From contig CALREW010000001.1 of the NCBI GenBank assembly GCA_943356415.1, positions 357,745-421,744 on the forward strand: a stretch of DNA of 64,000 bases, given 5' to 3'. The translations under genes were made by a program, and so were the position numbers. Of this stretch, positions 1 through 64,000 are shown piece by piece. The first letter of the stretch is position 1, and each line of letters starts with the position of its first letter. The notes under the pieces were generated by a model, which was given only the letters and a program-made list of their open reading frames with translations, made no database searches and had not been told where the DNA came from. The stretch comes from Candidatus Nomurabacteria bacterium (GTDB taxonomy: Bacteria > Patescibacteriota > Minisyncoccia > Phycocordibacterales > SBAW01).

Positions 1-266
1 TCAATCGTGATATGTCCTCCATTGGCACCATGTCGACTGCGATTTTCACCAGGGCCCCCGTTCCCTGCAGCAAAAAGCTTCTCGCCGGTGTATCGCGAAA
101 GGATGCTGACGTCACGCACCGCACGTACATATACGTTGCCGCCGCGGCCGCCGTTGCCACCCGCGGGTCCGGAATATTCCTTACCTTTAAGGTGGAGCCA
201 GCGAACGACGCCGTCACCGCCACGGCCCGCGCGAGCGTGGATTATTAGTTCATCTACAAATGCCAT
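1..266 (-). CDS. obg: GTPase Obg, N-terminal part (5' partial in window; gene continues beyond coordinate 1)
   Basis: Minus-strand translation from ATG at 264-266 reads MAFVDELIIHARAGRGGDGVVRWLHLKGKEYSGPAGGNGGRGGNVYVRAV... This is the glycine-rich Obg-fold N-terminal domain. There is no stop before the window edge. Confidence 0.8.
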   Translation of the reverse strand, partial: MAFVDELIIHARAGRGGDGVVRWLHLKGKEYSGPAGGNGGRGGNVYVRAVRDVSILSRYTGEKLFAAGNGGPGENRSRHGANGGHITI

Positions 267-313
267 ATATGGTCAGTAGAGCGGAGCTTACACGAGTTTG
301 CCCTACGAAGCGA

Positions 314-652
314 CTACCCGAGTAGGTGATCAACAATGTATGAGACGGCGGACAGTATCGCGGATCCAACAACTGCCGGAATGATGCCGTCAACAACAAA
401 CCCTGGAACAACGTATGTCATCGCAAAGAAAAGAATTGCGTTGAGGACAAACGAGAACAGTCCGAGCGTAATCAGCGTCAGTGGAAATGTAAGAACTTTG
501 AGTACCGGTCGAACGAGCATAACGATAAGTGACCAGACCGCAGCAACGATAAGTATCGTCTCTGTGGTACTAACGTGAATACCATTGATATAGGTCGCGA
601 TGGCATAGACTGCCGCCGCAACAGCCAAGAATCTAATGACTAGCTTAATCAT
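314..652 (-). CDS. small 4-TM membrane protein, Phage_holin_4_2/YvlD-like (DUF360) family
   Basis: 112 aa and entirely hydrophobic with four predicted TM segments. The C-terminal VPGFVVDG...AVVGS pattern is typical of this family. Confidence 0.5.
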   Translation of the reverse strand: MIKLVIRFLAVAAAVYAIATYINGIHVSTTETILIVAAVWSLIVMLVRPVLKVLTFPLTLITLGLFSFVLNAILFFAMTYVVPGFVVDGIIPAVVGSAILSAVSYIVDHLLG

Positions 653-817
653 CTAAATAGTTTAACAGATGTTTTTCCCCTATTCCTCGTCAACACCTGA
701 GATAAAAGGCTCAGATGCAAGGCGTGGGGATGAGCGCGAGGAGGCGTATCTCTGTGCATACGGTGACGAGTCCGTGGGGACCCACAACGCAGCAGGTGTG
801 CCTTTTAGACAGGCGGC

Positions 818-1600
818 TTATTGGCGAAGACCTAAGCCCTTGCGGATCAAATACCAGTTTATGGAAACCAACACCACAATCATTGTTCCCAATATCGCTA
901 CCGATATCCACAACGATACGTCTGCCGTTCCTAAAAATCCGTAACGGAAGCCGTTGATGAGATAAAACAGCGGGTTCGCGTACGTAATAGCCTGCCACCA
1001 CGCTGGGAGCGAGTGCACAGAGTAGAACACGCCACCGAGGTACACGAGCGGTGTGAGCACAAATGTCGGCACCAAATTAATGCCATCTATCGACTTCGCG
1101 TAGATACCGTTAACCAGACCAGCCAGCGCAAACACCAAACATGTCAGTAGCGCGAACCCGAGAATAATGAGTGCGCTGTGGACGGAGAGCGAGAGCTCAG
1201 TGAAAAATACGGAAACGAGGAGCACGATGGCACCTGTGAGCAGGCCGCGTATCAATCCCCCGCCGATAAAACCCGCAATCATCACCCACGGCGGCGTTGG
1301 AGAAACTAAAATCTCATCGATGGAGCGGGCGAAGAATTTCGACGAGAAGAAGGTGAAAGACGTATTGGAGTAGGATGTCGTCACTATCGAGAGCATGACA
1401 AGTCCTGGTACGACGAAGGTCATATACGGGACCCCCTGCATGTCGCCAATGCGGGAGCCCAGTACGGTCCCAAACACAAGGAAGTAGAGGACCGAAGTAA
1501 CTACGGAAGGGAGAAACGTCTGGACCCAGATGCGGAACATGCGTACGACGTCACGTCGTACCATGGTGTAAAAGGAAATCCAGCGTCGGTAATTATTCAT
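818..1600 (-). CDS. ABC-2 type transporter permease
   Basis: Multi-TM protein immediately downstream of the ABC ATPase. Start reassigned to the internal Met (MNNYRRW...) at 1598-1600 so that it abuts the ATPase stop instead of overlapping it by 170 bp. Confidence 0.75.
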   Translation of the reverse strand: MNNYRRWISFYTMVRRDVVRMFRIWVQTFLPSVVTSVLYFLVFGTVLGSRIGDMQGVPYMTFVVPGLVMLSIVTTSYSNTSFTFFSSKFFARSIDEILVSPTPPWVMIAGFIGGGLIRGLLTGAIVLLVSVFFTELSLSVHSALIILGFALLTCLVFALAGLVNGIYAKSIDGINLVPTFVLTPLVYLGGVFYSVHSLPAWWQAITYANPLFYLINGFRYGFLGTADVSLWISVAILGTMIVVLVSINWYLIRKGLGLRQ

Positions 1601-1601
1601 A

Positions 1602-2357
1602 TTATTTATCAGAGGTGAGCATGAGGAACACCTCTTCGAGCTTGCCTCCGCGATACCCGTCTTTCGATTCAGAGCCGTCATGCATCGCAAGAATCTCTTG
1701 CATTGAACCTTGGGCAGCAATCTCTCCTTTATTGATGATGGCCACATGCGATGCCAACTGTTCAGCCTCTTCAAGGTAGTGAGTGGTGAGCAGTACGGTG
1801 AGACCTCCGGCAGTAAGCTTCTTTAGGTAATCCCACATCGAACGGCGCAGCTCAACGTCAACACCCGCCGTTGGTTCGTCGAGGATGAGGAATCGTGGCT
1901 CGTGCACAAGCGCACGCGCAATCATCAAACGTCTTTTCATGCCACCACTAAGCGTCAATCCACTCTGGTACATCTTCTCGCCAAGACCAAGATCCTCGAG
2001 AAGCTGTTTTGCACGAGGAATGGCCTTTGAGCGCGGGATACCGTAGTAGCCAGCTTGGTTGACGACAATATCAAATGGCTTTTCAAATGGATTGAAATTG
2101 AGCTCTTGTCCCACAAGACCAAGCTGCGCCTTGGCCTCCTCTGGATTTTTGTCTATGTCATAGCCAAAGACCGAGACGGTGCCTCCGGTTTTATTGACCA
2201 GCCCTGTGGCAATGCCGATAAGCGTCGTTTTTCCAGCCCCATTGGGACCGAGGAGTGCGAAAAAGTCTCCTTCGGGTATTTCAAGCGAAACGCCCTTCAG
2301 CGCTTCGGTACCGGAAGCGTATTTTTTGGTGAGATTAGAAACGGAGAGTGCCTGCAT
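1602..2357 (-). CDS. ABC transporter ATP-binding protein
   Basis: Walker A GPNGAGKTT, ABC signature LSGGMKRR, Walker B LILDEPTAGVD. Confidence 0.9.
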   Translation of the reverse strand: MQALSVSNLTKKYASGTEALKGVSLEIPEGDFFALLGPNGAGKTTLIGIATGLVNKTGGTVSVFGYDIDKNPEEAKAQLGLVGQELNFNPFEKPFDIVVNQAGYYGIPRSKAIPRAKQLLEDLGLGEKMYQSGLTLSGGMKRRLMIARALVHEPRFLILDEPTAGVDVELRRSMWDYLKKLTAGGLTVLLTTHYLEEAEQLASHVAIINKGEIAAQGSMQEILAMHDGSESKDGYRGGKLEEVFLMLTSDK

Positions 2358-2386
2358 GGGGGGCAGTATACAGGAAATGTTCTCTT

Positions 2387-2812
2387 CTAACGAATACGGT
2401 CACGTATGGAGGCAAGAAATGCAACATCTTTAGGATGAGTGAGCAATGAAAGCGCTTCATCAATAGTTACCCATCGCGCTTCAGTTATCTCTCCGTCGGG
2501 GTCAGACGGCTTCAGCTCATGTTCGGTTGTTTTAAAAAGGAAAAACGTGCGGTGCCCCATTGGCCGATCATGATCCTCGCCTACTCCGCCATGCGCTATG
2601 GAATACCGCTCGTACGCTCCAAGTTCTTTAATAAGCTCTAACTCCTTAATGCCTGTTTCCTCTTCTATTTCCCGGTGTGCGCACTCAACAAGCAACTCTC
2701 CCTCCTCAATTCCACCCTTTGGCAATGACCAAGAATTGCTATGCTGACGCACCAGCACGATGCGACCATCTTCTCCAAGCACTACCCCTCCGGCAGAAAT
2801 GCGCGGATTCAT
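2387..2812 (-). CDS. NUDIX hydrolase
   Basis: Nudix box GGIEEGELLVECAHREIEEETGI. Confidence 0.85.
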   Translation of the reverse strand: MNPRISAGGVVLGEDGRIVLVRQHSNSWSLPKGGIEEGELLVECAHREIEEETGIKELELIKELGAYERYSIAHGGVGEDHDRPMGHRTFFLFKTTEHELKPSDPDGEITEARWVTIDEALSLLTHPKDVAFLASIRDRIR

Positions 2813-5283
2813 GCGCTCTGTGTAGGATGCAATCGACTCTGATGTTCTTCAGTATTAAGAAGTCCGCACTGTTTCCATTTCTTCCCCGAACCGCACGGGC
2901 AGGGGTCGTTACGTCCGATGTCGTCGGGAGTCCCTGCTGGCAGGCTCGGAATGGTAGCGCTCGATTGCATGCTAAGCGCGCCCGGCATGATAGAGAGGCG
3001 CAGAATAAGTTCAACCGTCTGAGCTGATGAAGATGCCTCCATATCTTTAAAGAGCCTCAATCCTTCTTTGCGGTATTCAATAAGTGGGTCTCTCTGGCCG
3101 TAGGCGCGCAAGTTAACGCTTGAACGTAAGTAATCCATTGCTTCAAGGTGCTCGAGCCAGAAGAGGTCGCTTGTCTGGAGCGCAATGCGGCGAGACGCTT
3201 CCAAGAATGCATCAGTGCCGATGTCGGCTTCCTTCTTCTTGAGTTGCTCGAGGGCGTCCGGACTGAGACGCAAAGCAAACTCTTCCAAAACTTTGCGCAC
3301 TTCGTCTGCCGTACCGGTGAGCATGATGCGACGGCGAGAATAGATGGAGACGCGCTGTTTGTTGAGAACATCGTCAAACTCAAGCACGTGTTTGCGTGCA
3401 TCGAAGTGGTGACCTTCTATTTTGGTCTGCGCTGACTCAAGCGAGCGACTGATAACGCGATTGGCAATCGGTTCATCCTCGGGGATACCGAACGACCCCA
3501 TCATTCGTTTGATGGTGTCTGAGGCAAAAATGCGCATCAGGTCATCGGTAAGTGCGACATAAAACTGCGTCTCGCCTGGGTCTCCTTGACGACCAGAGCG
3601 GCCACGCAACTGATTGTCGATGCGTCGAGCTTCGTGTCGCTCAGTTCCCACGACAAAGAGTCCGCCGAGTCGCTTCACTTCTTCATATTCCTCAATAGTC
3701 GCTGGTATACCACCAAGCTTGATGTCGACACCGCGGCCGGCCATGTTGGTTGCGACGGTGACTTTCCCCTTTTTGCCTGCCTGAGCGACTATTTCTCCTT
3801 CGCGCTCATGATTCTTTGCATTAAGGATTTCGTGCGGCACCCCTTCTTTCGTAAGGTAGGCCGAGAGAAGCTCGTTTTTCTCTATAGATACCGTACCAAC
3901 AAGAACCGGCTGCCCTTTTTGATGCAATTCTTTTACTTTGCGAGCAAGGGCTTTAAATTTGCCCTCTTCCGTCTGGAAGATAAGGTCGTCACGATCGATA
4001 CGTGCGGCGGGGCGATTTGAAGGTATCTCAACCGTCTCGAGCTTGTAGACTTTGTAAAACTCCTCACGAGAGGTCGACGCGGTACCTGTCATTCCCGCAA
4101 GCTTTCCATACATACGGAAATAGTTTTGGTACGTGACTGAAGCATAGGTGCGCGATTCCTTCTGTACTGGAACGCCTTCTTTTGCTTCAACCGCTTGGTG
4201 CAACCCTTCAGACCAACGGCGACCAGGCTGCAGTTTGCCCGTAAATTCATCAACAATGACGACCTCGCCGTCGCGCACTACATATTGATTGTCCTTTTTA
4301 TAGAGCGCTTTGGCTCGTACCGCGGTCTCAAGGTGATGGACGTACTTGATGCCTTTTTCGGTATAGATATTGTCTATACCCATGGCCTTTTCAGCCGATT
4401 CGATGCCCTGGTCACTCAATTTGACCGAACGATGCTTCTCATCAACCTCATAATCTGCTCCTTCAGAGAGTCGCTCTGCTATTTTGGCAAACGTCTTATA
4501 GAGTTCGTCACCGTCGGAAGATGGTGCCGAAATAATAAGCGGCGTACGAGACTCGTCGATAAGAATGGAGTCCACCTCGTCCACAATTGCAAAGTGGTGG
4601 TCCCGCTGGCGCAACTCTCCTACTTGATAGGCAATATTGTCACGAAGGTAGTCAAAGCCAAATTCGCTATTGGTTCCATACGTTATGTCAGCCAAATAGG
4701 CTTCGCGACGCGAACATGGGCGCAAAAACTCATAAAATACCTTGAACGAACCCTCTTCATCACGCATCTCATCGGTCTCGATATGTCCTGCATCATAAAG
4801 ATACGACGTCTCGTGATTTATAACGGCAAGCGAGAGTCCAAGTGCGGCGTACACCTGCCCCATCCACACCGCATCGCGTCGTGCGAGATAATCATTCACC
4901 GTGATAACGTGCACTCCCTTTCCTTCAAGTGCGTTGAGATAAGCCGGCAACGTTGCAACCAGTGTTTTACCTTCGCCGGTTTTCATTTCGGCAATTGCAT
5001 GTCGATGCAAGACAAAACCACCGATAAGCTGTACGTCAAAATGACGCAGACCCATCGTGCGTCGGCCCGCTTCGCGCACCGCTGCAAACGCCTCAGGCAA
5101 TAGCTGATCAATCGTTTCCCCTTTCGCGAGGCGTTCTCGGAAATACGGGGTGAGGCCTTTAAGCGCTTCGTCACTTAATCCCTTCATTTTCTCCTCGTAG
5201 GAGGCAACTTTAGGCACGATTGCCTCTGCCTCCTTGCGCAGGCGGTTTTCATCAAAAGAAAAAAGTTTTCCGAGGAGCGTCAT
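2809..5283 (-). CDS. secA: preprotein translocase ATPase SecA
   Basis: 824 aa. DEAD-like motor motifs and the C-terminal zinc-binding tail CPCGSGKKWKQC are present. Overall SecA architecture. Confidence 0.97.
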   Translation of the reverse strand: MTLLGKLFSFDENRLRKEAEAIVPKVASYEEKMKGLSDEALKGLTPYFRERLAKGETIDQLLPEAFAAVREAGRRTMGLRHFDVQLIGGFVLHRHAIAEMKTGEGKTLVATLPAYLNALEGKGVHVITVNDYLARRDAVWMGQVYAALGLSLAVINHETSYLYDAGHIETDEMRDEEGSFKVFYEFLRPCSRREAYLADITYGTNSEFGFDYLRDNIAYQVGELRQRDHHFAIVDEVDSILIDESRTPLIISAPSSDGDELYKTFAKIAERLSEGADYEVDEKHRSVKLSDQGIESAEKAMGIDNIYTEKGIKYVHHLETAVRAKALYKKDNQYVVRDGEVVIVDEFTGKLQPGRRWSEGLHQAVEAKEGVPVQKESRTYASVTYQNYFRMYGKLAGMTGTASTSREEFYKVYKLETVEIPSNRPAARIDRDDLIFQTEEGKFKALARKVKELHQKGQPVLVGTVSIEKNELLSAYLTKEGVPHEILNAKNHEREGEIVAQAGKKGKVTVATNMAGRGVDIKLGGIPATIEEYEEVKRLGGLFVVGTERHEARRIDNQLRGRSGRQGDPGETQFYVALTDDLMRIFASDTIKRMMGSFGIPEDEPIANRVISRSLESAQTKIEGHHFDARKHVLEFDDVLNKQRVSIYSRRRIMLTGTADEVRKVLEEFALRLSPDALEQLKKKEADIGTDAFLEASRRIALQTSDLFWLEHLEAMDYLRSSVNLRAYGQRDPLIEYRKEGLRLFKDMEASSSAQTVELILRLSIMPGALSMQSSATIPSLPAGTPDDIGRNDPCPCGSGKKWKQCGLLNTEEHQSRLHPTQSA

Positions 5284-5299
5284 TACGGGGCTAGCATAA

Positions 5300-5332
5300 C
5301 AAAAAACACCCCGCCGAGCGAGGTGTTTTTTG
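5300..5332. terminator. A-tract/11-bp stem/T-tract hairpin between the micro-ORF and the secA ATG (terminator- or attenuator-like)
   Basis: caaaaaacacc-ccgccgagcga-ggtgttttttg, flanked by an A-run and a T-run. Confidence 0.45.
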
Positions 5333-5344
5333 TCGTGCCTGAGA

Positions 5345-5410
5345 TTAGGCGCGGCGGCGAGACTTCTTTGCAGCCTTCTTCTTCTTTGCGGCCTTCTTTT
5401 TCTTTGCCAT
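5345..5410 (-). CDS. candidate 21-aa poly-Lys/Ala micro-ORF (MAKKKKAAKKKKAAKKSRRRA) upstream of secA; coding status unproven
   Basis: Seen directly: ATG...TAA on the minus strand, 62 nt upstream of the secA start codon. No obvious SD. Could be spurious. Confidence 0.2.
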   Translation of the reverse strand: MAKKKKAAKKKKAAKKSRRRA

Positions 5411-5610
5411 AGTGGTAGCGTTTTTTGTAGTTCTGCATCGATCGACCTCGCGTTGTGCGCATGTGTGATACATGTGCGCAGGCGTATTGTTCGATGTCTT
5501 GCTCTAAGTATCGCGCGTGCACACCTTCGTTACAATGCATTGCACGATTTTTTTGTGGATAACTTCGCGCGATGTTTTTTTGCGCGCATGTTCCAAAAAA
5601 CTATTTTATT

Positions 5611-6648
5611 TCAAAGCGTATTGCCCATCTGCGCACCGTGCATGATAACTACTTCCGGTTCAAGTTCTATGTTAACCAGTGCAAAAACTTTTTCTTTAAC
5701 TTCGAGTGCGAGATTCCGCACGTCACGCGCAGACGCTCCACGATCTGCAACAAGTGCGAGTGCTTGTTTTTCAAAGAGTCTCACCGTGCCGCGACGGTAC
5801 CCGCGCAATCCAAGCGCATGATCAAGAAGCCACGCGACAGGTATTTTTATTTCATCAGTTTCTGGCACTGGAAATACGGGCAATCCAGGAAAACGCGCAA
5901 TAAGTGCGTCGGCCTGCACCCGCTCTACACTCGGATTTCTAAAAAATGAACCGGCAGTCCCTTCGCGAGAGAGGTCTGGGAATTTGCCTGCACGTATGGC
6001 AACGACCGCCTCACGCACTTCTTGCAGTGAAGGCGCGGTGTCAGTAAAACGCTCCCGCAAATCGCGGTATGCAGTATTGGCACTACCTTCATGAGAGAGC
6101 TCAAACTGCACTCCGAGTATGACGAAGCGGTTAGGGTTTTTCTTGAACATCGATATGCGGTAGCCGAAGCCACACTCAGCCTTTGTGATGCGTCGGACTA
6201 ACATCGCCTGGCGATCGAACACATCAACAAATGAGAGATGCTGGGAAAGTGCAGCTCCGTATGCCCCAATATTTTGCACAATAGCACCACCAATACTTCC
6301 CGGTATTGCTGAGAGATTTTCAAGACCCCACAACCCGCGTTTTACTGACTCATCAACAAGAGCATCCCACGACACGGACGCTCCTGCATTAACCTCTACG
6401 ATGTTATTCCCTTCAGTGAAAGAAAGGTCATTAAAACGAGGAGCTATAAAAACACCCTCAGCTTCACCATCATCTGCAAGGATGTTTGCTCCCCCTCCGA
6501 TAACGACAACTGGGAGTTTCTTCTGTTCTGCAAATAAGAACGCTTCCCCTATTTCCTCAGGAGTTGCAACTTCAATAAAATAGCGAGCGCTGCCACCGAC
6601 CATAAACGTCGTTCGAGGAGCAAGCGGTTCGTGTTCGAGAATAGTCAT
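5611..6648 (-). CDS. murB: UDP-N-acetylenolpyruvoylglucosamine reductase MurB
   Basis: N-terminal FAD-binding domain (TTFMVGGSARYF...VVVIGGGANIL) and C-terminal MurB domain. Confidence 0.9.
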   Translation of the reverse strand: MTILEHEPLAPRTTFMVGGSARYFIEVATPEEIGEAFLFAEQKKLPVVVIGGGANILADDGEAEGVFIAPRFNDLSFTEGNNIVEVNAGASVSWDALVDESVKRGLWGLENLSAIPGSIGGAIVQNIGAYGAALSQHLSFVDVFDRQAMLVRRITKAECGFGYRISMFKKNPNRFVILGVQFELSHEGSANTAYRDLRERFTDTAPSLQEVREAVVAIRAGKFPDLSREGTAGSFFRNPSVERVQADALIARFPGLPVFPVPETDEIKIPVAWLLDHALGLRGYRRGTVRLFEKQALALVADRGASARDVRNLALEVKEKVFALVNIELEPEVVIMHGAQMGNTL

Positions 6649-6672
6649 GAACGGCGCCTGAGGAGCAACTAG

Positions 6673-8886
6673 CTAGAGGTTTCCGCCAAGCTCACGCGCA
6701 ACTTGCGAGAGCGCCTCACGGTACTGCGGAGCTTTCTGCGCCGCCAAACGGAGCGTTGCAATAGCAGAGGGGAGATTCCCGGACTCTTTTTGAGCAACCG
6801 CGTACGACACCAGTTTTTGTATATTGTCTGGATCAGCCGAAACCTTCATCTTCCATATCGCGGCGACCTTATCGAACTCCTCTGCACGCACGTACGCGGT
6901 CAGTAGCCGACTGTCGTCAATAACGTCAGTACCGAACCATCCGGTAAGGAGTTTTTCTCCTTCGTCAGCCTGTTCATTCATGATAAGTGCCGAGGCGTAG
7001 AAAATGCGCGCCTCCCTAAACTCAGGCGCAAGCTCATATGCCGCACGGGTGACCTCAACTGCTTTTTGTAGATTGCCTGTCTGTGCGTAGTTATTAAACG
7101 CCGTTTCAAACGAGATCCATTGTTTTGCAGGCGAAAGCTCGTGCGCACGCAGTAGATGCGGGAGTGCCTCACTGTACGCACCAGCCTGATCAAGGAAGGC
7201 ACCGTAGAAAAGCTCGAGACGGGCATCGTCGGGACGCTCGGCAAGCATGGCTAGACCCCGCTCCTTCGCAAGTGCGATGAAGCCCGCTCGGATATCCGGC
7301 GACACGTTTTGATTCGCACTTATTACCGCCGTTGCCTGAAACAATTGTTCAATCGCTTCTTGTCGGCCAAGTGGTCCACTCAACGCTACCGTCTTAAACG
7401 ACTCGAGGTTTTCTTTTGGGTCTTTTGCAACCTGCACACTTTGACCGAGTGAGTTCTTTCCAATCTTGGCTGAAGAAATAGCATCGATCAATTGGTGCGA
7501 TGTGGTAATGCCTGGAACATTTAGATACCAGACGGCTGCACACGTCAGTACGACGCTCGCTGCACCGGTGAGCCACAAGAAACCTCCTGTGACCGGGCGC
7601 GTGAGCACAATACTCGAAGGAAGCGGCCGACGCGTGAGTGAGTGTGCGAGCGCGAGTATAAGGAAGAAGTACATTGAACTTACCAAGTTGTCGAAGACAA
7701 AGAATGAGTGAAATGCGTACGCGGCAATAAGTCCGATAAGTATCGAACGCTCGGCGACAGTAAGTCCTGGACCTTTAAAGAATGCCCAAAACGCAAGCGC
7801 AAAGAGGCTTATAAAGGCAGCGAATGCGACAACACCTCCCGCAACGAGCCAATCAATGTACTCGCTGTGCGCACGATCGAACCACTGCTCCTGCCCATAC
7901 ATCTGCGGGTTGTAGTACTTGTTGAAGACATAACTAAAGTTTTCCTGACCCCAACCAAGTATTGGGTGTTCCTTAAATCCCTCGTACGCCATGCCCCAAA
8001 TCATGAAGCGCGCCTTGATGGTTGTTTCGGTAGCAGAAATAGTGGCGAAGCGACTTAACACTGGATTGCGCTGAACTGCCGGCAGATTGTGAACCGCAAC
8101 AAATCCGACAACAATGAGACCTATTGCAACGAGTACCCCGATAGCCCATTTCCTGAGTGCCGGACGGCTCGTATCAAAAAGCCCTATGCCAAGTGCTGCC
8201 ACAATCAAGCCTCCAAGAAGGCCGAGTGTCGCACTGCGAGTCGCTGTGTAATAGAGCGCCACCGCATCAAGCACAATCGCGAGACCGTAGAGATATTGGA
8301 CGAAGCGAGGGCCTCTCCAGCGCATCATAAGGAACAACCCAATGAATACATGGAAGAGCATGTACACCGCCATATAAATAGCATTGCCAAACGTGCCATC
8401 TACGCGTATGCCGCCCTGGTTAATAACGAAGGCGCCACTCACTTGCAAGATTCCATAGACGCTCATGCAAAACGAGGCGAAAAGTGACGTCTGCAAGAAC
8501 CGCTCCCACAACTTCTCGGTAGAAAGCAATATGGTCACCACAAAGAACCACAAACCCATGTGAAGGGTGCCTATAAGCCCTTCCATGCGCTCAAAATTGC
8601 TCCAGAAGCTCTTTATAGGGTCAACACTGCCTATTGTGGCGAGTATCGCGGCTGCCATAAGGGAAAGTACGGCAATGCCTACCCAGGAAAATCGAGGGCG
8701 GTATTCCGGGTAACGCAGGGCCAAGATAAGGGTTCCTCCGGCAAGGAGCTCAATCAAGATACGGAATGCGAAGTTCTTCCCCGTAATAAACGGGAAAAAC
8801 ATACCATCGGCCACAAAAAACGGTATAAGAAAAACGCTAAAGAGGCCGGTGAGAAGTGTTATTCTCAGCAGATTTTTAGTCTCCAT
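6673..8886 (-). CDS. O-antigen ligase (Wzy_C)-like polytopic membrane protein fused to C-terminal TPR repeats
   Basis: About 12 TM segments in the N-terminal 450 aa. The C-terminal ~250 aa are TPR-like helical repeats (AYELAPEFREARIFYASAL..). Confidence 0.6.
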   Translation of the reverse strand: METKNLLRITLLTGLFSVFLIPFFVADGMFFPFITGKNFAFRILIELLAGGTLILALRYPEYRPRFSWVGIAVLSLMAAAILATIGSVDPIKSFWSNFERMEGLIGTLHMGLWFFVVTILLSTEKLWERFLQTSLFASFCMSVYGILQVSGAFVINQGGIRVDGTFGNAIYMAVYMLFHVFIGLFLMMRWRGPRFVQYLYGLAIVLDAVALYYTATRSATLGLLGGLIVAALGIGLFDTSRPALRKWAIGVLVAIGLIVVGFVAVHNLPAVQRNPVLSRFATISATETTIKARFMIWGMAYEGFKEHPILGWGQENFSYVFNKYYNPQMYGQEQWFDRAHSEYIDWLVAGGVVAFAAFISLFALAFWAFFKGPGLTVAERSILIGLIAAYAFHSFFVFDNLVSSMYFFLILALAHSLTRRPLPSSIVLTRPVTGGFLWLTGAASVVLTCAAVWYLNVPGITTSHQLIDAISSAKIGKNSLGQSVQVAKDPKENLESFKTVALSGPLGRQEAIEQLFQATAVISANQNVSPDIRAGFIALAKERGLAMLAERPDDARLELFYGAFLDQAGAYSEALPHLLRAHELSPAKQWISFETAFNNYAQTGNLQKAVEVTRAAYELAPEFREARIFYASALIMNEQADEGEKLLTGWFGTDVIDDSRLLTAYVRAEEFDKVAAIWKMKVSADPDNIQKLVSYAVAQKESGNLPSAIATLRLAAQKAPQYREALSQVARELGGNL

Positions 8887-8938
8887 GTGGCCATACTATA
8901 CCACCATCAAGTCAGCGACCATCAACGACTGCTTATGC

Positions 8939-9418
8939 TCACGATTGAGGCGTATGAGGAAGTGGTGCCGTTTTTTCTTCGCGAAAAAGGACAAATTTGA
9001 AGAGGAGGAACGTCACGACCGAAAAAATAAGGATGACTGAAGCAATGACCACAAGGTACCAATTAACACCGACGAACGCGGTGACGTGTTTGACGACGTA
9101 CGCCTGCACATACGTCAACACAAGTGAGTAGACCAAGAAAATGACGAGTCGACGCGTATGATCACCTTTTGTTTTAAAGGTGACAGCCGTATGCAGCACA
9201 AAATTGTAGAGAAGATTCGCCGCAAGGCCAATAAGATAGGCTGAAAAATAGTGTTCGCGCCCAAATACCAGCTCAGCAAAAGCGGCCGTGATACCGAGAT
9301 TGATAGCCACTCCTGTCGCTCCAACAACAAAAAAGTGAAGATACCGCGTACGCACAAGCAGGCGATACCACCATAGTGGATTAAAAAACTCAGCGGACGG
9401 ACGGTCAGTAGTCGTCAT
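8939..9418 (-). CDS. gtrA: GtrA-family small membrane protein (polyprenyl-P-sugar flippase component)
   Basis: 159 aa, 4 TM, YRLLVRTRYLHFFVVGATGVAINLGI... typical GtrA-like fold. Confidence 0.75.
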   Translation of the reverse strand: MTTTDRPSAEFFNPLWWYRLLVRTRYLHFFVVGATGVAINLGITAAFAELVFGREHYFSAYLIGLAANLLYNFVLHTAVTFKTKGDHTRRLVIFLVYSLVLTYVQAYVVKHVTAFVGVNWYLVVIASVILIFSVVTFLLFKFVLFREEKTAPLPHTPQS

Positions 9419-11876
9419 TCACTATTCCTAGACGTTTAAGTATGGAGAGTTCATTGAACATACCACGATACTCAAAACGAATACGGTGGGCTCCTTCAGG
9501 GACTGCGACGGCCATGTATAACCCATTAGCTCGGATAAGTGGAGCGCGCGCTCCATCAACCGATACCTCCCACCCTGGAAGGTACGTCTCTGAGAGAACC
9601 AAGAATTGCTGAGACGCTGTAATAGTCTCAAAGAGATGCAGCCCGTTAGCACTGCGAACTTCTTTGATCGAGCCTCTGCCGGATACTCCTTTACAGTCCG
9701 CACAATCAAGATACACCGCTTCGTTGAAACGAAGACCTTCGTGTGCGACGAGTTCCTCAAAACTCTGATGCGACGACGGAACAACCGAAGGTGCGAAGTA
9801 ATACAGCGGAGAAGCCTTTTCGTTGAGATAGCTATAGATCACCATTCCATACGAAGACACTGAGGTCGTTGCGAGAAGTGAGAGCGCTGAGCTCTCGAGC
9901 GGAACTCCCGAAAGTACGTACCTCCCACCCATCATAGAAAGTATGTCTACCCTATCGAGCAATCGCTCCTTTCGCTCCTCGTTAGTACCTGAGCCGTATC
10001 CGGCACCCAACTCTCCCCCAATACGCTCCAGTGCCGTGAGCGTCCCACTTGGTTCGAACTGGTCATAGCCGTCTACGGAAGAAAATCTACTAAAGAGATG
10101 CATGTTGGGTGATCCCGCTTTCGCCAAAAGTTCGACCGTTGCGTCGTCTTCCTCACGCGACAGTTTATATTGCGGCGGTATTACCTTTTGAATCGCAAGC
10201 GATGGCATAAAGGAATAGAAGCGGTACTGCGTGGCTTCCTCAATCGTGACAAGCGGATTGAGAATGTTGTCTGCCCCCAACGTTGGAGAGGAGCTAAAAA
10301 CATTCCCCCATCCAGCGATGGTGACACCAAAAATCGTACACACAATAAGCATGCATGCCTGTGCTTGAAATTGGGCAACGGAACGCTTCCCATGAACAAA
10401 CAAGAGAAGTAATACGATACTCGCAATAAGAAGTGCGAGCGGAATTGCAACCGATGGCTCCGATAGGTTGAGCAATTCACGATACGCAGCAACGCCTCTG
10501 TTCACCGCATCGCTATAATGGTCAACCCTATTTTGAGCGAAGCCTGCGGTAGTAAAAAGTCTCTCCACAATCCGACCAAAAAGTGTCGGTACATATGAAC
10601 CGAGCATTCCAAAAATAACCAAACCGCCAGAGAACATGGCCGCAACTGCCGCAACAACGTAGAGGGCCATTTTAAACACGCGCTCTTTTGCCACTTCCGC
10701 AGCTCGATCAAGTCCAAAGGCACCAAGAAGCGCCAGCAAAAATGCACCAAGAAACATAAACCGGAACGGAAAGCGGAACAGTCCGATAACAGGGAGCTTG
10801 CTCAGAAGAAAGAAAATCGGTGACCATTTTATCGCCGCAAAGAATGCAAAAAGAAAAAGTACCCCAATAGCCGCAATGGTGCGGTCGTGGCCTGCCAATG
10901 AACGAATGCTCCTTGAACGTAAGGCGTTCATTCCGACCACGAGGAGTACGCCTACCCCAAGCAGTGCGAGAAGTGAGCCGACAAACAACGGTTTGCGGCC
11001 AGCAGTAACGTACGGCACGTAGAAATATGGCGGAACAAGGGCAAGAATCGCGTCACCAGGGTCAATCACTTTGAGAGTTAGCTCGTGGTAGGTCGCTTCT
11101 TCTCCTCTTGAAGTGGATGGCAAAAATTTCGCCGCAGGAAGAATCTGAGGCAACCCAACAACCACGCCGATTACCGTTGCAATGATCCACGCGCCAATTA
11201 CTTTGCAAAAACGGCGTAGATTTGTCGGCCCATCAAAGTAAAACAACTGCAGCAACACAAACAAACCCACGATAAGGAGCGCGTAAACGACCAACTGAGT
11301 GTACCCGGAGAGAATGCTCCACCCGATTCCTATTCCAGCTAACAATACGTACCTCCAGAAAAGCGTTTCATTCCGTATCATCCGCACTGCGCACAACAAC
11401 AAAAGCGGCAAAAGGAAGAGTGTACTTGCGGTAAGCGGATTGGAAAGATACCGCCAATGAAACGCGAGGAGATACGAAGGACCGACAAGCATAGCTGCGT
11501 AGCGCGATACGCCAAGTGCGCGTGCGGCAAGATACGAAGTAACGCACGTAAGTGCAACATCAATGATGAGTCGCATTTCAACACCGGATATACCTGAAAA
11601 AAAGCGGAAAATGAGTAGATTGACTGGATCAAAGAATCCACCAACCTGGCTTAGATATATAGGGAAGCCTGAATAGATGGACGGGAGCCACAAGAAAGAC
11701 TCCCCAGCATGAAGCGCCTGGCTGTAGAAAGTAAATATTGGGTAGTAGTAAACAACGACATCCGCATCATTTAAAAAAATAATCCGCCCGAACGCGATTG
11801 GCCCAAAAAAAGCAACCAGCACCAGAGCGAAGAAGCCTGCAACGAATAGGCCCGGGTATCGTTTAATGAGATTCAT
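9405..11876 (-). CDS. YfhO-family GT-C membrane glycosyltransferase
   Basis: 823 aa. N-terminal multi-TM region with an early DAD-like acidic motif (FLNDADVVVYYYP) and a large C-terminal extracytoplasmic domain. Confidence 0.75.
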   Translation of the reverse strand: MNLIKRYPGLFVAGFFALVLVAFFGPIAFGRIIFLNDADVVVYYYPIFTFYSQALHAGESFLWLPSIYSGFPIYLSQVGGFFDPVNLLIFRFFSGISGVEMRLIIDVALTCVTSYLAARALGVSRYAAMLVGPSYLLAFHWRYLSNPLTASTLFLLPLLLLCAVRMIRNETLFWRYVLLAGIGIGWSILSGYTQLVVYALLIVGLFVLLQLFYFDGPTNLRRFCKVIGAWIIATVIGVVVGLPQILPAAKFLPSTSRGEEATYHELTLKVIDPGDAILALVPPYFYVPYVTAGRKPLFVGSLLALLGVGVLLVVGMNALRSRSIRSLAGHDRTIAAIGVLFLFAFFAAIKWSPIFFLLSKLPVIGLFRFPFRFMFLGAFLLALLGAFGLDRAAEVAKERVFKMALYVVAAVAAMFSGGLVIFGMLGSYVPTLFGRIVERLFTTAGFAQNRVDHYSDAVNRGVAAYRELLNLSEPSVAIPLALLIASIVLLLLFVHGKRSVAQFQAQACMLIVCTIFGVTIAGWGNVFSSSPTLGADNILNPLVTIEEATQYRFYSFMPSLAIQKVIPPQYKLSREEDDATVELLAKAGSPNMHLFSRFSSVDGYDQFEPSGTLTALERIGGELGAGYGSGTNEERKERLLDRVDILSMMGGRYVLSGVPLESSALSLLATTSVSSYGMVIYSYLNEKASPLYYFAPSVVPSSHQSFEELVAHEGLRFNEAVYLDCADCKGVSGRGSIKEVRSANGLHLFETITASQQFLVLSETYLPGWEVSVDGARAPLIRANGLYMAVAVPEGAHRIRFEYRGMFNELSILKRLGIVNDDY

Positions 11877-13270
11877 ATAGTGTTCAAAGTGGAAGCGGGT
11901 GGGACGTTTCTTTTTGTATTAAGAACAAGCGCAGCCGCCCCGAGAATCATCACCCCAGAGATAGGCAGTCGATATCGAGCGTTAGAAACCGGTCCCGTAA
12001 GTAGCGCGAAGTAAAGAACGAGTACCGCACCTAAGAGGACGAGTGGTCGCAATCGTCTCGTCCACAATTCGACAACAATGCCTACAAAATAGAGCACCGT
12101 TACCATGAACCAAAATCCGCTCCCAATCACTAGAAGGACAACGGCGAGTGCTCCCGTGCGTATATACGTCACGATAGCTTTCATATTGCCCGAAAGAATT
12201 AGACTCGAAATGTTAGGAGGTGCAACGAGGGGTACCCCGGATATTCGGGCAATTTCACGCAATCCATCAGTGAGGAAAAAAGGAACGGTTTTTGCAACAT
12301 GAAAGAACAGATAGGTATATTCGTGACCTCGTATCACTTCTCGGAAGTTGCTCGTAAAGACCGGCGCTCTTGAAAGCGAGAGTGCTTCATCGCGAGGAAG
12401 AGAGTCCTGCTCTGCTTTAAATGCAGTCAGCACGGCCTCCCCCTTCATATCTGGGTAGTCTGCGAGGTATGCAGGGGCATTGTAGATCATCAGGTTTGCT
12501 GCGCCAACTGAAGATACCCCCCACGATCCAAAAAATTCGTGATTACGTAGCATCCACGGAAAAACGATAACTGCAGTCGCACATAAAAGAAGTACCGCTT
12601 TTTTGAAGCGAACACCTGCTGACATCCCAGGCGCAATAAGCACGTACCCCGCGTAAAGCGCTGGCAAAAAGACAGCGATGGGACGGACAAGCACGCTCAC
12701 GCCAAGTACGACGCCCGAGGAGACAATAAGTAAACTTTTTTTATGCATCCTTCCCCGCTCAAGCAATACAAGCGATCCCAAAAAAAGACAGGTGAAGAAT
12801 GCGTCCGAGAGAAGAGACGCCGAGAAGAAAAGACGCGTCGGCTCAAAAACGAATATAACCGCTCCCCACCACGCTGCGCGCTCGCTGTACGACTTAAAGA
12901 GCACATATAAAAGCACGGGTGCGATGCTCACCAGAATTGTCTGCACGAAAAGAACGGCGATCCAGCTACGACACAGTGCGTAGAGAATGCTCAGGGAAAA
13001 AGGGTACCCGGGCGCACGGAAACTCTCAGGAGCAAACGGGGTCGTGGTTGAGAACGTAAATGCTGATTCTTCGAGCAAATGCGTTGCAAGTATTTGATAC
13101 CCGCGTGCGTCCCCGGTGAGACGTACCATATCGAGCCCTTTTATCTGCGTGAACCATAAAGCGCCGCCTGCAAAGAGCACGCTGACAACAAGAGAAAGGA
13201 GTCCGAGCGTAAGTTCCTTCTTATACACCGTACGCCAGGCACGCATACGCTTACTGTACCTTACGAGCAA
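11873..13270 (-). CDS. ArnT/PMT-like (GT39/GT83-type) GT-C glycosyltransferase
   Basis: 465 aa polytopic protein. N-terminal loop GDARGYQ...FRAPGYPF resembles the DE/arginine-containing first loop of ArnT/PMT enzymes. Confidence 0.65.
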   Translation of the reverse strand: MLVRYSKRMRAWRTVYKKELTLGLLSLVVSVLFAGGALWFTQIKGLDMVRLTGDARGYQILATHLLEESAFTFSTTTPFAPESFRAPGYPFSLSILYALCRSWIAVLFVQTILVSIAPVLLYVLFKSYSERAAWWGAVIFVFEPTRLFFSASLLSDAFFTCLFLGSLVLLERGRMHKKSLLIVSSGVVLGVSVLVRPIAVFLPALYAGYVLIAPGMSAGVRFKKAVLLLCATAVIVFPWMLRNHEFFGSWGVSSVGAANLMIYNAPAYLADYPDMKGEAVLTAFKAEQDSLPRDEALSLSRAPVFTSNFREVIRGHEYTYLFFHVAKTVPFFLTDGLREIARISGVPLVAPPNISSLILSGNMKAIVTYIRTGALAVVLLVIGSGFWFMVTVLYFVGIVVELWTRRLRPLVLLGAVLVLYFALLTGPVSNARYRLPISGVMILGAAALVLNTKRNVPPASTLNTI

Positions 13271-13985
13271 CGGCTATAAGGGATACTCCCCAAGGCAGTG
13301 GCCCCACTCGTAGTAGGAAACGCTCAAAACCGAAGAGGAGCGCGAGCGGGGCGTTGAGGAAACCTGGGGTGCTGGAAAAGTCACTTTCTTTCTTGCGCAC
13401 ATTCAATGCGTTACTAGCAAGACGCACAAGAGCAATCGCAGGAAAAAGAAAGAAATTGTAGTAACTCACAAACGCCGGGGTAAGACCTGCTCCTTTGAGT
13501 CGTTCTACCAGTTCAGCTTTGCGATATCTCCTACGATGATGGGCCAATTCATCGTGCCCACTCCACAAAAATCTAAATGCTGGCACCGTGATAAGCACAA
13601 TACCTCCAGGGGCAAGCGCCTTGGTCACTGCACGCAAGGCGCTGTGGTCATCATCGAAATGTTCGAGAACGTCGAGCAACGTGACAATGTGATACTCATT
13701 GTCTTTAACAAGAGGTGACGGGAAGGACGCCTCAATGAGGTTCGCACTCGGCGCCTTCTCTTTTGCAAAACGTATTGCTTCCTGCGAAGGCTCAATCGCA
13801 TCGACAAGAAACCCGTGTTGACTAAATTGCTGTGCATTGATGCCGGTGCCAACACCGACGTCGAGCAGACGCTTCCCCATCGGTTTGAAGCGTGAAAGGA
13901 GATCAAATAAAACGGCGCGCCTCCCCCTAAACCACCAATGTGCCTCTTCAAGTGAGGACATCTCTGCATAGAGGTGTTTTTCCAT
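13251..13985 (-). CDS. class I SAM-dependent methyltransferase
   Basis: Motif I LLDVGVGTGIN, post-I acidic residue and motif II. Confidence 0.8.
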   Translation of the reverse strand: MEKHLYAEMSSLEEAHWWFRGRRAVLFDLLSRFKPMGKRLLDVGVGTGINAQQFSQHGFLVDAIEPSQEAIRFAKEKAPSANLIEASFPSPLVKDNEYHIVTLLDVLEHFDDDHSALRAVTKALAPGGIVLITVPAFRFLWSGHDELAHHRRRYRKAELVERLKGAGLTPAFVSYYNFFLFPAIALVRLASNALNVRKKESDFSSTPGFLNAPLALLFGFERFLLRVGPLPWGVSLIAVARKVQ

Positions 13986-13988
13986 AGA

Positions 13989-14726
13989 TTATGCGTATGC
14001 GCCCATCCACGCGCGAATACGTATGCGTGCAAGCCCCATCAAAGATCGGTACACCTCACGGAATGGTCGAATGCGGGAATCTGCGTCGTCCGTCCACACC
14101 ACGGGTATTTCTACGTAGTGGTGTTTGCGTACGTGAGTGACATAGATAAGCTCCGCCTCAGCAACAATATGCATCTCATATTGGTGCGCAAATATGTCTG
14201 CCAATGCGTTCTTACGGAACATCTTAAAACCGAGTGCAAAGTCCGTAATATTCCACATCCAAAAAATAATCCTGGTCAGATACAAAAATCCGTAGCCAAG
14301 AAATACGCGCAGAGGTGGCTGCCACACGAGAATTTTCGACTCAGGAAGCTCTCTACTACCGAACACTGCGGCCAGAGTTGGGTCGGCATCAAAAAGCGCA
14401 ACTGCCCGCCCTATGGCCTCCTCAGCAACTGATCCATCTGCATCAGTCTCAAGCACCAAGGAGCCTCGAGCGCGGAGCATTGCGTTTTTGATCGTCGGCG
14501 TGCGACCCCGATTTATGCCATCAGAGATAAGCTCTAGTTCCGGATGGGTTTTTTGAAGTTCTCTTACGACTGCAGCCGTGCGGTCCTTACTCCCATCATC
14601 GGCAATAATGATTTCATAGGAACACTGCAAGGTAGGCAAATATGCAAAGAGCTTCCGAAGTGTCGGCGGAAGCCGACGCTCTTCGTTGTATGCAGGTATC
14701 ACAATTGAGAGATGCGGTTCAGTCAT
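13989..14726 (-). CDS. GT2 polyprenyl-phosphate sugar synthase (GtrB/DPM1-like)
   Basis: LSIVIPAYNEERRL...IIIADDGSKDRT. Confidence 0.85.
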   Translation of the reverse strand: MTEPHLSIVIPAYNEERRLPPTLRKLFAYLPTLQCSYEIIIADDGSKDRTAAVVRELQKTHPELELISDGINRGRTPTIKNAMLRARGSLVLETDADGSVAEEAIGRAVALFDADPTLAAVFGSRELPESKILVWQPPLRVFLGYGFLYLTRIIFWMWNITDFALGFKMFRKNALADIFAHQYEMHIVAEAELIYVTHVRKHHYVEIPVVWTDDADSRIRPFREVYRSLMGLARIRIRAWMGAYA

Positions 14727-16146
14727 GCTTCTTCACCTCCTCATGGTACACGCGCTCAACATTTACGTCCCACAGGTTGTGGTTAGCTCCTTGTATGTTC
14801 TCTACCGCAAGCATTGCCGTGAGCATCGCATGGTCCTGATTGTTGTACCGATGCATACCGTTGCGCCCCACCGGATAGACGTTGCTGAGCTTCGCAAAGG
14901 CTGCATGAATGGTCGGCATAGCCGCCTCGTAGGCATCATCGTAGACCGGATATGTTTTCTCTATCCGTGCCGCAGCACCATCGATGACATCCTCCTTTTT
15001 TGCAAGACCAATGGCTTCAATCTCATTCGAAGCAAGCTCGATAAGTTCCGCGTCCGTTTTCTTCCAAATAGCGTCGGTGGTAAAACAAAAGTACTCAAGA
15101 CCAAGACAGGTAGTCCCATTATCTGGCGTCATATACGGAGACCAGTTATTAAAATTCTGAATGCGTCCCACCGCGACTTTCGGCTCGTGGATATATATCC
15201 AGGTATCAGGAAAGAGATCGGTTCGCTTCAAGATAAGTGCCACGGTGATGAAGTCACGGAAGGTCAGCGTATGTGCAGCCGCGAGGTCCTCCGCGCTCAT
15301 AGCAGGCGACATGAGATCAAACAACTCTGCAATAGGGATGCTGGAGATAACCGACGAGACCGGTACCGTCATCTCACCCTGAGGCGTAGCGATGGTCGCT
15401 TCATATACCACTCCCCCTTTGTGGGAGAGACGCGTAGGACGAGCATTAAAATATATTTTTGTCAGTCCGGTAGAGAGGGCTTTCTCGAGCGTTTTCTCCC
15501 ACATCATTCCTGGGCCCAGTTTTGGGTAGTTAAACTCTTCGATAAGACTCTTTATCTCGTTGTCCTTATTACCAAAGAGGGCCGTGCGTATGAGACTCGT
15601 CACGGAGAGACCCTTAATGCGCTGAGCAGCCCACGAGGCTTTAATCTTAGTGCACGGTATCCCCCACACCTTCTCCGTATACGACTTAAAAAAGGTGCGG
15701 TAGAGTCGCCAACCAAAATTATTAACAATATAGTCCTCGAACGAATCTTCCTCTTTGCGTTTGAATACTTTCGCTTTTACGTAACTCAAGCCTGCAAGAA
15801 AACTCTCCCAAAATCCAAGTTTCAAAACCACATCGAATGGCTTTATGGGGTAGTTAAAAAACTTTCGTTTGTAGTAAACGTGAGAGAGTCTTGGTCGCTT
15901 TATAAAATCATCTCCAAGAATCTCGCGCCACATCTCGTTAACGCGTTCAACTTTAGTGAAAAAACGATGTCCCCCGATATCAAAATGATATCCCTTATAT
16001 TTTATGGTTCGAGAGATGCCGCCGACTATCCCCTCTTTTTCAAGAATAATCGAACGCTTCCCCGCCTTGGCAAGTTCATACGCCGCGGTGAGGCCCGCAG
16101 GGCCTCCACCTATAATAAGTACTGCGTTTTCATCGGATGAATTCAT
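14719..16146 (-). CDS. UDP-galactopyranose mutase (Glf)-like FAD-dependent enzyme
   Basis: N-terminal GGGPAGL dinucleotide motif. Downstream blocks HRFFTK..VW, SYTEKVWG and C-terminal GRNGMHRY parallel the Glf motifs HIFHT..VW, GYTxKQWG and GRLGTYRY. Confidence 0.6.
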   Translation of the reverse strand: MNSSDENAVLIIGGGPAGLTAAYELAKAGKRSIILEKEGIVGGISRTIKYKGYHFDIGGHRFFTKVERVNEMWREILGDDFIKRPRLSHVYYKRKFFNYPIKPFDVVLKLGFWESFLAGLSYVKAKVFKRKEEDSFEDYIVNNFGWRLYRTFFKSYTEKVWGIPCTKIKASWAAQRIKGLSVTSLIRTALFGNKDNEIKSLIEEFNYPKLGPGMMWEKTLEKALSTGLTKIYFNARPTRLSHKGGVVYEATIATPQGEMTVPVSSVISSIPIAELFDLMSPAMSAEDLAAAHTLTFRDFITVALILKRTDLFPDTWIYIHEPKVAVGRIQNFNNWSPYMTPDNGTTCLGLEYFCFTTDAIWKKTDAELIELASNEIEAIGLAKKEDVIDGAAARIEKTYPVYDDAYEAAMPTIHAAFAKLSNVYPVGRNGMHRYNNQDHAMLTAMLAVENIQGANHNLWDVNVERVYHEEVKKHD

Positions 16147-17741
16147 GAGCGAGGTTTGCGAGCGATAATGTAGAGATGCGCACTGACCGCTTCAGCACCC
16201 GGTAGTGACGCAAACAGAAGATCGAATATCTTCAAAGGCCCGAGCACCAGCATAAAGATGTGTGCCAAAAACGGCGCAATCTTGCGTGATCCAAACGAGA
16301 AGATAACCCCAAGCCAGTACGCAAAAAACATAAGGAACGCACTCCAGGGACCTGAGCGTACACCTAACTCTATAACTTCAAATCCGGGAAATAGTTCTTT
16401 AAGACCACTTGTCGTAAAGCGATTGAAGTCGTCAGGAGAGGCGTGATACGGATGAATAAACGGCGCGCTTGCATACACAACGCCGCCAGGCTTCAGCACC
16501 CGCATAAGTTCTTGAGCTACCGCTCCCGGATTCGCCACGTGCTCAAGAAGCGATTCTGTCGCAAGACCGTCAAATGTCCCGTCCTCAAACGGCAGGCGCT
16601 CAGCGCTCGCCACAATATCAACACCGGGAAATGGGAAGATGTCCACATTAATAAATTGAAGGGAGATACGGTCAGGACCCGATCCTATATCAGCAACAAG
16701 TGCATCTTTTCCGACGTGGGCGAGCAGTTTCTTGGGTCCGTTTTGAAGCATGAGCACCGGGCAGAAGAGTCCCCAAATTGCGTAGTAGAGGAGCGGAAAT
16801 TGTTTCAGAAACGATTTTAGCCAATTCACCCCCGAGAGATGCTCGTCTTCGTGGAGTGAGTACGACTGTCCGTCAGCGAGGATAGGCACGTCCTGCGATG
16901 AAACCTCAAACTGGTGTCCCACCGGACACGCTGCTTTTTCTCCTATGCTCAAAGTTTCGCCACACAAAGGGCACCTGAGGTGCGGACGTACCTTCTCTAA
17001 GCGACCTGCTGCCCCCTGCATCGCAGCCCCTGGCTTGCGTAGGTGCGTGAGTCGATGACTAAGGAGTAAGAACATCGAGCGAAACCCGTCTTTGTAGCGT
17101 ATCTTCTTCCCTTCCTCTACCGTGCGCGGTGCATGGCTAATCGGTACCTCGACAATGGCATACCCCTGAGCAGCCGCGTCGCCGATAAAGAGGTAGTCTG
17201 CTTCAAAACCATTGCCGATAAAATGTGCCTTTCTCGCAACCTCTTTTGAAAAAAGCTTATAGCACGTCCATGCGTCGGTCAGATGCAATCCATATAAGAG
17301 ATTTACAAACTTCGTACTTCCCCAGACCCCAAGACTAATGACTAGAAAATCCTTAATGCGGTGCCAGTGGGTTTCCATATTGCGTGAACCAAACACAATA
17401 GGTGCGCCCGTTTTTTCTACAACTTCAAGTAGCTTGCGAATTTCTGCTGGATTGTACTCAAGATCGGCATCCTGCAAGATGAGATACTCGCCCGTTGCAT
17501 GCGCAATCCCTGCTCTCTCGGCAACACCTTTCCCACCATTTTTTGCTTGAAAGATGACCTGGTAGCCGGGCTTTTCCTTGTATTTCGAAAGAAGGGTCCG
17601 TGTTGAGTCTTTTGATCCGTCATCAACAACGATGATTTCTTTTTCCCAATTGCCAAAATCTGCTTTTTCAACACGAAGAAGCAGCTCTTCAATGGTTGCT
17701 TCTTCGTTGTAGCACGGGATTATGACACTGACGGTCCTCAT
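16143..17741 (-). CDS. tri-domain fusion: N-terminal GT2 glycosyltransferase, central Cys4 zinc ribbon, C-terminal class I SAM methyltransferase
   Basis: The N-terminal GT2 part reads VSVIIPCYNEEATI...VVDDGSKDST..LQDADLE. The ribbon is CPLCGETL...CPVGHQFE. The C-terminal MTase part is VADIGSGPD...FDGLATESLLEHV. Confidence 0.8.
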   Translation of the reverse strand: MRTVSVIIPCYNEEATIEELLLRVEKADFGNWEKEIIVVDDGSKDSTRTLLSKYKEKPGYQVIFQAKNGGKGVAERAGIAHATGEYLILQDADLEYNPAEIRKLLEVVEKTGAPIVFGSRNMETHWHRIKDFLVISLGVWGSTKFVNLLYGLHLTDAWTCYKLFSKEVARKAHFIGNGFEADYLFIGDAAAQGYAIVEVPISHAPRTVEEGKKIRYKDGFRSMFLLLSHRLTHLRKPGAAMQGAAGRLEKVRPHLRCPLCGETLSIGEKAACPVGHQFEVSSQDVPILADGQSYSLHEDEHLSGVNWLKSFLKQFPLLYYAIWGLFCPVLMLQNGPKKLLAHVGKDALVADIGSGPDRISLQFINVDIFPFPGVDIVASAERLPFEDGTFDGLATESLLEHVANPGAVAQELMRVLKPGGVVYASAPFIHPYHASPDDFNRFTTSGLKELFPGFEVIELGVRSGPWSAFLMFFAYWLGVIFSFGSRKIAPFLAHIFMLVLGPLKIFDLLFASLPGAEAVSAHLYIIARKPRS

Positions 17742-17745
17742 AGTC

Positions 17746-20235
17746 TCATTTAAACAGTGCGGTCAAATGTACCATAGTCACATCACGATAGACAAAAGAG
17801 ATTTCGTGACGCCCCGCAGGGACGTGTACCGTCTGAAAAAGGTAATTCGCCGTGTAGATGTTGGTCTCTACTCCGTCTACCATAGCCTGCCAACCCGGAA
17901 GGGTGCTCTCGGAGACCACCACCCAGGCGCCCGAAGGCGAGTCGACTGACACATTGATTTCTCCAGGCTCATATTTTGAAACCGTGACCACTCCACCCGA
18001 TAGCGCGTCGGTGCAGTCGGCACATTCAATAATCGTCTCTTTGGAGAAGTCCTTCACTGCAAGGAGTTGTCCTAGTACTGCATTTCCCTCGGAAGAGACG
18101 AAATGAGGTTTTGCTGCAATATAGATACGCGGCAGTACGTTCTTGTTTTCATACACATATACCGGGAGCGTGTCCGCACCTGCCGGAATGGTAAGCGTCG
18201 CATCGAGCGCGAGCAAAGGCGCCTCGAGCGGATAGAGCGAGTACACATATTTCACATTCATCATGGAAAGGAGTGGCACCCGGCGCGCAATATCGCGCAG
18301 TTTTTCATCCAACAAAACCCGCCTCTGCACGTCGCGGTTATACAACTGATCAAGTTTGCTGGTAGCAAACGACGGACTTGCGTCGTCAAACACATACTGC
18401 GCGTAGTCATACGCAACAACCGTGGTGAGCAGTTGATTCGCACGAAGCGTGCGATACGGCTCCATTCCGTCCATGCGCTCAATGCCCCAATACAGATTCG
18501 AATTGTTGAGGAGCAAATCAAGGTCCAAGGTTGTTGTTTGCGCAGGGGTCAGTGTCTGTTTGGAAAATACTTTGTCAAAAAGTCCGTCGCCGACAACATA
18601 CCCGAGAAAGCGGTACGTGTGAGGGTCTGTCTCTTTACTCTCCAGAAAGCTCACCAATGCGGGTTTTGCAGCATAGAGAGACTGCGGCACAAACTGATCC
18701 CACTGAAGTGCGTACGTACCGAGCGTGCTTAGGCACATGATGGCAACAATGTATTGCGGAACAAAACGGTGCGTACTCTTTCGTAGGAAATAGAGGGCGA
18801 AAAACAGACAGGCGACGAGCCAGAGACTGACGCCAAAAACAAATCGATCGTTGCTAAAAGAAAATGTGTGCTCAATCTGCGTAAGCGACTGAAGCAAAAG
18901 TGCCGTGTAATGCTCCGTTGGGTACAAAAGCGTGCGGCCATCGGTATACCAAGAAATGAGTCGTCCAATTAATTCTGGCGAAGAAGCAACGACGCGGATA
19001 AGGGCACTCAGTCCGACACTGAGCGCTACAAACGCCGCTGTGATAAACGCACTCCCCCACACCAAAAAAAGCCGCCCGCGACGCGATAACCGCTCGGGAG
19101 CCACAACAAAACCTTCGACGCCTGCGGCAGCGAGATAGGAAACGGGAAAGGCAGCGCCCACCATCCATCGGAAATTGCCGCCCATATGTGAAAAAGGAGG
19201 AATGTGCTCGTTGAGCCAACCGAGTACGGGAAGATGAAAGGCAATGCCGAGTATAAGCACGTACAGCGATGCAAAAAAAAGCGACGTCTTAGTCCGGTAG
19301 TATGCGAGGCCGACAAGTACAAACAGAAAACCAAGTGCGCCGACATACAACCCAGCAGAACCGCCGCCGCCGAGGAATGGAATGTCTATATACGGAGGCA
19401 AGAAGAAAGCCACGAACTGCGTGACGAACGGGTGGTACGCGTTTTGGATGGCATATGTATTGGTTCGTATGGTCAAATCGATCAGATATGCCGACGGGTA
19501 GAATTGCCACACACCGACAAGGAACCCGATCAGCGTCATTCCCACATACGAAATGCTCGTAGAGAGTGAGCGAAACCATGTCAATCCACCCTTGAACTTT
19601 TCCCAATCAAGGAAGAGCGCGTACGCACCCGCTATGCAAAAGTCGTAAAACACAATCTGCATAAAACCCGCCAAGAAACCGATACCAAGAGCCAAACCTC
19701 CGAGAGCGGTTGCTGTAGCAAACGGGCGCCAGGCGTTGCTGCGTGAGGAGTACCAGAGCGCCAAGAGCAACGCGGGCAAAAGCGCGAAAGAATGAGCTGC
19801 AATCGTTCCAATTTGGAGCCAGGCGAAGGTTGTTGCGGATAGATAGCTGAGTGCGAGCGTGAGGGACGAGGCATCCGTCCATCCTTGCACTTTACCGAAT
19901 CGATACGAAAGCAAGAGCCCTGCAGTTGTTGCAATACAAATGCTCAGGTGATGCGCAAAGAAAAAACCGAACATTGAAAATAGCGAAAGGTTGAGCGGAT
20001 ACCACGCTCCCACAAATTGATCCAAACTTGCAGAAACACCTCCATAGTAGGCGCCCTGCCACAGCAGCGGCACCCCGTGCACGAGTGATTGCTGCACCCA
20101 AAAGGAAATCACATAGTAAAACCCCATCTGCTCTTCCCCAAAGAACGCTTTACCGAAAAAGAGAGCCGGTGCGTATATAAAAAGTCCTGAGCCAATGAGC
20201 AGCAGTAGCGGCAGCACAACTCGGCGCAACGTCAT
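17746..20235 (-). CDS. second YfhO-family GT-C membrane glycosyltransferase (paralog)
   Basis: 829 aa. N-terminal polytopic region with an early acidic loop (KAFFGEEQMGFYY) and a C-terminal beta-rich extracytoplasmic domain. Architecture parallels 9405..11876. Confidence 0.7.
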   Translation of the reverse strand: MTLRRVVLPLLLLIGSGLFIYAPALFFGKAFFGEEQMGFYYVISFWVQQSLVHGVPLLWQGAYYGGVSASLDQFVGAWYPLNLSLFSMFGFFFAHHLSICIATTAGLLLSYRFGKVQGWTDASSLTLALSYLSATTFAWLQIGTIAAHSFALLPALLLALWYSSRSNAWRPFATATALGGLALGIGFLAGFMQIVFYDFCIAGAYALFLDWEKFKGGLTWFRSLSTSISYVGMTLIGFLVGVWQFYPSAYLIDLTIRTNTYAIQNAYHPFVTQFVAFFLPPYIDIPFLGGGGSAGLYVGALGFLFVLVGLAYYRTKTSLFFASLYVLILGIAFHLPVLGWLNEHIPPFSHMGGNFRWMVGAAFPVSYLAAAGVEGFVVAPERLSRRGRLFLVWGSAFITAAFVALSVGLSALIRVVASSPELIGRLISWYTDGRTLLYPTEHYTALLLQSLTQIEHTFSFSNDRFVFGVSLWLVACLFFALYFLRKSTHRFVPQYIVAIMCLSTLGTYALQWDQFVPQSLYAAKPALVSFLESKETDPHTYRFLGYVVGDGLFDKVFSKQTLTPAQTTTLDLDLLLNNSNLYWGIERMDGMEPYRTLRANQLLTTVVAYDYAQYVFDDASPSFATSKLDQLYNRDVQRRVLLDEKLRDIARRVPLLSMMNVKYVYSLYPLEAPLLALDATLTIPAGADTLPVYVYENKNVLPRIYIAAKPHFVSSEGNAVLGQLLAVKDFSKETIIECADCTDALSGGVVTVSKYEPGEINVSVDSPSGAWVVVSESTLPGWQAMVDGVETNIYTANYLFQTVHVPAGRHEISFVYRDVTMVHLTALFK

Positions 20236-20317
20236 AGTTGCAATCGACTATACCATGCTGACAATCCCCTTCCCTCTATAAAAATTAAAGGGATACATTG
20301 TTCATCCACGAGAAAGA

Positions 20318-21418
20318 CTACCGATGCTTCCACTCAAGCGCTTCTTTCGGCAACAGCGCATCATCTACGAGATCAACCTCTGCAACTCGTCCGACAAGCT
20401 TCTCGAGGTCTCGAGGTTTGATACCAGAACCAGGCCCTTTGATAGTGAGCATCTCCTTTTCGATAACAGTTCCTTTCGGAATTACTACCGTCGTTGCAAC
20501 GCTCTTAGCAAGCTTCTCGCGCAATGGAATAAGTTCGGGATAGAGGACTTTCTCGCGAGAGCCGTTAATTTTCTCAATGCGGCGGATATCGCGCACCAAC
20601 TGCGCAAGCTCTTGCGGCTCAAGCGAGCCTGCATGATCTGAACCTTTCATAGTCTTGTCGAGCGTAAGATGTCGCTCAACGATGCACGCACCTTTTGAAA
20701 CGGCGACGAGCGTCGGCAAGAGATCCGGCTCATGCCCCGAATACCCCACCGGCAAAGGCTTATAGCGTTCAGTGAGTACGTCCATCACGTTCATGTTCAG
20801 CTTCTCCTCAGGAGCCGGGTACAGAGATAGGCAGTGGAAGAGGATAAGGCGGTGGTTGTGCTTGAGGACCGCTTCTACCGCATCGTGTATTTCCTCAAAC
20901 GTACTCATACCCGTTGAAAGGAGCACTGGCTTCCCTTTTTGAGAGACGTATTCAATAAGGGGTGTATTGGTTATATCGGCCGAGGGTATTTTGTAGGCAT
21001 CGATGCCGAGTCCGTGCATCACATCAGTACTTGTCTTGTCCCACACGCTTGCAAAGAAAAGAATGTTCTTTTCTTTTGCATACGCCATAAGCTCCTTATA
21101 TTGCTCCTCGTTAAACTCAAGCTTGTCTCGGTGCGCACCATAGGTTGGCGCATAGGCGTGTGGCGATGTGTACGCTTTCTCGAGTCCTTCACGGGTCAGA
21201 ATCTCGGTGGTGGTGCGTTTCTGGAATTTGACCGCATCGGCGCCACCTTCGACTGCAACATCAATAAGTTTCTTGGCGATGTCCATATCGCCGTTGTGAT
21301 TGATGCCAATCTCGGCAATAAAAAACACCGGCTCACCCGCACCAACATAGCGCGTTCCTACTTTGACTCGGTCTGGGTTCCCTTGAACGAGGTGTTTTAT
21401 TCTCTCGAAAATACTCAT
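20318..21418 (-). CDS. neuB: NeuB-family nonulosonic acid synthase (N-acetylneuraminate/Kdn/legionaminate-type PEP aldolase) with C-terminal SAF domain
   Basis: VFFIAEIGINHNGDMDIAKKLIDVAVEGGADAVKFQKR is the NeuB TIM-barrel signature. The C-terminal SAF/antifreeze-like domain is present. Confidence 0.9.
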   Translation of the reverse strand: MSIFERIKHLVQGNPDRVKVGTRYVGAGEPVFFIAEIGINHNGDMDIAKKLIDVAVEGGADAVKFQKRTTTEILTREGLEKAYTSPHAYAPTYGAHRDKLEFNEEQYKELMAYAKEKNILFFASVWDKTSTDVMHGLGIDAYKIPSADITNTPLIEYVSQKGKPVLLSTGMSTFEEIHDAVEAVLKHNHRLILFHCLSLYPAPEEKLNMNVMDVLTERYKPLPVGYSGHEPDLLPTLVAVSKGACIVERHLTLDKTMKGSDHAGSLEPQELAQLVRDIRRIEKINGSREKVLYPELIPLREKLAKSVATTVVIPKGTVIEKEMLTIKGPGSGIKPRDLEKLVGRVAEVDLVDDALLPKEALEWKHR

Positions 21419-21570
21419 GATACGCGTTAGCGTCGCATAGAACAGTTGGGGTGTAAAGACGACATGCTCTATAACCCCGTCGAGGCACGATATGTTTCAG
21501 ATGCGTGATTTGAATTGGAGGTAATTGTGTGGCATTGTAGCCCTGGAATTGCCCGGAGGGAACCAAAATC

Positions 21571-22605
21571 ATGACTGTCTCTAAGCTGGCCATTGCGGCC
21601 AAAGACGTGGCTGCCGCTCGCGCGGTAACGCCGATCATCTCTGAGCTTCGGCGCCTCAACCTGGAGCTGCGTATCGAGCTGTATGTCGAAGGGTTCGCCG
21701 CTGGCGAGCATTTCGGCATCGCGCCCACCCTATCCTCAAAGAAGGGCGGCTCCCTCAATTTGGCAGAGGTGCTCAAGCGGCTCGGAGAGTTCGACCCGGA
21801 CGTGTTACTCGTCGGATGCTCAACGTCCGACGAAGGCCCTTCGATCGAGCGAGCGCTCATCGAATCCCTCAGTGATGAGCAGCGCCGCAAGATCAAGATT
21901 GTGGCCGTCCCCGACTACTGGCGCGCGGAACATCGGCTGGGTCTCTCTGTCGATTTGCTGCTCGTCATCGATGATGTCGCCAAGCAGTTGGCCGTGCAGA
22001 ATGCGGCCGCAGCCGAAGAGCCGGTAATCATCGGTGACTTCGTGGCATCGGACGTGGAGGTGCAGAAGTGGATCGCCGGGTCCTTTGAAAGTGCCCTGCC
22101 CAAGGGGCTCGATCTCAACAAGACGCTTCTGGTCGTGGGGCAAGGACTACCGTATCTCCCCGACCTCATGAGTCTCTCCGTCGACTGCCTCAAGGAGTCG
22201 CCCGGCTGGACATTGGTGCCACGTCTCTTCCACCCCAAGAAAAAGCCGGACGATGGCCTGGTGGAGACCTGGAACCGGCTCTCAGAGCGATACCGCGACC
22301 GCATCGTAGAGCTCGATGCGCACATCTTCTCAACCGATGCGCTCGCCGTTGCCTGCGGCGCGACACTCTCTGGCTTCTCGACGACACTGCGGTACGCCGC
22401 CGCAGCCGGCAAGCTCGCGCTCTCGGGTGACACCGAAGCGGTGCGTGCCGGACGTTTGAAATCCACCAGCATAGAGCTCTACCCGCCGGCGATAACTGGC
22501 GAAGCGCTCGCGGTGACGCGGGGTATCCCGCTGCACAGCATGGGGTCCACCGTGCGCCCCTTCAACCCAACACTCGCCGCCAAGCGCATCTTGGCCCTCA
22601 AGTGA
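21571..22605 (+). CDS. GT-B fold protein with C-terminal HP(K) motif (TagF/KpsC-S/sialyltransferase/WecB-like); paralog of 38404..39438
   Basis: Sits in a GC-rich island with GGAGGG 10 nt upstream of the ATG. Shares ordered motifs with 38404..39438 (N-terminal Rossmann start, AVxDYW, FHPKxKxDxxxTW, xADxxAxxxSxxLxxAAAGKLAL). Substrate not assignable. Confidence 0.4.
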   Translation: MTVSKLAIAAKDVAAARAVTPIISELRRLNLELRIELYVEGFAAGEHFGIAPTLSSKKGGSLNLAEVLKRLGEFDPDVLLVGCSTSDEGPSIERALIESLSDEQRRKIKIVAVPDYWRAEHRLGLSVDLLLVIDDVAKQLAVQNAAAAEEPVIIGDFVASDVEVQKWIAGSFESALPKGLDLNKTLLVVGQGLPYLPDLMSLSVDCLKESPGWTLVPRLFHPKKKPDDGLVETWNRLSERYRDRIVELDAHIFSTDALAVACGATLSGFSTTLRYAAAAGKLALSGDTEAVRAGRLKSTSIELYPPAITGEALAVTRGIPLHSMGSTVRPFNPTLAAKRILALK

Positions 22606-22635
22606 ACCCGCGGCCTCAGGCCGCCTACATCGCAG

Positions 22636-22662
22636 AACCCCGCCCTAACCGGCGGGGTTTCG
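22636..22662 (+). terminator. intrinsic terminator downstream of 21571..22605
   Basis: ccccgcc-ctaac-cggcgggg followed by tttcg. Confidence 0.5.
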
Positions 22663-22666
22663 CACA

Positions 22667-23263
22667 TCAAAAATATCGACGCAGCCTCCTCAATGCTCGT
22701 GTGAAAAACTGTAGTTTCTTATTTACAAAAACCAAACGCCAAGTTCCCCCTGCGTATTCGACGCAAGATATCGAGGCAAGTGCAAGTGATTGCCGCTCGT
22801 TGGTAAGCCCCATAAGAAGGTTTTGCAGAATAAGTTCATGCGCCACAATGCACACCGCCTCCTGCGAGTTCGTTTTCCGCTGTTCGTCAAGAACGGCCCC
22901 GACTCTTGAGAGTGCTTGCTCATAGGTCTCCTCCACCGATCGTGCCGCGGTCTCTCTGGCTCGAAGTGACTGTACCAGTGCCGCAAATGCTTTCCCCTCA
23001 AGATCGTGCACCGGTTCCCATTCACACAACCGCTCGTCAAGACGAAGTGGTACACCGCACGTTAGCGATATGAACTCAGCAGTTTCTTTTGCGCGCGCAT
23101 AGGGACTACTTATAATTGATTCGATATGTTTCCCTTTTAAAAACCGAGCCGCGGCACGGGCTTGTGCTTTACCCCACACTGAAAGTGCCGCTTCACGCGC
23201 TTGCAGAGGTGTGAGCCCCTCACGTGGAACACTTTCTCCATGCCGCACCAAATAAACTTTCAT
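22667..23263 (-). CDS. histidine phosphatase superfamily (phosphoglycerate-mutase-like) protein
   Basis: Begins MKVYLVRHGES (RHG catalytic motif). Start set to the internal Met so that it abuts the upstream cytidylyltransferase stop. Confidence 0.8.
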   Translation of the reverse strand: MKVYLVRHGESVPREGLTPLQAREAALSVWGKAQARAAARFLKGKHIESIISSPYARAKETAEFISLTCGVPLRLDERLCEWEPVHDLEGKAFAALVQSLRARETAARSVEETYEQALSRVGAVLDEQRKTNSQEAVCIVAHELILQNLLMGLTNERQSLALASISCVEYAGGTWRLVFVNKKLQFFTRALRRLRRYF

Positions 23264-23979
23264 GCGCGTCCTTGTGTCTTCATCAAATACTCGTACGTGC
23301 TCCATCGCTCAAGGGTGTCAATACCGTTTTCTGCATGCGGAAGTATAACGGGTACAATCTTTTTCCCTGAGAGACCCTTAAACGCGGTAACCGTGCGCGC
23401 CCAAAGCGCATCGACATAGCCCACATGCTTGTACGCTTTCGGCAATAAATACGTTGGCTTATTAAATGCTTCTTCCCCTTCAAGTGCGATAAGCGGTTGT
23501 AAATACCCTTCTTCATCGACTGAGTACATTTTGTAAGGCGATTGCTCGGGTTCAGTGACCGTGCGCGCAGAATCCGCATCAGGATGCTCAGAGAGAGCCT
23601 CGATAGTTGCATCAATATGCTCGACAGTTCTAAGCGGCGACGTAGGGCGCAACTGCACTAGCATGTCGGGTGTCTTTCCTTCGTGCTCCTCCATCCAAGA
23701 GAGAGCGTGCTCAAACACGAGATAGTCGCGCGCTTCGTCAGTCGACATTTCTGCCGGACGCGTGTAGGGCACCTCAGCGCCAAGCGAGCGAGCGAGCGCT
23801 GCTATTTCTTCGTCATCAGTCGAGACAATGACTCGGTCAAGATAGGCTGACTTTTTGGCCTCCTCTATCGTCCAGGCGATAAGCGGTTTGCCACAGAGTT
23901 CCTTGAGGTTTTTACGCGGAACACGCTTGCTACCCCCTCGGGCAGGGATAATCGCCGTCACCGTATACGACTGAATCAT
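23260..23979 (-). CDS. CMP-nonulosonic acid synthetase (acylneuraminate cytidylyltransferase family, NeuA/PseF-like)
   Basis: AIIPARGGSKRVPRKNLKELCGKPLIAWTIEEA...VIVSTDDEEIA matches the CTP_transf_3 signature. Confidence 0.85.
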   Translation of the reverse strand: MIQSYTVTAIIPARGGSKRVPRKNLKELCGKPLIAWTIEEAKKSAYLDRVIVSTDDEEIAALARSLGAEVPYTRPAEMSTDEARDYLVFEHALSWMEEHEGKTPDMLVQLRPTSPLRTVEHIDATIEALSEHPDADSARTVTEPEQSPYKMYSVDEEGYLQPLIALEGEEAFNKPTYLLPKAYKHVGYVDALWARTVTAFKGLSGKKIVPVILPHAENGIDTLERWSTYEYLMKTQGRA

Positions 23980-24051
23980 ATGCCGTATTTAACCACGCAG
24001 AAAAACAAAGGTCACTGACCGAACCCGGGCGTTCGTTTACAATAGAGCGGT

Positions 24052-24393
24052 ATGGAAACCTACCGCGAAGAGAGGCCCTGGGGAGCCTTCGAACAATTCA
24101 CCCACAACGAGCCCTCAACCGTAAAGCTTATTCACGTATCTCCAACAGGTCGGCTCAGTCTGCAACGACACCAAAAACGTGATGAGTTTTGGAGGGTGGT
24201 TTCGGGCAGCCCTCGCATCACTATAGGAGACATTGTTACTATCGCTAACGTAGGTGACGAATTCTCAATTCCAAAAGGCACGATCCATCGCATCGAATCA
24301 CCAGATAGCGCCTCAGTGATACTCGAAATTGCAACGGGCGATTTTGATGAGAGTGATATCGAACGGCTCGAGGATACTTACGGTCGAGCGTAA
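24052..24393 (+). CDS. stand-alone mannose-6-phosphate isomerase cupin domain (type II PMI C-terminal domain family)
   Basis: EERPWGAFEQF...LQRHQKRDEFWRVVSG...DESDIERLEDTYGR reproduces the MannoseP_isomer cupin motifs. Confidence 0.75.
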   Translation: METYREERPWGAFEQFTHNEPSTVKLIHVSPTGRLSLQRHQKRDEFWRVVSGSPRITIGDIVTIANVGDEFSIPKGTIHRIESPDSASVILEIATGDFDESDIERLEDTYGRA

Positions 24394-25790
24394 GCATTAA
24401 GTCCCCTTGCAAGCTCTTCCCCGAGACGCCGTCCAGCGTTGCCGTCAAGCGGATCGAGCAGAAGCGCCTGTGCACGCTTCCGTGCGGCTTCATCGACATA
24501 CGAAGGAGTAAAACTTGCGAGCACTTCCTTGGCCAAATCCTGAGGCGTCGGGGCATAGGCGGCAGCTCCTGTTTCCATAAACGCTTCAAAGTGCGTGTAG
24601 CAGTCGTAATACCGCTTCACCGAGAGCCAATACGGCATATCTTTTCGTGCGCCATCGAATCCAACACAAATGGCGCGACGCCCAAAAGGAATCGCATCAA
24701 CGGCAACCGTCGAAGCTGCCGTTACCACTGCGTCGGCATAGGAAAGTGCGTGCATGTAGCGCTCCTCGCTGGTAAGGCCTTTCCCTTTCTCGTCGAGGTA
24801 CGACGTGTCTCCATCGAACACCACGTGAGTAAATTGGGCTAGTTTCTCTGGCGGCGGTTTAAATTTTGGATGCGCCCGCACCAGCACGCGCGCGCGAGGC
24901 CCGAAGGCGCCGTCGCGCGCCATGGCATTCATCACCTCAATCGCTCCCATTTCCTCAACAAAAAGGAACTCTCCCATTGCGCCGTAGAACACTAGTTTCT
25001 CCTCAGGCGAGAAACCGACACTCGCAAAAAACTGAACTTTAGGAATGAGTGTGTCGCGCGCTCGCAGATAGGCATCGTAATGAGGCAGTCCAACAATCGA
25101 CATCGGAACGCGAGATACACTTATCCCCTGGTATTTCGTAGCCATGTCCCGCAAAAAGACATTTTGAAGGAAAAAACGATCAGGGACCACGCGTAACAGA
25201 CCGTGACTTGAGAGATTGTCCCAGCTGCGAACCATTCCGAGGAGTGGGACCTTCTGCTGCCGCGCCGCGCGTGCCAGTGGAACGTCAAAGTTAAAGTTGG
25301 TGAGCGACAAACATACCAGCACGTCTGGCTGTAGGCTCCGTATACATTCAGTTGCCTCTTTATCTGAGGTGTAACGAATGATGAGAAACCGTACGAACCG
25401 TTTGAAAAGCGAGCTGTGTGCAAAAAGGGCCGTAAACACGCGTTTGCGATATGCCGACAAAAGACCGATGTCCCCGCGGGTATAGGCCCGCATCTTTGTC
25501 CACAGATTGGTGCGCGTCGGCAGGCCACTGCGCGCCAGAGACATAATCGCGCGTTCACGCGCTGTTTCCTTGCCACGCGCAAAGGTAACAACTTGCGCGT
25601 GCGCGCCGACCCGCGTGCGAATATCCTGGGCAATCGCTTCGTCAGCAATGATGGTCACCTCCGACGCCTCAAGAGTGCTAAAAAATGAATCGACAAATTC
25701 TTCGGTCAGTATATTCCTGGCGATAATTGCCTCTCCAACGGTTATAGCTACCCGCATACGCGTCAATGGTACTTCTTTTCTATCGTCCAT
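24378..25790 (-). CDS. hypothetical two-domain protein; C-terminal half is a third copy of the HP(K)-motif GT-B domain
   Basis: VRAHPKFKPPPEK...YADAVVTAASTVAVDAIPFGRRAI aligns with the FHPKFK...YADGVASGYSSTL...AGKLAL block of 38404..39438. Confidence 0.35.
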   Translation of the reverse strand: MDDRKEVPLTRMRVAITVGEAIIARNILTEEFVDSFFSTLEASEVTIIADEAIAQDIRTRVGAHAQVVTFARGKETARERAIMSLARSGLPTRTNLWTKMRAYTRGDIGLLSAYRKRVFTALFAHSSLFKRFVRFLIIRYTSDKEATECIRSLQPDVLVCLSLTNFNFDVPLARAARQQKVPLLGMVRSWDNLSSHGLLRVVPDRFFLQNVFLRDMATKYQGISVSRVPMSIVGLPHYDAYLRARDTLIPKVQFFASVGFSPEEKLVFYGAMGEFLFVEEMGAIEVMNAMARDGAFGPRARVLVRAHPKFKPPPEKLAQFTHVVFDGDTSYLDEKGKGLTSEERYMHALSYADAVVTAASTVAVDAIPFGRRAICVGFDGARKDMPYWLSVKRYYDCYTHFEAFMETGAAAYAPTPQDLAKEVLASFTPSYVDEAARKRAQALLLDPLDGNAGRRLGEELARGLNAYARP

Positions 25791-25812
25791 TACAACAGCG
25801 TGCGGACACTCG

Positions 25813-27195
25813 TTATGTCTTCACAATTCTAAATATCCTTAGATAACGGACGGCAAGTGCGCGAAGTTCACTCAAGATAATAATGTCGTCAGCATCGACG
25901 GTAAAAAAGTCCCGCCAATCAAGCGAAAATCCGGGCATAAGTTTCTTCAACGAACGATAGCGTTCCCACGTGTAGAGCGAATTGGATAGGATGTTGGCGT
26001 ACGCGATGCCGAAGAGTCCAAAGAAATGAATCATGACGGGCGTCAGGACGATAACGAGTACGAGCTTGTAGAGGGATGCAAAAAAGAGGTTGCGCTGTGC
26101 TTGAAGCGCATAAAACACGCCCCCAAAAATAATGTCGAAGGCAACCGAAATAAGCATAAGAAGCGTAATTTGAAACAGCGGTACGGACGAGAGGTATTGT
26201 GGGAAGAACCAACCGATAAAAAACGGAGAGAAGACTGCAGCAGCAATGCTCACGAGTGCGTAGCCAGCCAATTCATATTTAATTGCCTTTGCGACAATGT
26301 GATGGAATCGCTCTTTCAAATGAACATACTGCGGCAGCATGGGGATTATCACTCGATCAAGCGGCACGAGAGACATGGTGTGCCCGATGAGCCCTTGCGC
26401 GACCGCATAAATACCGACTGCCTCGGTTCCAAGGAAAAACTTGATAATCCATGGACGGATATTGCGCCCAAAAACACCGAGATAACTTGAAAAGACGCCC
26501 CATTTCCCATGATGGAACAAAAAGTGGAACGTCGGGTAGCGCGTCTGTTTGGTACTCCAAAATGACGAGTCGATGCGCACAAACGGAAGAGAGAACGCGA
26601 GTAAGCCAACCGCTTGCGAGAGGACAATGGCTAGTACCAAACCTTCCGTGCGCATATCGAACATAAAGAAGAAGAGCGCGAGCAAAAGCAATTTAAAAAG
26701 TTCTTCCGCAATAGAGTAGAGCGACTGTTGTTTAAATTCAAAATACACGCTCTGAAGCGCTTGCATGCAGATTCGTACGGGCGACAGCAAAAATGCAAAC
26801 GAGATTATTTTGAATAACGTGGACGCTTCTTCTTTGCCGTACTCAACGGCTAAAAAATGCGCCCCAAAGAAAACGGCCGCCCACAATAGTATTGCGAAGT
26901 ATGCCTGCAAACGGAGGAAAGAGAAGAAGAGCCCTTTCATGCGCGGCAAGTCGCCTACACCGCGCTGCCGCCCCATATCTGCAATAACGGTTGTACTGAG
27001 ACCCGGTAAGAGGAAAAGGGAGAGCAGTGGTATCGCGGTCAAGACGAGCTCCGCGGAACCGTACTCATGGAGCGTGAGGCGGTTGAGGACGAGTAGCACT
27101 GAAAGGAAACTGAGCCCCTTCATTACAAGGGTCGTCCCTGCCAACCACGTGGTCCCGCGTCCCACCGTCGATCTAACCGATGCATCCATCTTCAT
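25813..27195 (-). CDS. Wzx-like oligosaccharide flippase (MOP/polysaccharide biosynthesis protein family)
   Basis: 460 aa with about 12-14 TM segments and the typical PST-family N-terminus. Confidence 0.75.
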   Translation of the reverse strand: MKMDASVRSTVGRGTTWLAGTTLVMKGLSFLSVLLVLNRLTLHEYGSAELVLTAIPLLSLFLLPGLSTTVIADMGRQRGVGDLPRMKGLFFSFLRLQAYFAILLWAAVFFGAHFLAVEYGKEEASTLFKIISFAFLLSPVRICMQALQSVYFEFKQQSLYSIAEELFKLLLLALFFFMFDMRTEGLVLAIVLSQAVGLLAFSLPFVRIDSSFWSTKQTRYPTFHFLFHHGKWGVFSSYLGVFGRNIRPWIIKFFLGTEAVGIYAVAQGLIGHTMSLVPLDRVIIPMLPQYVHLKERFHHIVAKAIKYELAGYALVSIAAAVFSPFFIGWFFPQYLSSVPLFQITLLMLISVAFDIIFGGVFYALQAQRNLFFASLYKLVLVIVLTPVMIHFFGLFGIAYANILSNSLYTWERYRSLKKLMPGFSLDWRDFFTVDADDIIILSELRALAVRYLRIFRIVKT

Positions 27196-27361
27196 AGGGC
27201 GCTTTGTATAGTACGGTATAACCTACCAAAGTGCCCGAATGAAACCCGCCTCGGTTGCAAAGCATGTAAAATATGTCACTATCGGGACGCTGTTTCTTTG
27301 CCGCCGTTGCGGGGGTTATTAGAGTGGTCTAGGAGAGCCCTAAAACAGCGTCATCTACCAT

Positions 27362-27853
27362 ATGAAAAAAAAGAAGAAAGTTGCTACGAAAAGTAAGAAG
27401 CGAAGGGTATATACCTACGGGGTATTCGACCTATTTCATAGCGGGCACGCGGAACTCCTGAAGAAGGCAAAAGGATTGGGTGACCACCTTGTTGTCGGAC
27501 TCTTTACCGATGAGGTTGCGGCAAGCTTCAAGCGGCAGCCGGTTATCCCCTATGAGCATCGCAAAGCCGTGCTTCATCACATAACCTTTGTCGATGAAGT
27601 TGTTCCACAAGATGAACTGCTCCCCCACAAGAATATTCTTAAAATAAAGCCTCACATTCTCGCAAAGGGGCCAGGCGCTGGCTGGGAGCCAAAAATGAAG
27701 GAGGCCCCTGGTGAAGAGGCGATAAAGGCAGTTGGCGGGAAAGTGGTTCGTCTTCCGTATCACGAGGGCATATCAACGAGTCAAATTATTAAAAAAATAG
27801 CAGACAACCATGGTAATAGTCTCAAATCACCTGCTCGAAAAAACCGAAATTAA
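27362..27853 (+). CDS. tagD: glycerol-3-phosphate cytidylyltransferase (TagD-like)
   Basis: YGVFDLFHSGHAELLKKAK (HxGH nucleotidyltransferase motif); about 160 aa. Confidence 0.8.
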   Translation: MKKKKKVATKSKKRRVYTYGVFDLFHSGHAELLKKAKGLGDHLVVGLFTDEVAASFKRQPVIPYEHRKAVLHHITFVDEVVPQDELLPHKNILKIKPHILAKGPGAGWEPKMKEAPGEEAIKAVGGKVVRLPYHEGISTSQIIKKIADNHGNSLKSPARKNRN

Positions 27854-28346
27854 TTTTCCACGCGAGCACGTTGTTATTCGTATTAACGTCGCCTGGATAC
27901 AGACGAAGGAAAAGTTGGTTGAACTGCTTGGCGGCATCTCTCACGATATTTTCCTCGACTACCCGCAAGGACGCTCAAAGCCGCCTCGCCCAACGCTCAC
28001 CCTCGACGAGACGATAGAACTCATACCTCAGTTTCCAAACATCAAATATTTTGCGGTCTCAAACGTCGAAGACCCTGATGCCGTCGCGCTCATAAAGGAC
28101 CGTCTCCCGGAGTCGGTAGAGCTTGTACCTAAAATAGAAACGAAGAGAGGCGTCGAGATGCTCAAAGAGATCGTCACCCGCATCGGCACGAAACACATCA
28201 TGCTCGATAAGGAAGATCTCTACACGAACGTCAATCTAGACCAGGAGGTCTTCGAGCAGCTCGTGACGCTTGCGCGTGCAAACTGCAAGGAAACAGGCGT
28301 TGCCACCCTCGAGCTTCAAGGGGTCGTTTTTGCTCCACACGAGTAG
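27810..28346 (+). CDS. small PEP/pyruvate-binding TIM-barrel-like protein (pyruvate-kinase-like superfamily fragment)
   Basis: FAVSNVEDPDAV...LVPKIETKRGVEMLKEI...IMLDKEDL resembles the PK FASFIR...KIENxEGVxxxDEI...IMVARGDLG block and PEP-utilizers_C. Only about half-barrel length. Confidence 0.35.
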   Translation: MVIVSNHLLEKTEINFPREHVVIRINVAWIQTKEKLVELLGGISHDIFLDYPQGRSKPPRPTLTLDETIELIPQFPNIKYFAVSNVEDPDAVALIKDRLPESVELVPKIETKRGVEMLKEIVTRIGTKHIMLDKEDLYTNVNLDQEVFEQLVTLARANCKETGVATLELQGVVFAPHE

Positions 28347-28355
28347 GCCCGTTTC

Positions 28356-29585
28356 TTACTCAACAATTCTTTCTATCCTCGCGAAAACCTGGCTCGCTGA
28401 TTTTTCAGGCTGAGGATTGAGTACCATCGCACGAATCTTTGCGCGCTCACCCGCATACGCCTCCGGCTGCTTTGCAGCGTCAATAAGTGCCTGATAGAGC
28501 GCTTCGACGTTTTGTGCCTTTTGCCCTGGGGTAATTGCCTCGTAGTCAAAGTACATCTCGCGCATCTGACCCGTGTAGGTATCGAGGTCAAATGGGAAAA
28601 AGACGATTGGTCGGTCAAGCACCAAAAACTCGATGTATACGGATGAGTAGTCCGTCAAAAGTATGTCAGTAAAGCGAAGTGGAAGCATTGCGCCCACTTC
28701 TGCAGGCAAGAAACTAAGATTCGAAAACGGTTGATTCCCTGCTGGTGGAAGTTCGTGGTGCATCTTTATATACATGTGCATCGCGTGTTTTCCTAAGAAC
28801 GCATCAAGGGCGGCGAAGTCGAGTCCACTTTTCTCGAGCGGATTGTTGCTCCCGTCACGGAACGTCGGCAAGTACATAATTACTTTTTTTGTAGCGCGAA
28901 TTGCCTCCATGGTCTCAATGAGCCTCTGTTCACTTGGAAGTACGAGCACGTCAGATGAGAGGAGCGCCTCGTTACGTGGTTGGTTCTCAACAATCACGTG
29001 TGAAGTGTCGACGCGGAATGCGGAGCTAAAGAAATCACGCCAGGACTTTGATTGAGAGAGCACGTAATCGCCAAAATCAGCCTTGTACGGTTCGAAAAAA
29101 AGATGATAGAAGCGCTTTAGCCCAGTCGTGGTATACACCCAATTATTCTTCTTGGTCTTTGCCGAATCATAGACAATCTTTTTTATCGGCAACCCGTGCC
29201 AGAGGTTAATCTTCACCATTCCGCCAGTCAGGAAGTAGAACGCCGATATGTGGGACTCGATAACAATTACTTTTGCACGAAGCGTGTACCAGAGTCCTTG
29301 AAGTGAGTAGGCGTGATACGCGTGAAATCCTTGCTCGGTAAGTTCGGCTGCAATCTCATCCGAATGGGTAATCCAAACCGCTTTCAAGTGAGTTTGATTG
29401 TTGTGCATGTAGAGGTAGAGATATCGAGCATTATCCGCAAAGCGCTTCCCTCCCCATTCATCAAATAGCCATACGCGTTTGCTTCGCGGCACACAAAACG
29501 AAAGGCCGTACAGTATATAGAAAACACACCGAAGCAGCGCTCGAGGAATATCTAACAAAAGTCGTATCATCCGTTTGAAAATCAT
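28356..29585 (-). CDS. CDP-glycerol glycerophosphotransferase (TagB/TagF family)
   Basis: Glyphos_transf motifs: YLPTFRD, MHHELPP (HP-type), TDILLTDYSSVYIEFLVLDRPIVFF. Confidence 0.8.
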   Translation of the reverse strand: MIFKRMIRLLLDIPRALLRCVFYILYGLSFCVPRSKRVWLFDEWGGKRFADNARYLYLYMHNNQTHLKAVWITHSDEIAAELTEQGFHAYHAYSLQGLWYTLRAKVIVIESHISAFYFLTGGMVKINLWHGLPIKKIVYDSAKTKKNNWVYTTTGLKRFYHLFFEPYKADFGDYVLSQSKSWRDFFSSAFRVDTSHVIVENQPRNEALLSSDVLVLPSEQRLIETMEAIRATKKVIMYLPTFRDGSNNPLEKSGLDFAALDAFLGKHAMHMYIKMHHELPPAGNQPFSNLSFLPAEVGAMLPLRFTDILLTDYSSVYIEFLVLDRPIVFFPFDLDTYTGQMREMYFDYEAITPGQKAQNVEALYQALIDAAKQPEAYAGERAKIRAMVLNPQPEKSASQVFARIERIVE

Positions 29586-29606
29586 TTCACCTATGTTGAA
29601 GACGGG

Positions 29607-30305
29607 CTACTTTTTCCTAAATACATACAGCGCGACGCGGCCGAAGTGTTTGTTGGCCGGGTAGGTAAACCTGCGCAAAAAGCGCCACGGCATCTCCGGT
29701 AAAAGGTAGGAGGTTTCCACAAGTTCAAAATGTGTGAGAAATCCCTTCTTCAAAATGGGATCTGTAAGAATGGAGATGTGGTCGTTGCCGGCCAAAAACC
29801 TATAAAACTCCCCGCGCCGCACGAAAAGTATCTTATTAAACGCGTGGTTCGGATTAGGCGTTGAGAGAATTAAGACACCGCCCGGCTTAAGGAGGCGTGC
29901 AATTTCTCTGGCAAAGTGAAATGGATTTTCAAGATGCTCCACGGTCTCAATCGACGTCACTGCGTCAAAAGAGGCGTCCGCGTACGGATACACATCGCGA
30001 TTAAAATCAAAGGTCTGTAATCCTCTCGTTGGAAATCCTTTAACCAGAAAATTTTCAATATCAGCGCCGTACGTCTCCTTTAGCCCCAGCTCATGGAGCA
30101 CCGTGAACACGTGGCCGTTAGCGGAACCAAGATCGAGAACTTTGTCGCTTGGCCGAAGGTGCGTACGCAGCGCACGCAAAAATCCTGGAGCCGCAAAAAC
30201 ACGAGTCTCTGCATCCTGGTACTTCTCGCGTAACTCATCCGCGATTTCCTTCATCTCCGCAACTGAAAGATACGGAACCGCTTTCTGCTTCTTTAGACTA
30301 GGCAT
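29607..30305 (-). CDS. class I SAM-dependent methyltransferase
   Basis: VLDLGSANG...FDAVTSIETVEHLENP...LKPGGVLIL. Confidence 0.8.
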   Translation of the reverse strand: MPSLKKQKAVPYLSVAEMKEIADELREKYQDAETRVFAAPGFLRALRTHLRPSDKVLDLGSANGHVFTVLHELGLKETYGADIENFLVKGFPTRGLQTFDFNRDVYPYADASFDAVTSIETVEHLENPFHFAREIARLLKPGGVLILSTPNPNHAFNKILFVRRGEFYRFLAGNDHISILTDPILKKGFLTHFELVETSYLLPEMPWRFLRRFTYPANKHFGRVALYVFRKK

Positions 30306-30368
30306 ACCTATGTGCTAGTAGCGTACATGGGAGCAACCGTTGGGCAAAGGGGTGCCTTCTTGCCCCTG

Positions 30369-30644
30369 TTAGGTAGTACGCTTATTGCGTCGCCAAATTT
30401 TTATATACACGGCCATGCACAAAAAGAGGAACAGGAGGGCGAGTATGTACTTTATCTGGAGCGGCGCCTGATTAATGAGGGTGGCATACCAAAGCGCAAC
30501 GATATTCGCGATGAATTGTATGAGTAAGAGCCAAAAACTCAACCCTTCAACACTTTTTGTTTTGAGAGTCTTATATATCTGCGGTATGTAGCAGACGGTG
30601 AAAAGGAAGGTGGCGGTCCATCCAAGGACTAAAGCGAGTGACAT
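30369..30644 (-). CDS. SemiSWEET/PQ-loop small sugar transporter-like protein (3 TM)
   Basis: 91 aa. The first TM carries the CYIPQIYKTLKTKSVEGLS PQ-loop motif. Confidence 0.5.
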   Translation of the reverse strand: MSLALVLGWTATFLFTVCYIPQIYKTLKTKSVEGLSFWLLLIQFIANIVALWYATLINQAPLQIKYILALLFLFLCMAVYIKIWRRNKRTT

Positions 30645-30760
30645 GTGTGTTTTTACGGATTAGGTGCGCTCGAGTATGTAAACCTAGCACTATTCGTATG
30701 CATCATACCGTGTGGGTAAGCCTTAAACCAGTCTTGTAAATAGACCTTTGCGTCAGCAAC

Positions 30761-30788
30761 ATACAGACCGTTTAACTATTGTCTGTAT
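30761..30788. promoter_or_regulatory. perfect 8-bp inverted repeat with a 12-bp spacer upstream of the SemiSWEET gene
   Basis: atacagac-cgtttaactatt-gtctgtat. Confidence 0.3.
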
Positions 30789-30829
30789 ATAAAGGTTTCC
30801 GTTTTTAGAGAAAGCTGAGAAAGAGAAAT

Positions 30830-30849
30830 CCCGGGCCGTACGGCCCGGG
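30830..30849 (-). terminator. intrinsic terminator after the radical SAM gene
   Basis: cccgggcc-gta-cggcccggg, 30 nt after the stop. Followed on the minus strand by a U-rich run. Confidence 0.5.
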
Positions 30850-30878
30850 TTCCCCTGCTTCGGCTATGTCGCCGAGGC

Positions 30879-32549
30879 TCAGGCTGTGCTGCTTTGCGTG
30901 AGGTTGCCCACGCGCAGGATGTTTGGGCCTGGCATGCCCATCGAGTGCTCGAAGGTAATGCCGGGCGCGCCAGGATTGAACGGGATGTTGAGCAGAGCGC
31001 GGACGCCGTCCTCCAGATCGCCTCGCAGTCGGACGAGGTCCTCCCGCGAAAGCGTGTCCGTGTAGACGTACGACTGGTACCCGCCCTCGGGGTCGCCCTT
31101 GTAGTAGTAGGCCTTCGCCAGAGGGTCGAACGCGTCGAGATAGAGGCGGTCTCCCGTTCCACCCCCACGCAGCGGTACCGTGTAGACCCAAGGCCCTTCA
31201 GGGTGCGCTGGATCGACCGGCTCGGCGTCGTCGTAGTAGGGCGTGCCGGGATAGCACGTGATCAGCGAGACGTCGAAGTCGTTCGGTTTCTGGGCGAGAA
31301 GCCACTGGCGAGTCTCCTCGATAGTTGCTTCCGTTTCGCCCGGATGACCGACCGACATAAGTGCCTTCACCTTGATCCCGTGCTTCTGGGCAATCTGCAG
31401 GCAGCGAGTGTTGTCTTCAGCCGTCGCCTGCTTGTGGATGTTCTTGAGAATCCTCGGTGAGCCCGACTCGAACCCGACGAGAATCCAGCGGAAGCCGGCA
31501 GCGTACATCGCGGCGGCCTGCTCTTCGTTGAAGAGCTCGGCCTTGATGAACCCGCGCAGACGCCACTCAACCCCCAGCTCTTCTTGCTTGCGGGCGATAG
31601 CCTTCATGAGGCCGACGAGTTCCTTGTTCACGTTGAGTTCGTCGTCGTAGAACATGAAGCCCGTCTTGCCCGTGGTCCTCCACAGGTGCTCCATCTCCGC
31701 GACAATGTCCTCGGTCGTGCGCGTACGGATGCGTCGAAGCATCGAAGACTTGCGTCCCCCGCAGAAACGGCAGCCGAACGGGCAGCCAAGTTGCGCAATC
31801 AGCGAGATCGCCGGGAAGCCCTCGATCGTGTAGCGATAGCTGGCGGCGTCCACCAGATCCCGAGCTGGCCACGGAAGCTCCTCGAGCTTCTCATTGGTCA
31901 GGAAGAGATCAGACGATGGCTCGTCGGCGTCGATGAGTTTCGGAGCGCCCGGATGGCACGCTTCGAAAATGGCCTCTTCGCCGTCGCCGGCAACGAGGAC
32001 ATCGAAGAGCTCGCCAAGTTCTTGCATGTGCGTTGCCGCACGGCGGAACTGCGCGTTACGCTTCGCTTCCCCCTTGGCAGCCGCATTCACGAGCGTGACG
32101 TGCGGACCGCCGAGGATGATCTTCGAGCCCGGCTTCTTCTGCCGCAACACGTTGACGATTCCGGCAACCGCCGGCATCTGCGGCGTGGTCGCCGTGATGC
32201 CGAAGAGCGTCGCGTCGCTGTGAGCAACGAAATACTCCACGGTCTCCAGGTAATTCTTCACGCCGGAGAGGTCGAGAACCCCGACCTCCGCTCCCGCCGC
32301 ACGCAGCACCGCCGCGATACGCAGGACTCCGAGGAACATGAAGACCCGCTCGTCGAGCAAGAATGCCGACGGCGGAATGATGAGCGTAATTGCCTTCGGC
32401 ACGACCTTCTCCGGAGCCCGAGCTCCGCGAAGGTCCGCCTGTGCGGTCTCACGCATGAGCAGACTCCTTCCAAAAAGTGAACCGATGTGCCCGTGCCCAA
32501 TAGAAAGGGCGGCCGAAGTCACAATAGCAAGTGCGTACTCGAACCGCAA
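30879..32549 (-). CDS. cobalamin (B12)-binding radical SAM enzyme (class B rSAM, probable methyltransferase)
   Basis: N-terminal B12-binding Rossmann domain, then CPFGCRFCGG (CxxxCxxC). GC-rich island. True start may be the internal Met (MRETAQ...). Confidence 0.8.
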   Translation of the reverse strand: MRFEYALAIVTSAALSIGHGHIGSLFGRSLLMRETAQADLRGARAPEKVVPKAITLIIPPSAFLLDERVFMFLGVLRIAAVLRAAGAEVGVLDLSGVKNYLETVEYFVAHSDATLFGITATTPQMPAVAGIVNVLRQKKPGSKIILGGPHVTLVNAAAKGEAKRNAQFRRAATHMQELGELFDVLVAGDGEEAIFEACHPGAPKLIDADEPSSDLFLTNEKLEELPWPARDLVDAASYRYTIEGFPAISLIAQLGCPFGCRFCGGRKSSMLRRIRTRTTEDIVAEMEHLWRTTGKTGFMFYDDELNVNKELVGLMKAIARKQEELGVEWRLRGFIKAELFNEEQAAAMYAAGFRWILVGFESGSPRILKNIHKQATAEDNTRCLQIAQKHGIKVKALMSVGHPGETEATIEETRQWLLAQKPNDFDVSLITCYPGTPYYDDAEPVDPAHPEGPWVYTVPLRGGGTGDRLYLDAFDPLAKAYYYKGDPEGGYQSYVYTDTLSREDLVRLRGDLEDGVRALLNIPFNPGAPGITFEHSMGMPGPNILRVGNLTQSSTA

Positions 32550-33689
32550 TTACGAAGTCGAAATAACCTCGAATATTCTCTTTGCGCGCTCCTCCCACGA
32601 ATGGGTCGCGACTACCTCCCTCGCCTTTATTGCCGCACGGTCTGCTCCAGCAGCGAATGCCTTTTCGAGCGCTTCTGCAAGTGACTGCTCGTCGTCAGGA
32701 GCAAAGAAAAATCCAGCATCTTCTGGAAGCACTTCCTGTATTGAAGGGAGTCGCGCGGCGACAATGGGTCTCCCGCTTGCCATATAGCCAAACAACTTCA
32801 TCGGAGAAGTGTAGTGGGATGAAATCATTTCTTTTCCAGAATTTGGGAGGACAAGTACATCGGCAGCGCGTTGCCAGAGCGGCAACTGGCGATATGGAAC
32901 GTGTCCCACAAGTCGTACCGAGGGTATGTGCTCGTAGCGTGCTGAAAAAGCGGCAACATCTTTTTTAGTGCCTCCAACAAAAACACACAGCGCGTCCGGA
33001 ACAAGTGCGGCAGCCTTCGCAAGCGTATCGACACCTTTCCACTCGTAGAGAAGTCCCGTATACACAGCGATGGGTACGTTTTGCGGGAGCCCGAGCGTTG
33101 CGCGCGCTTCCTTTTTACTCGTCTCTATAGAAAACTCCTCGAGCGCCACTGCATTTTGTTCGACAAAGACCTTTTGTGAAGCAAGATGAAATCGTTTTAC
33201 CAACTCTTGCGCCTTCCAACGGTTCGTTGCCAAAATGTGCCTCATGCGCTTGAGGAATATATGGTAGAAATACAAACTTTTTTCAGGAAAATCATGCACT
33301 GCGTAGACCGTATTTGGGAAGAAGAACGAAGCAAAATACAGCGGGAGTGACTCATTGGAATAGAGAATGTCACTCTCTTTAGCTTTCACCAGAAGGTACA
33401 GAAGTGAGCTAATAGAAAACGTGAAAAGACTCAACCGAAATGCAATAAATGAAAGGAGCGGCACTCGGAAAAGATCGATGGTTGGGAGATAGACGATCCG
33501 TACACCTTGAGGAAGCCGGTAGTACTCGTGCGCGTCGCGAGGGATCCTCCCCAACCGGCGAGGAGCGACAATCGTCACTGCCGCGTGCCGTAAAAATGCA
33601 CGCGCCTCTTCCGCAGCAAAAAGAGCGGCAGCTTTCTCACTGGGGAAACGCCCATGCAGGAATATGTAAATGCATCGAGAGGTATTCAT
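32550..33689 (-). CDS. GT4 (GT-B) glycosyltransferase
   Basis: C-terminal EX7E-type motif ...SPMKLFGYMASGRPIVAARLPSIQEVL. Confidence 0.85.
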   Translation of the reverse strand: MNTSRCIYIFLHGRFPSEKAAALFAAEEARAFLRHAAVTIVAPRRLGRIPRDAHEYYRLPQGVRIVYLPTIDLFRVPLLSFIAFRLSLFTFSISSLLYLLVKAKESDILYSNESLPLYFASFFFPNTVYAVHDFPEKSLYFYHIFLKRMRHILATNRWKAQELVKRFHLASQKVFVEQNAVALEEFSIETSKKEARATLGLPQNVPIAVYTGLLYEWKGVDTLAKAAALVPDALCVFVGGTKKDVAAFSARYEHIPSVRLVGHVPYRQLPLWQRAADVLVLPNSGKEMISSHYTSPMKLFGYMASGRPIVAARLPSIQEVLPEDAGFFFAPDDEQSLAEALEKAFAAGADRAAIKAREVVATHSWEERAKRIFEVISTS

Positions 33690-34756
33690 AGTGGTGTTGC
33701 ACGAGAGGATATCTCACGAGGGTGACTAAAGAGAAACCGATAAAATGCATCTGCACGCAAATACGTTTCAAATACTTCGCGCCCACGACGCTGTTTTTTT
33801 ACATACTCCTCGTCATCCATCGAGTCGTAGTACGCGCGAATATGCTTCCCCAAAGAAGCCATGTCTGTGTACGGCACGAATAAACAAAAACTCTGGTAGT
33901 CGATTATATCTTCAAGTGGCAAAAGACTGTCAGTATCCACAACAACCGGCATTCTCCCTACCGAGAGCGCTTCATAGAAGCGTGTTGCGGCATTTCCATC
34001 ACCACGAACAGTCAAAGCAAAATCTGCACCGACGAGATTATCTAGAAACTCCTTTTGTAACGATTCAATCGAACCTATTGCCGTTTTTCGATTAAGTGAG
34101 AAGAAGGTTCGTACGATAAAGTGTGTCTCAACATCGGGTGACGCGGCAAGGATTTGTAACATTCGTTCACGGAATGAAACACCTCCTTTATGCGCACGTA
34201 AGTATGGCGCGCGGAGAATGATTGCCTTACCTTCCCAAAAGCTATTCTTTATCCATTCTTTAAGACGTGCGCGTAGCGTTGCGTGCCGAGCCCGTCCGCA
34301 AAAAGAAATTGAAGGTACACCGTCGTGTTTGTGTCGCAACGTAATTTCCCCTTCAAGTTTTTCCGGAGCATACGGTGGGATGATAATCTCGTTTTGCCGC
34401 TTTCGGTGACGGTACTGCGAATACCGGAGTACGATGGTGTTTGAAAGTGCTATGTCGGAGTCATCATCCCCATAAGCGATGAGAATCAGAATTCGATCAA
34501 CTGAGCGCGCAAATGCGACAGCGGCTTCTAGGTGTGCCCTGTCGTCCTTGCGTACTTCTTTGTACCAGTGCGGGTACAGCAGGTAATCCGCATCTGAAGG
34601 ATTGGCCACAACCTCAAAAAAAGGAGTGTATTTCTTAAATATGTCCGCCAAATGGACCTGGCTCCGGGTGTAATAGTCTTCAGTGCCATACACCGGGTAC
34701 AACTCAGGTATGATTGGCTTTCCCTGGATACGTTCGTATACGTAGATTTTGGTCAT
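33686..34756 (-). CDS. exostosin (GT47)-like glycosyltransferase
   Basis: FALTVRGDGNAATRFYEALSVGRMPVVVDTDSLLPLEDIIDYQSFCLFVP matches the exostosin C-terminal block. Confidence 0.5.
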   Translation of the reverse strand: MTKIYVYERIQGKPIIPELYPVYGTEDYYTRSQVHLADIFKKYTPFFEVVANPSDADYLLYPHWYKEVRKDDRAHLEAAVAFARSVDRILILIAYGDDDSDIALSNTIVLRYSQYRHRKRQNEIIIPPYAPEKLEGEITLRHKHDGVPSISFCGRARHATLRARLKEWIKNSFWEGKAIILRAPYLRAHKGGVSFRERMLQILAASPDVETHFIVRTFFSLNRKTAIGSIESLQKEFLDNLVGADFALTVRGDGNAATRFYEALSVGRMPVVVDTDSLLPLEDIIDYQSFCLFVPYTDMASLGKHIRAYYDSMDDEEYVKKQRRGREVFETYLRADAFYRFLFSHPREISSRATPL

Positions 34757-34757
34757 A

Positions 34758-35387
34758 TTACTGATCTACGGAAAAGAGAAAAAATCGGTGCGAGGGATCA
34801 TCTGCATATTTTTTCGAATAAATGAGCGTAAGTCCCACGGCCCTTGCTACTGCGAGGAACCGTTCGGTGGAATACCCTTTTTTGCCAAGTTCCCAATAGT
34901 GCTCACCATTAAAGGTGTGTTTTTTCCAGAAAAAAGGAATCTGAAAAAGGAATGCGGTGCGAGGGAGAAGCGGTAGCTTGCATACAAAAGAAAAAACCCA
35001 CCCAGGATGCGGAACCGAGATGACCACACTTTTCCTTGAAACTCGCGCCAGTTCACTCAACGCTTTCTCTACATCTTCAAAGCGAATATGTTCCAGAATC
35101 TCTGCGGCAAGCACAACATCATATGAAGCTGGCGGAAACGGGAGTGCTAGTATCGAACCAACAACATCCGGGTGCACATCTTCTGCAATATCGATAGTGG
35201 TAACGTCACACCCCTGCGCTTTAAGTTCGCGGGCCACAACCCCACTACCGATACCAATCTCAAGCACATTTTTTGGGTGTGTTTGCCATACCAAAGCCAT
35301 CTGGTGGAAATAAGAAATCCACCGCTCTGCGGAACGATAGGCCTTGCCTTCATAATGTGTCTTATCTACCTGTGGCGTATACGTCAT
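34758..35387 (-). CDS. class I SAM-dependent methyltransferase
   Basis: VLEIGIGSG...YDVVLAAEILEHI. Confidence 0.8.
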   Translation of the reverse strand: MTYTPQVDKTHYEGKAYRSAERWISYFHQMALVWQTHPKNVLEIGIGSGVVARELKAQGCDVTTIDIAEDVHPDVVGSILALPFPPASYDVVLAAEILEHIRFEDVEKALSELARVSRKSVVISVPHPGWVFSFVCKLPLLPRTAFLFQIPFFWKKHTFNGEHYWELGKKGYSTERFLAVARAVGLTLIYSKKYADDPSHRFFLFSVDQ

Positions 35388-36406
35388 GTAAGTGCTTCGA
35401 CAATTTTTGGGACAAGTTTCTGCAATGAATGATTCTCTCGCACGTACGTAGTAAGTGGCTCCATTGAAACCTCTCTCGCATGCAGTATAGCGTCAGCAAC
35501 ACGCGTTGGATTGTTTCCTTCTACATAGAGTCCGTATGGCGTAAGGAGACTGCGAAATGCTTCGTTGGTCGTTACCAAAGGAAGCCCTGAAACCAACGGT
35601 TCAAATCCAGCCTTGTCCATATTCCCTGTTGTACCAAAGTTAAGAAATACATCGTGCTGCTGAAATAGTTCAGGAATTGCCACGTGTGCGGCTGGACCGT
35701 ACAAAACTACCGAATCACGTAAGCCCATGCGCTCTATATCTCCAATCAATTCCCGGCTGTATTGCTCTTCTGCAGCGGTCCCAGCGCCTCCGACAAATGT
35801 GAGGAGTGGTTTCTCACCACGTCGCAGGAGCTCAGAAACAACGGGCAACATTTCTTTGAGGTGTTTGCTCTCTGCGATGCGCCCAACGGAAATGAGTCTC
35901 AGTCGATCGGCGTGCGCTTTTTGTTGTGGCTTGAATCGCTCCATGTCCACTCCGTGGCCCATGGGTTCTAGTTTGGATGTCCTCATACCGAAACTTTCTT
36001 TCGTGACGCTAAATACCTTGTCGGTAAAAAGTAGTGCTATGCGCAACTTCAGCGTGACACTCTTGTGTGCGTACCATAGGGATGTCTTTTTATTCCACAG
36101 TTTCCAAAACCAACCACAGACAACCAAGTATTCCGGATTCATATGAACAAAAACGGCATCGTAGGAATTCCTCTCTGCTATTGAAACCTGGAGCAGGCGC
36201 CATGCGTACGAAATAGAAGATGCTGTTCTCTTCTCTTTACCTAAAGAAAAAACTCGCACATTCTGCGGAAGCGAATGTCTCCCCTCCTTTAGACACACCA
36301 CACTCACCTTTTCGCAATGCTTCGCAAACTCAGCAACCCACTCATGAAAAAACCCGAGATGCGGGTCATCGCTATCGAGTACTTGCGTCGTAATTAGCAG
36401 TCTCAT
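35384..36406 (-). CDS. GT4 glycosyltransferase
   Basis: GT-B architecture. Start moved to the internal Met (MRLLITTQVLD...) to avoid overlap with the upstream gene. Confidence 0.75.
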   Translation of the reverse strand: MRLLITTQVLDSDDPHLGFFHEWVAEFAKHCEKVSVVCLKEGRHSLPQNVRVFSLGKEKRTASSISYAWRLLQVSIAERNSYDAVFVHMNPEYLVVCGWFWKLWNKKTSLWYAHKSVTLKLRIALLFTDKVFSVTKESFGMRTSKLEPMGHGVDMERFKPQQKAHADRLRLISVGRIAESKHLKEMLPVVSELLRRGEKPLLTFVGGAGTAAEEQYSRELIGDIERMGLRDSVVLYGPAAHVAIPELFQQHDVFLNFGTTGNMDKAGFEPLVSGLPLVTTNEAFRSLLTPYGLYVEGNNPTRVADAILHAREVSMEPLTTYVRENHSLQKLVPKIVEALT

Positions 36407-36434
36407 ATCCCGTAGCCCATATAGTACTACTTGG

Positions 36435-37292
36435 CTATTTCTTCCCGACACGTGCTCCATATACTCCCCGCAAAAGACCAAGGTCTTTCTTTGTCGAAGT
36501 TAAAAGGGCAATATTTTTTGCTTCAAGTGCGCGCAATACGGCAAGACCTGTTTTGTCCTTTGTAAGGATCTGCTGGTACATACCGCGCGCTGCAGCCATG
36601 TCTTTGATAAAACAGCCGCCACCTGCTCCACGGCCGCTTTTATGAAGCGGCCGTGCGTACCGATTGGAAATAAAGGGGTCTGCAAGCGCTGCTTTCTCGA
36701 TTGGTTCCCAATCGCAGCCAAGTGCTTTTGCAAAGTCGTACATCAGATTAAAAAGGATGACTTGCGCGTAGCCGCTTAGATTGTGGGTGTACTTAAACAC
36801 TTCTGCTTCGTCACTTGAGCACGTGAGAACAAACGGAGCCTTAGGCAAAATGGCGTGCACGAGCTTTGCCGCTTCCACGTGCTTCTTTGTCTTACGAGGC
36901 AAACCAACGATATTCTCAGCTGGATGTGCCGCATCATGCGCAGCGGTCCCCACACTAAGGAATTCCGGAGAAAAGAGGACGGTGATATTTTTGTGAGCTG
37001 ATTGGAAACGTTTGGTTGTACCCGGCAACAAGGTCGACTTGATGACCGCGATCTTTCCCGACCCCACAAGCGAAAGTGCCTGCTTCACAATGCCCGCATC
37101 AAAACCCTTTGGGGTCGTCGGTGTTGGCACGCCGATAAACACAACATCGCAGTCTTTGATAAATGCCTTGTTACGAACATAGGGTTCTTCAAGCGAATAC
37201 CGTACGACAGAAAAGCCACGACGCTCAAAATCGTTCGCGTAGTTTTTCCCAACGTATCCCTGACCGATAAATCCTATGCGTGGCTTTTTCAT
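36435..37292 (-). CDS. UDP-glucose/GDP-mannose dehydrogenase family protein, short form lacking most of the C-terminal UDP-binding domain
   Basis: N-terminal GFIGQGYVG, FSPEFL and catalytic-Cys motif GGGCFIKD are present. Only ~55 aa follow the Cys motif, so the ~285 aa product is truncated compared with typical UGDH. Confidence 0.6.
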   Translation of the reverse strand: MKKPRIGFIGQGYVGKNYANDFERRGFSVVRYSLEEPYVRNKAFIKDCDVVFIGVPTPTTPKGFDAGIVKQALSLVGSGKIAVIKSTLLPGTTKRFQSAHKNITVLFSPEFLSVGTAAHDAAHPAENIVGLPRKTKKHVEAAKLVHAILPKAPFVLTCSSDEAEVFKYTHNLSGYAQVILFNLMYDFAKALGCDWEPIEKAALADPFISNRYARPLHKSGRGAGGGCFIKDMAAARGMYQQILTKDKTGLAVLRALEAKNIALLTSTKKDLGLLRGVYGARVGKK

Positions 37293-37365
37293 GAAAATTG
37301 CACGCGCTCTGCGTGCACGCCCCAACACCCTCACAGCATACAACACCAAGATACTATGCGAAGTT

Positions 37366-37459
37366 TCAAACGAAAAAGCCGTCCCCAGAGGGACGGCTTC
37401 TCCCAGCCTTGCGGCTGAAATGTGTGGGCGAACCGCGTGTGCGGTTAGCCCAGGAGCTT
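37366..37459 (-). repeat. copy A of a ~90-bp 3' element (three hairpins including an intrinsic terminator) following gene 37445..38224
   Basis: Near-identical to 38323..38418 (3 substitutions plus a 2-nt indel over ~85 nt). Confidence 0.85.
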
Positions 37460-38224
37460 AAGCTTGTCGAAAGCCCTGCAGACGCTGAGCGCGTCGGCGA
37501 ACTGCTTCGCGATCTTCTCGCGCGGACGGTTCCGAGGGCTCATCGCCGGCACAGGGACGACCTTCACGTTCAGTCCGGCGGCGATGGCTCCGAGTGCTAT
37601 CATGCCATCGAAGCCCCAGGACACCTCTTCGCCACGGGCCCGCTCGACCTCCGCGTGAATCAACATAGCTTTGTCGAGCACACACCGGAGCACATTCTTC
37701 CCCCGGAAGAGCTGAAAGCCGTGGGCGCACGAGAGGCGCAGTTTGCCGCCGCTCGTCTGCCCATAGAGTTCCGGGAAAACATCCCTGTGCATGACCTCGT
37801 CCGCGGACCCGTAAATGAGGCCGTTGGACGAGTGGCTGAAGTCGAGGTCGCCGATGACCATGTCGGCCCTTTTTTCCTCCAAGGCGCGGCAGAGGTCCCT
37901 GATCTTGCAAATGGGATGCTCCGCCGTGTCCAGGCGAACGATGGTTTCTTCGGACCCACCGCAGAGCACTGCGGTGTCATAGCCAGCGCGCAGAGCGCCA
38001 GCAAGTCCGCGGACGTGCGAGTAGACGCCGACCATACCGAAACCCTTCTTGGCGGCAACACGCGCGAGTTCGACATCTTCAGCAGGGTCGGGGCAGCCAT
38101 TGACCGCCACGATGATCCTTGTCGAGGTGTCTTTCATCTCCTTGCGCAGCTGCGCAAGGAACGAGCCTTCTTCCTCGGCGGCTTTGATAGCCTTTCCTTG
38201 GAAGTCGGGCACGACGATAATCAA
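37445..38224 (-). CDS. hypothetical protein, possibly a GT-A fold glycosyltransferase; TTG start
   Basis: GC-rich island. Starts IIVVPDFQ (GT2-like first strand). Contains GDLDFS acidic motif. Family assignment weak. Confidence 0.3.
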   Translation of the reverse strand: MIIVVPDFQGKAIKAAEEEGSFLAQLRKEMKDTSTRIIVAVNGCPDPAEDVELARVAAKKGFGMVGVYSHVRGLAGALRAGYDTAVLCGGSEETIVRLDTAEHPICKIRDLCRALEEKRADMVIGDLDFSHSSNGLIYGSADEVMHRDVFPELYGQTSGGKLRLSCAHGFQLFRGKNVLRCVLDKAMLIHAEVERARGEEVSWGFDGMIALGAIAAGLNVKVVPVPAMSPRNRPREKIAKQFADALSVCRAFDKLKLLG

Positions 38225-38322
38225 CTTGTCCCAACCTTTCCGGGATTTTTACCCGAAAATATAATACTACAGATTTTAATAAAAATCAATATCTCTATCT
38301 GCTCATCATTTTAAGACTCCTC

Positions 38323-38418
38323 TCCAACGAAAAAGCCGCCCCCAGAGGGACGGCTTCTCCCAGCCTTGCGGCTGAAATGTGTGTGGGCGAACCGCGTGTG
38401 AGGTTAGTCCAGGAGCGC
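38323..38418 (-). repeat. copy B of the ~90-bp 3' element following gene 38404..39438
   Basis: See copy A. The terminator stem here carries a substitution that becomes a U-G wobble in minus-strand RNA. Confidence 0.85.
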
Positions 38419-39438
38419 GAGGATGGCTTGCGCTCCAATGGACGGATTGAGCGGCTGCAGCTCGTACTTCGGCCACTGCCGCTTAAAGAACTCGTCGAGC
38501 GGTTTGGGTTGCGCCAGCACCGGGTAGCCGCCCTGCATCATAAGCGGCGACTTCTTGAGACCCGCTTGGCGGAACAGCTCACTAGCCGTGCTCTGGTTCC
38601 AGAGCGTGAGGGCAAGCTTCCCCGCCGTTGCCGGCCGCATCAAAGTCGAACTGTAGCCGGACGCCACGCCGTCGGCGTACTGGATGATCTCGTCGGTCGG
38701 CTCGGACATCATATGGACGCGGCCGCACATCGTGAGCGGCTCGAGCACCCGGTCACACCACACGCCCCAGGTCGTCCCATCTTCCCGCAGGACATCCTTG
38801 AACTTCGGATGGAACTTCGGGATCAGGATGACACGCTGCGAGGTTTCCAGGATCGAGCTGACCAGATGACGGAGTGCCGGATCGGCATCCGGGCCACCGT
38901 CAGGATAGACGAGCAACTTGTCGCTCGCCTTCTCGCGAAGCGAGTCCATCCTCGCCTTGAGATCCGGGTTGGCCTTAACCGGTGTGATGCCGGCGAAGCC
39001 AACCTGTACGATCGAGACTTGTCTGCCGGGCCACCGCTGCCGGACGAGCGTGTCGCTCACCGCGTCGATGGTGAGGTAGAGATCGGCGGGCTGCTCAGCC
39101 CGCTTTTCCACACCCCAGTAGTCCACAGCATGCACCAGAGGAACATGGTGCGAGAAGCTGCGTGCCTGCCGATCGAATTCGGCCTCCATCACGCGCGGCG
39201 AAGAGATGCCGGTGACGAGCGCGTCGGGGTTGAGCTTGACGAGGATGTCGCGAGGGGAATCGCCTTCGTCGACGAGTTGGTAGGGCTGCAGGCTCTCGTT
39301 GAGCTTTGCCGTCGCCCTGCCGTCCTTCTCGATGAGCAGATGTACTTCATGGCCGAGGCCGCGAAGTTCCTGGACCATGGGGAGCAGCACATTGGCTGGC
39401 CCCATGTCCCGAATGGCAACAACGATTCTCTTTTTCAA
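38404..39438 (-). CDS. GT-B fold protein with HP(K) motif; paralog of 21571..22605; TTG start
   Basis: FHPKFKD ... YADGVASGYSSTLMRPATAGKLAL. AGAGGTG upstream of the TTG start. Confidence 0.4.
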   Translation of the reverse strand: MKKRIVVAIRDMGPANVLLPMVQELRGLGHEVHLLIEKDGRATAKLNESLQPYQLVDEGDSPRDILVKLNPDALVTGISSPRVMEAEFDRQARSFSHHVPLVHAVDYWGVEKRAEQPADLYLTIDAVSDTLVRQRWPGRQVSIVQVGFAGITPVKANPDLKARMDSLREKASDKLLVYPDGGPDADPALRHLVSSILETSQRVILIPKFHPKFKDVLREDGTTWGVWCDRVLEPLTMCGRVHMMSEPTDEIIQYADGVASGYSSTLMRPATAGKLALTLWNQSTASELFRQAGLKKSPLMMQGGYPVLAQPKPLDEFFKRQWPKYELQPLNPSIGAQAILALLD

Positions 39439-39516
39439 GGCGCACCTCTAGTGCTAGGGTCAATTTCCAGAATGGACCGTACTACAAATTTTCTAAACCG
39501 TCAATAGAAAGGCTCC

Positions 39517-40587
39517 CTACGCTTTCGTAGTCCGAGCTGTATCAATCACATCCTCACAATATCTTTGTATATATTCCTTTTCAGTTTGGTACGGGTACGA
39601 ATGCAGAACTCCTGTGCGGGGACCTTCGGTACTCCATGTTTGAAGTGCTATAGAAAAATCTTGTTGCGCCACAACAGCTGCTCCCGCTTCACGTGCCACG
39701 CCAACATCGGTTGAAAGCACCGGCACGCCTGCCGCGAGCGCTTCGATAATAACCATGCCGTACCCTTCATACTCCGATGGCACAAGTACGATATCTGCAA
39801 GTTGGTAGTACGGAGCTGAATCAGTATCGCCTTCAAAGAAAACACTGCTCTGCACACCACGCTCTTTTGCTAAACGTTCGAGTGAGCGCCTCTCACTTCC
39901 TTCTCCCAAAATAATGAGGCACGAGTCGGGGATATGCGCGCGAGCAAATGCATCAACGGCAAGCGAAACATTTTTCTCTGCTTCAAGACGCGAAACAACA
40001 AGACATACTGTTTTGTACTGTGAAAATCGCGCAGTGAGTTCAACAGGAGCTTGCGCATTTTTAAAGCGTTCGATGTCAACAGAAATCGGAAGTACGCTAA
40101 TAGGCGCATTCACATTGAAATGCTCGAGCACATCACGCTTAGTACGTTCCGAGACTACACGAATTCCTGAAGCGTAGGAGAGCACTCTCCGCGCAATATG
40201 CATCCGCACTTTATTGAGTATTGAGCGTCTGAATGCAGGAGAAAAAAGATCGGTGTGTATTTGCACATGAAGCGGCACGGCAAAGTATTTCGCAAGCATG
40301 AGTCCAACAAGACCTGATTCGAACGGATCCTGTACCGATATAACGCTTGGTTCTGGAAGTTTCTTTCCAATACGCACCGCATCAGTGACGTAGAGGAGTC
40401 GCGATAAGGAGTTCGTTGGATACACCTCCAGTGATCCGTCTTTTACCTCACTCAAGCCCTGCGACGCGCGAGAAAAGACAATGATGTGAGAAGCCTCGAA
40501 ACACTGCGCGTATGCCCGCACTCGCTTCCCCGCCCGACTGGCAGGATCAAGAACTGTTCGATCACTTCCTATCGTGAGGACACGCAT
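39517..40587 (-). CDS. GT4 glycosyltransferase
   Basis: VLVPSEYEGYGMVIIEALAAGVPV (EX7E). Confidence 0.8.
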   Translation of the reverse strand: MRVLTIGSDRTVLDPASRAGKRVRAYAQCFEASHIIVFSRASQGLSEVKDGSLEVYPTNSLSRLLYVTDAVRIGKKLPEPSVISVQDPFESGLVGLMLAKYFAVPLHVQIHTDLFSPAFRRSILNKVRMHIARRVLSYASGIRVVSERTKRDVLEHFNVNAPISVLPISVDIERFKNAQAPVELTARFSQYKTVCLVVSRLEAEKNVSLAVDAFARAHIPDSCLIILGEGSERRSLERLAKERGVQSSVFFEGDTDSAPYYQLADIVLVPSEYEGYGMVIIEALAAGVPVLSTDVGVAREAGAAVVAQQDFSIALQTWSTEGPRTGVLHSYPYQTEKEYIQRYCEDVIDTARTTKA

Positions 40588-41585
40588 GTGGTAATCGCTT
40601 TAAGAAAGTCATCGGCAACCGCGTTCCAATCCCTCGTAAAGGTAAAGGCTTTGATCCGTCGCTCTATATCGGCATACACCTTCGGATCAAGGAGTGACTC
40701 GATTGCACGCGTAAGCGCTTCTTTATCTTGGGTATCAACAAAAATACCAGTGTTTCCAAGTCGCTCTGAAATGCCGGTGTCTTTCGTGCAAATAAACGGT
40801 TTGCCGTAAAGCACCGCATCAATGATCACGTTGGGCGAAACATCACTCACCGACGCAAGAACAACCGCATAGCAACTTGCGATGCGCGCACGATGTGCGT
40901 CTGCAGGAAGTGCGTGAAGATCGAGCGATACGTCGTCGTACTTCTTAACAAGTTCGTGGAATATCTGCATAAGGAGTCCCTCCTGTTTGAGCTTCATCGG
41001 CCGTCCCGCCGCAACAAAGTTTTTCTCTGTCGGTGGCGTCGAGGGACGTCGCGCGGGATATTCATTCTCGATAACGGTTGCTTGGGTAAGCGGAACGTCA
41101 TACACTCGCCGCCACAACTCAATCTGCCAACGCGAATTACACGCAAGCACATCTGCGTGCTTCAGAAGAAAGTGTGTACCACGATACACGATGCGCTCCT
41201 TCAAATTCCATTTGTCGCGTCGAGTGTCGTAAAATTCTGACAACTTCACCATGTCTCCCGTGCGTTCAACGTATTGTTCCCACAGGAAATCTCCTCCTAC
41301 ACGGACAATAAATGGTCTCCCCAAAATCTTTGCCGCAATAAGCGAAGGGATACCGACACTCCACGTATCAAATGCCAAAACGACATCAGCCCCAATAAGG
41401 GGCAAAAGTACTCGAAACAAATAGACGACATGTCTTACCCCGATAGGTAGTGCTAATTCGAGGCGCGTATAAGGAACTGTTGTGCATTTGATACCACGCT
41501 CGGAAAATCGTTCAGCAAGCTTCGCTGCATAGCGAGCGCCGCCTCCCATTTCATGTGCAAGTCCGGTTGAAAAAATGACTCGCAT
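40569..41585 (-). CDS. GT4/GT-B glycosyltransferase
   Basis: GT-B C-terminal domain. Start set to the internal Met (MRVIFSTG...). Confidence 0.7.
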   Translation of the reverse strand: MRVIFSTGLAHEMGGGARYAAKLAERFSERGIKCTTVPYTRLELALPIGVRHVVYLFRVLLPLIGADVVLAFDTWSVGIPSLIAAKILGRPFIVRVGGDFLWEQYVERTGDMVKLSEFYDTRRDKWNLKERIVYRGTHFLLKHADVLACNSRWQIELWRRVYDVPLTQATVIENEYPARRPSTPPTEKNFVAAGRPMKLKQEGLLMQIFHELVKKYDDVSLDLHALPADAHRARIASCYAVVLASVSDVSPNVIIDAVLYGKPFICTKDTGISERLGNTGIFVDTQDKEALTRAIESLLDPKVYADIERRIKAFTFTRDWNAVADDFLKAITTCVSSR

Positions 41586-41593
41586 AGCGTGAA

Positions 41594-42622
41594 TTACTGC
41601 TTGCCCTTCTCGAGAGAGAGGAGGAAACTTTTGTTCTCCAAGAACCAATCGACGAAGCGATCAACACCTGTCTCAATCGAGACTTTCGGTTCGTACCCGA
41701 GATCACGCTTCGCTTTCGAACAATCAGCGCGCATTTCCTTAACATCCCCCATCGGCATTGGTACCAGTTTTTTCTTTGTTACTTTGCCCATACGCTGCTC
41801 GATAAGCGAAATATATTTCTTGAGCGGCACAAGCTCAGAGCCTCCAAGATTATAGATACGATAGGAGCTCGTTGGTTTGATATCAATCAGTTTTAGAATT
41901 GAGTCAACAACATCACTGACATAGGTGAAGCATCGCTTCATATTGCCGTAGTTATACAAAGAGAGCGTTTCGCCGTTCATAATCTGTTTTGAGAATATAA
42001 AGAGCGACATGTCAGGTCTCCCCCACGGACCATAGACTGTAAAAAACCGAAGTCCGATAGTTTCGATGCCGAAGAGATGGTTATATGCGCGTGCAAGCAC
42101 TTCAACCCCCCGCTTTGATGCTGCGTAGAGCGATATGGGCGAATTAACATCACTCTTCTCCTCCGCAAGAGCTCCAGCATTATTCTTGCCGTAGACCGAG
42201 CTCGAAGAAGCGTAGATCACGCGCTTGAGCTTAAGACGACGCACCACTTCAAAGACGTTTAGTGAACCGATGTAATTGCTCTCAGCGTACGCCCACGGAT
42301 CGATAAGTGAGTAGCGAACCCCCGCCTGCGCAGCGAGGTGCACAATCTCGTCCGGCTTTTCTTTCTTTACGATTGCTTCAAGATCTTTGTAGACCGTGAT
42401 GCTCTTTTTATAAAACGTGAACTTCGGGTGTCGTTTGAGAAACGAGAGTCGCTTGTGCTTCATACGCACGTCGTAGTAATCCGAAATGCAGTCAACACCT
42501 GCCACCGAATATCCTTGAGAAAGGAGTTCTTCGCAAAGATGATATCCAATGAAACCGGCAGCGCCGGTCACCAAAATATGCTTGTTTTTAGGTGTCTTTT
42601 TGGCCTTTAACATACGCATCAA
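41594..42622 (-). CDS. UDP-glucuronate 4-epimerase-type NAD-dependent epimerase (SDR extended family)
   Basis: ILVTGAAGFIGYHL, YAASK, and the GAE-typical RFFTVYGPWGRPDM. Confidence 0.8.
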   Translation of the reverse strand: MMRMLKAKKTPKNKHILVTGAAGFIGYHLCEELLSQGYSVAGVDCISDYYDVRMKHKRLSFLKRHPKFTFYKKSITVYKDLEAIVKKEKPDEIVHLAAQAGVRYSLIDPWAYAESNYIGSLNVFEVVRRLKLKRVIYASSSSVYGKNNAGALAEEKSDVNSPISLYAASKRGVEVLARAYNHLFGIETIGLRFFTVYGPWGRPDMSLFIFSKQIMNGETLSLYNYGNMKRCFTYVSDVVDSILKLIDIKPTSSYRIYNLGGSELVPLKKYISLIEQRMGKVTKKKLVPMPMGDVKEMRADCSKAKRDLGYEPKVSIETGVDRFVDWFLENKSFLLSLEKGKQ

Positions 42623-43821
42623 CCTACCACAGATGCACTAGGCGAACCACCGCGCAGAATTTCTCGCATCTCCTCGGAAATCAGCTCCCACCCGTACCGC
42701 TCACGAACTAAACGGAGTCCCCCTTCAGCAATACGATTCGCCTCGATAGGCTGTTCAATAATGCGAGAAATTGCCGAGACAACTGCCCCGGCATTATTAG
42801 GTAGAACAACAAATCCAGTCTCTTGGTCACGGAGAAAATCCGGTATACCTCCAACACTTGTCCCAATAGTGGGCAACCCGGAAGCCATTGCTTCAATAAA
42901 TGAGATGCCCTGCCCTTCCGAGCGTGAGGCGCGGATAAAGCTATCGGCTGACGCCAAGTAATCAGGCAAGTCTTTCTGGGATATCTCGCCGAGGAAGGTA
43001 ACGCGGTCGGTGACGCCACGGGTACGTGCGAGCACTTCAAGCTGCGTGCGCTCTGGCCCGTCACCCGCTATGGCGAAACGAACTCGCGAAGGAAGTTCCC
43101 CCATCGCTTCAATAACAATATCTACGCCATTTTTTGGAACGAGACGTGACACGGTGATGAGCAGGTGTTCATCCTCTTTTGCATTCATCTGTTGTCTACG
43201 CTCACTGCGGCGCGCCGGCGCAATAGGTTTTCCAAAGCGACTAAGATCGACGCCGTTTGGAACAACTTTCACTCGCCGCGCGCCCATACGCTTTGCCCAA
43301 TCTCCCAAAAAGTTTGAGAGCGTCTGGACCGCGTCAGCACGAGTGAATGCCGCTCTAAACAATGGTCCAAAAATGCGCATCTGTCGCTCGATGTGCTCCG
43401 GCGGGTCTCCTTCTTGGAGCGTGAGCAAATAAAAAACCTTCGAGTGGAAACGCTTAAAGAGGCCTGCCGGTACACCCGCTGAATGTGCCATCATTCCCCA
43501 CACAATGTTGTATTGGTACGTTCGATTGAGCGACCGAGCTTTAAGATACGCAGCAATCTGAAACCAGATTTTTAATACACGGAAAAATGGTTTGCGTAAG
43601 TCAGCAATGCTCGGACTTGGAAGAGAAGGTCCAATGCGATGGACCAACACATTCCCCTCTCTCGATATGCGCGGCAGTTTTGAGTCATAGCGCAGCGTCA
43701 CCATATGAAACTCGAACTCGTCGCTGAGACGGTCCGTGAGTTCTTTGAGGGCCACTTCAGCCCCGCCGACGAAGCGAGGAAAGTAGGCCATCGAAATAAT
43801 GAGTACTTTTGGTTTATTCAT
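42619..43821 (-). CDS. GT4 glycosyltransferase
   Basis: RSEGQGISFIEAMASGLPTIGT. Confidence 0.8.
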   Translation of the reverse strand: MNKPKVLIISMAYFPRFVGGAEVALKELTDRLSDEFEFHMVTLRYDSKLPRISREGNVLVHRIGPSLPSPSIADLRKPFFRVLKIWFQIAAYLKARSLNRTYQYNIVWGMMAHSAGVPAGLFKRFHSKVFYLLTLQEGDPPEHIERQMRIFGPLFRAAFTRADAVQTLSNFLGDWAKRMGARRVKVVPNGVDLSRFGKPIAPARRSERRQQMNAKEDEHLLITVSRLVPKNGVDIVIEAMGELPSRVRFAIAGDGPERTQLEVLARTRGVTDRVTFLGEISQKDLPDYLASADSFIRASRSEGQGISFIEAMASGLPTIGTSVGGIPDFLRDQETGFVVLPNNAGAVVSAISRIIEQPIEANRIAEGGLRLVRERYGWELISEEMREILRGGSPSASVVG

Positions 43822-43848
43822 TCCACAGAGACGTACACGCGTATCCTA

Positions 43849-45339
43849 TCAGAGCAACTCGTACTCTTCTGCTTCTTTATCAGCGGTAGCAACAGCGCTA
43901 GGTGATTCAGAAACACTGGAAAGACGTGTAGCTGCAATAGCTCCCGCACCGAGTGCACTTAAACTTACCGCCCCTGCAAACCAGAGCAAGAGATTTGATT
44001 CACTCGTACCCTCCGTAGACATCGGTGCCGTGACAAGGGCGGCAGCGGCACCAGCTACCGATTCAAGCGCTTTAGGAACCGGCTCAATATCAGGCTCTTC
44101 CTGAGGAGGAACAAAAAGTGGTGCGTACGAGGCAGGGGGTTCTTCAGCAATCGAGAAATGCTCGAGTGCCGCTTCTACTGGGCTCGCCTCCTCCCCATTT
44201 GGGTACAGGAGGCGCGCCAGCCCTTCTGCCGGAAGCCCCGTTGTCTGGAGCGGGAGGCGTACCCCTTCACCTGCAAGAATTGCGGTGTTTTTTGGGAATC
44301 GGAAACGCACGCCCACACGATCAACTTGCCACAGTGAAATATCGAGATCCTTCTCTCCTTTATTCAACACGGAAAGGGTGCCGTCCGTTTCCGCGCGAAG
44401 TAGCACCTCAGCCGGATGCGCTTCTGCCACAAAACGCTCTTCTGCAGTGTATTCACCGACAGATGCTATGGCCGAGACACGGTACCGCCCGGGATAGCGA
44501 TAAAAGTACTGGACCGAGCGACCTTCACGAGTGTCTCCATTGCCAAACGTCCAAACCACTCGCGCGTCTGGAACCAACTTGCCTTCAATGCCATACACCT
44601 CTGCAGAAAAAATGGAATCTGCCCCAACCGTTGTCAGTCGGTCTCCTCCTGCGTGAATACTGATTGAACGTACCGGAGTAGCAACCTGGGCTACCGCTGT
44701 TGTGTTTGTCGCACTCTGCGTTGAGGACGTACCGCTATCTTCTTGTGACGACGATGTCGAGGATGATCCTCCTGATGAAGTTCCCGGCGAAGGTGTTTGT
44801 GCTACGAACACGCTTCCGCTGCGACCAAGACTCTTCCCATCACCTTGCGCGCCCATACTTGAGGCATACGTTGCCGTGTCTTCCTCTGCATCGGCGCCGT
44901 TTTTTATACCAAGCGTCTCACCAGAATTGCTCAGCGAGAAAGAGCTGTCGAAAAGTTTGCCCGTAAACTGAGGCCAATCGAGTAAAAACTTTGCTGGCGT
45001 GACTGCAATAACAGCCACCTCCCCAGGTGCCAGTATCGTTGTGCCCTGCACCGATACCAGTGAATGATTCGTTGCCGCTTCGAAAAGTTTGAACGAAGCA
45101 ATATCAACCGATGTTGAACCAGCGTTAATGACCTCTATCCATTCACGGTCAGTATCAGTGCCTTCAACGTCATACATGATTTCGTTGATAAGCACGTTTG
45201 CGGACACAGACACCGGCAATACTGCACTTGCCACTATGGTAGACAATAAGATTGTGGTCCGTCGTGAAGACTCAGACAAAAACTTTCTGTTGAAACAGAG
45301 CTGCTCCGAAATCTTAGACAAAGCAGACGAGATCTCCAT
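43849..45339 (-). CDS. cell-surface protein with lamin-tail domain (LTD), N-terminal signal/anchor and C-terminal TM anchor
   Basis: VLINEIMYDVEGTDTDREWIEVIN LTD signature. Ser/Thr-rich linker. C-terminal hydrophobic segment then EEYELL. Confidence 0.65.
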   Translation of the reverse strand: MEISSALSKISEQLCFNRKFLSESSRRTTILLSTIVASAVLPVSVSANVLINEIMYDVEGTDTDREWIEVINAGSTSVDIASFKLFEAATNHSLVSVQGTTILAPGEVAVIAVTPAKFLLDWPQFTGKLFDSSFSLSNSGETLGIKNGADAEEDTATYASSMGAQGDGKSLGRSGSVFVAQTPSPGTSSGGSSSTSSSQEDSGTSSTQSATNTTAVAQVATPVRSISIHAGGDRLTTVGADSIFSAEVYGIEGKLVPDARVVWTFGNGDTREGRSVQYFYRYPGRYRVSAIASVGEYTAEERFVAEAHPAEVLLRAETDGTLSVLNKGEKDLDISLWQVDRVGVRFRFPKNTAILAGEGVRLPLQTTGLPAEGLARLLYPNGEEASPVEAALEHFSIAEEPPASYAPLFVPPQEEPDIEPVPKALESVAGAAAALVTAPMSTEGTSESNLLLWFAGAVSLSALGAGAIAATRLSSVSESPSAVATADKEAEEYELL

Positions 45340-45350
45340 GCGCGTCCGCC

Positions 45351-47249
45351 TTACTCTTCGTCGTCGCGAATCATGTTCTTAAGTACCTCCTCCGGCAACT
45401 CAGCTGGTTTGCGTGATGAAGATTGAACTGGCGCCTCTTCTTTCTTCCTTGGCTGAGTCGGTGCGTCGTCGAGACTGAGTTCCGGACCCACGTCCGGTGG
45501 AGCTTTAGGCTTAGCGGCAGGAGCTACTCGATTGAGCGCCTCGCCAAGCTTCTCACTTGTCGCTTTAGCAAGCGCATCCTTCAACGAATTCGTACCTTCA
45601 AGTGGTGGTCGATTAGGCTTCACTTCCGGTCTAACTGACTGGGCAGCAGGTCTCGGTGGGCGATTTTCATGACGACGCTCTGCTGGCACTGGAGGACGAG
45701 GTGGGTGGGATGCTTGGGGAGCTTTTTGTGTTACCGGTGGGCGAGGCGCAGAAGGACGCGGCGCTGCTGGGCGAGGAGAAGAGGTCGGGCCCAACACGGC
45801 CGCAGCCTGCTTAGCTATAAGGTCTTGGGAACGTACGCCTCGAGGAGTAAACGCCGGTCCCGGAGGGATGCCGAGCGCGTCGCGTTCTGCGCGACGAGCA
45901 TCCCGTTCCTTCTTTTTTTCAGCCTCCTTTGCAAGCTCAGTCTCAGAAGGAGCAAGTGCATCGTCTTGCCATTCATCAATACTTTTCTCTACATTAGCGC
46001 GCGGGGCGCCGTAGGTGCGTCGTGAAAATGCAATTATTTCATCGACATGCATCGTTGGTGGCGCATCAAACGGTGGCAGCGTTGCTGCTGAAAATGGCGC
46101 AGAACCTACACCATCTATTTGTAAGGTGAGGTATATCTGTGCTTTTCCAAGATTAACCAGGTCCGTTGCTTCAAACTTTGGTTTGAATATGGTTTCCAAT
46201 ACTTCAGCATCAAACGGCCCCACTCGGAAGGTTGCTGTAGTGCCGACGTTGCCGAATACCGCATCGCGCACTTCTTCCTCCATTTGCTCAATATACTGGT
46301 GCGCAATAATAAGATTGAGTTTATATTTTCGCGCTTCAGAGAGAATGTCAGCGAATGATTCATTTGCGAATGACTGGAACTCGTCTACGTAGAAATAGAA
46401 CGACGAAGTCTCAGCCATCTTCCCAGCTGAGAGATCCGCACGTGACATCGCTGCAAGATATATCTTGGTCACCAACATTGAACCTAGGAGCGACGCATTT
46501 CCCTCTCCGACACGCCCTTTTGAGAGGTTGATGATCATGATCTTTCTCTCGTCCATCATCTGACGGATATCGAAAGAAGACTTTGGCTGGCCGATGATAT
46601 TGCGAATCAGAGGATTCGATGTGAACTGACCTATTTTATTTTGGATTGCAGGCGTGGCCTCCTGAGTGTAACGATCACCGTAGTTGGCGAACTCATCTAC
46701 CCAGAAACTCTTAACCGTCGTATCGGTTATATTCTCAACAACTTTCTTACGGAAATTCTTGTTGATGAGCATGCGGTTCACATCAAGGAGTGTCGAGTCC
46801 GGATATTCAAGCAATGCAAGTAGCGTGTTGGAGAGGATGTATTCCATACGCGCACTCCATGCATCTACCCAAATCTTGCGGAACGCAGACATGAGTCCAG
46901 AGACCACCAAGTGACGTTTGTCATAGCCGACGTCCTCCATGACGTTAAAGGCAATGGGGTATTCCATATCAAACGGCGCAAAGTAGAGCACGTCGTTGAT
47001 GCGGTCCTCCGGTACGTACTCCAACAGTTTGTCAGCAGTTGAGCCGTGTGGATCGATAAAGGCGACGCCCTCTCCATTGCGGATATCTTGTATTGCCATG
47101 TTCTCAAGCATGGTCGATTTACCCATGCCCGTCTTGCCGATGACGTACATGTGCTTCGCACGATCAATACGCTTGATACCGAAGGGTATCTTTTGGCCTC
47201 GGGAGTCGGTCGAGGCAAAGTACGTTATTTTGCCCGGGTCTTCACGCAT
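45351..47249 (-). CDS. TraD/VirD4-like (type IV coupling protein family) P-loop ATPase with Pro/Ala-rich disordered C-terminus
   Basis: Walker A GKTGMGKST. TraG/TraD-family organization. The last ~170 aa are low-complexity PRP/PAA repeats. Confidence 0.5.
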   Translation of the reverse strand: MREDPGKITYFASTDSRGQKIPFGIKRIDRAKHMYVIGKTGMGKSTMLENMAIQDIRNGEGVAFIDPHGSTADKLLEYVPEDRINDVLYFAPFDMEYPIAFNVMEDVGYDKRHLVVSGLMSAFRKIWVDAWSARMEYILSNTLLALLEYPDSTLLDVNRMLINKNFRKKVVENITDTTVKSFWVDEFANYGDRYTQEATPAIQNKIGQFTSNPLIRNIIGQPKSSFDIRQMMDERKIMIINLSKGRVGEGNASLLGSMLVTKIYLAAMSRADLSAGKMAETSSFYFYVDEFQSFANESFADILSEARKYKLNLIIAHQYIEQMEEEVRDAVFGNVGTTATFRVGPFDAEVLETIFKPKFEATDLVNLGKAQIYLTLQIDGVGSAPFSAATLPPFDAPPTMHVDEIIAFSRRTYGAPRANVEKSIDEWQDDALAPSETELAKEAEKKKERDARRAERDALGIPPGPAFTPRGVRSQDLIAKQAAAVLGPTSSPRPAAPRPSAPRPPVTQKAPQASHPPRPPVPAERRHENRPPRPAAQSVRPEVKPNRPPLEGTNSLKDALAKATSEKLGEALNRVAPAAKPKAPPDVGPELSLDDAPTQPRKKEEAPVQSSSRKPAELPEEVLKNMIRDDEE

Positions 47250-47276
47250 ATGCAGTTGAAGTATATCAAAGAGATC

Positions 47277-48002
47277 CTAGCTCTTGGTGCGCAGAAAGAC
47301 GCGTTTTAACTCGTCACCATCTCGTAGTTCCTCGGCGCTCTTCTCAAGCACAACCTTTCCATACGCAAGTACGTATGCGCGCTCCGCAACTGAGAGTACT
47401 GAAGCAATGCTGTGTTCTACGATAACGACCGCAATAGAACGGAGACGGTGTATCTCTTGTATAAGCGTAAATACTTCTTTCACTATTTTTGGCGAAAGAC
47501 CGAGCGATGGCTCATCAAGAAGAAGCACCCGCGGATCAGATATAAGCGCCCGAGCAATGGTGAGCATCTGTTGTTGACCGCCAGAGAGAAGTCCCGCTCG
47601 CTCGTGTCTCTTTTCTTTCAGGATTGGAAATATTGAAAATACTTCTTCTATCGCGCCACGGACATCTGCACGGTTAGGAAGAACGTAGCCGCCGAGCTCG
47701 AGATTCTCGAACACCGTGAGGCTTTTAAACACTTGTCTGCCTTGTGGCACATACGCGATGCCGCGGGCAACCATTTCGTGGGCGCGCGGTGTAAGTTCTT
47801 GTCCATGTAGATACACACCTCCTTTCGATAACGGTGCGATGCCAAGAAGTGCTTTGAGTACCGTGGACTTCCCTGCTCCGTTGGGGCCCATTAAGGCAAC
47901 AATTTCTCCCTCATCAATACGAATATTGACTCCTTCGAGCGCACGTATACCGCCGTAGTCAACCGTTGCATCGCGCAGTTCAAGTAAAAGTTCTTGCTTC
48001 AT
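47277..48002 (-). CDS. livF: branched-chain amino acid ABC transporter ATP-binding protein LivF
   Basis: GPNGAGKST...LSGGQQQML...LLLDEP. Start set to the internal Met. Confidence 0.85.
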   Translation of the reverse strand: MKQELLLELRDATVDYGGIRALEGVNIRIDEGEIVALMGPNGAGKSTVLKALLGIAPLSKGGVYLHGQELTPRAHEMVARGIAYVPQGRQVFKSLTVFENLELGGYVLPNRADVRGAIEEVFSIFPILKEKRHERAGLLSGGQQQMLTIARALISDPRVLLLDEPSLGLSPKIVKEVFTLIQEIHRLRSIAVVIVEHSIASVLSVAERAYVLAYGKVVLEKSAEELRDGDELKRVFLRTKS

Positions 48003-48006
48003 ACAC

Positions 48007-48741
48007 TTATTTTCCAAGATATGCCTCAACAACTGCCGGCTCAGCGAGTACCTGCGCAGGTGTTCCCTCAGCGAGAAGTCTGCCGCTATCGAGTACATAG
48101 CAGTGGTCAGCTAAGTTGCGCACAATATCCATATCATGCTCGACAAGCACCACTGCCGAACCTGAATCGCGAAGCTCCTTGATGCAGGTGCCCACAGTGG
48201 TTCTCATCTCTGGAAAAAGTCCCGCAAATGGTTCATCAAAAAAGTAGACTTTTGAACGCATCGAGATAGCCCGGGCTATCTCAAGCAATTTTCGCTGCCC
48301 ATACGAAAGTTCTTCGCCAAGCGCATCTTTCTTCTCCCACAGGCCAACACGACGCAGGACATCTTCTGCTGCATCAAGGTGTAACTTAGTGTGCCGTTCA
48401 AAAAGAGCACCCCACACATTGCGCTCAGTGAGAACAAACAAAATATTATCGAGGACCGATATTTGCTCAATAACGCGGACGCTCTGAAAGGTGCGCGTCA
48501 TGCCCAACGCCGCAATATCTTGCGGGCGGACACTGGAGAGCTCCACATCGTCACTCACAACCACCGTACCACCATCCATCGGGAGTATACCTGTAACCAC
48601 ATTTATAAAAGTGGTTTTCCCCGAGCCGTTAGGCCCGATAAGAGCCGTAACCTTTCCCCCTTCAAAAGAAAGTGACACATGGTCAACAGCGCTCACCCCA
48701 CCGAAGCGCTTAAGAAGCTTCTTGGTCTGAAGGAATGCCAT
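48007..48741 (-). CDS. livG: branched-chain amino acid ABC transporter ATP-binding protein LivG
   Basis: GPNGSGKTT, LSYGQRKLLEIARA. Confidence 0.85.
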   Translation of the reverse strand: MAFLQTKKLLKRFGGVSAVDHVSLSFEGGKVTALIGPNGSGKTTFINVVTGILPMDGGTVVVSDDVELSSVRPQDIAALGMTRTFQSVRVIEQISVLDNILFVLTERNVWGALFERHTKLHLDAAEDVLRRVGLWEKKDALGEELSYGQRKLLEIARAISMRSKVYFFDEPFAGLFPEMRTTVGTCIKELRDSGSAVVLVEHDMDIVRNLADHCYVLDSGRLLAEGTPAQVLAEPAVVEAYLGK

Positions 48742-48782
48742 GAGACAACTATACGGCCGCTTAGCGCCCCTACAAAGTAGTG

Positions 48783-49931
48783 TTAGTAGCTAATATCTGT
48801 CGGCACACCACCCTTAATGACACGTACGGTAAAACCGAGATCAGAGTTGCCTGCGGCATCAAGCGAGTAAGTGCCCATCAAACCCTGATAATTTTTTACA
48901 TTCATGAGAAGCCATTGCTGCACCTTAGTACTGTCATCACCTACTGCACGAAGTGCTGACGCAATCATCATCATGCCGTCATAGGTTGAAGCGGAATGGA
49001 ATGGTATCGGGGATGGTCCACCGTACTCTTTCTCATACCTCTCAAAAAACGCTTTGCTCCCTGCTCCCGCGGTGTCATATGCCGGATCAGCAAAATAGAT
49101 ACCGTCGAGCGATCCTACAATCCGCTTCACATCACCATTAGCTGCGAGCGTAAAGTCAGTAAAGAGCGGTGGTGTAAACCCAAGCTCACGAGACTGTTTG
49201 ATGAACTGTGCAGCGTTTGTCCCAAGCTGAGAGAGAATAAGGATAGCCTCAGGTTTCGATTCGCGTACCGAAGTGATCAGCGTTCGATAGTCAGTAGTGT
49301 TTGGTTGGAAGCGCTCTGATTTTACGATGACACCCCCTTTCTCTTTAAAGGTCTTCTCAAAGGTGTTCTGGATGTCAGTGGTGTAATCAGTAACCTCGCT
49401 TATAGTAGCCGCCTTCGTATATCCAAGGCGGATCATTGCCTCTGCCAAATTCTGTCCCGCAAGAATATCTGCGTTTGCGATACGAAAAATATAGTCGCCT
49501 GCTTCATCGACATTTTTGCCACCAGTTACAGGCGTCAGCACCACCGTGTGCGTCTGATTGGCTATAGGTGCATATGCGATAGTCCCGTTGCTCGAAGTCC
49601 CTCCGATGACGTACCTAATCCCATCGGCGTTGATGAGTTTTTGCAATGCGCTAACACCATCCTTGCTTGTGTAGCCTGCATTCTCGATAACAAGCTCAAT
49701 AGGACGGCCGCTGATACCTCCGTCGGCATTTATATCTGCTGCGGCAAGCTTTGCAGTCTTAACGATGTTCTCTCCCACAACAGCGAAATCTCCAGTGAGA
49801 AGCGACGCCACGCCTATCTTTATGGATTCTTTAGAATTGTCCGCAGGTGTATTTTTTGATTGCGTTGTAAACCAAATGCCCGCTGCGATTACAAGGAGGA
49901 GGACAACTACAACGCCGACTCTCTTTTGCAT
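48783..49931 (-). CDS. ABC transporter substrate-binding protein (Leu/Ile/Val-binding, type I PBP)
   Basis: N-terminal signal anchor and LivK-like fold. Confidence 0.8.
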   Translation of the reverse strand: MQKRVGVVVVLLLVIAAGIWFTTQSKNTPADNSKESIKIGVASLLTGDFAVVGENIVKTAKLAAADINADGGISGRPIELVIENAGYTSKDGVSALQKLINADGIRYVIGGTSSNGTIAYAPIANQTHTVVLTPVTGGKNVDEAGDYIFRIANADILAGQNLAEAMIRLGYTKAATISEVTDYTTDIQNTFEKTFKEKGGVIVKSERFQPNTTDYRTLITSVRESKPEAILILSQLGTNAAQFIKQSRELGFTPPLFTDFTLAANGDVKRIVGSLDGIYFADPAYDTAGAGSKAFFERYEKEYGGPSPIPFHSASTYDGMMMIASALRAVGDDSTKVQQWLLMNVKNYQGLMGTYSLDAAGNSDLGFTVRVIKGGVPTDISY

Positions 49932-50005
49932 GAAATATCGCTTATGGCTATGCGCCTATTCCACACTATTCTTAGGAAAAGACAAGTATCTTTCCTGGGT
50001 GGAGT

Positions 50006-51130
50006 TTACTCAATTTCGACGAACTTCCCGTCTTTAATGGTCTTGATCACGAACTCAATGTTGCGTATCTGATGCTTCTCGTTAAAGCTCACTTCCTCAG
50101 CGACAGTCCCTGGGATGCTCACATCAAGCAGAGCTTCACGAACACCCGCACGCTTCCCGTCTGTTTTGCGCAACGCTTCAATAAGCACATTCGTTGCGTC
50201 ATAAGCATTAAGTCCACTGAGACCCACTGGCACACCATTGTAAGTTGCTGCATACTTCTCTTGAAATACCTCTCCATTTTTAGTGGTTCGTCCGTGGGTG
50301 TAAATCACACCTTCAAGTGCGGACCCAAAATTTTCAACAAGAGTTGCATCCTCAATATCAGTAAGATTGAAGAATTTCACATCAAGACCAAGATCCTTTG
50401 CTTGCTTAAAGAATTTTGCTTTCGTCGCAGGATTAGCAAACACAGCGAAAATACCGTCGGAATGAATGCTTTTTAATTCAACAATCGATGTCCGGAAGTC
50501 TGAAAAGCCAAGAGGAAATTTGTATGACTTGCTGATGCTGAGTCCGTGCGCAGGAGCGCGCTCCTCAAAGAGAGCTGCCATTGTTGACCCAAACGTATCC
50601 TCGTCATGAAGTATCACTATGTTCTTGTTGCCGCTTGCAGCGATGTACGTTTCGAGCGCATCAACTTCACCTTGCTGTGGAAACCAAGTCGAAAACACAT
50701 AATCCGAGACGGTTCCATCATGGACCAAAGATTCCATTGCCATCGAAGGAGAAACAATAGCGACACGGCGTTCATTCATGACTGAAAAAACTCCCTGAAA
50801 CGCATCTCCCCACGTGGGCCCGATGACGGCAGCCACGTGATCGGCATCAACAAGTTTTATTGCGGCGTTCACAGTTGCCTTGGCATCACACGCCATATCC
50901 TCCACAACGAGCTCTATCTGTTTGCCGTTGATGCCACCTTTTTCATTAGCCTCAGCAACTGCGAGTTGGATTGCATGCAATTCTCCCTCACCCCAGGATG
51001 CACAATAGCCTGAAAGCCCTAAGGCAGCCCCAATCCGTATAGATTCCGCATCGCGCCGCGTCGTCCATGCCGCCGCTATGACCAAAATACCTATAATTAA
51101 CAATGCGCTTACCCATATGGCCTTTTTCAT
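50006..51130 (-). CDS. ABC transporter substrate-binding protein (LivK-like), second copy
   Basis: Same family as the binding proteins at 48783..49931 and 53759..54904. Confidence 0.8.
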   Translation of the reverse strand: MKKAIWVSALLIIGILVIAAAWTTRRDAESIRIGAALGLSGYCASWGEGELHAIQLAVAEANEKGGINGKQIELVVEDMACDAKATVNAAIKLVDADHVAAVIGPTWGDAFQGVFSVMNERRVAIVSPSMAMESLVHDGTVSDYVFSTWFPQQGEVDALETYIAASGNKNIVILHDEDTFGSTMAALFEERAPAHGLSISKSYKFPLGFSDFRTSIVELKSIHSDGIFAVFANPATKAKFFKQAKDLGLDVKFFNLTDIEDATLVENFGSALEGVIYTHGRTTKNGEVFQEKYAATYNGVPVGLSGLNAYDATNVLIEALRKTDGKRAGVREALLDVSIPGTVAEEVSFNEKHQIRNIEFVIKTIKDGKFVEIE

Positions 51131-51162
51131 ATGGCCATATAAAGCAACAAAACTTTAATTCT

Positions 51163-51246
51163 AGCAATATGATTGACAATTTATTTACATATAAACAAAG
51201 CAAATATTGACTATATTTGCCTATTTTGTTAATATTATTGTCAATT
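51163..51246. promoter_or_regulatory. AT-rich divergent promoter region with an inverted pair of TTGACAAT motifs plus a TTGACTAT half-site
   Basis: TTGACAAT at 51173-51180, TTGACTAT at 51207-51214, ATTGTCAA at 51237-51244. Confidence 0.4.
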
Positions 51247-51999
51247 ATGATAGATAAAGAACTAATTGCCACCCTTAAGGGGGTCGGATTCGATGAAAAG
51301 GAAGCTCGTGTGTACTTGGCTACCCTCGAGCTTGGCGACGCTCAGGTCTCCCAAATAGCAGAAAAGGCGGAGCTGAAGCGTCCCATTGTCTACTTCGTAC
51401 TAGACCGCCTCAAAGCACGCGGCTATGTGCAGCATTTTGGCTCAGGCAACGTAAAACGGTTCTCCGCTGTTGAACCAAGCCGTCTTCTTGCAACATCGCA
51501 GACGGCGGTCGAGGAGTTTCGCTTTATGTTGCCTCTTATTCATGCGCTTCAAGACAAAGGCAAAGGAAAACCACGCATCGAATATTTTCAAGGCCTCGAT
51601 GCGGTCCTTTCTATATACGGGCAACTTGAGAAAGAGAAAGATGTTCGTTTCGTGACGAATGTACAAAAGCTGACGCCTATAATGGCAAAAGAAATAGAGA
51701 TGTGGGCCCGCAATTATGAAAGCAAGCGTAAAGATACTCGTGCGCACAAAGTACTGGTCTCAGACAACCAAACCGACACTGCATGGGCCACGCGCGTTGT
51801 AAAAGGAAGTGCTGATGTGCGCATCCTCCCTGGTCAACAAACTGAGATGGACTTCTCTATCAGCAAGGGAATGCTGTGTATTACTTCGTTTGATCCCCTC
51901 TTTATCGTGGTTATCCACTCTGAAAAAATAGCTCGCTCGTCTGCTCTACTTTTTGATTTAGCGTGGGAGAGTTCAAAGAAGGTCTCTCTTAAGAAATAA
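51247..51999 (+). CDS. TrmB-family HTH transcriptional regulator
   Basis: N-terminal wHTH LGFDEKEARVYLATLELGDAQVSQIAEKAELKRPIVYFVLDRLKARGYV. Confidence 0.6.
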   Translation: MIDKELIATLKGVGFDEKEARVYLATLELGDAQVSQIAEKAELKRPIVYFVLDRLKARGYVQHFGSGNVKRFSAVEPSRLLATSQTAVEEFRFMLPLIHALQDKGKGKPRIEYFQGLDAVLSIYGQLEKEKDVRFVTNVQKLTPIMAKEIEMWARNYESKRKDTRAHKVLVSDNQTDTAWATRVVKGSADVRILPGQQTEMDFSISKGMLCITSFDPLFIVVIHSEKIARSSALLFDLAWESSKKVSLKK

Positions 52000-52000
52000 C

Positions 52001-52870
52001 TTAATTCATTCTGAATTTGCCGAGAAACCCCTGAGGCCTATACAGCATGAACAAAACAAGAATCGCTCCGTAGGTCACCTGCCTCATTTGCGCTGCTACG
52101 TCCGATGGAAAGCCTAAGAAACGCAGCGCTTCAGGAAGCACTATCAGAAAGAAAGCGCCAGCAAGTGCTCCTTCGTGTGAGGCAAGGCCGCCAAGAATGA
52201 TAATGGCGAGAATAAAGATAGATTCATTGAGCGAGAAACTCGATGGATCAATAAACGTGATGTAGCTCGCGAGCAATGCCCCAGCGAGCGCTGCGAGCAT
52301 TGCCGCAATAACAAACACCACGAGCTTGAAGTACGGGGTCGCGTAGCCAAATACTTGCACCATATTCTCATCCTCGCGTATCGCAGTGAGCACTCGACCA
52401 AAAGACGAACGCGTGAGGTACCAACAAACTCCGTAGACAATCGCACCAAGGATGATGCAGAGAATAAGAAACATAACGTTGTCAGAAAACGAAATGCCAA
52501 AAAGTTCCGGTCTATGAATACCCGGTATTCCTAGAGGACCACGCGTTAAACTCTGCCAATTGAGAAGGATGCTGAAGATAATGACGTTAAACCCAAACGA
52601 CCCGAGCGCATAATAGTCACCACGAAAGCGTGAAAGAACGGCGCCGATAACCAGCGCCACAACACCAGAAATAACCATACCAAGCAGCATTGCAGTGAAA
52701 AATCCGAACCCCTGATTGATCATCAAGAGCGCGGTGCCGTATGCACCGATGCCATAAAAAGCAGCGTGGGTAATGGAGAGAAGCCCGGCGTAACCGACGA
52801 TTAAATCGAGCGAAAGCCCAAGCATCGCGTAAATAGAAACCAGAATTGCTATGTGCAGTAGATACTCCAT
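52001..52870 (-). CDS. livM: branched-chain amino acid ABC transporter permease LivM
   Basis: Polytopic ABC-type permease of the LivH/LivM family. Confidence 0.8.
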   Translation of the reverse strand: MEYLLHIAILVSIYAMLGLSLDLIVGYAGLLSITHAAFYGIGAYGTALLMINQGFGFFTAMLLGMVISGVVALVIGAVLSRFRGDYYALGSFGFNVIIFSILLNWQSLTRGPLGIPGIHRPELFGISFSDNVMFLILCIILGAIVYGVCWYLTRSSFGRVLTAIREDENMVQVFGYATPYFKLVVFVIAAMLAALAGALLASYITFIDPSSFSLNESIFILAIIILGGLASHEGALAGAFFLIVLPEALRFLGFPSDVAAQMRQVTYGAILVLFMLYRPQGFLGKFRMN

Positions 52871-53737
52871 TTATTTTGAGAGAATACCTTTCGGTCGGAA
52901 TAGCAAAAAAGCGATCAGCACCGCAAACGCAATGGCATCTTTCCACTCCCCTGCAAACTGCCACGCCCCAAGATTTTCAATAAGAGCCAAGAGGAATGCG
53001 CCAAGGACGGCTCCGTAGATAGAACCTATACCGCCGATGATGGCGGCAATCACTCCTTTAAGAAGGAGGCTCATCCCCATCAAAGGCTCGATGCCGGTAT
53101 CAAACCCAACGGCAATACCCGACAGCCCACCAATCGCACCTCCTACCGCAGCGACGATGCCAAGAATCCTGGGACTGTTTATACCGACAATACTTGCAAC
53201 CGTACTGTCATCGGCGACAGCACGCACCGCTTTGCCAAAGAGCGTTCTCGACAGAACGATACCCACCCCCGTCATAATGACGAGTCCCGATATAAAGATG
53301 AGCGCTTGGACATCCGTTATGACACCGCCTGCAATATTGAACGTACGCGTACTGCCGATATTTTTGGAGAGCGTCTGGAATTGACTCGAGAAAATAATGG
53401 CAATAACCGCTTGGATGATGGTGAGTACGCCAAGCGAGGCAATAAGCAATATCGTTCCCGATGCTTTTCTTTCGCGCAGTTTGCGATAGATAAATCGCTC
53501 AACCAAAAAGGCAAGCAGACCCGCGGTAGCGACGCCAATACCAATCGCAAGCCACACAGGTAGATCAATCTGTTTGTAGGACCAATAGGTGGCGTAGCCT
53601 CCAACAGCAATAAGCGCCCCGTACCCGAGATCGAAAAACTTCGCCGTGCTGTACATCAGCGTGAAGCCCAACGCGATAAGCGTATAGATAGCCCCGGCGA
53701 TAACGGCATTTAGGAGTATCTGGACGAGAATATCCAT
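52871..53737 (-). CDS. livH: branched-chain amino acid ABC transporter permease LivH
   Basis: Polytopic ABC-type permease of the LivH/LivM family. Confidence 0.8.
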   Translation of the reverse strand: MDILVQILLNAVIAGAIYTLIALGFTLMYSTAKFFDLGYGALIAVGGYATYWSYKQIDLPVWLAIGIGVATAGLLAFLVERFIYRKLRERKASGTILLIASLGVLTIIQAVIAIIFSSQFQTLSKNIGSTRTFNIAGGVITDVQALIFISGLVIMTGVGIVLSRTLFGKAVRAVADDSTVASIVGINSPRILGIVAAVGGAIGGLSGIAVGFDTGIEPLMGMSLLLKGVIAAIIGGIGSIYGAVLGAFLLALIENLGAWQFAGEWKDAIAFAVLIAFLLFRPKGILSK

Positions 53738-53758
53738 GTACTTCCTAGCCTACCATTC

Positions 53759-54904
53759 CTACTTCACTATCTCCGCAGAGCCATTGTGCACGAGATGCAC
53801 CTCATACTGCGCGGTCTTTAGATCTCGATCGGCGTCAAAACTGATTTCAGAGAGCGCTACTCCTTCGGTGTAATTAACGGCAGCAAGCGCATCTCTAACC
53901 TTCTGAGAATCAGTGCCGACCGAACTTATAACCGAGGCGAGGAGGCGGAACGCATCGTATCCAAGCACCGAGTAGATATTGATGTCGGTCCCGGTGCCTT
54001 GTTTAAGTTTCGTTGCGAACGCCTCTGGCTGGTTAAACTTTCCAACGCTATACATGGCACCTTCAGCTTCTGGCACGGAGGTGAACTCCTTGAGATCAAG
54101 TGCATCTCCACCAAAACGTACAGCGCTAAGACCGATAGCCTTCGCCTGTTTTACGGCTACAACACCTGAGCCAGGATACAGCGCCATGTAGAGCGCTTCA
54201 GGATCTGCTGCTTTAATTTTCGACAGCTCGGTGCGCATATCGGTTGCTGTTTGAGTCACCCCTTCATTCTCGACAACTTCTCCCCCAAGCTCCTTGAAAC
54301 GCGCCGCAAAGACGTCACTGAGACCCTTGCCGTAATCATTGTTTACGTAAAGTACTGCAGCTTTGTGTTTGCCAAGCGTGTTGTAAATATATTCTGCAGC
54401 AAACTTTCCCTGGAAGGCGTCGGACGGATACGTGCGGAACACATACTCGCCTGCTTTCGTTAGTCCTGGTGCAGACGCCCAAAATACCGTGGGCACATGA
54501 TTCGCTTGTGCGATTGGGAGTCCCGGACCGGCCGCAGATGAGCACAGTGGGCCAATAATTGCAGCAACCTTATCGAGCGATACCAACTTATTAAATACAT
54601 CTGCACCGTCCTTGGCACATTTATCATCTTCAAAAATAACTTCGACCTGTCTGCCACCAATACCACCAGCGTCGTTTATTTCCTTTTGTGCAAGCTCAAT
54701 GCCAGCCTTTGTTTGCTCACCCAAGCTTGCAGCCTCCCCCGTAAGAGGCAGCGACGCACCGATGCGAATAGGCCCTGTTTCCGTAGGAGCTTTTTTAGTA
54801 GCGACGCCAAACCAAATAACCGCCGCTACAATAACCACTGCACCCAGGCCTAACCAAAGATTTTTTGACATACAAGCTGTTACTGCTTCCCTATAAATAG
54901 ACAC
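53759..54904 (-). CDS. ABC transporter substrate-binding protein (LivK-like), third copy
   Basis: Type I periplasmic-binding-protein fold with N-terminal anchor. Confidence 0.8.
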   Translation of the reverse strand: MSIYREAVTACMSKNLWLGLGAVVIVAAVIWFGVATKKAPTETGPIRIGASLPLTGEAASLGEQTKAGIELAQKEINDAGGIGGRQVEVIFEDDKCAKDGADVFNKLVSLDKVAAIIGPLCSSAAGPGLPIAQANHVPTVFWASAPGLTKAGEYVFRTYPSDAFQGKFAAEYIYNTLGKHKAAVLYVNNDYGKGLSDVFAARFKELGGEVVENEGVTQTATDMRTELSKIKAADPEALYMALYPGSGVVAVKQAKAIGLSAVRFGGDALDLKEFTSVPEAEGAMYSVGKFNQPEAFATKLKQGTGTDINIYSVLGYDAFRLLASVISSVGTDSQKVRDALAAVNYTEGVALSEISFDADRDLKTAQYEVHLVHNGSAEIVK

Positions 54905-54969
54905 GGTTACCCTAGCTCAAACCAGCATACCAAAGGAAGGGCACAAGCAAAGGTTCAAGAAACGTATTC

Positions 54970-56235
54970 TTATTGCGCCTTGAGAACCTGCCTGAGGCTC
55001 GAGTATTTATTACCCGGGTCCCAGAAAAGATACCCATCGAGACCCGCATCGTGCGCTGCCTGTATTTGGTTAGCCACCATAGTCGGGGTGTAGTCCACGG
55101 GGTAGTCGAAATCCTGAAGCCACGGACGAATTTTACTCTTATCGTATGCCGGCTTTAGATACACCGCAGGAGTCGTCGTACCGATGCGCGAGAAAGCGGC
55201 TCCTGCAATGCCGGTCTGTGTTGCAGTCGTACGACGCACTGCAGCATCAAGCACAAATTTCATAAGGTCATAGGTATGCGCGTTCGGATCTTTCCAACCG
55301 TTGAAGCCGCTTGGGTAATGCGATGGATACACCATCGGTGCAATGTAATCGAAGTACGGCAGAGCACGTTCAAGCACCTGTCCGATATTAAGATCGTCAG
55401 TGTTTGTTGTTGTCATGCCAAAAAGGTCAGCCGACATCTTTACTCCCGTATCCTTCAGATTTGCATGTAGATAACTAAAAAATTCTTCAACCGCTTCTTG
55501 TTTGGTCTTTCCTGGAGAAAGGGTATACACCGCATCGGCCATATTTCCGTCAGAAGGAAAACGTATGTAATCGAAATTTATTTCATCAAAACCAGTTGCG
55601 TACGACGCCTTTGCAAGTTTCACCACGCGTTCCCAATAGGGCTTTGCGCCGACCTGGATAAAAGAGAGCCCTTTACGATCTTTCCACGGACCGCCGTGAC
55701 TCGCACTTTGCACTGCAAGTTCTGGATGGGCCTTCGTGTAGGTTGGATCCTGGAAGACGGTGACACGTCCAATGACATAAATATTTTTGCTGTGGAGCAT
55801 TTCTATAAAAGAGCGCATGTCTTTGGCGCCACAGGCATCTGATACCCAGTCCTTGAGGTCCGGGTCATCCGGCGTAAAGGATATTTTGCCGGTGTAATCC
55901 TTGATGTCGATAACCACCGCATTAAGTTCCGTTGTATCTATCAAATCAACGAGCTGTTTTCTAAAATTTGGAGTGCCAACAACACACTGCGACATGTAGA
56001 CGGCTTTTACATTGGTCGGCACACCGACGTGCGCTGCAACTGAGACAACAGGCACGTCACTTTCTTCACTTGAAGTAGCGGTGCTGCTTGCGACATCGGC
56101 ATCACCTCGCACGCTCACCGAGGAGAGTGCGGGAATGACAAACTCAAATGCGAGAAAACACACCGTCGCTACAACGACGACGCCTGTGAAGAGAAGTTTT
56201 TTACCCGACCCGAGGGCGATTTGTTTGCGTTTCAT
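54970..56235 (-). CDS. putative glycoside-hydrolase-like TIM-barrel protein (DUF4015/GHL family) with N-terminal membrane anchor
   Basis: N-terminal TM then ...VKAVYMSQCVVGTPNF...LNAVVIDIKDYTGKISF...IYVIGRVTVFQDP pattern of this family. Confidence 0.45.
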   Translation of the reverse strand: MKRKQIALGSGKKLLFTGVVVVATVCFLAFEFVIPALSSVSVRGDADVASSTATSSEESDVPVVSVAAHVGVPTNVKAVYMSQCVVGTPNFRKQLVDLIDTTELNAVVIDIKDYTGKISFTPDDPDLKDWVSDACGAKDMRSFIEMLHSKNIYVIGRVTVFQDPTYTKAHPELAVQSASHGGPWKDRKGLSFIQVGAKPYWERVVKLAKASYATGFDEINFDYIRFPSDGNMADAVYTLSPGKTKQEAVEEFFSYLHANLKDTGVKMSADLFGMTTTNTDDLNIGQVLERALPYFDYIAPMVYPSHYPSGFNGWKDPNAHTYDLMKFVLDAAVRRTTATQTGIAGAAFSRIGTTTPAVYLKPAYDKSKIRPWLQDFDYPVDYTPTMVANQIQAAHDAGLDGYLFWDPGNKYSSLRQVLKAQ

Positions 56236-56455
56236 TCGAGGTCGGTTGCGCTTCGCGCGGGCGGTTATCTACAAAAAAATCTTGGGTGTGCGCCGCACCG
56301 CGGGCAAGCACTTCACGCCGCAGGAAAAAACCAAGCGCCGCGATTCCAAGACCTCCGAGAACAAGAAGTGTCGTTCGCCACGACCCAGGAAGTCCAAGAT
56401 ATGGCAACGCTGCGATTGCGAGCCCGAGCAATATCAGCGTCACTTCCTTCGACAT
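56201..56455 (-). CDS. small hypothetical membrane protein (2 TM)
   Basis: ORF trimmed to the internal Met (MSKEVTLILLGLAIAALPYLGLP...). Confidence 0.3.
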   Translation of the reverse strand: MSKEVTLILLGLAIAALPYLGLPGSWRTTLLVLGGLGIAALGFFLRREVLARGAAHTQDFFVDNRPREAQPTSNETQTNRPRVG

Positions 56456-56576
56456 ATTCGCAGTATACCCCATGAGATAAAGGGGCGGCCATTTGTGGAA
56501 TACCTGTCGATCGTCAGATGCCGGTGCAGAGGGAGGCGATTGCCTGCCTATCCACGGGGTATAGCAGAGCCGCGCA

Positions 56577-57257
56577 CTACTGCGCCTCAACAATAACGAC
56601 AAATTCCCCTCGCTGCTTCTCAGGGGTCTCTTCCAGGTATGCCAGGAGCTCCCCTGCAGTTCCTACCCGACTTTCCTCATGAAATTTGGTGAGTTCTCTG
56701 TAGATACCAATTCGGCGCTCCCCACATTGGGTAGCGAGCGACTGCAACGCTTTCATAATCCGGTGTGGAGACTCATAGAAAATGCTTGTCCGCTCATCCG
56801 TGGCAATAGTCTTAAAAAGCGTCTCTCTCCCCTTCTTCTGGGGCAAAAAGCCATAAAACGTAAATGTTGAAACGCGAAGTCCCGCGATAGAAAGCGCCGC
56901 GGCAAGCGCCGAAGGACCTGGTATTGCCTCGATAATCACATCGTCTCCAAGGGCTTCCCGTGTCGCTCCTACCAACTCTCCCCCTGGATCAGAAACCCCT
57001 GGCGTCCCGGCGTCAGTCACCAACGCAAGATGTTTCCCTTCTTCAAGCAACTCGACAATTTTCTTTACCTTACTTGCACCACTATTTGCATGAAATGAGA
57101 GCGTCGGCGTGGTAATAGCAAAATGGGAGAGCAATTTCTTCGTGACACGCGTGTCCTCACAAAGAATGATGTCAGCCGCTTTCAAGACCGAAAGAGCTCG
57201 GAGCGTAATGTCTTCGAGATTTCCTATGGGGGTCGCAATGACGGAGAGTTTGGACAT
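56577..57257 (-). CDS. rsmI: 16S rRNA (cytidine1402-2'-O)-methyltransferase RsmI
   Basis: LSVIATPIGNLEDITLRALSVLKAADIILCEDTR tetrapyrrole-methylase-fold signature. Confidence 0.9.
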   Translation of the reverse strand: MSKLSVIATPIGNLEDITLRALSVLKAADIILCEDTRVTKKLLSHFAITTPTLSFHANSGASKVKKIVELLEEGKHLALVTDAGTPGVSDPGGELVGATREALGDDVIIEAIPGPSALAAALSIAGLRVSTFTFYGFLPQKKGRETLFKTIATDERTSIFYESPHRIMKALQSLATQCGERRIGIYRELTKFHEESRVGTAGELLAYLEETPEKQRGEFVVIVEAQ

Positions 57258-57266
57258 GGAGGTGCC

Positions 57267-57956
57267 TTACCTTTTGCGAGCGACGATTACGAGCGAATCT
57301 ACTGATGTGTCAGTGTCGCGCTCCAGACTCTTGTATTCACGCTTCTCAACCAGTTCAAAGAGTTCCTCGAATGTTGGTGAGAGATAATCGTTCATTGAAT
57401 GTGGCGGATAGGTCACTACAACCTTTCCTCCGTAGAGCGATGTCTTTATGACCTCTTTTCCATTCTCAACAGCTCGTATGTCTGCGACGGGATGCGGCAA
57501 AATAAGAATAAGTTCTCCACCTGACCTTAGTACTCGCGCTGCTTCACGATAAGGCGCGTCTGTTTTTTCAACATAATGGAAAGAAAAACGCCCAAGAACA
57601 TAATCTTGCGATGCGTCCGGTACCGGCAGATGTTCCCAATCGCCAAGTTGAGCAATAGCTGTATCTCCGGTGACCTTCTGTGCTGCTTGAACCATCGTAA
57701 GAGACGGATCGACGCCAAGCACTTGTTTAAAATGCATTTCGTCTCGATACGTCACGAGCTCTGCTCCCGCACCACAACCAACATCGAGAAGTGATTTTTC
57801 TTGTGGATTTTTTAGATGCTCGGTAAGGAATTCTTTACCAAGATCTCTAACGTTCTTGAAAAACGCTTCTTTGCCTTCAATGTAGGCATCTCCTATGTGA
57901 TTGTACTGCCTCGTTATGGAATCAGGAGAGGATGATTTTGGAAGCTCTTGCGACAT
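57267..57956 (-). CDS. class I SAM-dependent methyltransferase
   Basis: LLDVGCGAGAE...YVLGRFSFHYV. Confidence 0.75.
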   Translation of the reverse strand: MSQELPKSSSPDSITRQYNHIGDAYIEGKEAFFKNVRDLGKEFLTEHLKNPQEKSLLDVGCGAGAELVTYRDEMHFKQVLGVDPSLTMVQAAQKVTGDTAIAQLGDWEHLPVPDASQDYVLGRFSFHYVEKTDAPYREAARVLRSGGELILILPHPVADIRAVENGKEVIKTSLYGGKVVVTYPPHSMNDYLSPTFEELFELVEKREYKSLERDTDTSVDSLVIVARKR

Positions 57957-58038
57957 AGCGTATGTATAGCAATCAGGCTCTCTAAAAACAACACGGTCGG
58001 CCCTTCGTCAGGCCGACCGTGGTGCACGTGTTGTTCGT

Positions 58039-58743
58039 TCAGCCGAACTTCCAGCCCAGGCGAACCTTGAACTTCTGCCCGGCACTTCCCGTCACCGGAT
58101 CGGTGGCGATCATAAGCGCCCGGGTGTAGAGATCCTCGGCGAGGCCGATCATCCCACGACGGCGATGCAGAAGCGCGGCGCGCAGGAGCACCCGGCAGAA
58201 CTGCCGGAGCGCCTGGACGTTGTCTTGCTCGTTCTCGACATCTCGCCGTAGCCGAAGCGCGCCGTTGAGGTAGTCGAGCACCTCTTCATCTGACCGTCCG
58301 GAGTAACAACAAACCTCTGCCATACCGATGCGCAGCAGCGCTTCGCTGTGCGGGACAGGATTCTTCATAAGCCCCGCGAGTAGGAAGTTCTCGGCGACGA
58401 AGAAGTTGCGGTGGGCGATCATGACCGTGCCGATGACGTCGCACTGGCCGTCACTGAGCCGGTCAATATTTCCACCGATAATCCTGATTGTCCGTTGCAC
58501 CTCGCCCACTGCCAGGCTGAGGAACCCTGGGACGATGCGATACGAGTACCACACCGAAGCGCGCTTCACAGCGGCATCTTTGTGTCTGCCAGCCACCTCG
58601 AGCTCCTTCGCCTCGCGAAGCCCTTCGATCAAGCCACCGAGCGTGTGGTCCCAGATCTTCTGCCGCAGGCTAACCTGCGCCTCAGGCGGCGGTTGAGTCG
58701 CCATGTTGCCTCTCCAAGCTACAGGCCTCCATAGGCCTTCCAC
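58039..58743 (-). CDS. hypothetical protein (GC-rich island)
   Basis: 234 aa. No recognisable family. C-terminus ...KFKVRLGWKFG. Confidence 0.35.
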   Translation of the reverse strand: MEGLWRPVAWRGNMATQPPPEAQVSLRQKIWDHTLGGLIEGLREAKELEVAGRHKDAAVKRASVWYSYRIVPGFLSLAVGEVQRTIRIIGGNIDRLSDGQCDVIGTVMIAHRNFFVAENFLLAGLMKNPVPHSEALLRIGMAEVCCYSGRSDEEVLDYLNGALRLRRDVENEQDNVQALRQFCRVLLRAALLHRRRGMIGLAEDLYTRALMIATDPVTGSAGQKFKVRLGWKFG

Positions 58744-58888
58744 GCAACATTATGTCACAAAATATTTAATAATCAATATATCGCGTTTTCTCTTTACTAA
58801 CTCACTTTTCTCTGCGATTGTAATGCGCGGAACCGGTAGAGCCGGCTTTTTGTAACCCTGGATCACTGCTAAAGAAAGGCAGGGGCGC

Positions 58889-59794
58889 ATGCTCCGTAGA
58901 AATACCCCAAACAGCGACATCGCCCACCACGCAACTCGCGTAGGGCCGATGAAGATGGGTGCGGTGTCCGTCGGCGCATCGCTCTTCCCGGGACGTATCG
59001 ATGGCGTACAGACAAACTGGACTCTCGCGCGGCTCGAACTTGATGCTCCAGGCGTCGAGCGCGTCGTGCGCCTGCGTCAGGTTGCCGAAGCGCTGGGGCT
59101 GAAAACCATATGGTCCCCCTCCCCAGTGAAGTTCAACGGCCGCATCTGCTCGCGCAGCGAGCTGAAGATCCGCGTCTCGATTGACGCCACGCAAGACATC
59201 GCCATCATGCGTGGCATGGAAGCCGATGGGTGCCTCATCGCTCCGACCGAATCGCTCATCATGAGCGTCGGTGGATGTGCGGTCGTGGTCATGGAGTATC
59301 AGGGGCGCGTGGTCGCCGCGCATGCGGGACTCAAGTGCTTCTACGACCACGAGTTGGCGATCTCGGGCACGAAGACCCCAAACCGCGAACATGAAAGCGT
59401 CGTCGAGGCGGCAGGCCGAGCACTCACAACCGGTGGCGCTGCGCTTGACCCGACACAACTTCATGTGCGCGTACTGTTTCCGCTTTCGCGGAAAGTGCAC
59501 ACGCATTCGCTGAAGGACACGGTGCACGGAGCAAACAACGAACGGCTCCATCAACACTTCATCAAGAAGTGGGGCACCGGCTGTGGTGTGCGGCTCGAGC
59601 AGGATGGCCACACGCTCTCCTTCGATACGCTCGCCATCGTCCGAGCCCAGTGCGAGAGGTATTTCAAACTCGACCCGCTACAAGTCGAGCGCGTGGGGCC
59701 CTTCGCGGATGCCATTCCCTACGCCCATCACACTCGTCTTCCGGGCGAAGCGGGCAAGATGCGCAACCTGGTCGTCATCAAGAACTTGGGCTGA
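58889..59794 (+). CDS. hypothetical protein, possibly divergent PgeF/YfiH (DUF152, laccase-domain) family
   Basis: DGCLIAPTE...GGCAVVVMEYQGRVVAAHAGLKC parallels the YfiH DALIT...ADCLPVL...VAAAHAGWRG core. Otherwise weak. Confidence 0.35.
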   Translation: MLRRNTPNSDIAHHATRVGPMKMGAVSVGASLFPGRIDGVQTNWTLARLELDAPGVERVVRLRQVAEALGLKTIWSPSPVKFNGRICSRSELKIRVSIDATQDIAIMRGMEADGCLIAPTESLIMSVGGCAVVVMEYQGRVVAAHAGLKCFYDHELAISGTKTPNREHESVVEAAGRALTTGGAALDPTQLHVRVLFPLSRKVHTHSLKDTVHGANNERLHQHFIKKWGTGCGVRLEQDGHTLSFDTLAIVRAQCERYFKLDPLQVERVGPFADAIPYAHHTRLPGEAGKMRNLVVIKNLG

Positions 59795-59816
59795 CTTCTC
59801 GGTCACCCCGCACACC

Positions 59817-59854
59817 GCCGGCCCGAACTTCGGGGCCGGCGGTCGTCTTTTTAT
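59817..59854 (+). terminator. strong intrinsic terminator
   Basis: gccggccc-gaacttc-ggggccggc followed by ggtcgtctttttat. Confidence 0.7.
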
Positions 59855-59876
59855 GGAGCGCGCTTGAAGTGGTAGC

Positions 59877-61304
59877 ATGGCACGTATGAATCGCGAGCAC
59901 GTTCACTTTATAGGTATCGGTGGCGTTGGCATGAGCGCGGTGGCCAAAATACTTATCGACAGCGGTTCTACCGTCACCGGCTCAGACGAGGCAGTATATG
60001 AACCTGTTGCCTCCTACCTGACCTTAAGTGGCATCTCGTACAAAACACCCTACGCTGCCGAAAATATCCCCACTGATGTTAACCGCATTGTTGTCGGGAA
60101 AAACGCAAAATTAACCAAAGAAAATAATGCTGAGGTGCGCGAAGCATACGCACGAGGAGTCCCCGTTATTTCTTATCCTGAAATGCTCGCCGAACTTGCG
60201 CAAAACTCTGAACAGATTGTGATCGCGGGCAGTTACGGAAAATCGACTGCAACAGCGCTTATCGCACACTGCTTAACCGAAGCAAATCTTGACCCGTCCT
60301 ACTTTATAGGAGCCGTTCCCTTTTCCCCAAGCGAGAGTGGTCACACAGGGACTGGCAACCTTTTTGTCCTTGAAGGTGACGAATACCCATCCTCCAACGA
60401 AGACCCTCGCTCGAAGTTTCTTCATTTTTCTCCCCGTCACCTACTTCTTACTCCTCTCTCACACGACCATCTCAATATTTTCCCCACGGAAGAAGCGTAT
60501 CTAGCGCCATTTGTAGAACTCATAGCGAAAGTCCCGGCCGATGGTTCAGTGACCGTCGCACTGAGTGGCGAACTCTCCAAAAAATTCCTTGCCGACACGA
60601 ATCGAAACGCAACGACATACAGCGTAAGTGAGGGCGATTGGCACGCGAGCAATATTGTCTACGGCGCTCCAACGACATTTTCCATACTAAATAACGGAAA
60701 GCATATTGTTGATATTTCGACCCAAGAGCTTGGTTCACATGCAGTTGAAAACATTATTGGCGTTGCAGCACTTCTTCTTGGTCAATCGCTTATCACCGCA
60801 GAACAATTTGCAGGTGCCATCAGTTCATTCAAAGGCATCCGTCGTAGACTCGATCTGAAATCAACAAAAACATCCGTGCGCATCTACGAAGGATTTGGCT
60901 CATCCATAGAAAAAGCGAAGGCTGCAATCGCGGCGATGAAATTACATTTCCCCGACCGACGCCTCCTCATTGCCTTTGAGCCGCACACCTTCTCATGGCG
61001 CAACCGGGGAGCACTACCCTGGTATGACAGTGTCTTTGCCGGCGCAGCAGAAGTATTTGTCTACGAACCACCGTCCCACGGCGCCGGCACACATGACCAA
61101 ATAAACCTTGAAGAGATAGTTGCGCGCGTGCAAAGCGCGGGTATTAAAGCGGTGGGTGTTGAAAATGCGGAAGCCGGGCTTTCTGCTATTGCGCAAACAC
61201 TTACGGCGGACGACGTTATTCTTATACTCACCTCAGGAGACATGGGCGGTATGGTGGAAGCATTGCCGAAACTTGCAGAAGAACACTACCCGAAACAGAC
61301 ATGA
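59877..61304 (+). CDS. Mur ligase family protein, Mpl-like (UDP-N-acetylmuramate:L-Ala-gamma-D-Glu-meso-DAP ligase) or MurC
   Basis: HFIGIGGVGMSAVAKIL N-terminus. GSYGKSTATALIAHCL P-loop. EGDEYPSSNEDPRSKFLHFSPRHLLLTPLSHDH resembles the Mpl DEYD..FFDKRSKFxHYxP...EFDH block. Confidence 0.75.
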   Translation: MARMNREHVHFIGIGGVGMSAVAKILIDSGSTVTGSDEAVYEPVASYLTLSGISYKTPYAAENIPTDVNRIVVGKNAKLTKENNAEVREAYARGVPVISYPEMLAELAQNSEQIVIAGSYGKSTATALIAHCLTEANLDPSYFIGAVPFSPSESGHTGTGNLFVLEGDEYPSSNEDPRSKFLHFSPRHLLLTPLSHDHLNIFPTEEAYLAPFVELIAKVPADGSVTVALSGELSKKFLADTNRNATTYSVSEGDWHASNIVYGAPTTFSILNNGKHIVDISTQELGSHAVENIIGVAALLLGQSLITAEQFAGAISSFKGIRRRLDLKSTKTSVRIYEGFGSSIEKAKAAIAAMKLHFPDRRLLIAFEPHTFSWRNRGALPWYDSVFAGAAEVFVYEPPSHGAGTHDQINLEEIVARVQSAGIKAVGVENAEAGLSAIAQTLTADDVILILTSGDMGGMVEALPKLAEEHYPKQT

Positions 61305-62050
61305 AAATCTGGCACAGCGAATTTCTTCAAAACTACGGGACGTATACGTTCGGCTACGGCGTATATGCGTCACTTGAGAAAAGTGACAAACTCTCTGCAA
61401 TATACGAGCAAGGCTTTCTTCCGTATTCCGGATCAAAGGAAGTAACCGACTCGCTGTATATGGCCCGCAGTGCTCGTGTCAGCCTTCCACAATTTGAACC
61501 CTCAAGCGAGAACCGTCGCATTTTAAAAAAGTTTGACGGGGTTTTTACTAAAAGCCCAGTAACCGCTGCAACATTCGCAGAAGACAAAGAACGTATTGCT
61601 TTTGCGCTCTCCTATTTTGCCAAGCGCCACGATGCAAAACTGATGCCTGAGGAGCGTTTGAAACTCATACTCGCTCACGCCGTCGCTCCATGTGCGGTTC
61701 AGTATGAAAAAGACGGTAAACTCGCCGCATTGACACTGCTTGATGGAGATACTGCGATGCAACATTTCTGGTACTCCTTCTACGACCTCTCGATGGTGGA
61801 TCAATCGCTCGGCATGTGGCTAATGCTCGATGCCGCACGTGATGCAAAAGCAGAAGGCAAAGAGCATTTCTACGTAGGAACGGTCTACGGCGAAAAGGCG
61901 CTCTACAAAACAAACTTCCCCGCTCTCTCTTGGTGGGACGGCAAAGACTGGCAAGAAGATGTGTCGGCACTTAAAGCACGGGCGCGCACTGATAGTGAGC
62001 GTACCGCGGGCGGGCGGGATGTGTGGAAGGCGGAAGAAGAATTATTTTAA
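61301..62050 (+). CDS. arginyl/leucyl-tRNA--protein transferase-like (ATE_N + ATE_C, Bpt-like) protein
   Basis: HFWYSFYD...SLGMWLMLDAARDAKAEGKEHFYVGTV...ALYKTNF matches the Bpt/ATE_C VYTFFDP...SLGTYxILWQIExAKxLGLPYxYLGY...MAYKxxF signature. ATGA overlap with the upstream Mur ligase. Confidence 0.65.
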   Translation: MKIWHSEFLQNYGTYTFGYGVYASLEKSDKLSAIYEQGFLPYSGSKEVTDSLYMARSARVSLPQFEPSSENRRILKKFDGVFTKSPVTAATFAEDKERIAFALSYFAKRHDAKLMPEERLKLILAHAVAPCAVQYEKDGKLAALTLLDGDTAMQHFWYSFYDLSMVDQSLGMWLMLDAARDAKAEGKEHFYVGTVYGEKALYKTNFPALSWWDGKDWQEDVSALKARARTDSERTAGGRDVWKAEEELF

Positions 62051-62057
62051 TGAACTC

Positions 62058-62095
62058 AAAACAAAAGACGCCCCCGTGGGGCGTCTTTTGTTTTG
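62058..62095. terminator. bidirectional intrinsic terminator between convergent genes
   Basis: aaaacaaaa-gacgcccc-cgt-ggggcgtc-ttttgttttg. Confidence 0.7.
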
Positions 62096-62108
62096 CAAGA
62101 GTAACTAC

Positions 62109-62714
62109 TTAGTTGAGTGGCTTCTCCGGCGGGACAAGCACTCCGCTTACCAAGTACACAATGCCGTTTTTAGCTTTGTATTGCTTGATGATGAAAGCGC
62201 CGTTTACCATCGCGCTATTGCCTGGGTCGTGCACCGCGAAGTTAAGTGCGTCTTTTGAGAGCGCCATGATAGTGCTCGTCTCAACCGCTGAGGTATCCAC
62301 CGCGCGACCGGAGACAACATGGTATTGAACCAAGCGCTTCTTTTGCGTCGCCGACATATTCGTCAACGTCCCTGGTGTCAGAAGATTGAACGCTCCGTTC
62401 GTTGGTACAAATATCGTATAGGTACCCGTCTTTGATATCGACGCCGCTACCCCCGTTGAGGCAAAAAGTGATGCAAACGAACTTGCCTCGGGAATACCCG
62501 CAATAACTGACGCGACGTCAGAATTCGTTCGGTCTTCACGCACAATCGGCGTTGCCGCTGGTGTGGTATCCGTAGTTGTCGCTGTGGGAGAAGGTGTAAC
62601 CACAACATCAGTGCCACTGCGATCACCGTTCCACCACCACACACCAAAACCAATGACAACGATAAGAATAAGACCGCCCACAACCCACGCACCGGTGTTA
62701 CTTGTGCCGTTCAT
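62109..62714 (-). CDS. fasciclin (FAS1) domain protein with N-terminal membrane anchor
   Basis: TIFVPTNGAFNLL...VQYHVVSG...NGIVYLVSGVLVP. Confidence 0.8.
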   Translation of the reverse strand: MNGTSNTGAWVVGGLILIVVIGFGVWWWNGDRSGTDVVVTPSPTATTTDTTPAATPIVREDRTNSDVASVIAGIPEASSFASLFASTGVAASISKTGTYTIFVPTNGAFNLLTPGTLTNMSATQKKRLVQYHVVSGRAVDTSAVETSTIMALSKDALNFAVHDPGNSAMVNGAFIIKQYKAKNGIVYLVSGVLVPPEKPLN

Positions 62715-62877
62715 AAGAAGAATTGATTATACGCTTCTAAATAAGAGAAAATCTACCTACCGTCAATAGTACATCGTAGTCCTTCTTCATGAAGAACGAA
62801 TGAGTACAGCGTTTGGTGACGCGCGACAGCCAACATCCTATGGCGTAGTATTGGGGTATTACGAGCCTCAGAAATTC

Positions 62878-63636
62878 TGTATGGATATACTCCTCCCCAT
62901 CGTCATTGCCGCTGTCGTCATCGTTTTGGTCAGCATCCGCCAGATAAACCAATATGAAAAAGGGTTGCGCTTTACGTTTGGCAAATTCACCGCAACGCTC
63001 GAGCCAGGCTGGCGCCTCGTGTTTCCTATCATCCAGTTCCACAAGAAAGTAGACATGCGCATCAAAGCTGTCGACGTGCCACACCAAAAAGCTATCACAC
63101 GAGACAACGTGTCCGTCGAGGTAAACGCCGTTATCTATTACCAAGTCGCTTCCGCAGAAAAGGCGATCCTCGGTATCGAAGATTTTATGTACGCGGTATC
63201 TCAATATGCACAAACAACCATGCGAAATATCGTGGGTGGAGTAACTCTCGACGAACTATTAACAAACCGCGAAAAAATAGCTGAGCATATCCGCGAAGTT
63301 GTCGACAAAGAGACCGATGCGTGGGGTCTTAAAGTCCATAACGTAGAACTCAAGGACGTATCGCTGCCTGAGAACATGGAACGCACCATCGCCAAGCAAG
63401 CCGAGGCTGAACGCGAAAAGCGCGCGGTTATCATCACCTCTGAAGGTGAACTTGCAGCATCACAGAACATGGCAGAAGCTGCCCGAACGCTTTCGGCGTC
63501 CCCGGGCGCACTTCATTTGCGCACTTTGCAATCAATAAACGATATCTCTTCAGATCAGTCCAATACCGTTGTCTTCACGGTACCCATGGAACTACTCGAA
63601 GCGTTCAAGGGTTTTGCGAAGAAGCTAGGTCAGTAG
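62878..63636 (+). CDS. SPFH/band-7 (stomatin/HflC-like) domain protein
   Basis: N-terminal TM then QYEKGLRFTFGKF...PGWRLVFPIIQ...VDMR SPFH core. Start set to the internal Met (MDILLPIV). Confidence 0.8.
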   Translation, partial: CMDILLPIVIAAVVIVLVSIRQINQYEKGLRFTFGKFTATLEPGWRLVFPIIQFHKKVDMRIKAVDVPHQKAITRDNVSVEVNAVIYYQVASAEKAILGIEDFMYAVSQYAQTTMRNIVGGVTLDELLTNREKIAEHIREVVDKETDAWGLKVHNVELKDVSLPENMERTIAKQAEAEREKRAVIITSEGELAASQNMAEAARTLSASPGALHLRTLQSINDISSDQSNTVVFTVPMELLEAFKGFAKKLGQ

Positions 63637-63668
63637 AAAAAGAGCGCCTCGGCGCTCTTTTTCTTTGG
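63637..63668 (+). terminator. intrinsic terminator
   Basis: agagcgcc-tc-ggcgctct followed by ttttctttgg. Confidence 0.7.
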
Positions 63669-64000
63669 TGCCGGAGGGGGCTTGGCCAAGAACATTTTTA
63701 CTCGCCGTCGCTCATAAAAATTTCTCGGCCCTGCTCGCACGACCCATTCTGCTGAACGGGTGCCCGTGCTCACCGTTCAAGTCCTCTCTCCGGCAAAAAC
63801 GCAAAGGCCCCAGAGACATGCTCTGGGGACCTGAGCGGTTTGAGTGTCTCTATTGTACCAAGTTAGAACCTATTTTCAAAACAAATAACTCATCGCACAT
63901 CCGTGCGCTGAAGCGCCTCTGTGCGAAGCACAGAGCTTTCCCAAAGGGAAAGGACGGAATGTGCGAATACAAATGCGGACTCGGTTTTGCGAAACTATTT

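Follow-up and report, generated by a model that had tools for sequence, protein, structure and literature searches.

A duplicated element with a predicted terminator bounds a strain-variable glycosyltransferase-like gene in a Patescibacteria glycan locus

Genes and composition of the glycan locus

The window, the whole stretch of DNA analysed here, comprises 64,000 nucleotides (64 kb) of a Patescibacteria (CPR) genome, and a cell-envelope glycan locus within it is the site of a duplicated repeat of ~95 bp, designated E. Read on the minus strand, the locus has the gene order GT4 - geneB - E copy B - spacer - geneA - E copy A - DH, in which DH, downstream of E copy A, is a UDP-sugar-dehydrogenase-like operon. 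geneB (38404-39438, minus strand; GC 0.62) encodes a GT-B-fold glycosyltransferase-like protein of 344 aa, and geneA (37445-38224, minus strand; GC 0.61), which has a TTG start, encodes a GT-A-fold glycosyltransferase-like protein of 259 aa. Pfam searches returned no match for either protein. The AF2 models of both have a pLDDT of 90.5, and Foldseek matched geneA to DPMS, GtrB and ArnC (E-values of ~1e-7 to 1e-8) and geneB to the GT4 enzymes BshA and HepE (E-values of ~1e-9). There is no homology between geneA and geneB, and an origin of the pair by tandem gene duplication was rejected. The protein cluster of geneA has a single member, from ERR5863124 only, and the sense proteins of both genes were found in Logan records only, which suggests that they are under-represented in protein databases. 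No relatives of geneA were found in viral contigs, leaving an origin of geneA by phage conversion without support.

With a GC content of 0.61-0.62 and a GC3 of 0.77-0.79, compared with a GC3 of 0.42-0.50 for the host, geneA and geneB are compositionally foreign, as the preliminary description of this DNA had proposed. All of the high-GC genes of the window fall into one compositional class (GC3 0.64-0.79), and the terminators of the others differ from E. The spacer that precedes geneA (38225-38322, minus strand) is 98 nt long, AT-rich (GC 0.33) and part of the strain-specific segment described below. It contains a sigma-70-like site, TTGATT (38289-38284) and TATTAT (38266-38261) separated by 17 nt, followed by a small hairpin and an RBS-like GGAAAGG upstream of the TTG start of geneA. 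The idea that the spacer and the region upstream of geneB are duplicates of one another was dropped as unconvincing, the local alignment having a p of ~0.02 before correction for 6 comparisons.

The two copies of E and their predicted folding

E copy A (37366-37459) and E copy B (38323-38418), both read on the minus strand, are direct repeats that are ~95% identical, differing by three substitutions and a 2-nt CA indel. A repeat search of the window recovered them as a 61-nt block (37366-37426 and 38323-38383, 97% identity) and a 37-nt block (37421-37457 and 38380-38416, 95%), the second offset from the first by the 2-nt (CA)n indel; strict homology extends from 37369 to 37457 in copy A and from 38326 to 38416 in copy B. 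A 44-nt E pattern has two exact matches in the window, with 0 expected from 100 shuffles. Near-identical repeats, each beginning in the last codons of a minus-strand gene, had been reported previously, and both the repeat search and the ORF map show them to be real. Copy A consists of the last three codons and stop codon of geneA (CTC CTG GGC TAA), hairpin 1, hairpin 2 and an intrinsic terminator, and copy B of the corresponding codons of geneB (CTC CTG GAC TAA), a degraded hairpin 1, hairpin 2 and an intrinsic terminator, the two ORFs ending inside E as ...KLLG* and ...ALLD*, respectively. In plus-strand coordinates, the copies differ at 37449 C/38408 T, which changes the codon GGC to GAC, at 37442 C/38401 A in the inner stem of hairpin 1, near 37426/38383 by a TG indel, at 37382 T/38339 C in the terminator stem and, just beyond the T-tract, at 37368 A/38325 C. 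The junctions at the borders of E read CGTT|GGAGAGG and AAGCTTAAG|CTCCTGG. Host DNA (TGAAACTTCG...), common to the related contigs L008 and L012, directly adjoins copy A.

The terminator of copy A (37369-37399, minus strand; inverted-repeat arms at 37376-37399) has the stem AAGCCGUCCC / GGGACGGCUU, the loop UCUG and the tail UUUUUCGUU, with a predicted hairpin energy of -19.6 kcal/mol. That of copy B (38326-38356, minus strand) has the same stem with one U·G pair (38339), the same loop and tail, and an energy of -19.0 kcal/mol, as does the terminator hairpin of E in related strains. Over both copies, the stem can be written AAGCCGUCCC / GGGRCGGCUU, with 10-11 bp, and on the minus strand of copies A and B and of the relatives the U-tract is directly 3′ to it. 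The original description of a canonical intrinsic terminator on the gene strand of each copy is supported by the stem, loop and U-tract, and E would be classified as an intrinsic (Rho-independent) terminator based on its GC-rich, short-loop stem and U-tract on the sense strand of the upstream gene. Like such terminators, E has a GC-rich stem of 10-11 bp, a 4-nt loop and an immediate U-tract, with a partially complementary A-rich stretch upstream of the stem, and its hairpin lies 50-56 nt past the stop codon in the same orientation as the gene. What differs from an ordinary terminator is that the whole module, including three codons, is present twice, with 95% identity, after two unrelated genes. 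E is absent from the list generated by a simple terminator scan of the window, an omission that may be due to extension of the stem into the U-tract. Patescibacteria homolog loci also end in canonical hairpins followed by T-tracts, which suggests that this type of signal is in use in the lineage. No convincing promoter was found for the downstream DH operon, and a strong terminator directly before DH would leave its transcription to be explained, a point that counts against the terminator reading.

Hairpin 2 (minus strand; 37404-37417 in copy A, with the sequence CAGCC-GCAA-GGCUG, and 38361-38374 in copy B) has a GNRA loop and is invariant in all three E alleles, namely copy A, copy B and the allele of the relatives. 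Hairpin 1 of copy A (37426-37451, minus strand; GGGCUAACCGC-ACAC-GCGGUUCGCCC) overlaps the stop codon (37445-37447); two positions of the corresponding hairpin of copy B (38385-38410) are unpaired. The 89-nt core of copy A is predicted to fold with -53.3 kcal/mol (z = -7.2; for copy A, z is -6.9 to -7.2), copy B with -39.7 kcal/mol, and the relatives' allele has a z of -5.1. Three hairpins had been assigned to each copy; copy A does fold in this way, but in copy B hairpin 1 is largely lost. There are no compensatory pairs among the three alleles when these are checked for covariation, and the changes in hairpin 1 are uncompensated. The U·G wobble in the terminator stem of copy B, previously interpreted as preserving pairing in the minus-strand RNA, reflects one transition only and is also present in the single E of the relatives; it does not hold as evidence, because a transition at any stem position turns the pair into G·U in one strand and into A·C in its complement. 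If one assumes that the copy in the relatives is ancestral, the U·G pair would have come first and the U-A of copy A would be the change. Compared with the relatives' E, copy A has two substitutions, and both make pairing on the minus strand stronger (a G-C pair in place of A·C, and U-A in place of U·G). Neutral drift would not be expected to do this, which hints that the structure is under selection or that the history is older.

E in related strains and in sequence collections

Related strains, recognised by a DH variant (P0151) that is ~97% identical as estimated by eye, are represented by 17 Logan contigs from SRR247509xx runs. These have the arrangement GT4 - geneB - one E - DH, with ~97.8% nucleotide identity to the window on both sides. 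The gene caller annotated an antisense ORF over geneB in these contigs. geneA is missing from these ~98%-identical strains, and their single E aligns to both copies in the window; positions 1040-9981 of contig L012 align to 47265-38323 of the window and positions 9888-16886 to 37457-30448, with the single E as the overlap. The strain-variable segment is 957 bp long (37366-38322, minus strand, equally writable as 37460-38418) and is made up of the spacer, the body of geneA and one E. The relatives' E differs from copy B by one substitution, at 38401, and is identical to copy B at three sites and to copy A at one. Two histories would account for this SNP pattern: in one, the duplication is recent and copy A has since changed; in the other, it is older and was later reversed by E x E loss, the crossover or conversion falling at the very 3′ end. 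Identity to the relative varies along the locus from 100% to 76%, and the population is a recombining mosaic. In a more distant relative (L011, DH 71% identical), GT4 and DH are directly adjacent; in another (L008, DH 77% identical), a geneA homolog (40% identical) is alone in the slot; its promoter differs and its terminator is unrelated. Host homology resumes at TTTGAAACTTCG, exactly at the end of E copy A.

Homologs of geneB elsewhere end in ...SLLT* or ...SLLA*, with the codons CTC CTG ACG TAG in the L001 homolog, and the LLD* C-terminus of geneB fits the native ends of its family. This supports the coding part of E being native to geneB, as these sequences would indicate. The 3′ UTRs of these homologs are unrelated to E. 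The LLG tail of geneA, on the other hand, runs past the end of its homolog P0008 (...CRAAATLKK*). These observations do not agree with the earlier suggestion that E travelled with each acquired gene: in the ~98%-identical strains geneA is lacking and geneB is followed by one E, the geneA homolog in the same slot of the 77% relative has an unrelated terminator, and geneB homologs have unrelated 3′ UTRs. E is absent downstream of orthologs, and a simple local duplication, the outcome that the preliminary description had itself named as contrary to its proposal, is what is seen.

E is present twice in the 64-kb window, both times in one locus of a genome of at least 425 kb, and once per ~21-kb locus in the relatives. 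The collections scanned for further copies comprised 185,579 species genomes, JGI metagenomes, viral contigs, plasmids and phages. A 41-nt structure-aware E pattern with 26 specified bases had no match in genome_contigs, metagenome_contigs or viral_contigs, a 24-mer of E had none in metagenome_contigs, and a hairpin1-gap-hairpin2 pattern had none in genome_contigs and viral_contigs. Searches of plasmids and phages by blastn ('distant' mode) returned only 30-38-nt matches to generic terminator stems. There were 0 matches in an Rfam gathering search, and an Rfam E-value search returned sub-threshold chance matches only, the best with 24.6 bits compared with a gathering value of 36, to the unrelated PYLIS family. 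This copy number, two in the window, one in the relatives and none in the collections scanned, argues against the proposal that E is a small REP element.

Origin and possible role of the duplicated 3′ end

Taken together, we consider it probable, at about three chances in four, that E is the native 3′ end and terminator of the acquired geneB, and that a second, local copy ends geneA, which is strain-variable and bounded by direct repeats. Since the same E ends geneB alone in the relatives, E would be the 3′ end of geneB itself, made up of its last three codons, stop codon and a ~75-nt 3′ UTR ending in a Rho-independent terminator with a 10-11-bp stem, a 4-nt loop and UUUUUCGUU, and the two repeats bound a 957-bp geneA cassette, present here and absent in close relatives. 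The second copy, presumably derived locally, ends the unrelated GT-A-fold geneA, which with its own AT-rich promoter-like spacer lies between the E of geneB and the DH operon. Each E most likely terminates transcription of its gene, as its canonical features predict, and, because there are terminators after both genes, geneB and geneA may be expressed separately, as units insulated from each other inside the glycan operon. Structures that block exonucleases are found at the 3′ ends of many bacterial mRNAs, and the extra stem-loops upstream of the terminator in E resemble these. Hairpins 1 and 2 are, at most, probably accessory, for example as 3′-exonuclease barriers, and hairpin 1 appears to be dispensable.

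Of the other explanations, it is very unlikely that E delimits mobile cassettes as a target of site-specific recombination, resembling an attC or CALIN site or belonging to an unknown CPR system, in which case geneA and E would enter or leave exactly at the 3′ GTT of E. The strains do differ by exactly one spacer-geneA-E unit and, if the relatives lost geneA, the SNPs put the crossover in the ~13 nt at the end of E, a stretch that includes CG|TT. The core sites of attC, RYYYAAC ... GTTRRRY, are located at the two ends and pair as the R box, and the attC sites of one sedentary chromosomal integron are often highly similar (PMC5027507). The high similarity of the E copies parallels the latter, the start of E, G[G/A]CTAAC, agrees with RYYYAAC at 6/7 positions with the stop codon inside, as in many cassettes, and its end, GTT[T/G]GA[A/G] (GTTTGAA or GTTGGAG), agrees with GTTRRRY at 5-6/7. 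E also resembles attC and CALIN sites in its position at the 3′ end of each gene, with the stop in a CTAAC motif and a distal GTT, in a length within 57-141 bp and in delimiting a gene-sized, strain-variable unit. By manual inspection, the ends of E could pair as an R box at 4-5/7 positions, with the AAC and GTT triplets present, but candidate L′′/L′ segments pair at 3-4/7 positions, with L′ inside the strong terminator stem, and no L box, unpaired central spacer or extrahelical-base arrangement could be drawn. On both strands, E forms three independent local hairpins (DNA folds) rather than the one imperfect hairpin of an attC, in which R and L boxes are accompanied by extrahelical bases and a central spacer. 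No tyrosine or other recombinase was found among the ~50 window proteins scanned, there are only two sites and no array, the core motifs are imperfect, the presumed cassette brings a promoter-like spacer of its own, members of the geneB family have a native C-terminus homologous to the coding part of E, and no related site was found in any collection scanned. The three-hairpin fold, the presence of only two sites and the lack of an integrase in the 64-kb window uphold the original statement that E is not an integron attC; the related description of E as a cassette-boundary element holds in so far as the repeats do bound a strain-variable gene, but nothing was found that indicates a dedicated recombination system. 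It seems equally doubtful that E is a site of some undescribed, integrase-distant cassette system of Patescibacteria glycan loci, in which single promoter-gene-E cassettes are inserted or excised at the distal GTT and the 3′ module with its terminator serves as the site as well; such a system, if it existed, would generate surface-glycan diversity between strains.

There is similarly little likelihood that E is a dispersed REP/BIME- or MITE-type element, from a high-GC donor or from this genome, that landed independently at both 3′ ends. E is GC-rich, has several hairpins in ~90 nt, and is located in sub-100-nt form in 3′ intergenic space at gene ends, like such elements; the one compositional class of the high-GC genes makes a common donor conceivable, and MITE-like elements do exist in the lineage, as at L012:947-1039, which has 16-nt perfect terminal inverted repeats. 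A REP/BIME unit is, however, a single imperfect palindrome of ~20-40 nt, with many dispersed copies, often in alternating orientation, and an associated RAYT (Y1 transposase), whereas E has three mutually unrelated hairpins in one orientation and is not dispersed: there are two copies in 64 kb at one locus, one in the relatives and none in the species genomes, JGI metagenomes, viral contigs, plasmids and phages scanned. MITEs are recognised by terminal inverted repeats and a target-site duplication, and E has neither; its ends, GCUCCUGG... and ...UUUUCGUU, are not inverted repeats, and the repeat search detects internal stems only. No RAYT or other transposase was found among the window proteins scanned, E includes homologous codons of geneB, and other high-GC genes of the window have different terminators. 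A stable 3′UTR-derived sRNA or cis-regulatory RNA, in which the three-hairpin structure is itself selected, would be compatible with termination and is considered improbable. The strong, significant folding of copy A and of the relatives' allele, the invariant GNRA tetraloop of hairpin 2 and the two pairing-strengthening substitutions in copy A are in its favour. Sequence that is GC-rich and contains a terminator folds strongly anyway; moreover, E matches no Rfam family, lacks compensatory changes and an internal promoter signal, persists as copy B despite the loss of hairpin 1 through an uncompensated change, and is not conserved beyond one species-level population. Finally, the order geneB-E-geneA-E has the assembly of the window as its sole source, and the tandem order could reflect a misjoin through the 44-nt identical core, the chromosome being in reality geneB-E-DH with geneA-E elsewhere. 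Two independent Logan assemblies, L006 (window 37397-38369) and L007 (window 38354-40071), both with 100% identity, end exactly at this core and do not bridge it, and the relatives do have a single-E arrangement. A genuine repeat would be expected to break contigs of a k=31 graph at this point, and copy-specific SNPs are linked to the flanks: in L006 the terminator allele of copy B is contiguous with the spacer and the 5′ end of geneA, L007 links geneB to the 5′ alleles of copy B, and in the window the host flank on the DH side has the allele of copy A, with A in the terminator where the relatives have G, as expected if geneA-E precedes DH. A misjoin would also need a 957-bp circle or a tandem array, and is extremely improbable.

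For the preferred reading, a native geneB 3′ end copied locally onto geneA, a possible origin is that geneA was inserted by illegitimate or homology-facilitated recombination that copied the 3′ end of geneB in frame onto geneA. Homology-facilitated illegitimate recombination (HFIR) has been described (PMC3240628). As in direct-repeat-flanked indels generated by illegitimate recombination or HFIR, a short foreign segment (spacer and geneA, 863 bp) lies between repeats of resident sequence, close strains have the unoccupied, single-repeat state, and there is mosaic recombination in the population. What sets E apart from these is the length of the duplicated resident segment (~92 nt), its correspondence to a functional unit and its in-frame fusion with the gene that came in. 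The boundaries of E match this unit, from three codons before the stop through the end of the T-tract, and so neat a match is not predicted by a purely random illegitimate event and counts against this reading. In polarity, the difference between strains could be a gain in this lineage or an E x E deletion in the relatives.

The duplication of E is ordinary genome micro-evolution, and involves no new RNA class and no new mobile element. It documents, at nucleotide resolution, a CPR/Patescibacteria surface-glycan locus gaining or losing one accessory glycosyltransferase-like gene between ~98%-identical strains, and is a useful example of modular operon evolution, in which the in-frame fusion of the incoming geneA with the copied 3′ end and terminator of the adjacent gene would generate a self-contained promoter-gene-terminator unit. 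It also shows how direct repeats can make a gene prone to deletion, and variable between strains, in an organism that probably attaches to its host by means of its cell surface.

A repeated gene end with a predicted terminator

A repeat search identified two collinear direct-repeat blocks, 37366-37426/38323-38383 (61 nt, 97%) and 37421-37457/38380-38416 (37 nt, 95%), offset from each other by a 2-nt (CA)n indel, and a 44-nt core pattern has two exact matches in the 64-kb window where none is expected by chance. The ~95-bp duplicated element, designated E (copy A, 37366-37459; copy B, 38323-38418), therefore exists as the preliminary description had it; a short-word blastn search revealed no third or partial copy in the window. 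All genes at the locus are on the minus strand, and each copy starts within the last codons of an ORF, geneA (37445-38224, 259 aa, ending ...KLLG*) for copy A and geneB (38404-39438, 344 aa, ending ...ALLD*) for copy B. The sequence recurs with 100% identity in two independent Logan assemblies, L006 covering 37397-38369 and L007 38354-40071, and their ends are exactly at the branch point that the 44-nt identical core forces on a k=31 graph. The repeat is therefore real, with the gene order across the core provided by the window assembly only.

Read on the minus strand, both copies begin with CUC CUG G(G/A)C UAA, followed by hairpin 1 (GGGCUAACCGC-ACAC-GCGGUUCGCCC), a (CA)n linker, hairpin 2 (CAGCC-GCAA-GGCUG) and, as the last part, a terminator, AAGCCGUCCC-UCUG-GGG(A/G)CGGCUU and then UUUCGUU. 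For copy A, the 89-nt core is predicted to fold with -53.3 kcal/mol (z = -7.2), and copy B with only -39.7 kcal/mol as its hairpin 1 is damaged. The sequence conforms to the definition of an intrinsic terminator, as first proposed, and each copy presumably functions as a Rho-independent terminator behind two small stem-loops.

Origin of the second copy

A UDP-sugar-dehydrogenase-like gene (DH) is located just downstream of copy A, and a glycosyltransferase gene (GT4) on the other side of geneB. Seventeen Logan contigs of SRR247509xx runs encode a close variant of the DH protein (P0151, ~97% identical as estimated by eye), and these contigs match the window with ~97.8% identity on both flanks. 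On the related-strain contig L012, the segment 1040-9981 aligns with window 47265-38323, which takes in geneB and copy B, and the segment 9888-16886 with window 37457-30448, from copy A onward. The two alignments overlap by 94 nt, a single E, and the related strains therefore have the order GT4 - geneB - E - DH. The window exceeds them by 957 bp, which comprise an AT-rich spacer (98 nt), the body of geneA and the second E. The geneA protein cluster has one member, from ERR5863124, and so geneA is not called in the relatives' assemblies. Among more distant relatives, the GT4-DH slot is also variable. In L011 (DH 71% identical), GT4 directly overlaps DH, and in L008 and L009 (DH 77% identical) the slot contains only a geneA homolog, 40% identical to geneA and with a GC content of 0.57 versus 0.45 for the host, that has its own promoter (TTGACA-17-TAGAAT) and a terminator unrelated to E. 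Host sequence, TTTGAAACTTCG...GGTGTTGTAT, resumes after this terminator, the same sequence that is located 3′ of copy A in the window.

The C-termini of geneB family members align to the last residue (ILALLD* with VLSLLT*, VLSLLA* and ILALK*), and the geneB homolog in L001 ends with the codons CTC CTG ACG TAG; the coding part of E is therefore native to geneB. The tails of geneA homologs vary, and as one stops at ...CRAAATLKK*, aligned with ...CRAFDKLK of geneA, the final LLG of geneA looks appended. Elsewhere, the 3′-UTRs of geneA and geneB homologs are unrelated to E, yet contain canonical hairpin-plus-T-tract terminators. E has no match in 185,579 species genomes, JGI metagenomes or IMG/VR viral contigs, each searched with two patterns, and was not found in plasmids, phages or Rfam. 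Given a coding part native to geneB and no E in the collections searched, E is the private 3′-end of geneB, rather than a sequence that arrived with geneA, and copy A is a local duplicate. A module that travelled with each acquired gene, as had been suggested, is not supported, in view of the unrelated 3′-UTRs of the homologs and the single E in related strains.

The spacer has a sigma-70-like site (TTGATT-17-TATTAT, 38289-38261) that, with E, would make geneA a self-contained promoter-gene-terminator unit between the geneB terminator and the DH operon; no clear promoter for that operon was found downstream of E. One possible route of entry for the spacer and geneA is illegitimate or homology-facilitated illegitimate recombination (PMC3240628), an event in which an in-frame copy of the geneB 3′-end would have been joined to geneA close to the native geneA stop. 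Alternatively, the two-copy state may be older, and the relatives would then have lost geneA by recombination between the two E copies. As the E of the relatives resembles copy B up to the terminator SNP, such a loss would need the crossover or conversion to fall within the last ~13 nt. Identity between the window and L012 (47265-30448) is strongly mosaic, 100% over 35508-33709, ~86% over 41265-40966 inside a GT gene and 76-95% over the radical SAM gene and the stretch just downstream. This pattern indicates that homologous recombination is frequent in this CPR population, and so either route is plausible. Immediately after copy B, the spacer (38295-38325, minus strand) also contains a strong SD-like GGAGAGGAG and, behind it, a mini-ORF of four codons, AUG AUG AGC AGA UAG, which may be the 5′-remnant of a gene from the previous context of geneA, or a leader peptide.

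Allele comparison and known element families

Three E alleles were compared, copy A, copy B and the single E of the relatives. No variation occurs in hairpin 2 or in 10 of the 11 base pairs of the terminator. The remaining terminator pair is U-A in copy A, whereas copy B and the relatives have U·G and also share an A·C mismatch in hairpin 1 (codon GAC). In copy B, this hairpin carries a further G-to-U change that is uncompensated. A functional three-hairpin RNA is not supported, there being no compensatory changes among the three alleles. The terminator-stem wobble, previously offered as evidence for structure, carries no weight, as a single transition always leaves one strand with G·U and the opposite strand with A·C; the single E of the relatives is also in the wobble state and, taken as ancestral, places that state first. 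Both private substitutions in copy A strengthen minus-strand pairing (MFE -53.3 versus -45.5 kcal/mol for the relatives' allele), for which either selection on copy A or an older origin, with copy A retaining the intact form, could account.

The suggestion of a REP element is not supported, as E lacks the copy number (two in the 64-kb window) and the single-palindrome unit of REP/BIME sequences and no RAYT was found in the window, and it differs from MITEs in having neither terminal inverted repeats nor a target-site duplication. A genuine MITE-like insertion of 93 nt is present in related strains (L012:947-1039, also L013), between ABC-ATPase and TraG-like genes. Its termini are perfect inverted repeats of 16 nt (TATACCCCGTGAGATA/TATCTCACGGGGTATA), and it is accompanied by an apparent duplication of TATAC. 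The corresponding window site (~47262) is empty, and the window contains no copy elsewhere. The end motifs of E, G[G/A]CTAAC ... GTT[T/G]GA[A/G], are a near-miss to those of an integron attC (defined in PMC5027507), but both strands of E fold as three local hairpins, manual inspection shows neither an L box nor a central spacer nor an arrangement of extrahelical bases, and no integrase is encoded nearby. As originally stated, E is therefore not an attC, and a cassette-like recombination role is improbable. E is a gene 3′-end, terminator included, that has been duplicated locally. It borders a glycosyltransferase-like gene that varies among strains at this CPR glycan locus, and the case is a neat example of operon micro-evolution rather than a novel type of element.

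Gene products and genomic context

Neither the geneA nor the geneB protein has a Pfam match. Their AF2 models are confident (pLDDT 90.5 each). By model comparison, geneA has a GT-A fold resembling the catalytic domains of DPMS, GtrB and ArnC, and geneB a GT-B fold resembling the GT4 enzymes BshA and HepE; the two are unrelated to each other. Plus-strand antisense ORFs overlie geneB (38377-39507, 376 aa) and geneA (37298-38314, 338 aa), and on Logan contigs of related strains the gene caller annotated the 376-aa ORF over geneB (L012:8797-9927, minus strand). The sense proteins are present only in Logan records, although NCBI and ENA also have the genome, which makes it probable that high-GC genes are systematically misannotated.

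The window covers a cell-envelope glycan region of a Patescibacteria (CPR) genome, with Pfam matches to SecA, MurB, Wzy_C, GtrA, two YfhO-like proteins, PMT_2, GT2 and GT4 enzymes, GT47, NeuB, cytidylyltransferases, a Glyphos_transf protein, a Wzx-like flippase, a B12-radical SAM enzyme, a Mur ligase and a branched-chain ABC system. A scan of about 50 window proteins found no integrase, transposase or other recombinase. Homologs of the host genes are from records named Kaiserbacteria, Paceibacterota or Patescibacteria. GeneA and geneB have GC contents of 0.61-0.62 and GC3 values of 0.77-0.79, versus 0.42-0.50 for GC3 of their neighbours, and this foreign composition extends to at least four other window genes (GC ~0.61-0.62, GC3 0.64-0.78 across the four): a geneB paralog, 26% identical (21571-22605, plus strand), the B12-radical SAM gene (30879-32549, minus) and two genes with no Pfam match (58039-58743 and 58802-59611, both minus). 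Three of these (21571-22605, 30879-32549 and 58039-58743) are followed by GC-rich hairpins and a T-tract unlike E, and these further high-GC genes with their own terminators suggest repeated acquisition from one high-GC source pool.

DH (36435-37292, minus strand) is annotated as a UDP-glucose/GDP-mannose dehydrogenase but is just 285 aa long, comprising the N-terminal and central domains and lacking the C-terminal one, a short form retained at 60-77% identity in thousands of Patescibacteria proteins. Directly upstream of its AUG is a hairpin, UGCACGC-AGAGC-GCGUGCA (37299-37317, minus strand), that a terminator scan flags as terminator-like. It recurs with a different loop in the 77% identical relative (L008, about 10001-10021) and could be a translational or attenuator-type element.

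Follow-up and report, generated by a model that had tools for sequence, protein, structure and literature searches.

The window analysed, a stretch of 64,000 nucleotides from an ultrasmall bacterium of the CPR/Patescibacteria, carries on its forward strand a gene for a ligase of the MurC/Mpl family (59877..61304; 475 aa, with an alternative start at 59886), followed by a 249-aa ORF encoding an ATE/Bpt-like transferase (61301..62050, + strand). The preliminary description of this DNA stated that the stop of the ligase gene overlaps the start of the 249-aa ORF. The ORF coordinates and direct reading of the sequence confirmed this: the TGA of the ligase and the ATG of the transferase share an ATGA at 61301..61304 (+ strand), an overlap that implies translational coupling of the two genes. 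A chance ORF or a mis-called gene was ruled out by hundreds of full-length homologues, with 480 homologues of the transferase and more than 1700 of the ligase in the protein collection.

Upstream of the ligase lies a gene for a divergent PgeF/YfiH (DUF152)-type amidase (58889..59794, + strand; 301 aa), the third member of the module. The two genes are separated by a terminator-like hairpin with a T-run (59814..59853, + strand; 11 bp stem with 10 G-C pairs), and in this genome the ligase-transferase pair may accordingly be transcribed on its own or under attenuation. Downstream of the transferase, direct reading of the sequence revealed a G+C-rich hairpin flanked by an A-run and a T-run (62063..62094, not assigned to a strand), which is absent from the hairpin-scan listing. 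Its sequence, AAAAGACGCCCC-CGT-GGGGCGTCTTTT, then GTTTTG, resembles a bidirectional terminator, with the transferase gene on one side and a convergent fasciclin-domain gene (62109..62714, - strand) on the other. A CDP-glycerol glycerophosphotransferase and many glycosyltransferases are also encoded in the window.

Sequence and predicted fold of the transferase

The transferase matched Pfam ATE_C (PF04377) with 35 bits (gathering score 25) over residues 103-207, and a borderline match to Acetyltransf_6 was also obtained (22.2 bits; gathering score 22). The ATE_C/Bpt motifs previously claimed for its C-terminal half were found (HFWYSFYD, SLGMWLML, FYVGTVYG and ALYKTNF), and the N-terminal part was indeed devoid of the canonical ATE_N cysteines, as had also been proposed. 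C131 is the sole cysteine of the protein, no Cys column was conserved among 60 homologues over their first 100 residues, nor in distant subfamilies, and the Pfam search at E<=1 yielded no ATE_N (PF04376). Pfam FemAB (PF02388) was not among the matches at E<=1 either, with Acetyltransf_6 the only clan relative. Seven PRK01305 Bpt/arginyltransferase equivalog models scored 25-51 bits, versus cut-offs of 170-358, and the Bpt equivalog models gave 27-36 bits with the transferase of a second lineage (subfamily B, see below). All these cut-offs were missed by more than 100 bits, which argues against an ordinary Bpt.

Alignments generated with hhalign and hmmsearch placed Y202-K203 of the transferase on the catalytic pair Y303-K304 of scAte1, and these two residues are invariant across both transferase subfamilies (A1, A4). 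In the comparison with yeast Ate1, only the C-terminal GNAT was aligned, the N-terminal 100 residues remaining unaligned. The role of the Tyr-Lys pair in Ate1, the corresponding role in FemX (Phe-Lys) and the metal-binding cysteines of ATE_N (CxxC...CC) have been described (PMC9351520). By eye, the GFRRSG stretch of Ate1, in the acceptor-pocket region (R80/Y25), can be aligned with GFLPYSG of the transferase. An invariant basic helix, SENRRILKKF, may correspond by its position to the tRNA-binding basic helix of the superfamily. Arginyl transfer was considered and rejected, because, in what is a low-confidence alignment, the position equivalent to Ate1 E277 is not acidic.

A search with the transferase profile against the PDB sequences gave no match. 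The AF2 model (pLDDT 93.3) was matched by Foldseek over its whole length to the tandem-GNAT fold of aa-tRNA transferases. ATE1 was the best match (E 2.9e-10, TMq up to 0.68), followed by the C-domains of MprF and aa-PG synthases (E 2e-7 to 1e-5, TM 0.41-0.48), FemX (7z5y, 1ne9 and 4ii9; E 2-3e-6, TMq 0.38-0.45) and Sba18. Since the MprF-type domains are the second-best fold group, it could be argued that the transferase works like MprF and aminoacylates a non-peptide acceptor, such as a hydroxyl group on a lipid, on a sugar nucleotide or on a polymer resembling teichoic acid, and the CDP-glycerol glycerophosphotransferase and glycosyltransferases of the window would suit such an acceptor. However, the TM-scores for MprF are below that for ATE1, the transferase has no membrane domain, and conservation links it to the ligase, mraY and the PgeF-like gene rather than to lipid or teichoic-acid genes. 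We therefore regard a non-peptide acceptor as very improbable.

A ligase between MurC and Mpl

The three Mur-ligase Pfam domains were recognized in the ligase (N, 68 bits; M, 56 bits; C, 21.8 bits, the last below its gathering score of 28.4). The protein scored 257 bits with NCBIfam murC (TIGR01082), below the cut-off of 335, and 186 bits with mpl (TIGR01081), below the cut-off of 389; the corresponding values for the subfamily B ligase were 250 and 246 bits. The catalytic motifs GSYGKST (P-loop Lys), EGDEY (Mg-binding Glu) and HDH (His of the DH motif) are intact and invariant in the family (100 orthologues). In comparisons with the PDB, MurC was nearest for the N-terminal domain (3e-22, versus 6e-14 for Mpl), Mpl was nearest for the middle segment (3e-10, versus 1e-4 for MurC), including a 7-residue loop otherwise specific to Mpl, and the C-terminal domain leaned slightly towards Mpl (4e-6, versus 9e-5 for MurC).

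The Mpl-only motif of the middle domain is (S/T)AFFDKRSK (PMC3060825). Its counterpart in the ligase is PSSNEDPRSK, with an equal loop length, S, D and RSK kept and AFF replaced, and it reads SSN(T)DxRSKF across the ligase family. VY-x-P and S-x-P in the N-terminal domain are also Mpl-like in a by-eye comparison with Mpl sequences. However, the C-terminal residues of Mpl are mostly not kept, with EPHTFSWRN in place of EPRSNTM and EGFGSS in place of DDFAHHP. The earlier designation "Mpl/MurC-like ligase" thus stands for the family, as supported by Pfam and NCBIfam, but is too simple: judged on its sequence, the ligase is a member of a distinct MurC/Mpl-family clade with Mpl signatures, neither canonical MurC nor canonical Mpl. 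Orthologues of the ligase are annotated as Mpl by JGI. No second Mur ligase was found within +-10 kb of the pair in 80 Paceibacteria loci.

The upstream PgeF-like amidase

The 301-aa protein matched no family at E<=0.01 (Pfam) or E<=0.001 (NCBIfam). Its structure was predicted with AF2 from a 4-sequence alignment (pLDDT 83.8), and all 18 Foldseek matches against the PDB at E<=1e-3 were DUF152/YfiH/YlmD/PgeF proteins (E 1.3e-8 to 3.4e-6, TMt 0.58-0.67), the next match having an E value of 0.1. D113, C130 and H145, the only invariant residues in 25 sequences, align by HMMER with the YfiH triad Asp89-Cys107-His124 (motifs RADA, TADC and HAGW). According to the model, this "hypothetical" protein is a predicted divergent amidase of the PgeF/YfiH type. 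The Asp-Cys-His triad of PgeF hydrolyses UDP-MurNAc-Ser/Gly, which are MurC products (PMC12280929, PMC8844914), and PgeF favours monopeptide precursors, its activity on dipeptide precursors being at least 1000-fold lower (PMC8844914).

A PgeF-like homologue was found beside the pair in 30/80 Paceibacteria loci, directly upstream in 24 cases and directly downstream of the transferase in 4. The family is evolving rapidly, with 20-25% identity among Paceibacteria and only 4 homologues detectable by sequence. The PgeF-like gene is part of the ligase-transferase module, and was missed in the preliminary description.

Conservation of the pair in two lineages

Among the 72 Paceibacteria-type loci with enough flanking sequence, 60 had the ligase immediately ahead of the transferase. 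The gap between the genes was <=20 bp in 40 of 45 measurable loci, 17 of these 45 having exactly the 4-bp overlap. In one locus (L028) the order was reversed, the genes still being adjacent. Neighbours of the Paceibacteria-type pair included the PgeF-like amidase, murB, glutamate racemase, Beta-lactamase2 and a class IV aminotransferase, whose scores (191 versus 182 bits) do not decide whether it acts on branched-chain or D-amino acids. RsmI and DUF4015 are likewise conserved neighbours in Paceibacteria; synteny is generally high in this group and is weak evidence if taken alone, so the linkage argument rests on the second lineage.

This second subfamily, with members from Ca. Dojkabacteria, shows only 27% (transferase) and 31% (ligase) identity to the Paceibacteria type. 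In 66 of the 80 metagenome loci the two genes were neighbours, with the transferase first; 11 of the 14 loci with no detected ligase have less than 900 bp downstream. One 3.5-kb metagenome contig (L149) carries a single fused transferase-ligase ORF of 685 aa. The pair was directly preceded by mraY in 68/80 loci (TIGR00445, 184 bits; cut-off 192), with murF and then mraY ahead of it in L161, and murB was nearby in 26. MurF was the only further Mur ligase found, in two loci of this lineage, and a weak NlpC/P60 match was observed upstream of mraY. The inverted gene order led us to reject mere clade synteny as an explanation for the adjacency. Co-conservation of the pair across relatives, which had been proposed as a check, was thus observed in two deeply separated lineages that have the genes in opposite order, and once as a fusion. 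The refutation named in the preliminary description, which called for a pair not conserved elsewhere and a Bpt-like gene co-occurring with clpS, was not borne out. Nearly all the neighbours are genes for peptidoglycan precursors (PgeF-like, mraY, murF, murB, the Glu and Ala racemases, class IV aminotransferase and PBP4), and the analysis suggests that cell-wall building blocks, rather than proteins, would be the target of the transferase.

We searched for ClpS in 1.15 Mb, comprising the window and the sampled local loci, by tblastn with an approximate E. coli ClpS sequence, and no ClpS-like sequence was found below E=2; nor were there Clp, aat or infA-type neighbours in 160 loci. The earlier suggestion that peptidoglycan recycling could be coupled to N-end-rule proteolysis has no support in these sampled loci. 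The transferase could still be an ordinary, though divergent, N-degron enzyme of the Bpt type that tags proteins for breakdown by Clp, and its position beside the ligase would then be an inherited gene order with no functional meaning. Its best sequence and fold matches are the Bpt/arginyltransferase models and ATE1, it has the Tyr-Lys of ATE rather than the Phe-Lys of FemX, its 249 aa are the size of a bacterial Bpt, and Paceibacteria synteny is high in general. However, the genes have stayed adjacent although the sequences are now only 27-31% identical, their order has been inverted and the surrounding genes have changed, and in one case they are fused. ATE_N and its cysteines are missing, and every equivalog model falls more than 100 bits short of its cut-off. 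The lack of ClpS-like sequences in the sampled 1.15 Mb (weak evidence) and of Clp, aat or infA-type neighbours in the 160 loci points in the same direction. We consider this explanation improbable.

Loci with a non-adjacent ligase and possible salvage

Transferase loci without an adjacent ligase had as neighbours alanine racemase, a sugar-1-P nucleotidylyltransferase with NUDIX, and an AmgK-like kinase. In L054, a NanE + AmgK-like kinase fusion, a RapZ-C domain and a sugar-1-P nucleotidylyltransferase lie near the transferase, and in L031, L063 and L067 NUDIX and a nucleotidylyltransferase occupy this place. The AmgK and MurU matches were far below cut-off (64 versus 550 bits and 48-61 versus 250 bits, respectively), and on these scores the neighbours in L031, L054 and L067 can only tentatively be called MurU/AmgK. 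A transferase homologue from Saprospiraceae is located downstream of PBP4 and an enolase-superfamily fragment.

These neighbours, together with the weak NlpC/P60 match, the Mpl-type signatures of the ligase and the JGI label of its orthologues, would be consistent with salvage by auxotrophic episymbionts, in which the PgeF-like enzyme would free stem peptides from (UDP-)MurNAc-peptides, the Mpl-like ligase would ligate these peptides onto UDP-MurNAc of the cell itself, and the transferase would re-tailor them. However, besides the low AmgK and MurU scores, the second-lineage pair is found among mraY, murF and murB, which resembles de novo synthesis, and PgeF acts mainly on monopeptide precursors, with at least 1000-fold lower activity on the dipeptide (PMC8844914). 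Salvage therefore appears unlikely.

A putative role on peptidoglycan precursors

We tentatively favour, with a confidence just short of even, the view that the transferase is a cytoplasmic aa-tRNA-dependent enzyme of the ATE/Bpt lineage recruited to peptidoglycan-precursor synthesis, where it would most likely act like FemX. This view builds on the family and fold of the three proteins, the conservation of the catalytic residues and the deep conservation of the linkage. The transferase would have lost the cysteine-containing features of ATE_N, and would have become the obligate partner of a special UDP-MurNAc ligase of the MurC/Mpl type; the Paceibacteria module would add an amidase of the PgeF type, a type of enzyme that hydrolyses UDP-MurNAc-amino-acid products. 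The ligase, together with other Mur ligases, would build a UDP-MurNAc-peptide, and the transferase would then draw an amino acid from a charged tRNA and link it by a peptide bond to one of the free amines of this peptide. The acceptor amine would most plausibly be the side-chain amine of residue 3, and the resulting branch would be made before MraY transfers the precursor to the lipid carrier. We infer here both the aa-tRNA donor and the peptidoglycan-precursor acceptor, as well as the amine and amino acid used. The preliminary proposal that the Bpt-like protein might act on a muropeptide or peptidoglycan precursor, and not in the N-degron pathway, is thus partly supported, at the level of comparative genomics.

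A FemX-type reaction, however, requires as acceptor a tri- or pentapeptide, the product of MurE/MurF, whereas the transferase is paired most tightly, and once fused, with the ligase that opens the pathway. The closest relatives of the transferase in fold and sequence are the ATE1/Bpt protein modifiers, not FemX, which also argues against this reading. Pairing with the first ligase would fit consecutive steps better. The transferase might take its amino acid from an aa-tRNA such as Ala-tRNA and attach it to the alpha-amine of D-Glu, either free or within a gamma-D-Glu-peptide, and the Mpl-like ligase would then load this di- or oligopeptide on UDP-MurNAc, partly bypassing MurC and MurD, with the PgeF-like amidase clearing wrong products. 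This choice of acceptor fits, since ATE/Bpt enzymes, from which the transferase descends, recognise N-terminal Asp/Glu. The strict pairing with a first, UDP-MurNAc-binding ligase, the transferase-ligase fusion and the Mpl-type signatures of that ligase (the loop, the C-terminal lean and, by eye, VY-x-P and S-x-P) are consistent with such a sequence of steps, Mpl being the Mur-family member that loads preformed peptides (PMC3060825). So are the location of the second-lineage pair directly after mraY, in the usual place of murD, and the recurrence of neighbours that supply D-Glu (glutamate racemase and class IV aminotransferase). However, no member of the ATE/Bpt family is known to accept free amino acids or D-residues, the Mpl-specific C-terminal residues are mostly replaced (EPHTFSWRN, EGFGSS), and the aminotransferase could be a branched-chain enzyme (191 versus 182 bits). 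We judge a supply of peptides by the transferase to be unlikely. It is quite unlikely that this would amount to a tRNA-dependent start of the stem peptide, in which an aa-D-Glu or aa-(gamma-D-Glu-peptide) loaded by the Mpl-like ligase would stand in for MurC and MurD across much of the CPR, with proofreading by the PgeF-like enzyme.

Peptidoglycan synthesis is among the few complete biosynthetic pathways retained by CPR/Patescibacteria. A full-text literature search revealed no description of this module, or of the Mur/Fem/ClpS content of Paceibacteria, and nothing relevant was found in CPR reviews. If the favoured reading of a role on the peptidoglycan precursor is correct, the "protein-tagging" branch of the aa-tRNA transferases would have been recruited to wall synthesis, and CPR walls would probably have a tRNA-dependent modification or be built by a non-canonical route. 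The labels "arginyl-tRNA--protein transferase" and "Mpl" would then probably be misleading for hundreds of CPR proteins, and the module would offer directly testable enzymes and a possible lineage-specific target.

Comparison with known systems

The transferase resembles Bpt/ATE1 in its ATE_C match above the gathering score, its best whole-length fold match, its Tyr-Lys pair and its size, which is that of bacterial Bpt, and it shares with Ate1 a Y-x4-H (Y105...H110) with the spacing of Ate1 Y173/H178. It differs from them in having no detectable ATE_N, no zinc or Fe-S cysteines, GFLPYSG in place of GFRRSG (by eye) and, in a low-confidence alignment, no acidic residue at the E277 position, which is needed for an Arg donor. 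Furthermore, its partners in the local loci are peptidoglycan genes, and not clpS or aat.

With FemX/FemABX/MurM, which branch peptidoglycan precursors in a tRNA-dependent way, the transferase shares the tandem-GNAT fold (Foldseek E about 2e-6), solubility and a location among peptidoglycan-precursor genes. Weissella FemX acts on UDP-MurNAc-pentapeptide. Acetyltransf_6 (borderline) belongs to the same clan as FemX, and in both proteins a Lys follows an aromatic residue at the catalytic position. Unlike FemX, however, the transferase falls outside Pfam FemAB, has TM values of only 0.38-0.45, has Tyr-Lys rather than Phe-Lys and is about 90 residues shorter; an obligate partner of the MurC/Mpl type is not known for Fem enzymes.

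The ligase has the three domains of MurC (UDP-MurNAc:L-Ala ligase) and Mpl (UDP-MurNAc:tripeptide ligase), a UDP-MurNAc-type N-domain (GIGGxGMS) and the P-loop/Glu/His motifs. It recalls Mpl in its loop, with D-x-RSKF kept and AFF replaced, and in VY-x-P, S-x-P and 'EP'. It differs from both in scoring below the two equivalog cut-offs and in the replacement of the L-Ala-pocket and Mpl peptide-pocket residues by its own invariant EGFGSS and EPHTFSWRNR. Finally, the 301-aa protein has the DUF152 fold of PgeF/YfiH in its model and the Asp-Cys-His triad, but is about 50 residues longer, and His71 and Gln69 of YfiH have no conserved counterpart in it.

Overlapping genes for a Mur ligase and an ATE_C-positive protein

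The window comes from a CPR/Patescibacteria genome of the Paceibacteria type. The preliminary description had identified a Mur ligase gene (59877..61304, + strand, 475 aa) followed by a gene for a protein resembling the ATE/Bpt aminoacyl-tRNA-protein transferases (61301..62050, + strand, 249 aa). Both ORFs were recovered at these coordinates, with the stop codon of the ligase overlapping the start codon of the transferase in the ATGA at 61301–61304. The motifs cited for the transferase were all found, and the lack of ATE_N cysteines in its N-terminal part was borne out: C131 is the sole cysteine, and none is conserved within the first 100 residues of 60 homologues. The window contains no Mur ligase other than that of the pair, and no tRNA genes, Rfam matches or dcw cluster; a murB homologue (5611..6648, − strand), 27% identical to murB of the metagenome locus L114, lies 53 kb away from the pair and its upstream neighbor. 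An A-run/hairpin/T-run at 62063..62094, located 3' of the transferase gene, could act as a terminator for the two converging transcripts.

Further upstream, a large envelope-glycan region (14719..43821) encodes many GT1/GT2/GT4 glycosyltransferases, together with NeuB, a B12-binding radical SAM enzyme, a GT47 exostosin-like protein, a CDP-glycerol glycerophosphotransferase, two YfhO-like proteins, a Wzy_C/TPR protein and a flippase. It is followed by a TrwB/TraG-like coupling ATPase beside a secreted-looking protein with Lamin-tail and PKD domains (43849..47249, − strand), a pair also found near the ligase and transferase genes in several relatives (L003, L005), and by an ABC transporter of the branched-chain amino-acid type that has three separate Peripla_BP_6 binding proteins (47277..54904), an arrangement consistent with amino-acid scavenging.

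A predicted transferase of the ATE/Bpt branch

The transferase matched Pfam ATE_C with 35 bits (gathering score 25), barely reached the threshold for Acetyltransf_6 and had no Pfam match to ATE_N. The seven NCBIfam equivalog models for Bpt and arginyltransferases gave only 25–51 bits, with cut-offs of 170–358. The AlphaFold model, built with 60 homologues as input (pLDDT 93.3), matched the ATE1 arginyltransferases best in the PDB, almost from end to end (E 2.9e-10, TMq up to 0.68), with the aminoacyl-tRNA-dependent MprF C-domains, FemX and the Sba18 peptide synthase as the next groups. Because of this order of fold matches, the modeled protein is assigned to the tandem-GNAT aminoacyl-tRNA transferases, in the ATE/Bpt branch. 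That it serves as an ordinary Bpt of the N-degron pathway appears improbable to us.

A profile alignment with yeast Ate1 (reference sequence verified against the PDB) covered only the C-terminal GNAT and placed Y202-K203 on Ate1 Y303-K304, two residues that are essential in Ate1 and whose counterpart in FemX is F304-K305 (PMC9351520). Y202, K203, H155 and the motifs RS.R, SSENRR and YxG show no variation, whether within the Paceibacteria family or within a distant subfamily. Ate1 E277 is required for the arginine donor; in this low-confidence part of the alignment, its position is occupied by alanine or is variable in the transferase family, so that arginine would be an unlikely donor. No alignment of the N-terminal region to ATE_N was obtained. 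By-eye comparison suggested that GFLPYSG of the transferase corresponds to GFRRSG of Ate1, an enzyme in which R80 forms part of the pocket for acidic N-termini.

At 50% identity, the transferases recovered by an exhaustive profile search fall into 742 clusters, 129 of them with E<=1e-30; their lengths are almost always 215–270 aa. They span several CPR classes, Dojkabacteria and Saccharimonadales among them, and the named homologues include Adler-, Kaiser-, Yanofsky-, Jorgensen-, Nomura- and Zambryskibacteria; the few members outside the CPR are from Bacteroidota and one Bdellovibrionales MAG. One 809-aa protein (P0264, from a 57-kb ENA contig) combines the transferase domain with two others of the PEP synthase/phosphotransferase type, a PPDK_N ATP-binding domain and a PEP-utilizers mobile domain; this may be a gene-call artefact or another use of the transferase domain.

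A ligase related to MurC and Mpl

The ligase has the three Mur-ligase Pfam domains and scored below both of its best NCBIfam cut-offs (murC, 257 bits with a cut-off of 335; mpl, 186 bits with a cut-off of 389). In comparisons with the PDB, the N-terminal domain matched MurC best (3e-22; Mpl, 6e-14), whereas the middle segment was closest to Mpl (3e-10 vs 1e-4 for MurC), since it shares with Mpl a 7-residue loop that is absent from MurC. The C-terminal domain was marginally nearer to Mpl. According to Das et al. (PMC3060825), the motif (S/T)AFFDKRSK is universal among Mpl enzymes and absent from every other Mur ligase; at this site the window ligase has PSSNEDPRSK, and SSN(T)DxRSKF is invariant in 100 orthologues. 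Judged by eye, the ligase shares VY-x-P and S-x-P in its N-terminal domain with Mpl. Unlike MurC and Mpl, it has EGFGSS where DD(Y/F)(A/G)HHP would be expected, and FEPHTFSWRNR in place of QPHRYxRTR of MurC or EPRSNTMK of Mpl; these two substrate-pocket motifs are invariant in the ligase and its orthologues and unique to them. The orthologues are labeled Mpl by JGI and "Mur ligase family protein" by NCBI. Judged by its sequence, the ligase forms a separate clade.

Conservation of the gene pair

In 59 of 80 species-representative genome loci, the ligase gene immediately precedes that of the transferase in the same orientation, and in one more (L028) the two genes are adjacent in reversed order. 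Of the remaining 20, 8 lie on contigs too short for a decision; the other 12, which include 4 from non-CPR genomes, show no ligase in an upstream stretch of at least 1.5 kb. The spacing was no more than 20 bp in 40 of the 45 measurable cases, with the 4-bp overlap of the window in 17. Gene order is broadly kept in the Paceibacteria clade, and DUF4015 (a putative glycosyl hydrolase) and RsmI, encoded in the window at 54970..56235 and 56577..57257 (both − strand), are likewise frequent neighbors. Given this high clade-wide synteny, an independent lineage was therefore examined.

This second lineage consists of Dojkabacteria-type homologues on metagenome contigs (80 loci), with a transferase 27% identical to that of the window. 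A MurC/Mpl-like ligase adjoins the transferase in 66 of these loci, in the order transferase–ligase; it is 31% identical to the window ligase and has the same characteristic loop. In 11 of the 14 loci lacking a detected ligase, the contig ends within 900 bp. One locus (L092) has the gene order of the window, and another, represented by a single metagenome contig (L149, 175..2232; Ga0208863_1009317), appears to encode both proteins in one 685-aa ORF, with the transferase at the N-terminus, the short linker KKSVDNSQK and the ligase at the C-terminus. The co-conservation of the pair, which the preliminary description named as a check, extends from the Paceibacteria to a diverged lineage, and the adjacency persists through about 30% identity, inversion of the order, altered surroundings and fusion. 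It provides the strongest evidence for a predicted cooperation of transferase and ligase.

A 124-aa "23S rRNA-intervening sequence protein" gene (PF05635) was observed beside the transferase in 12 second-subfamily loci, downstream of it by a median of about 560 bp (e.g. L117, 237..611); in several, it occupies a 300–900 bp space ahead of the ligase.

Gene neighborhoods

The genes around the transferase suggest a link with peptidoglycan precursors. In 68 of the 80 second-lineage loci, the transferase is immediately preceded by mraY (TIGR00445, 184 bits against a cut-off of 192); in L161, mraY in turn has murF ahead of it (E 6e-36 to E. coli MurF), and in 26 loci murB is about 4.5 kb off. The rest of the cluster comprises a PLP enzyme, a NUDIX protein, a weak NlpC/P60 match and a 546-aa ATP-grasp/NUDIX fusion conserved in 30 loci some 3 kb ahead of the transferase (L118, 883..2514, and relatives), the ATP-grasp domain of which is weakly Ddl/pseudomurein-ATP-grasp-like.

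The Paceibacteria pair is flanked by glutamate racemase (L005, L016), by a class IV aminotransferase (L011, L012, L020, L023) that could alternatively be a branched-chain enzyme, and by Beta-lactamase2-type proteins and murB. Where the ligase is not adjacent, the transferase has a NUDIX protein and a sugar-1-phosphate nucleotidylyltransferase beside it (L031, L063, L067), with alanine racemase and MreB also present in L067. In L054 (4856..7693), the genes that come after it encode a NanE-epimerase/AmgK-like kinase fusion, a RapZ-C domain protein and a sugar-1-phosphate nucleotidylyltransferase. This set could represent amino-sugar (MurNAc/GlcNAc) salvage, with all the specific matches, including those to AmgK and MurU, far below the cut-off.

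Non-CPR members (37–39% identity) have no ligase neighbor in the Bdellovibrionales MAG (L082) and the Flavobacteriaceae (L083, L084). The former homologue appears to be situated within a tol-pal cluster, with tolB and pal on either side (5277..13659), as judged from the N-terminal sequences of the neighbors; the latter come after an EF-G paralogue and have a murF homologue some 5.5 kb upstream. A Saprospiraceae homologue is downstream of PBP4 and an enolase-superfamily fragment.

A PgeF-like third member

The preliminary description was correct in grouping the ligase with the transferase, but it missed a further member, the 301-aa ORF at 58889..59794 (+ strand), separated from the ligase by a strong terminator-like hairpin (59814–59853). 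A minus-strand ORF overlapping it (58802..59611, 269 aa) is probably spurious, because only the plus-strand ORF has positional homologues in relatives.

The 301-aa protein had no Pfam or NCBIfam match and only four homologues by sequence among 5.8 billion proteins, and its gene evolves much faster than its two neighbors. A homologue is found beside the pair in 30 of the 80 Paceibacteria loci, mostly upstream of the ligase and directly downstream of the transferase in four; the only invariant residues are A112, D113, C130 and H145. The top four matches in a PDB profile search were weak and all YfiH. The predicted structure (pLDDT 83.8) had 18 significant fold matches, all DUF152/YfiH/YlmD/PgeF (E 1e-8 to 3e-6; next match, E 0.1), and D113, C130 and H145 align to Asp89-Cys107-His124, the catalytic triad of YfiH (PMC8844914). 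On the basis of this model, the "hypothetical" protein is assigned to the PgeF/YfiH (DUF152) amidases as a highly divergent member that retains the full triad. PgeF/YfiH hydrolyzes UDP-MurNAc-Ser/Gly, erroneous products of MurC (PMC12280929), and by analogy this gene would anchor the module on UDP-MurNAc-amino-acid chemistry.

Possible function and relationship to known systems

Comparative genomics and predicted structures make it probable that the transferase is aminoacyl-tRNA-dependent and acts with the ligase in the cytoplasmic peptidoglycan-precursor pathway. For the reaction itself, we rank first, tentatively, a FemX-like step in which an amino acid would be added to the free amine of a UDP-MurNAc-peptide. 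Weissella FemX is reported to carry out this very addition on UDP-MurNAc-pentapeptide (PMC2175331, PMC2655667), and the murF-mraY context agrees with the reading. The first-ligase partner and the Mpl features of the ligase would be better accounted for if the product of the transferase were passed on to the ligase, or if the module recycled scavenged peptides; we consider these two alternatives unlikely, and equally so. They rank below the FemX-like step and above an N-degron Bpt, and a transferase with a non-peptide acceptor, which we regard as very improbable, comes last.

Full-text literature searches gave no description of an ATE/Bpt-lineage enzyme that is tied, throughout the CPR, to a PgeF-type amidase and a separate type of MurC/Mpl ligase. 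The tRNA-dependent wall transferases of the Fem family and the ATE/Bpt enzymes are already known, and the kinship of their folds was noted long ago (PMC9351520, citing Rai et al. 2006).
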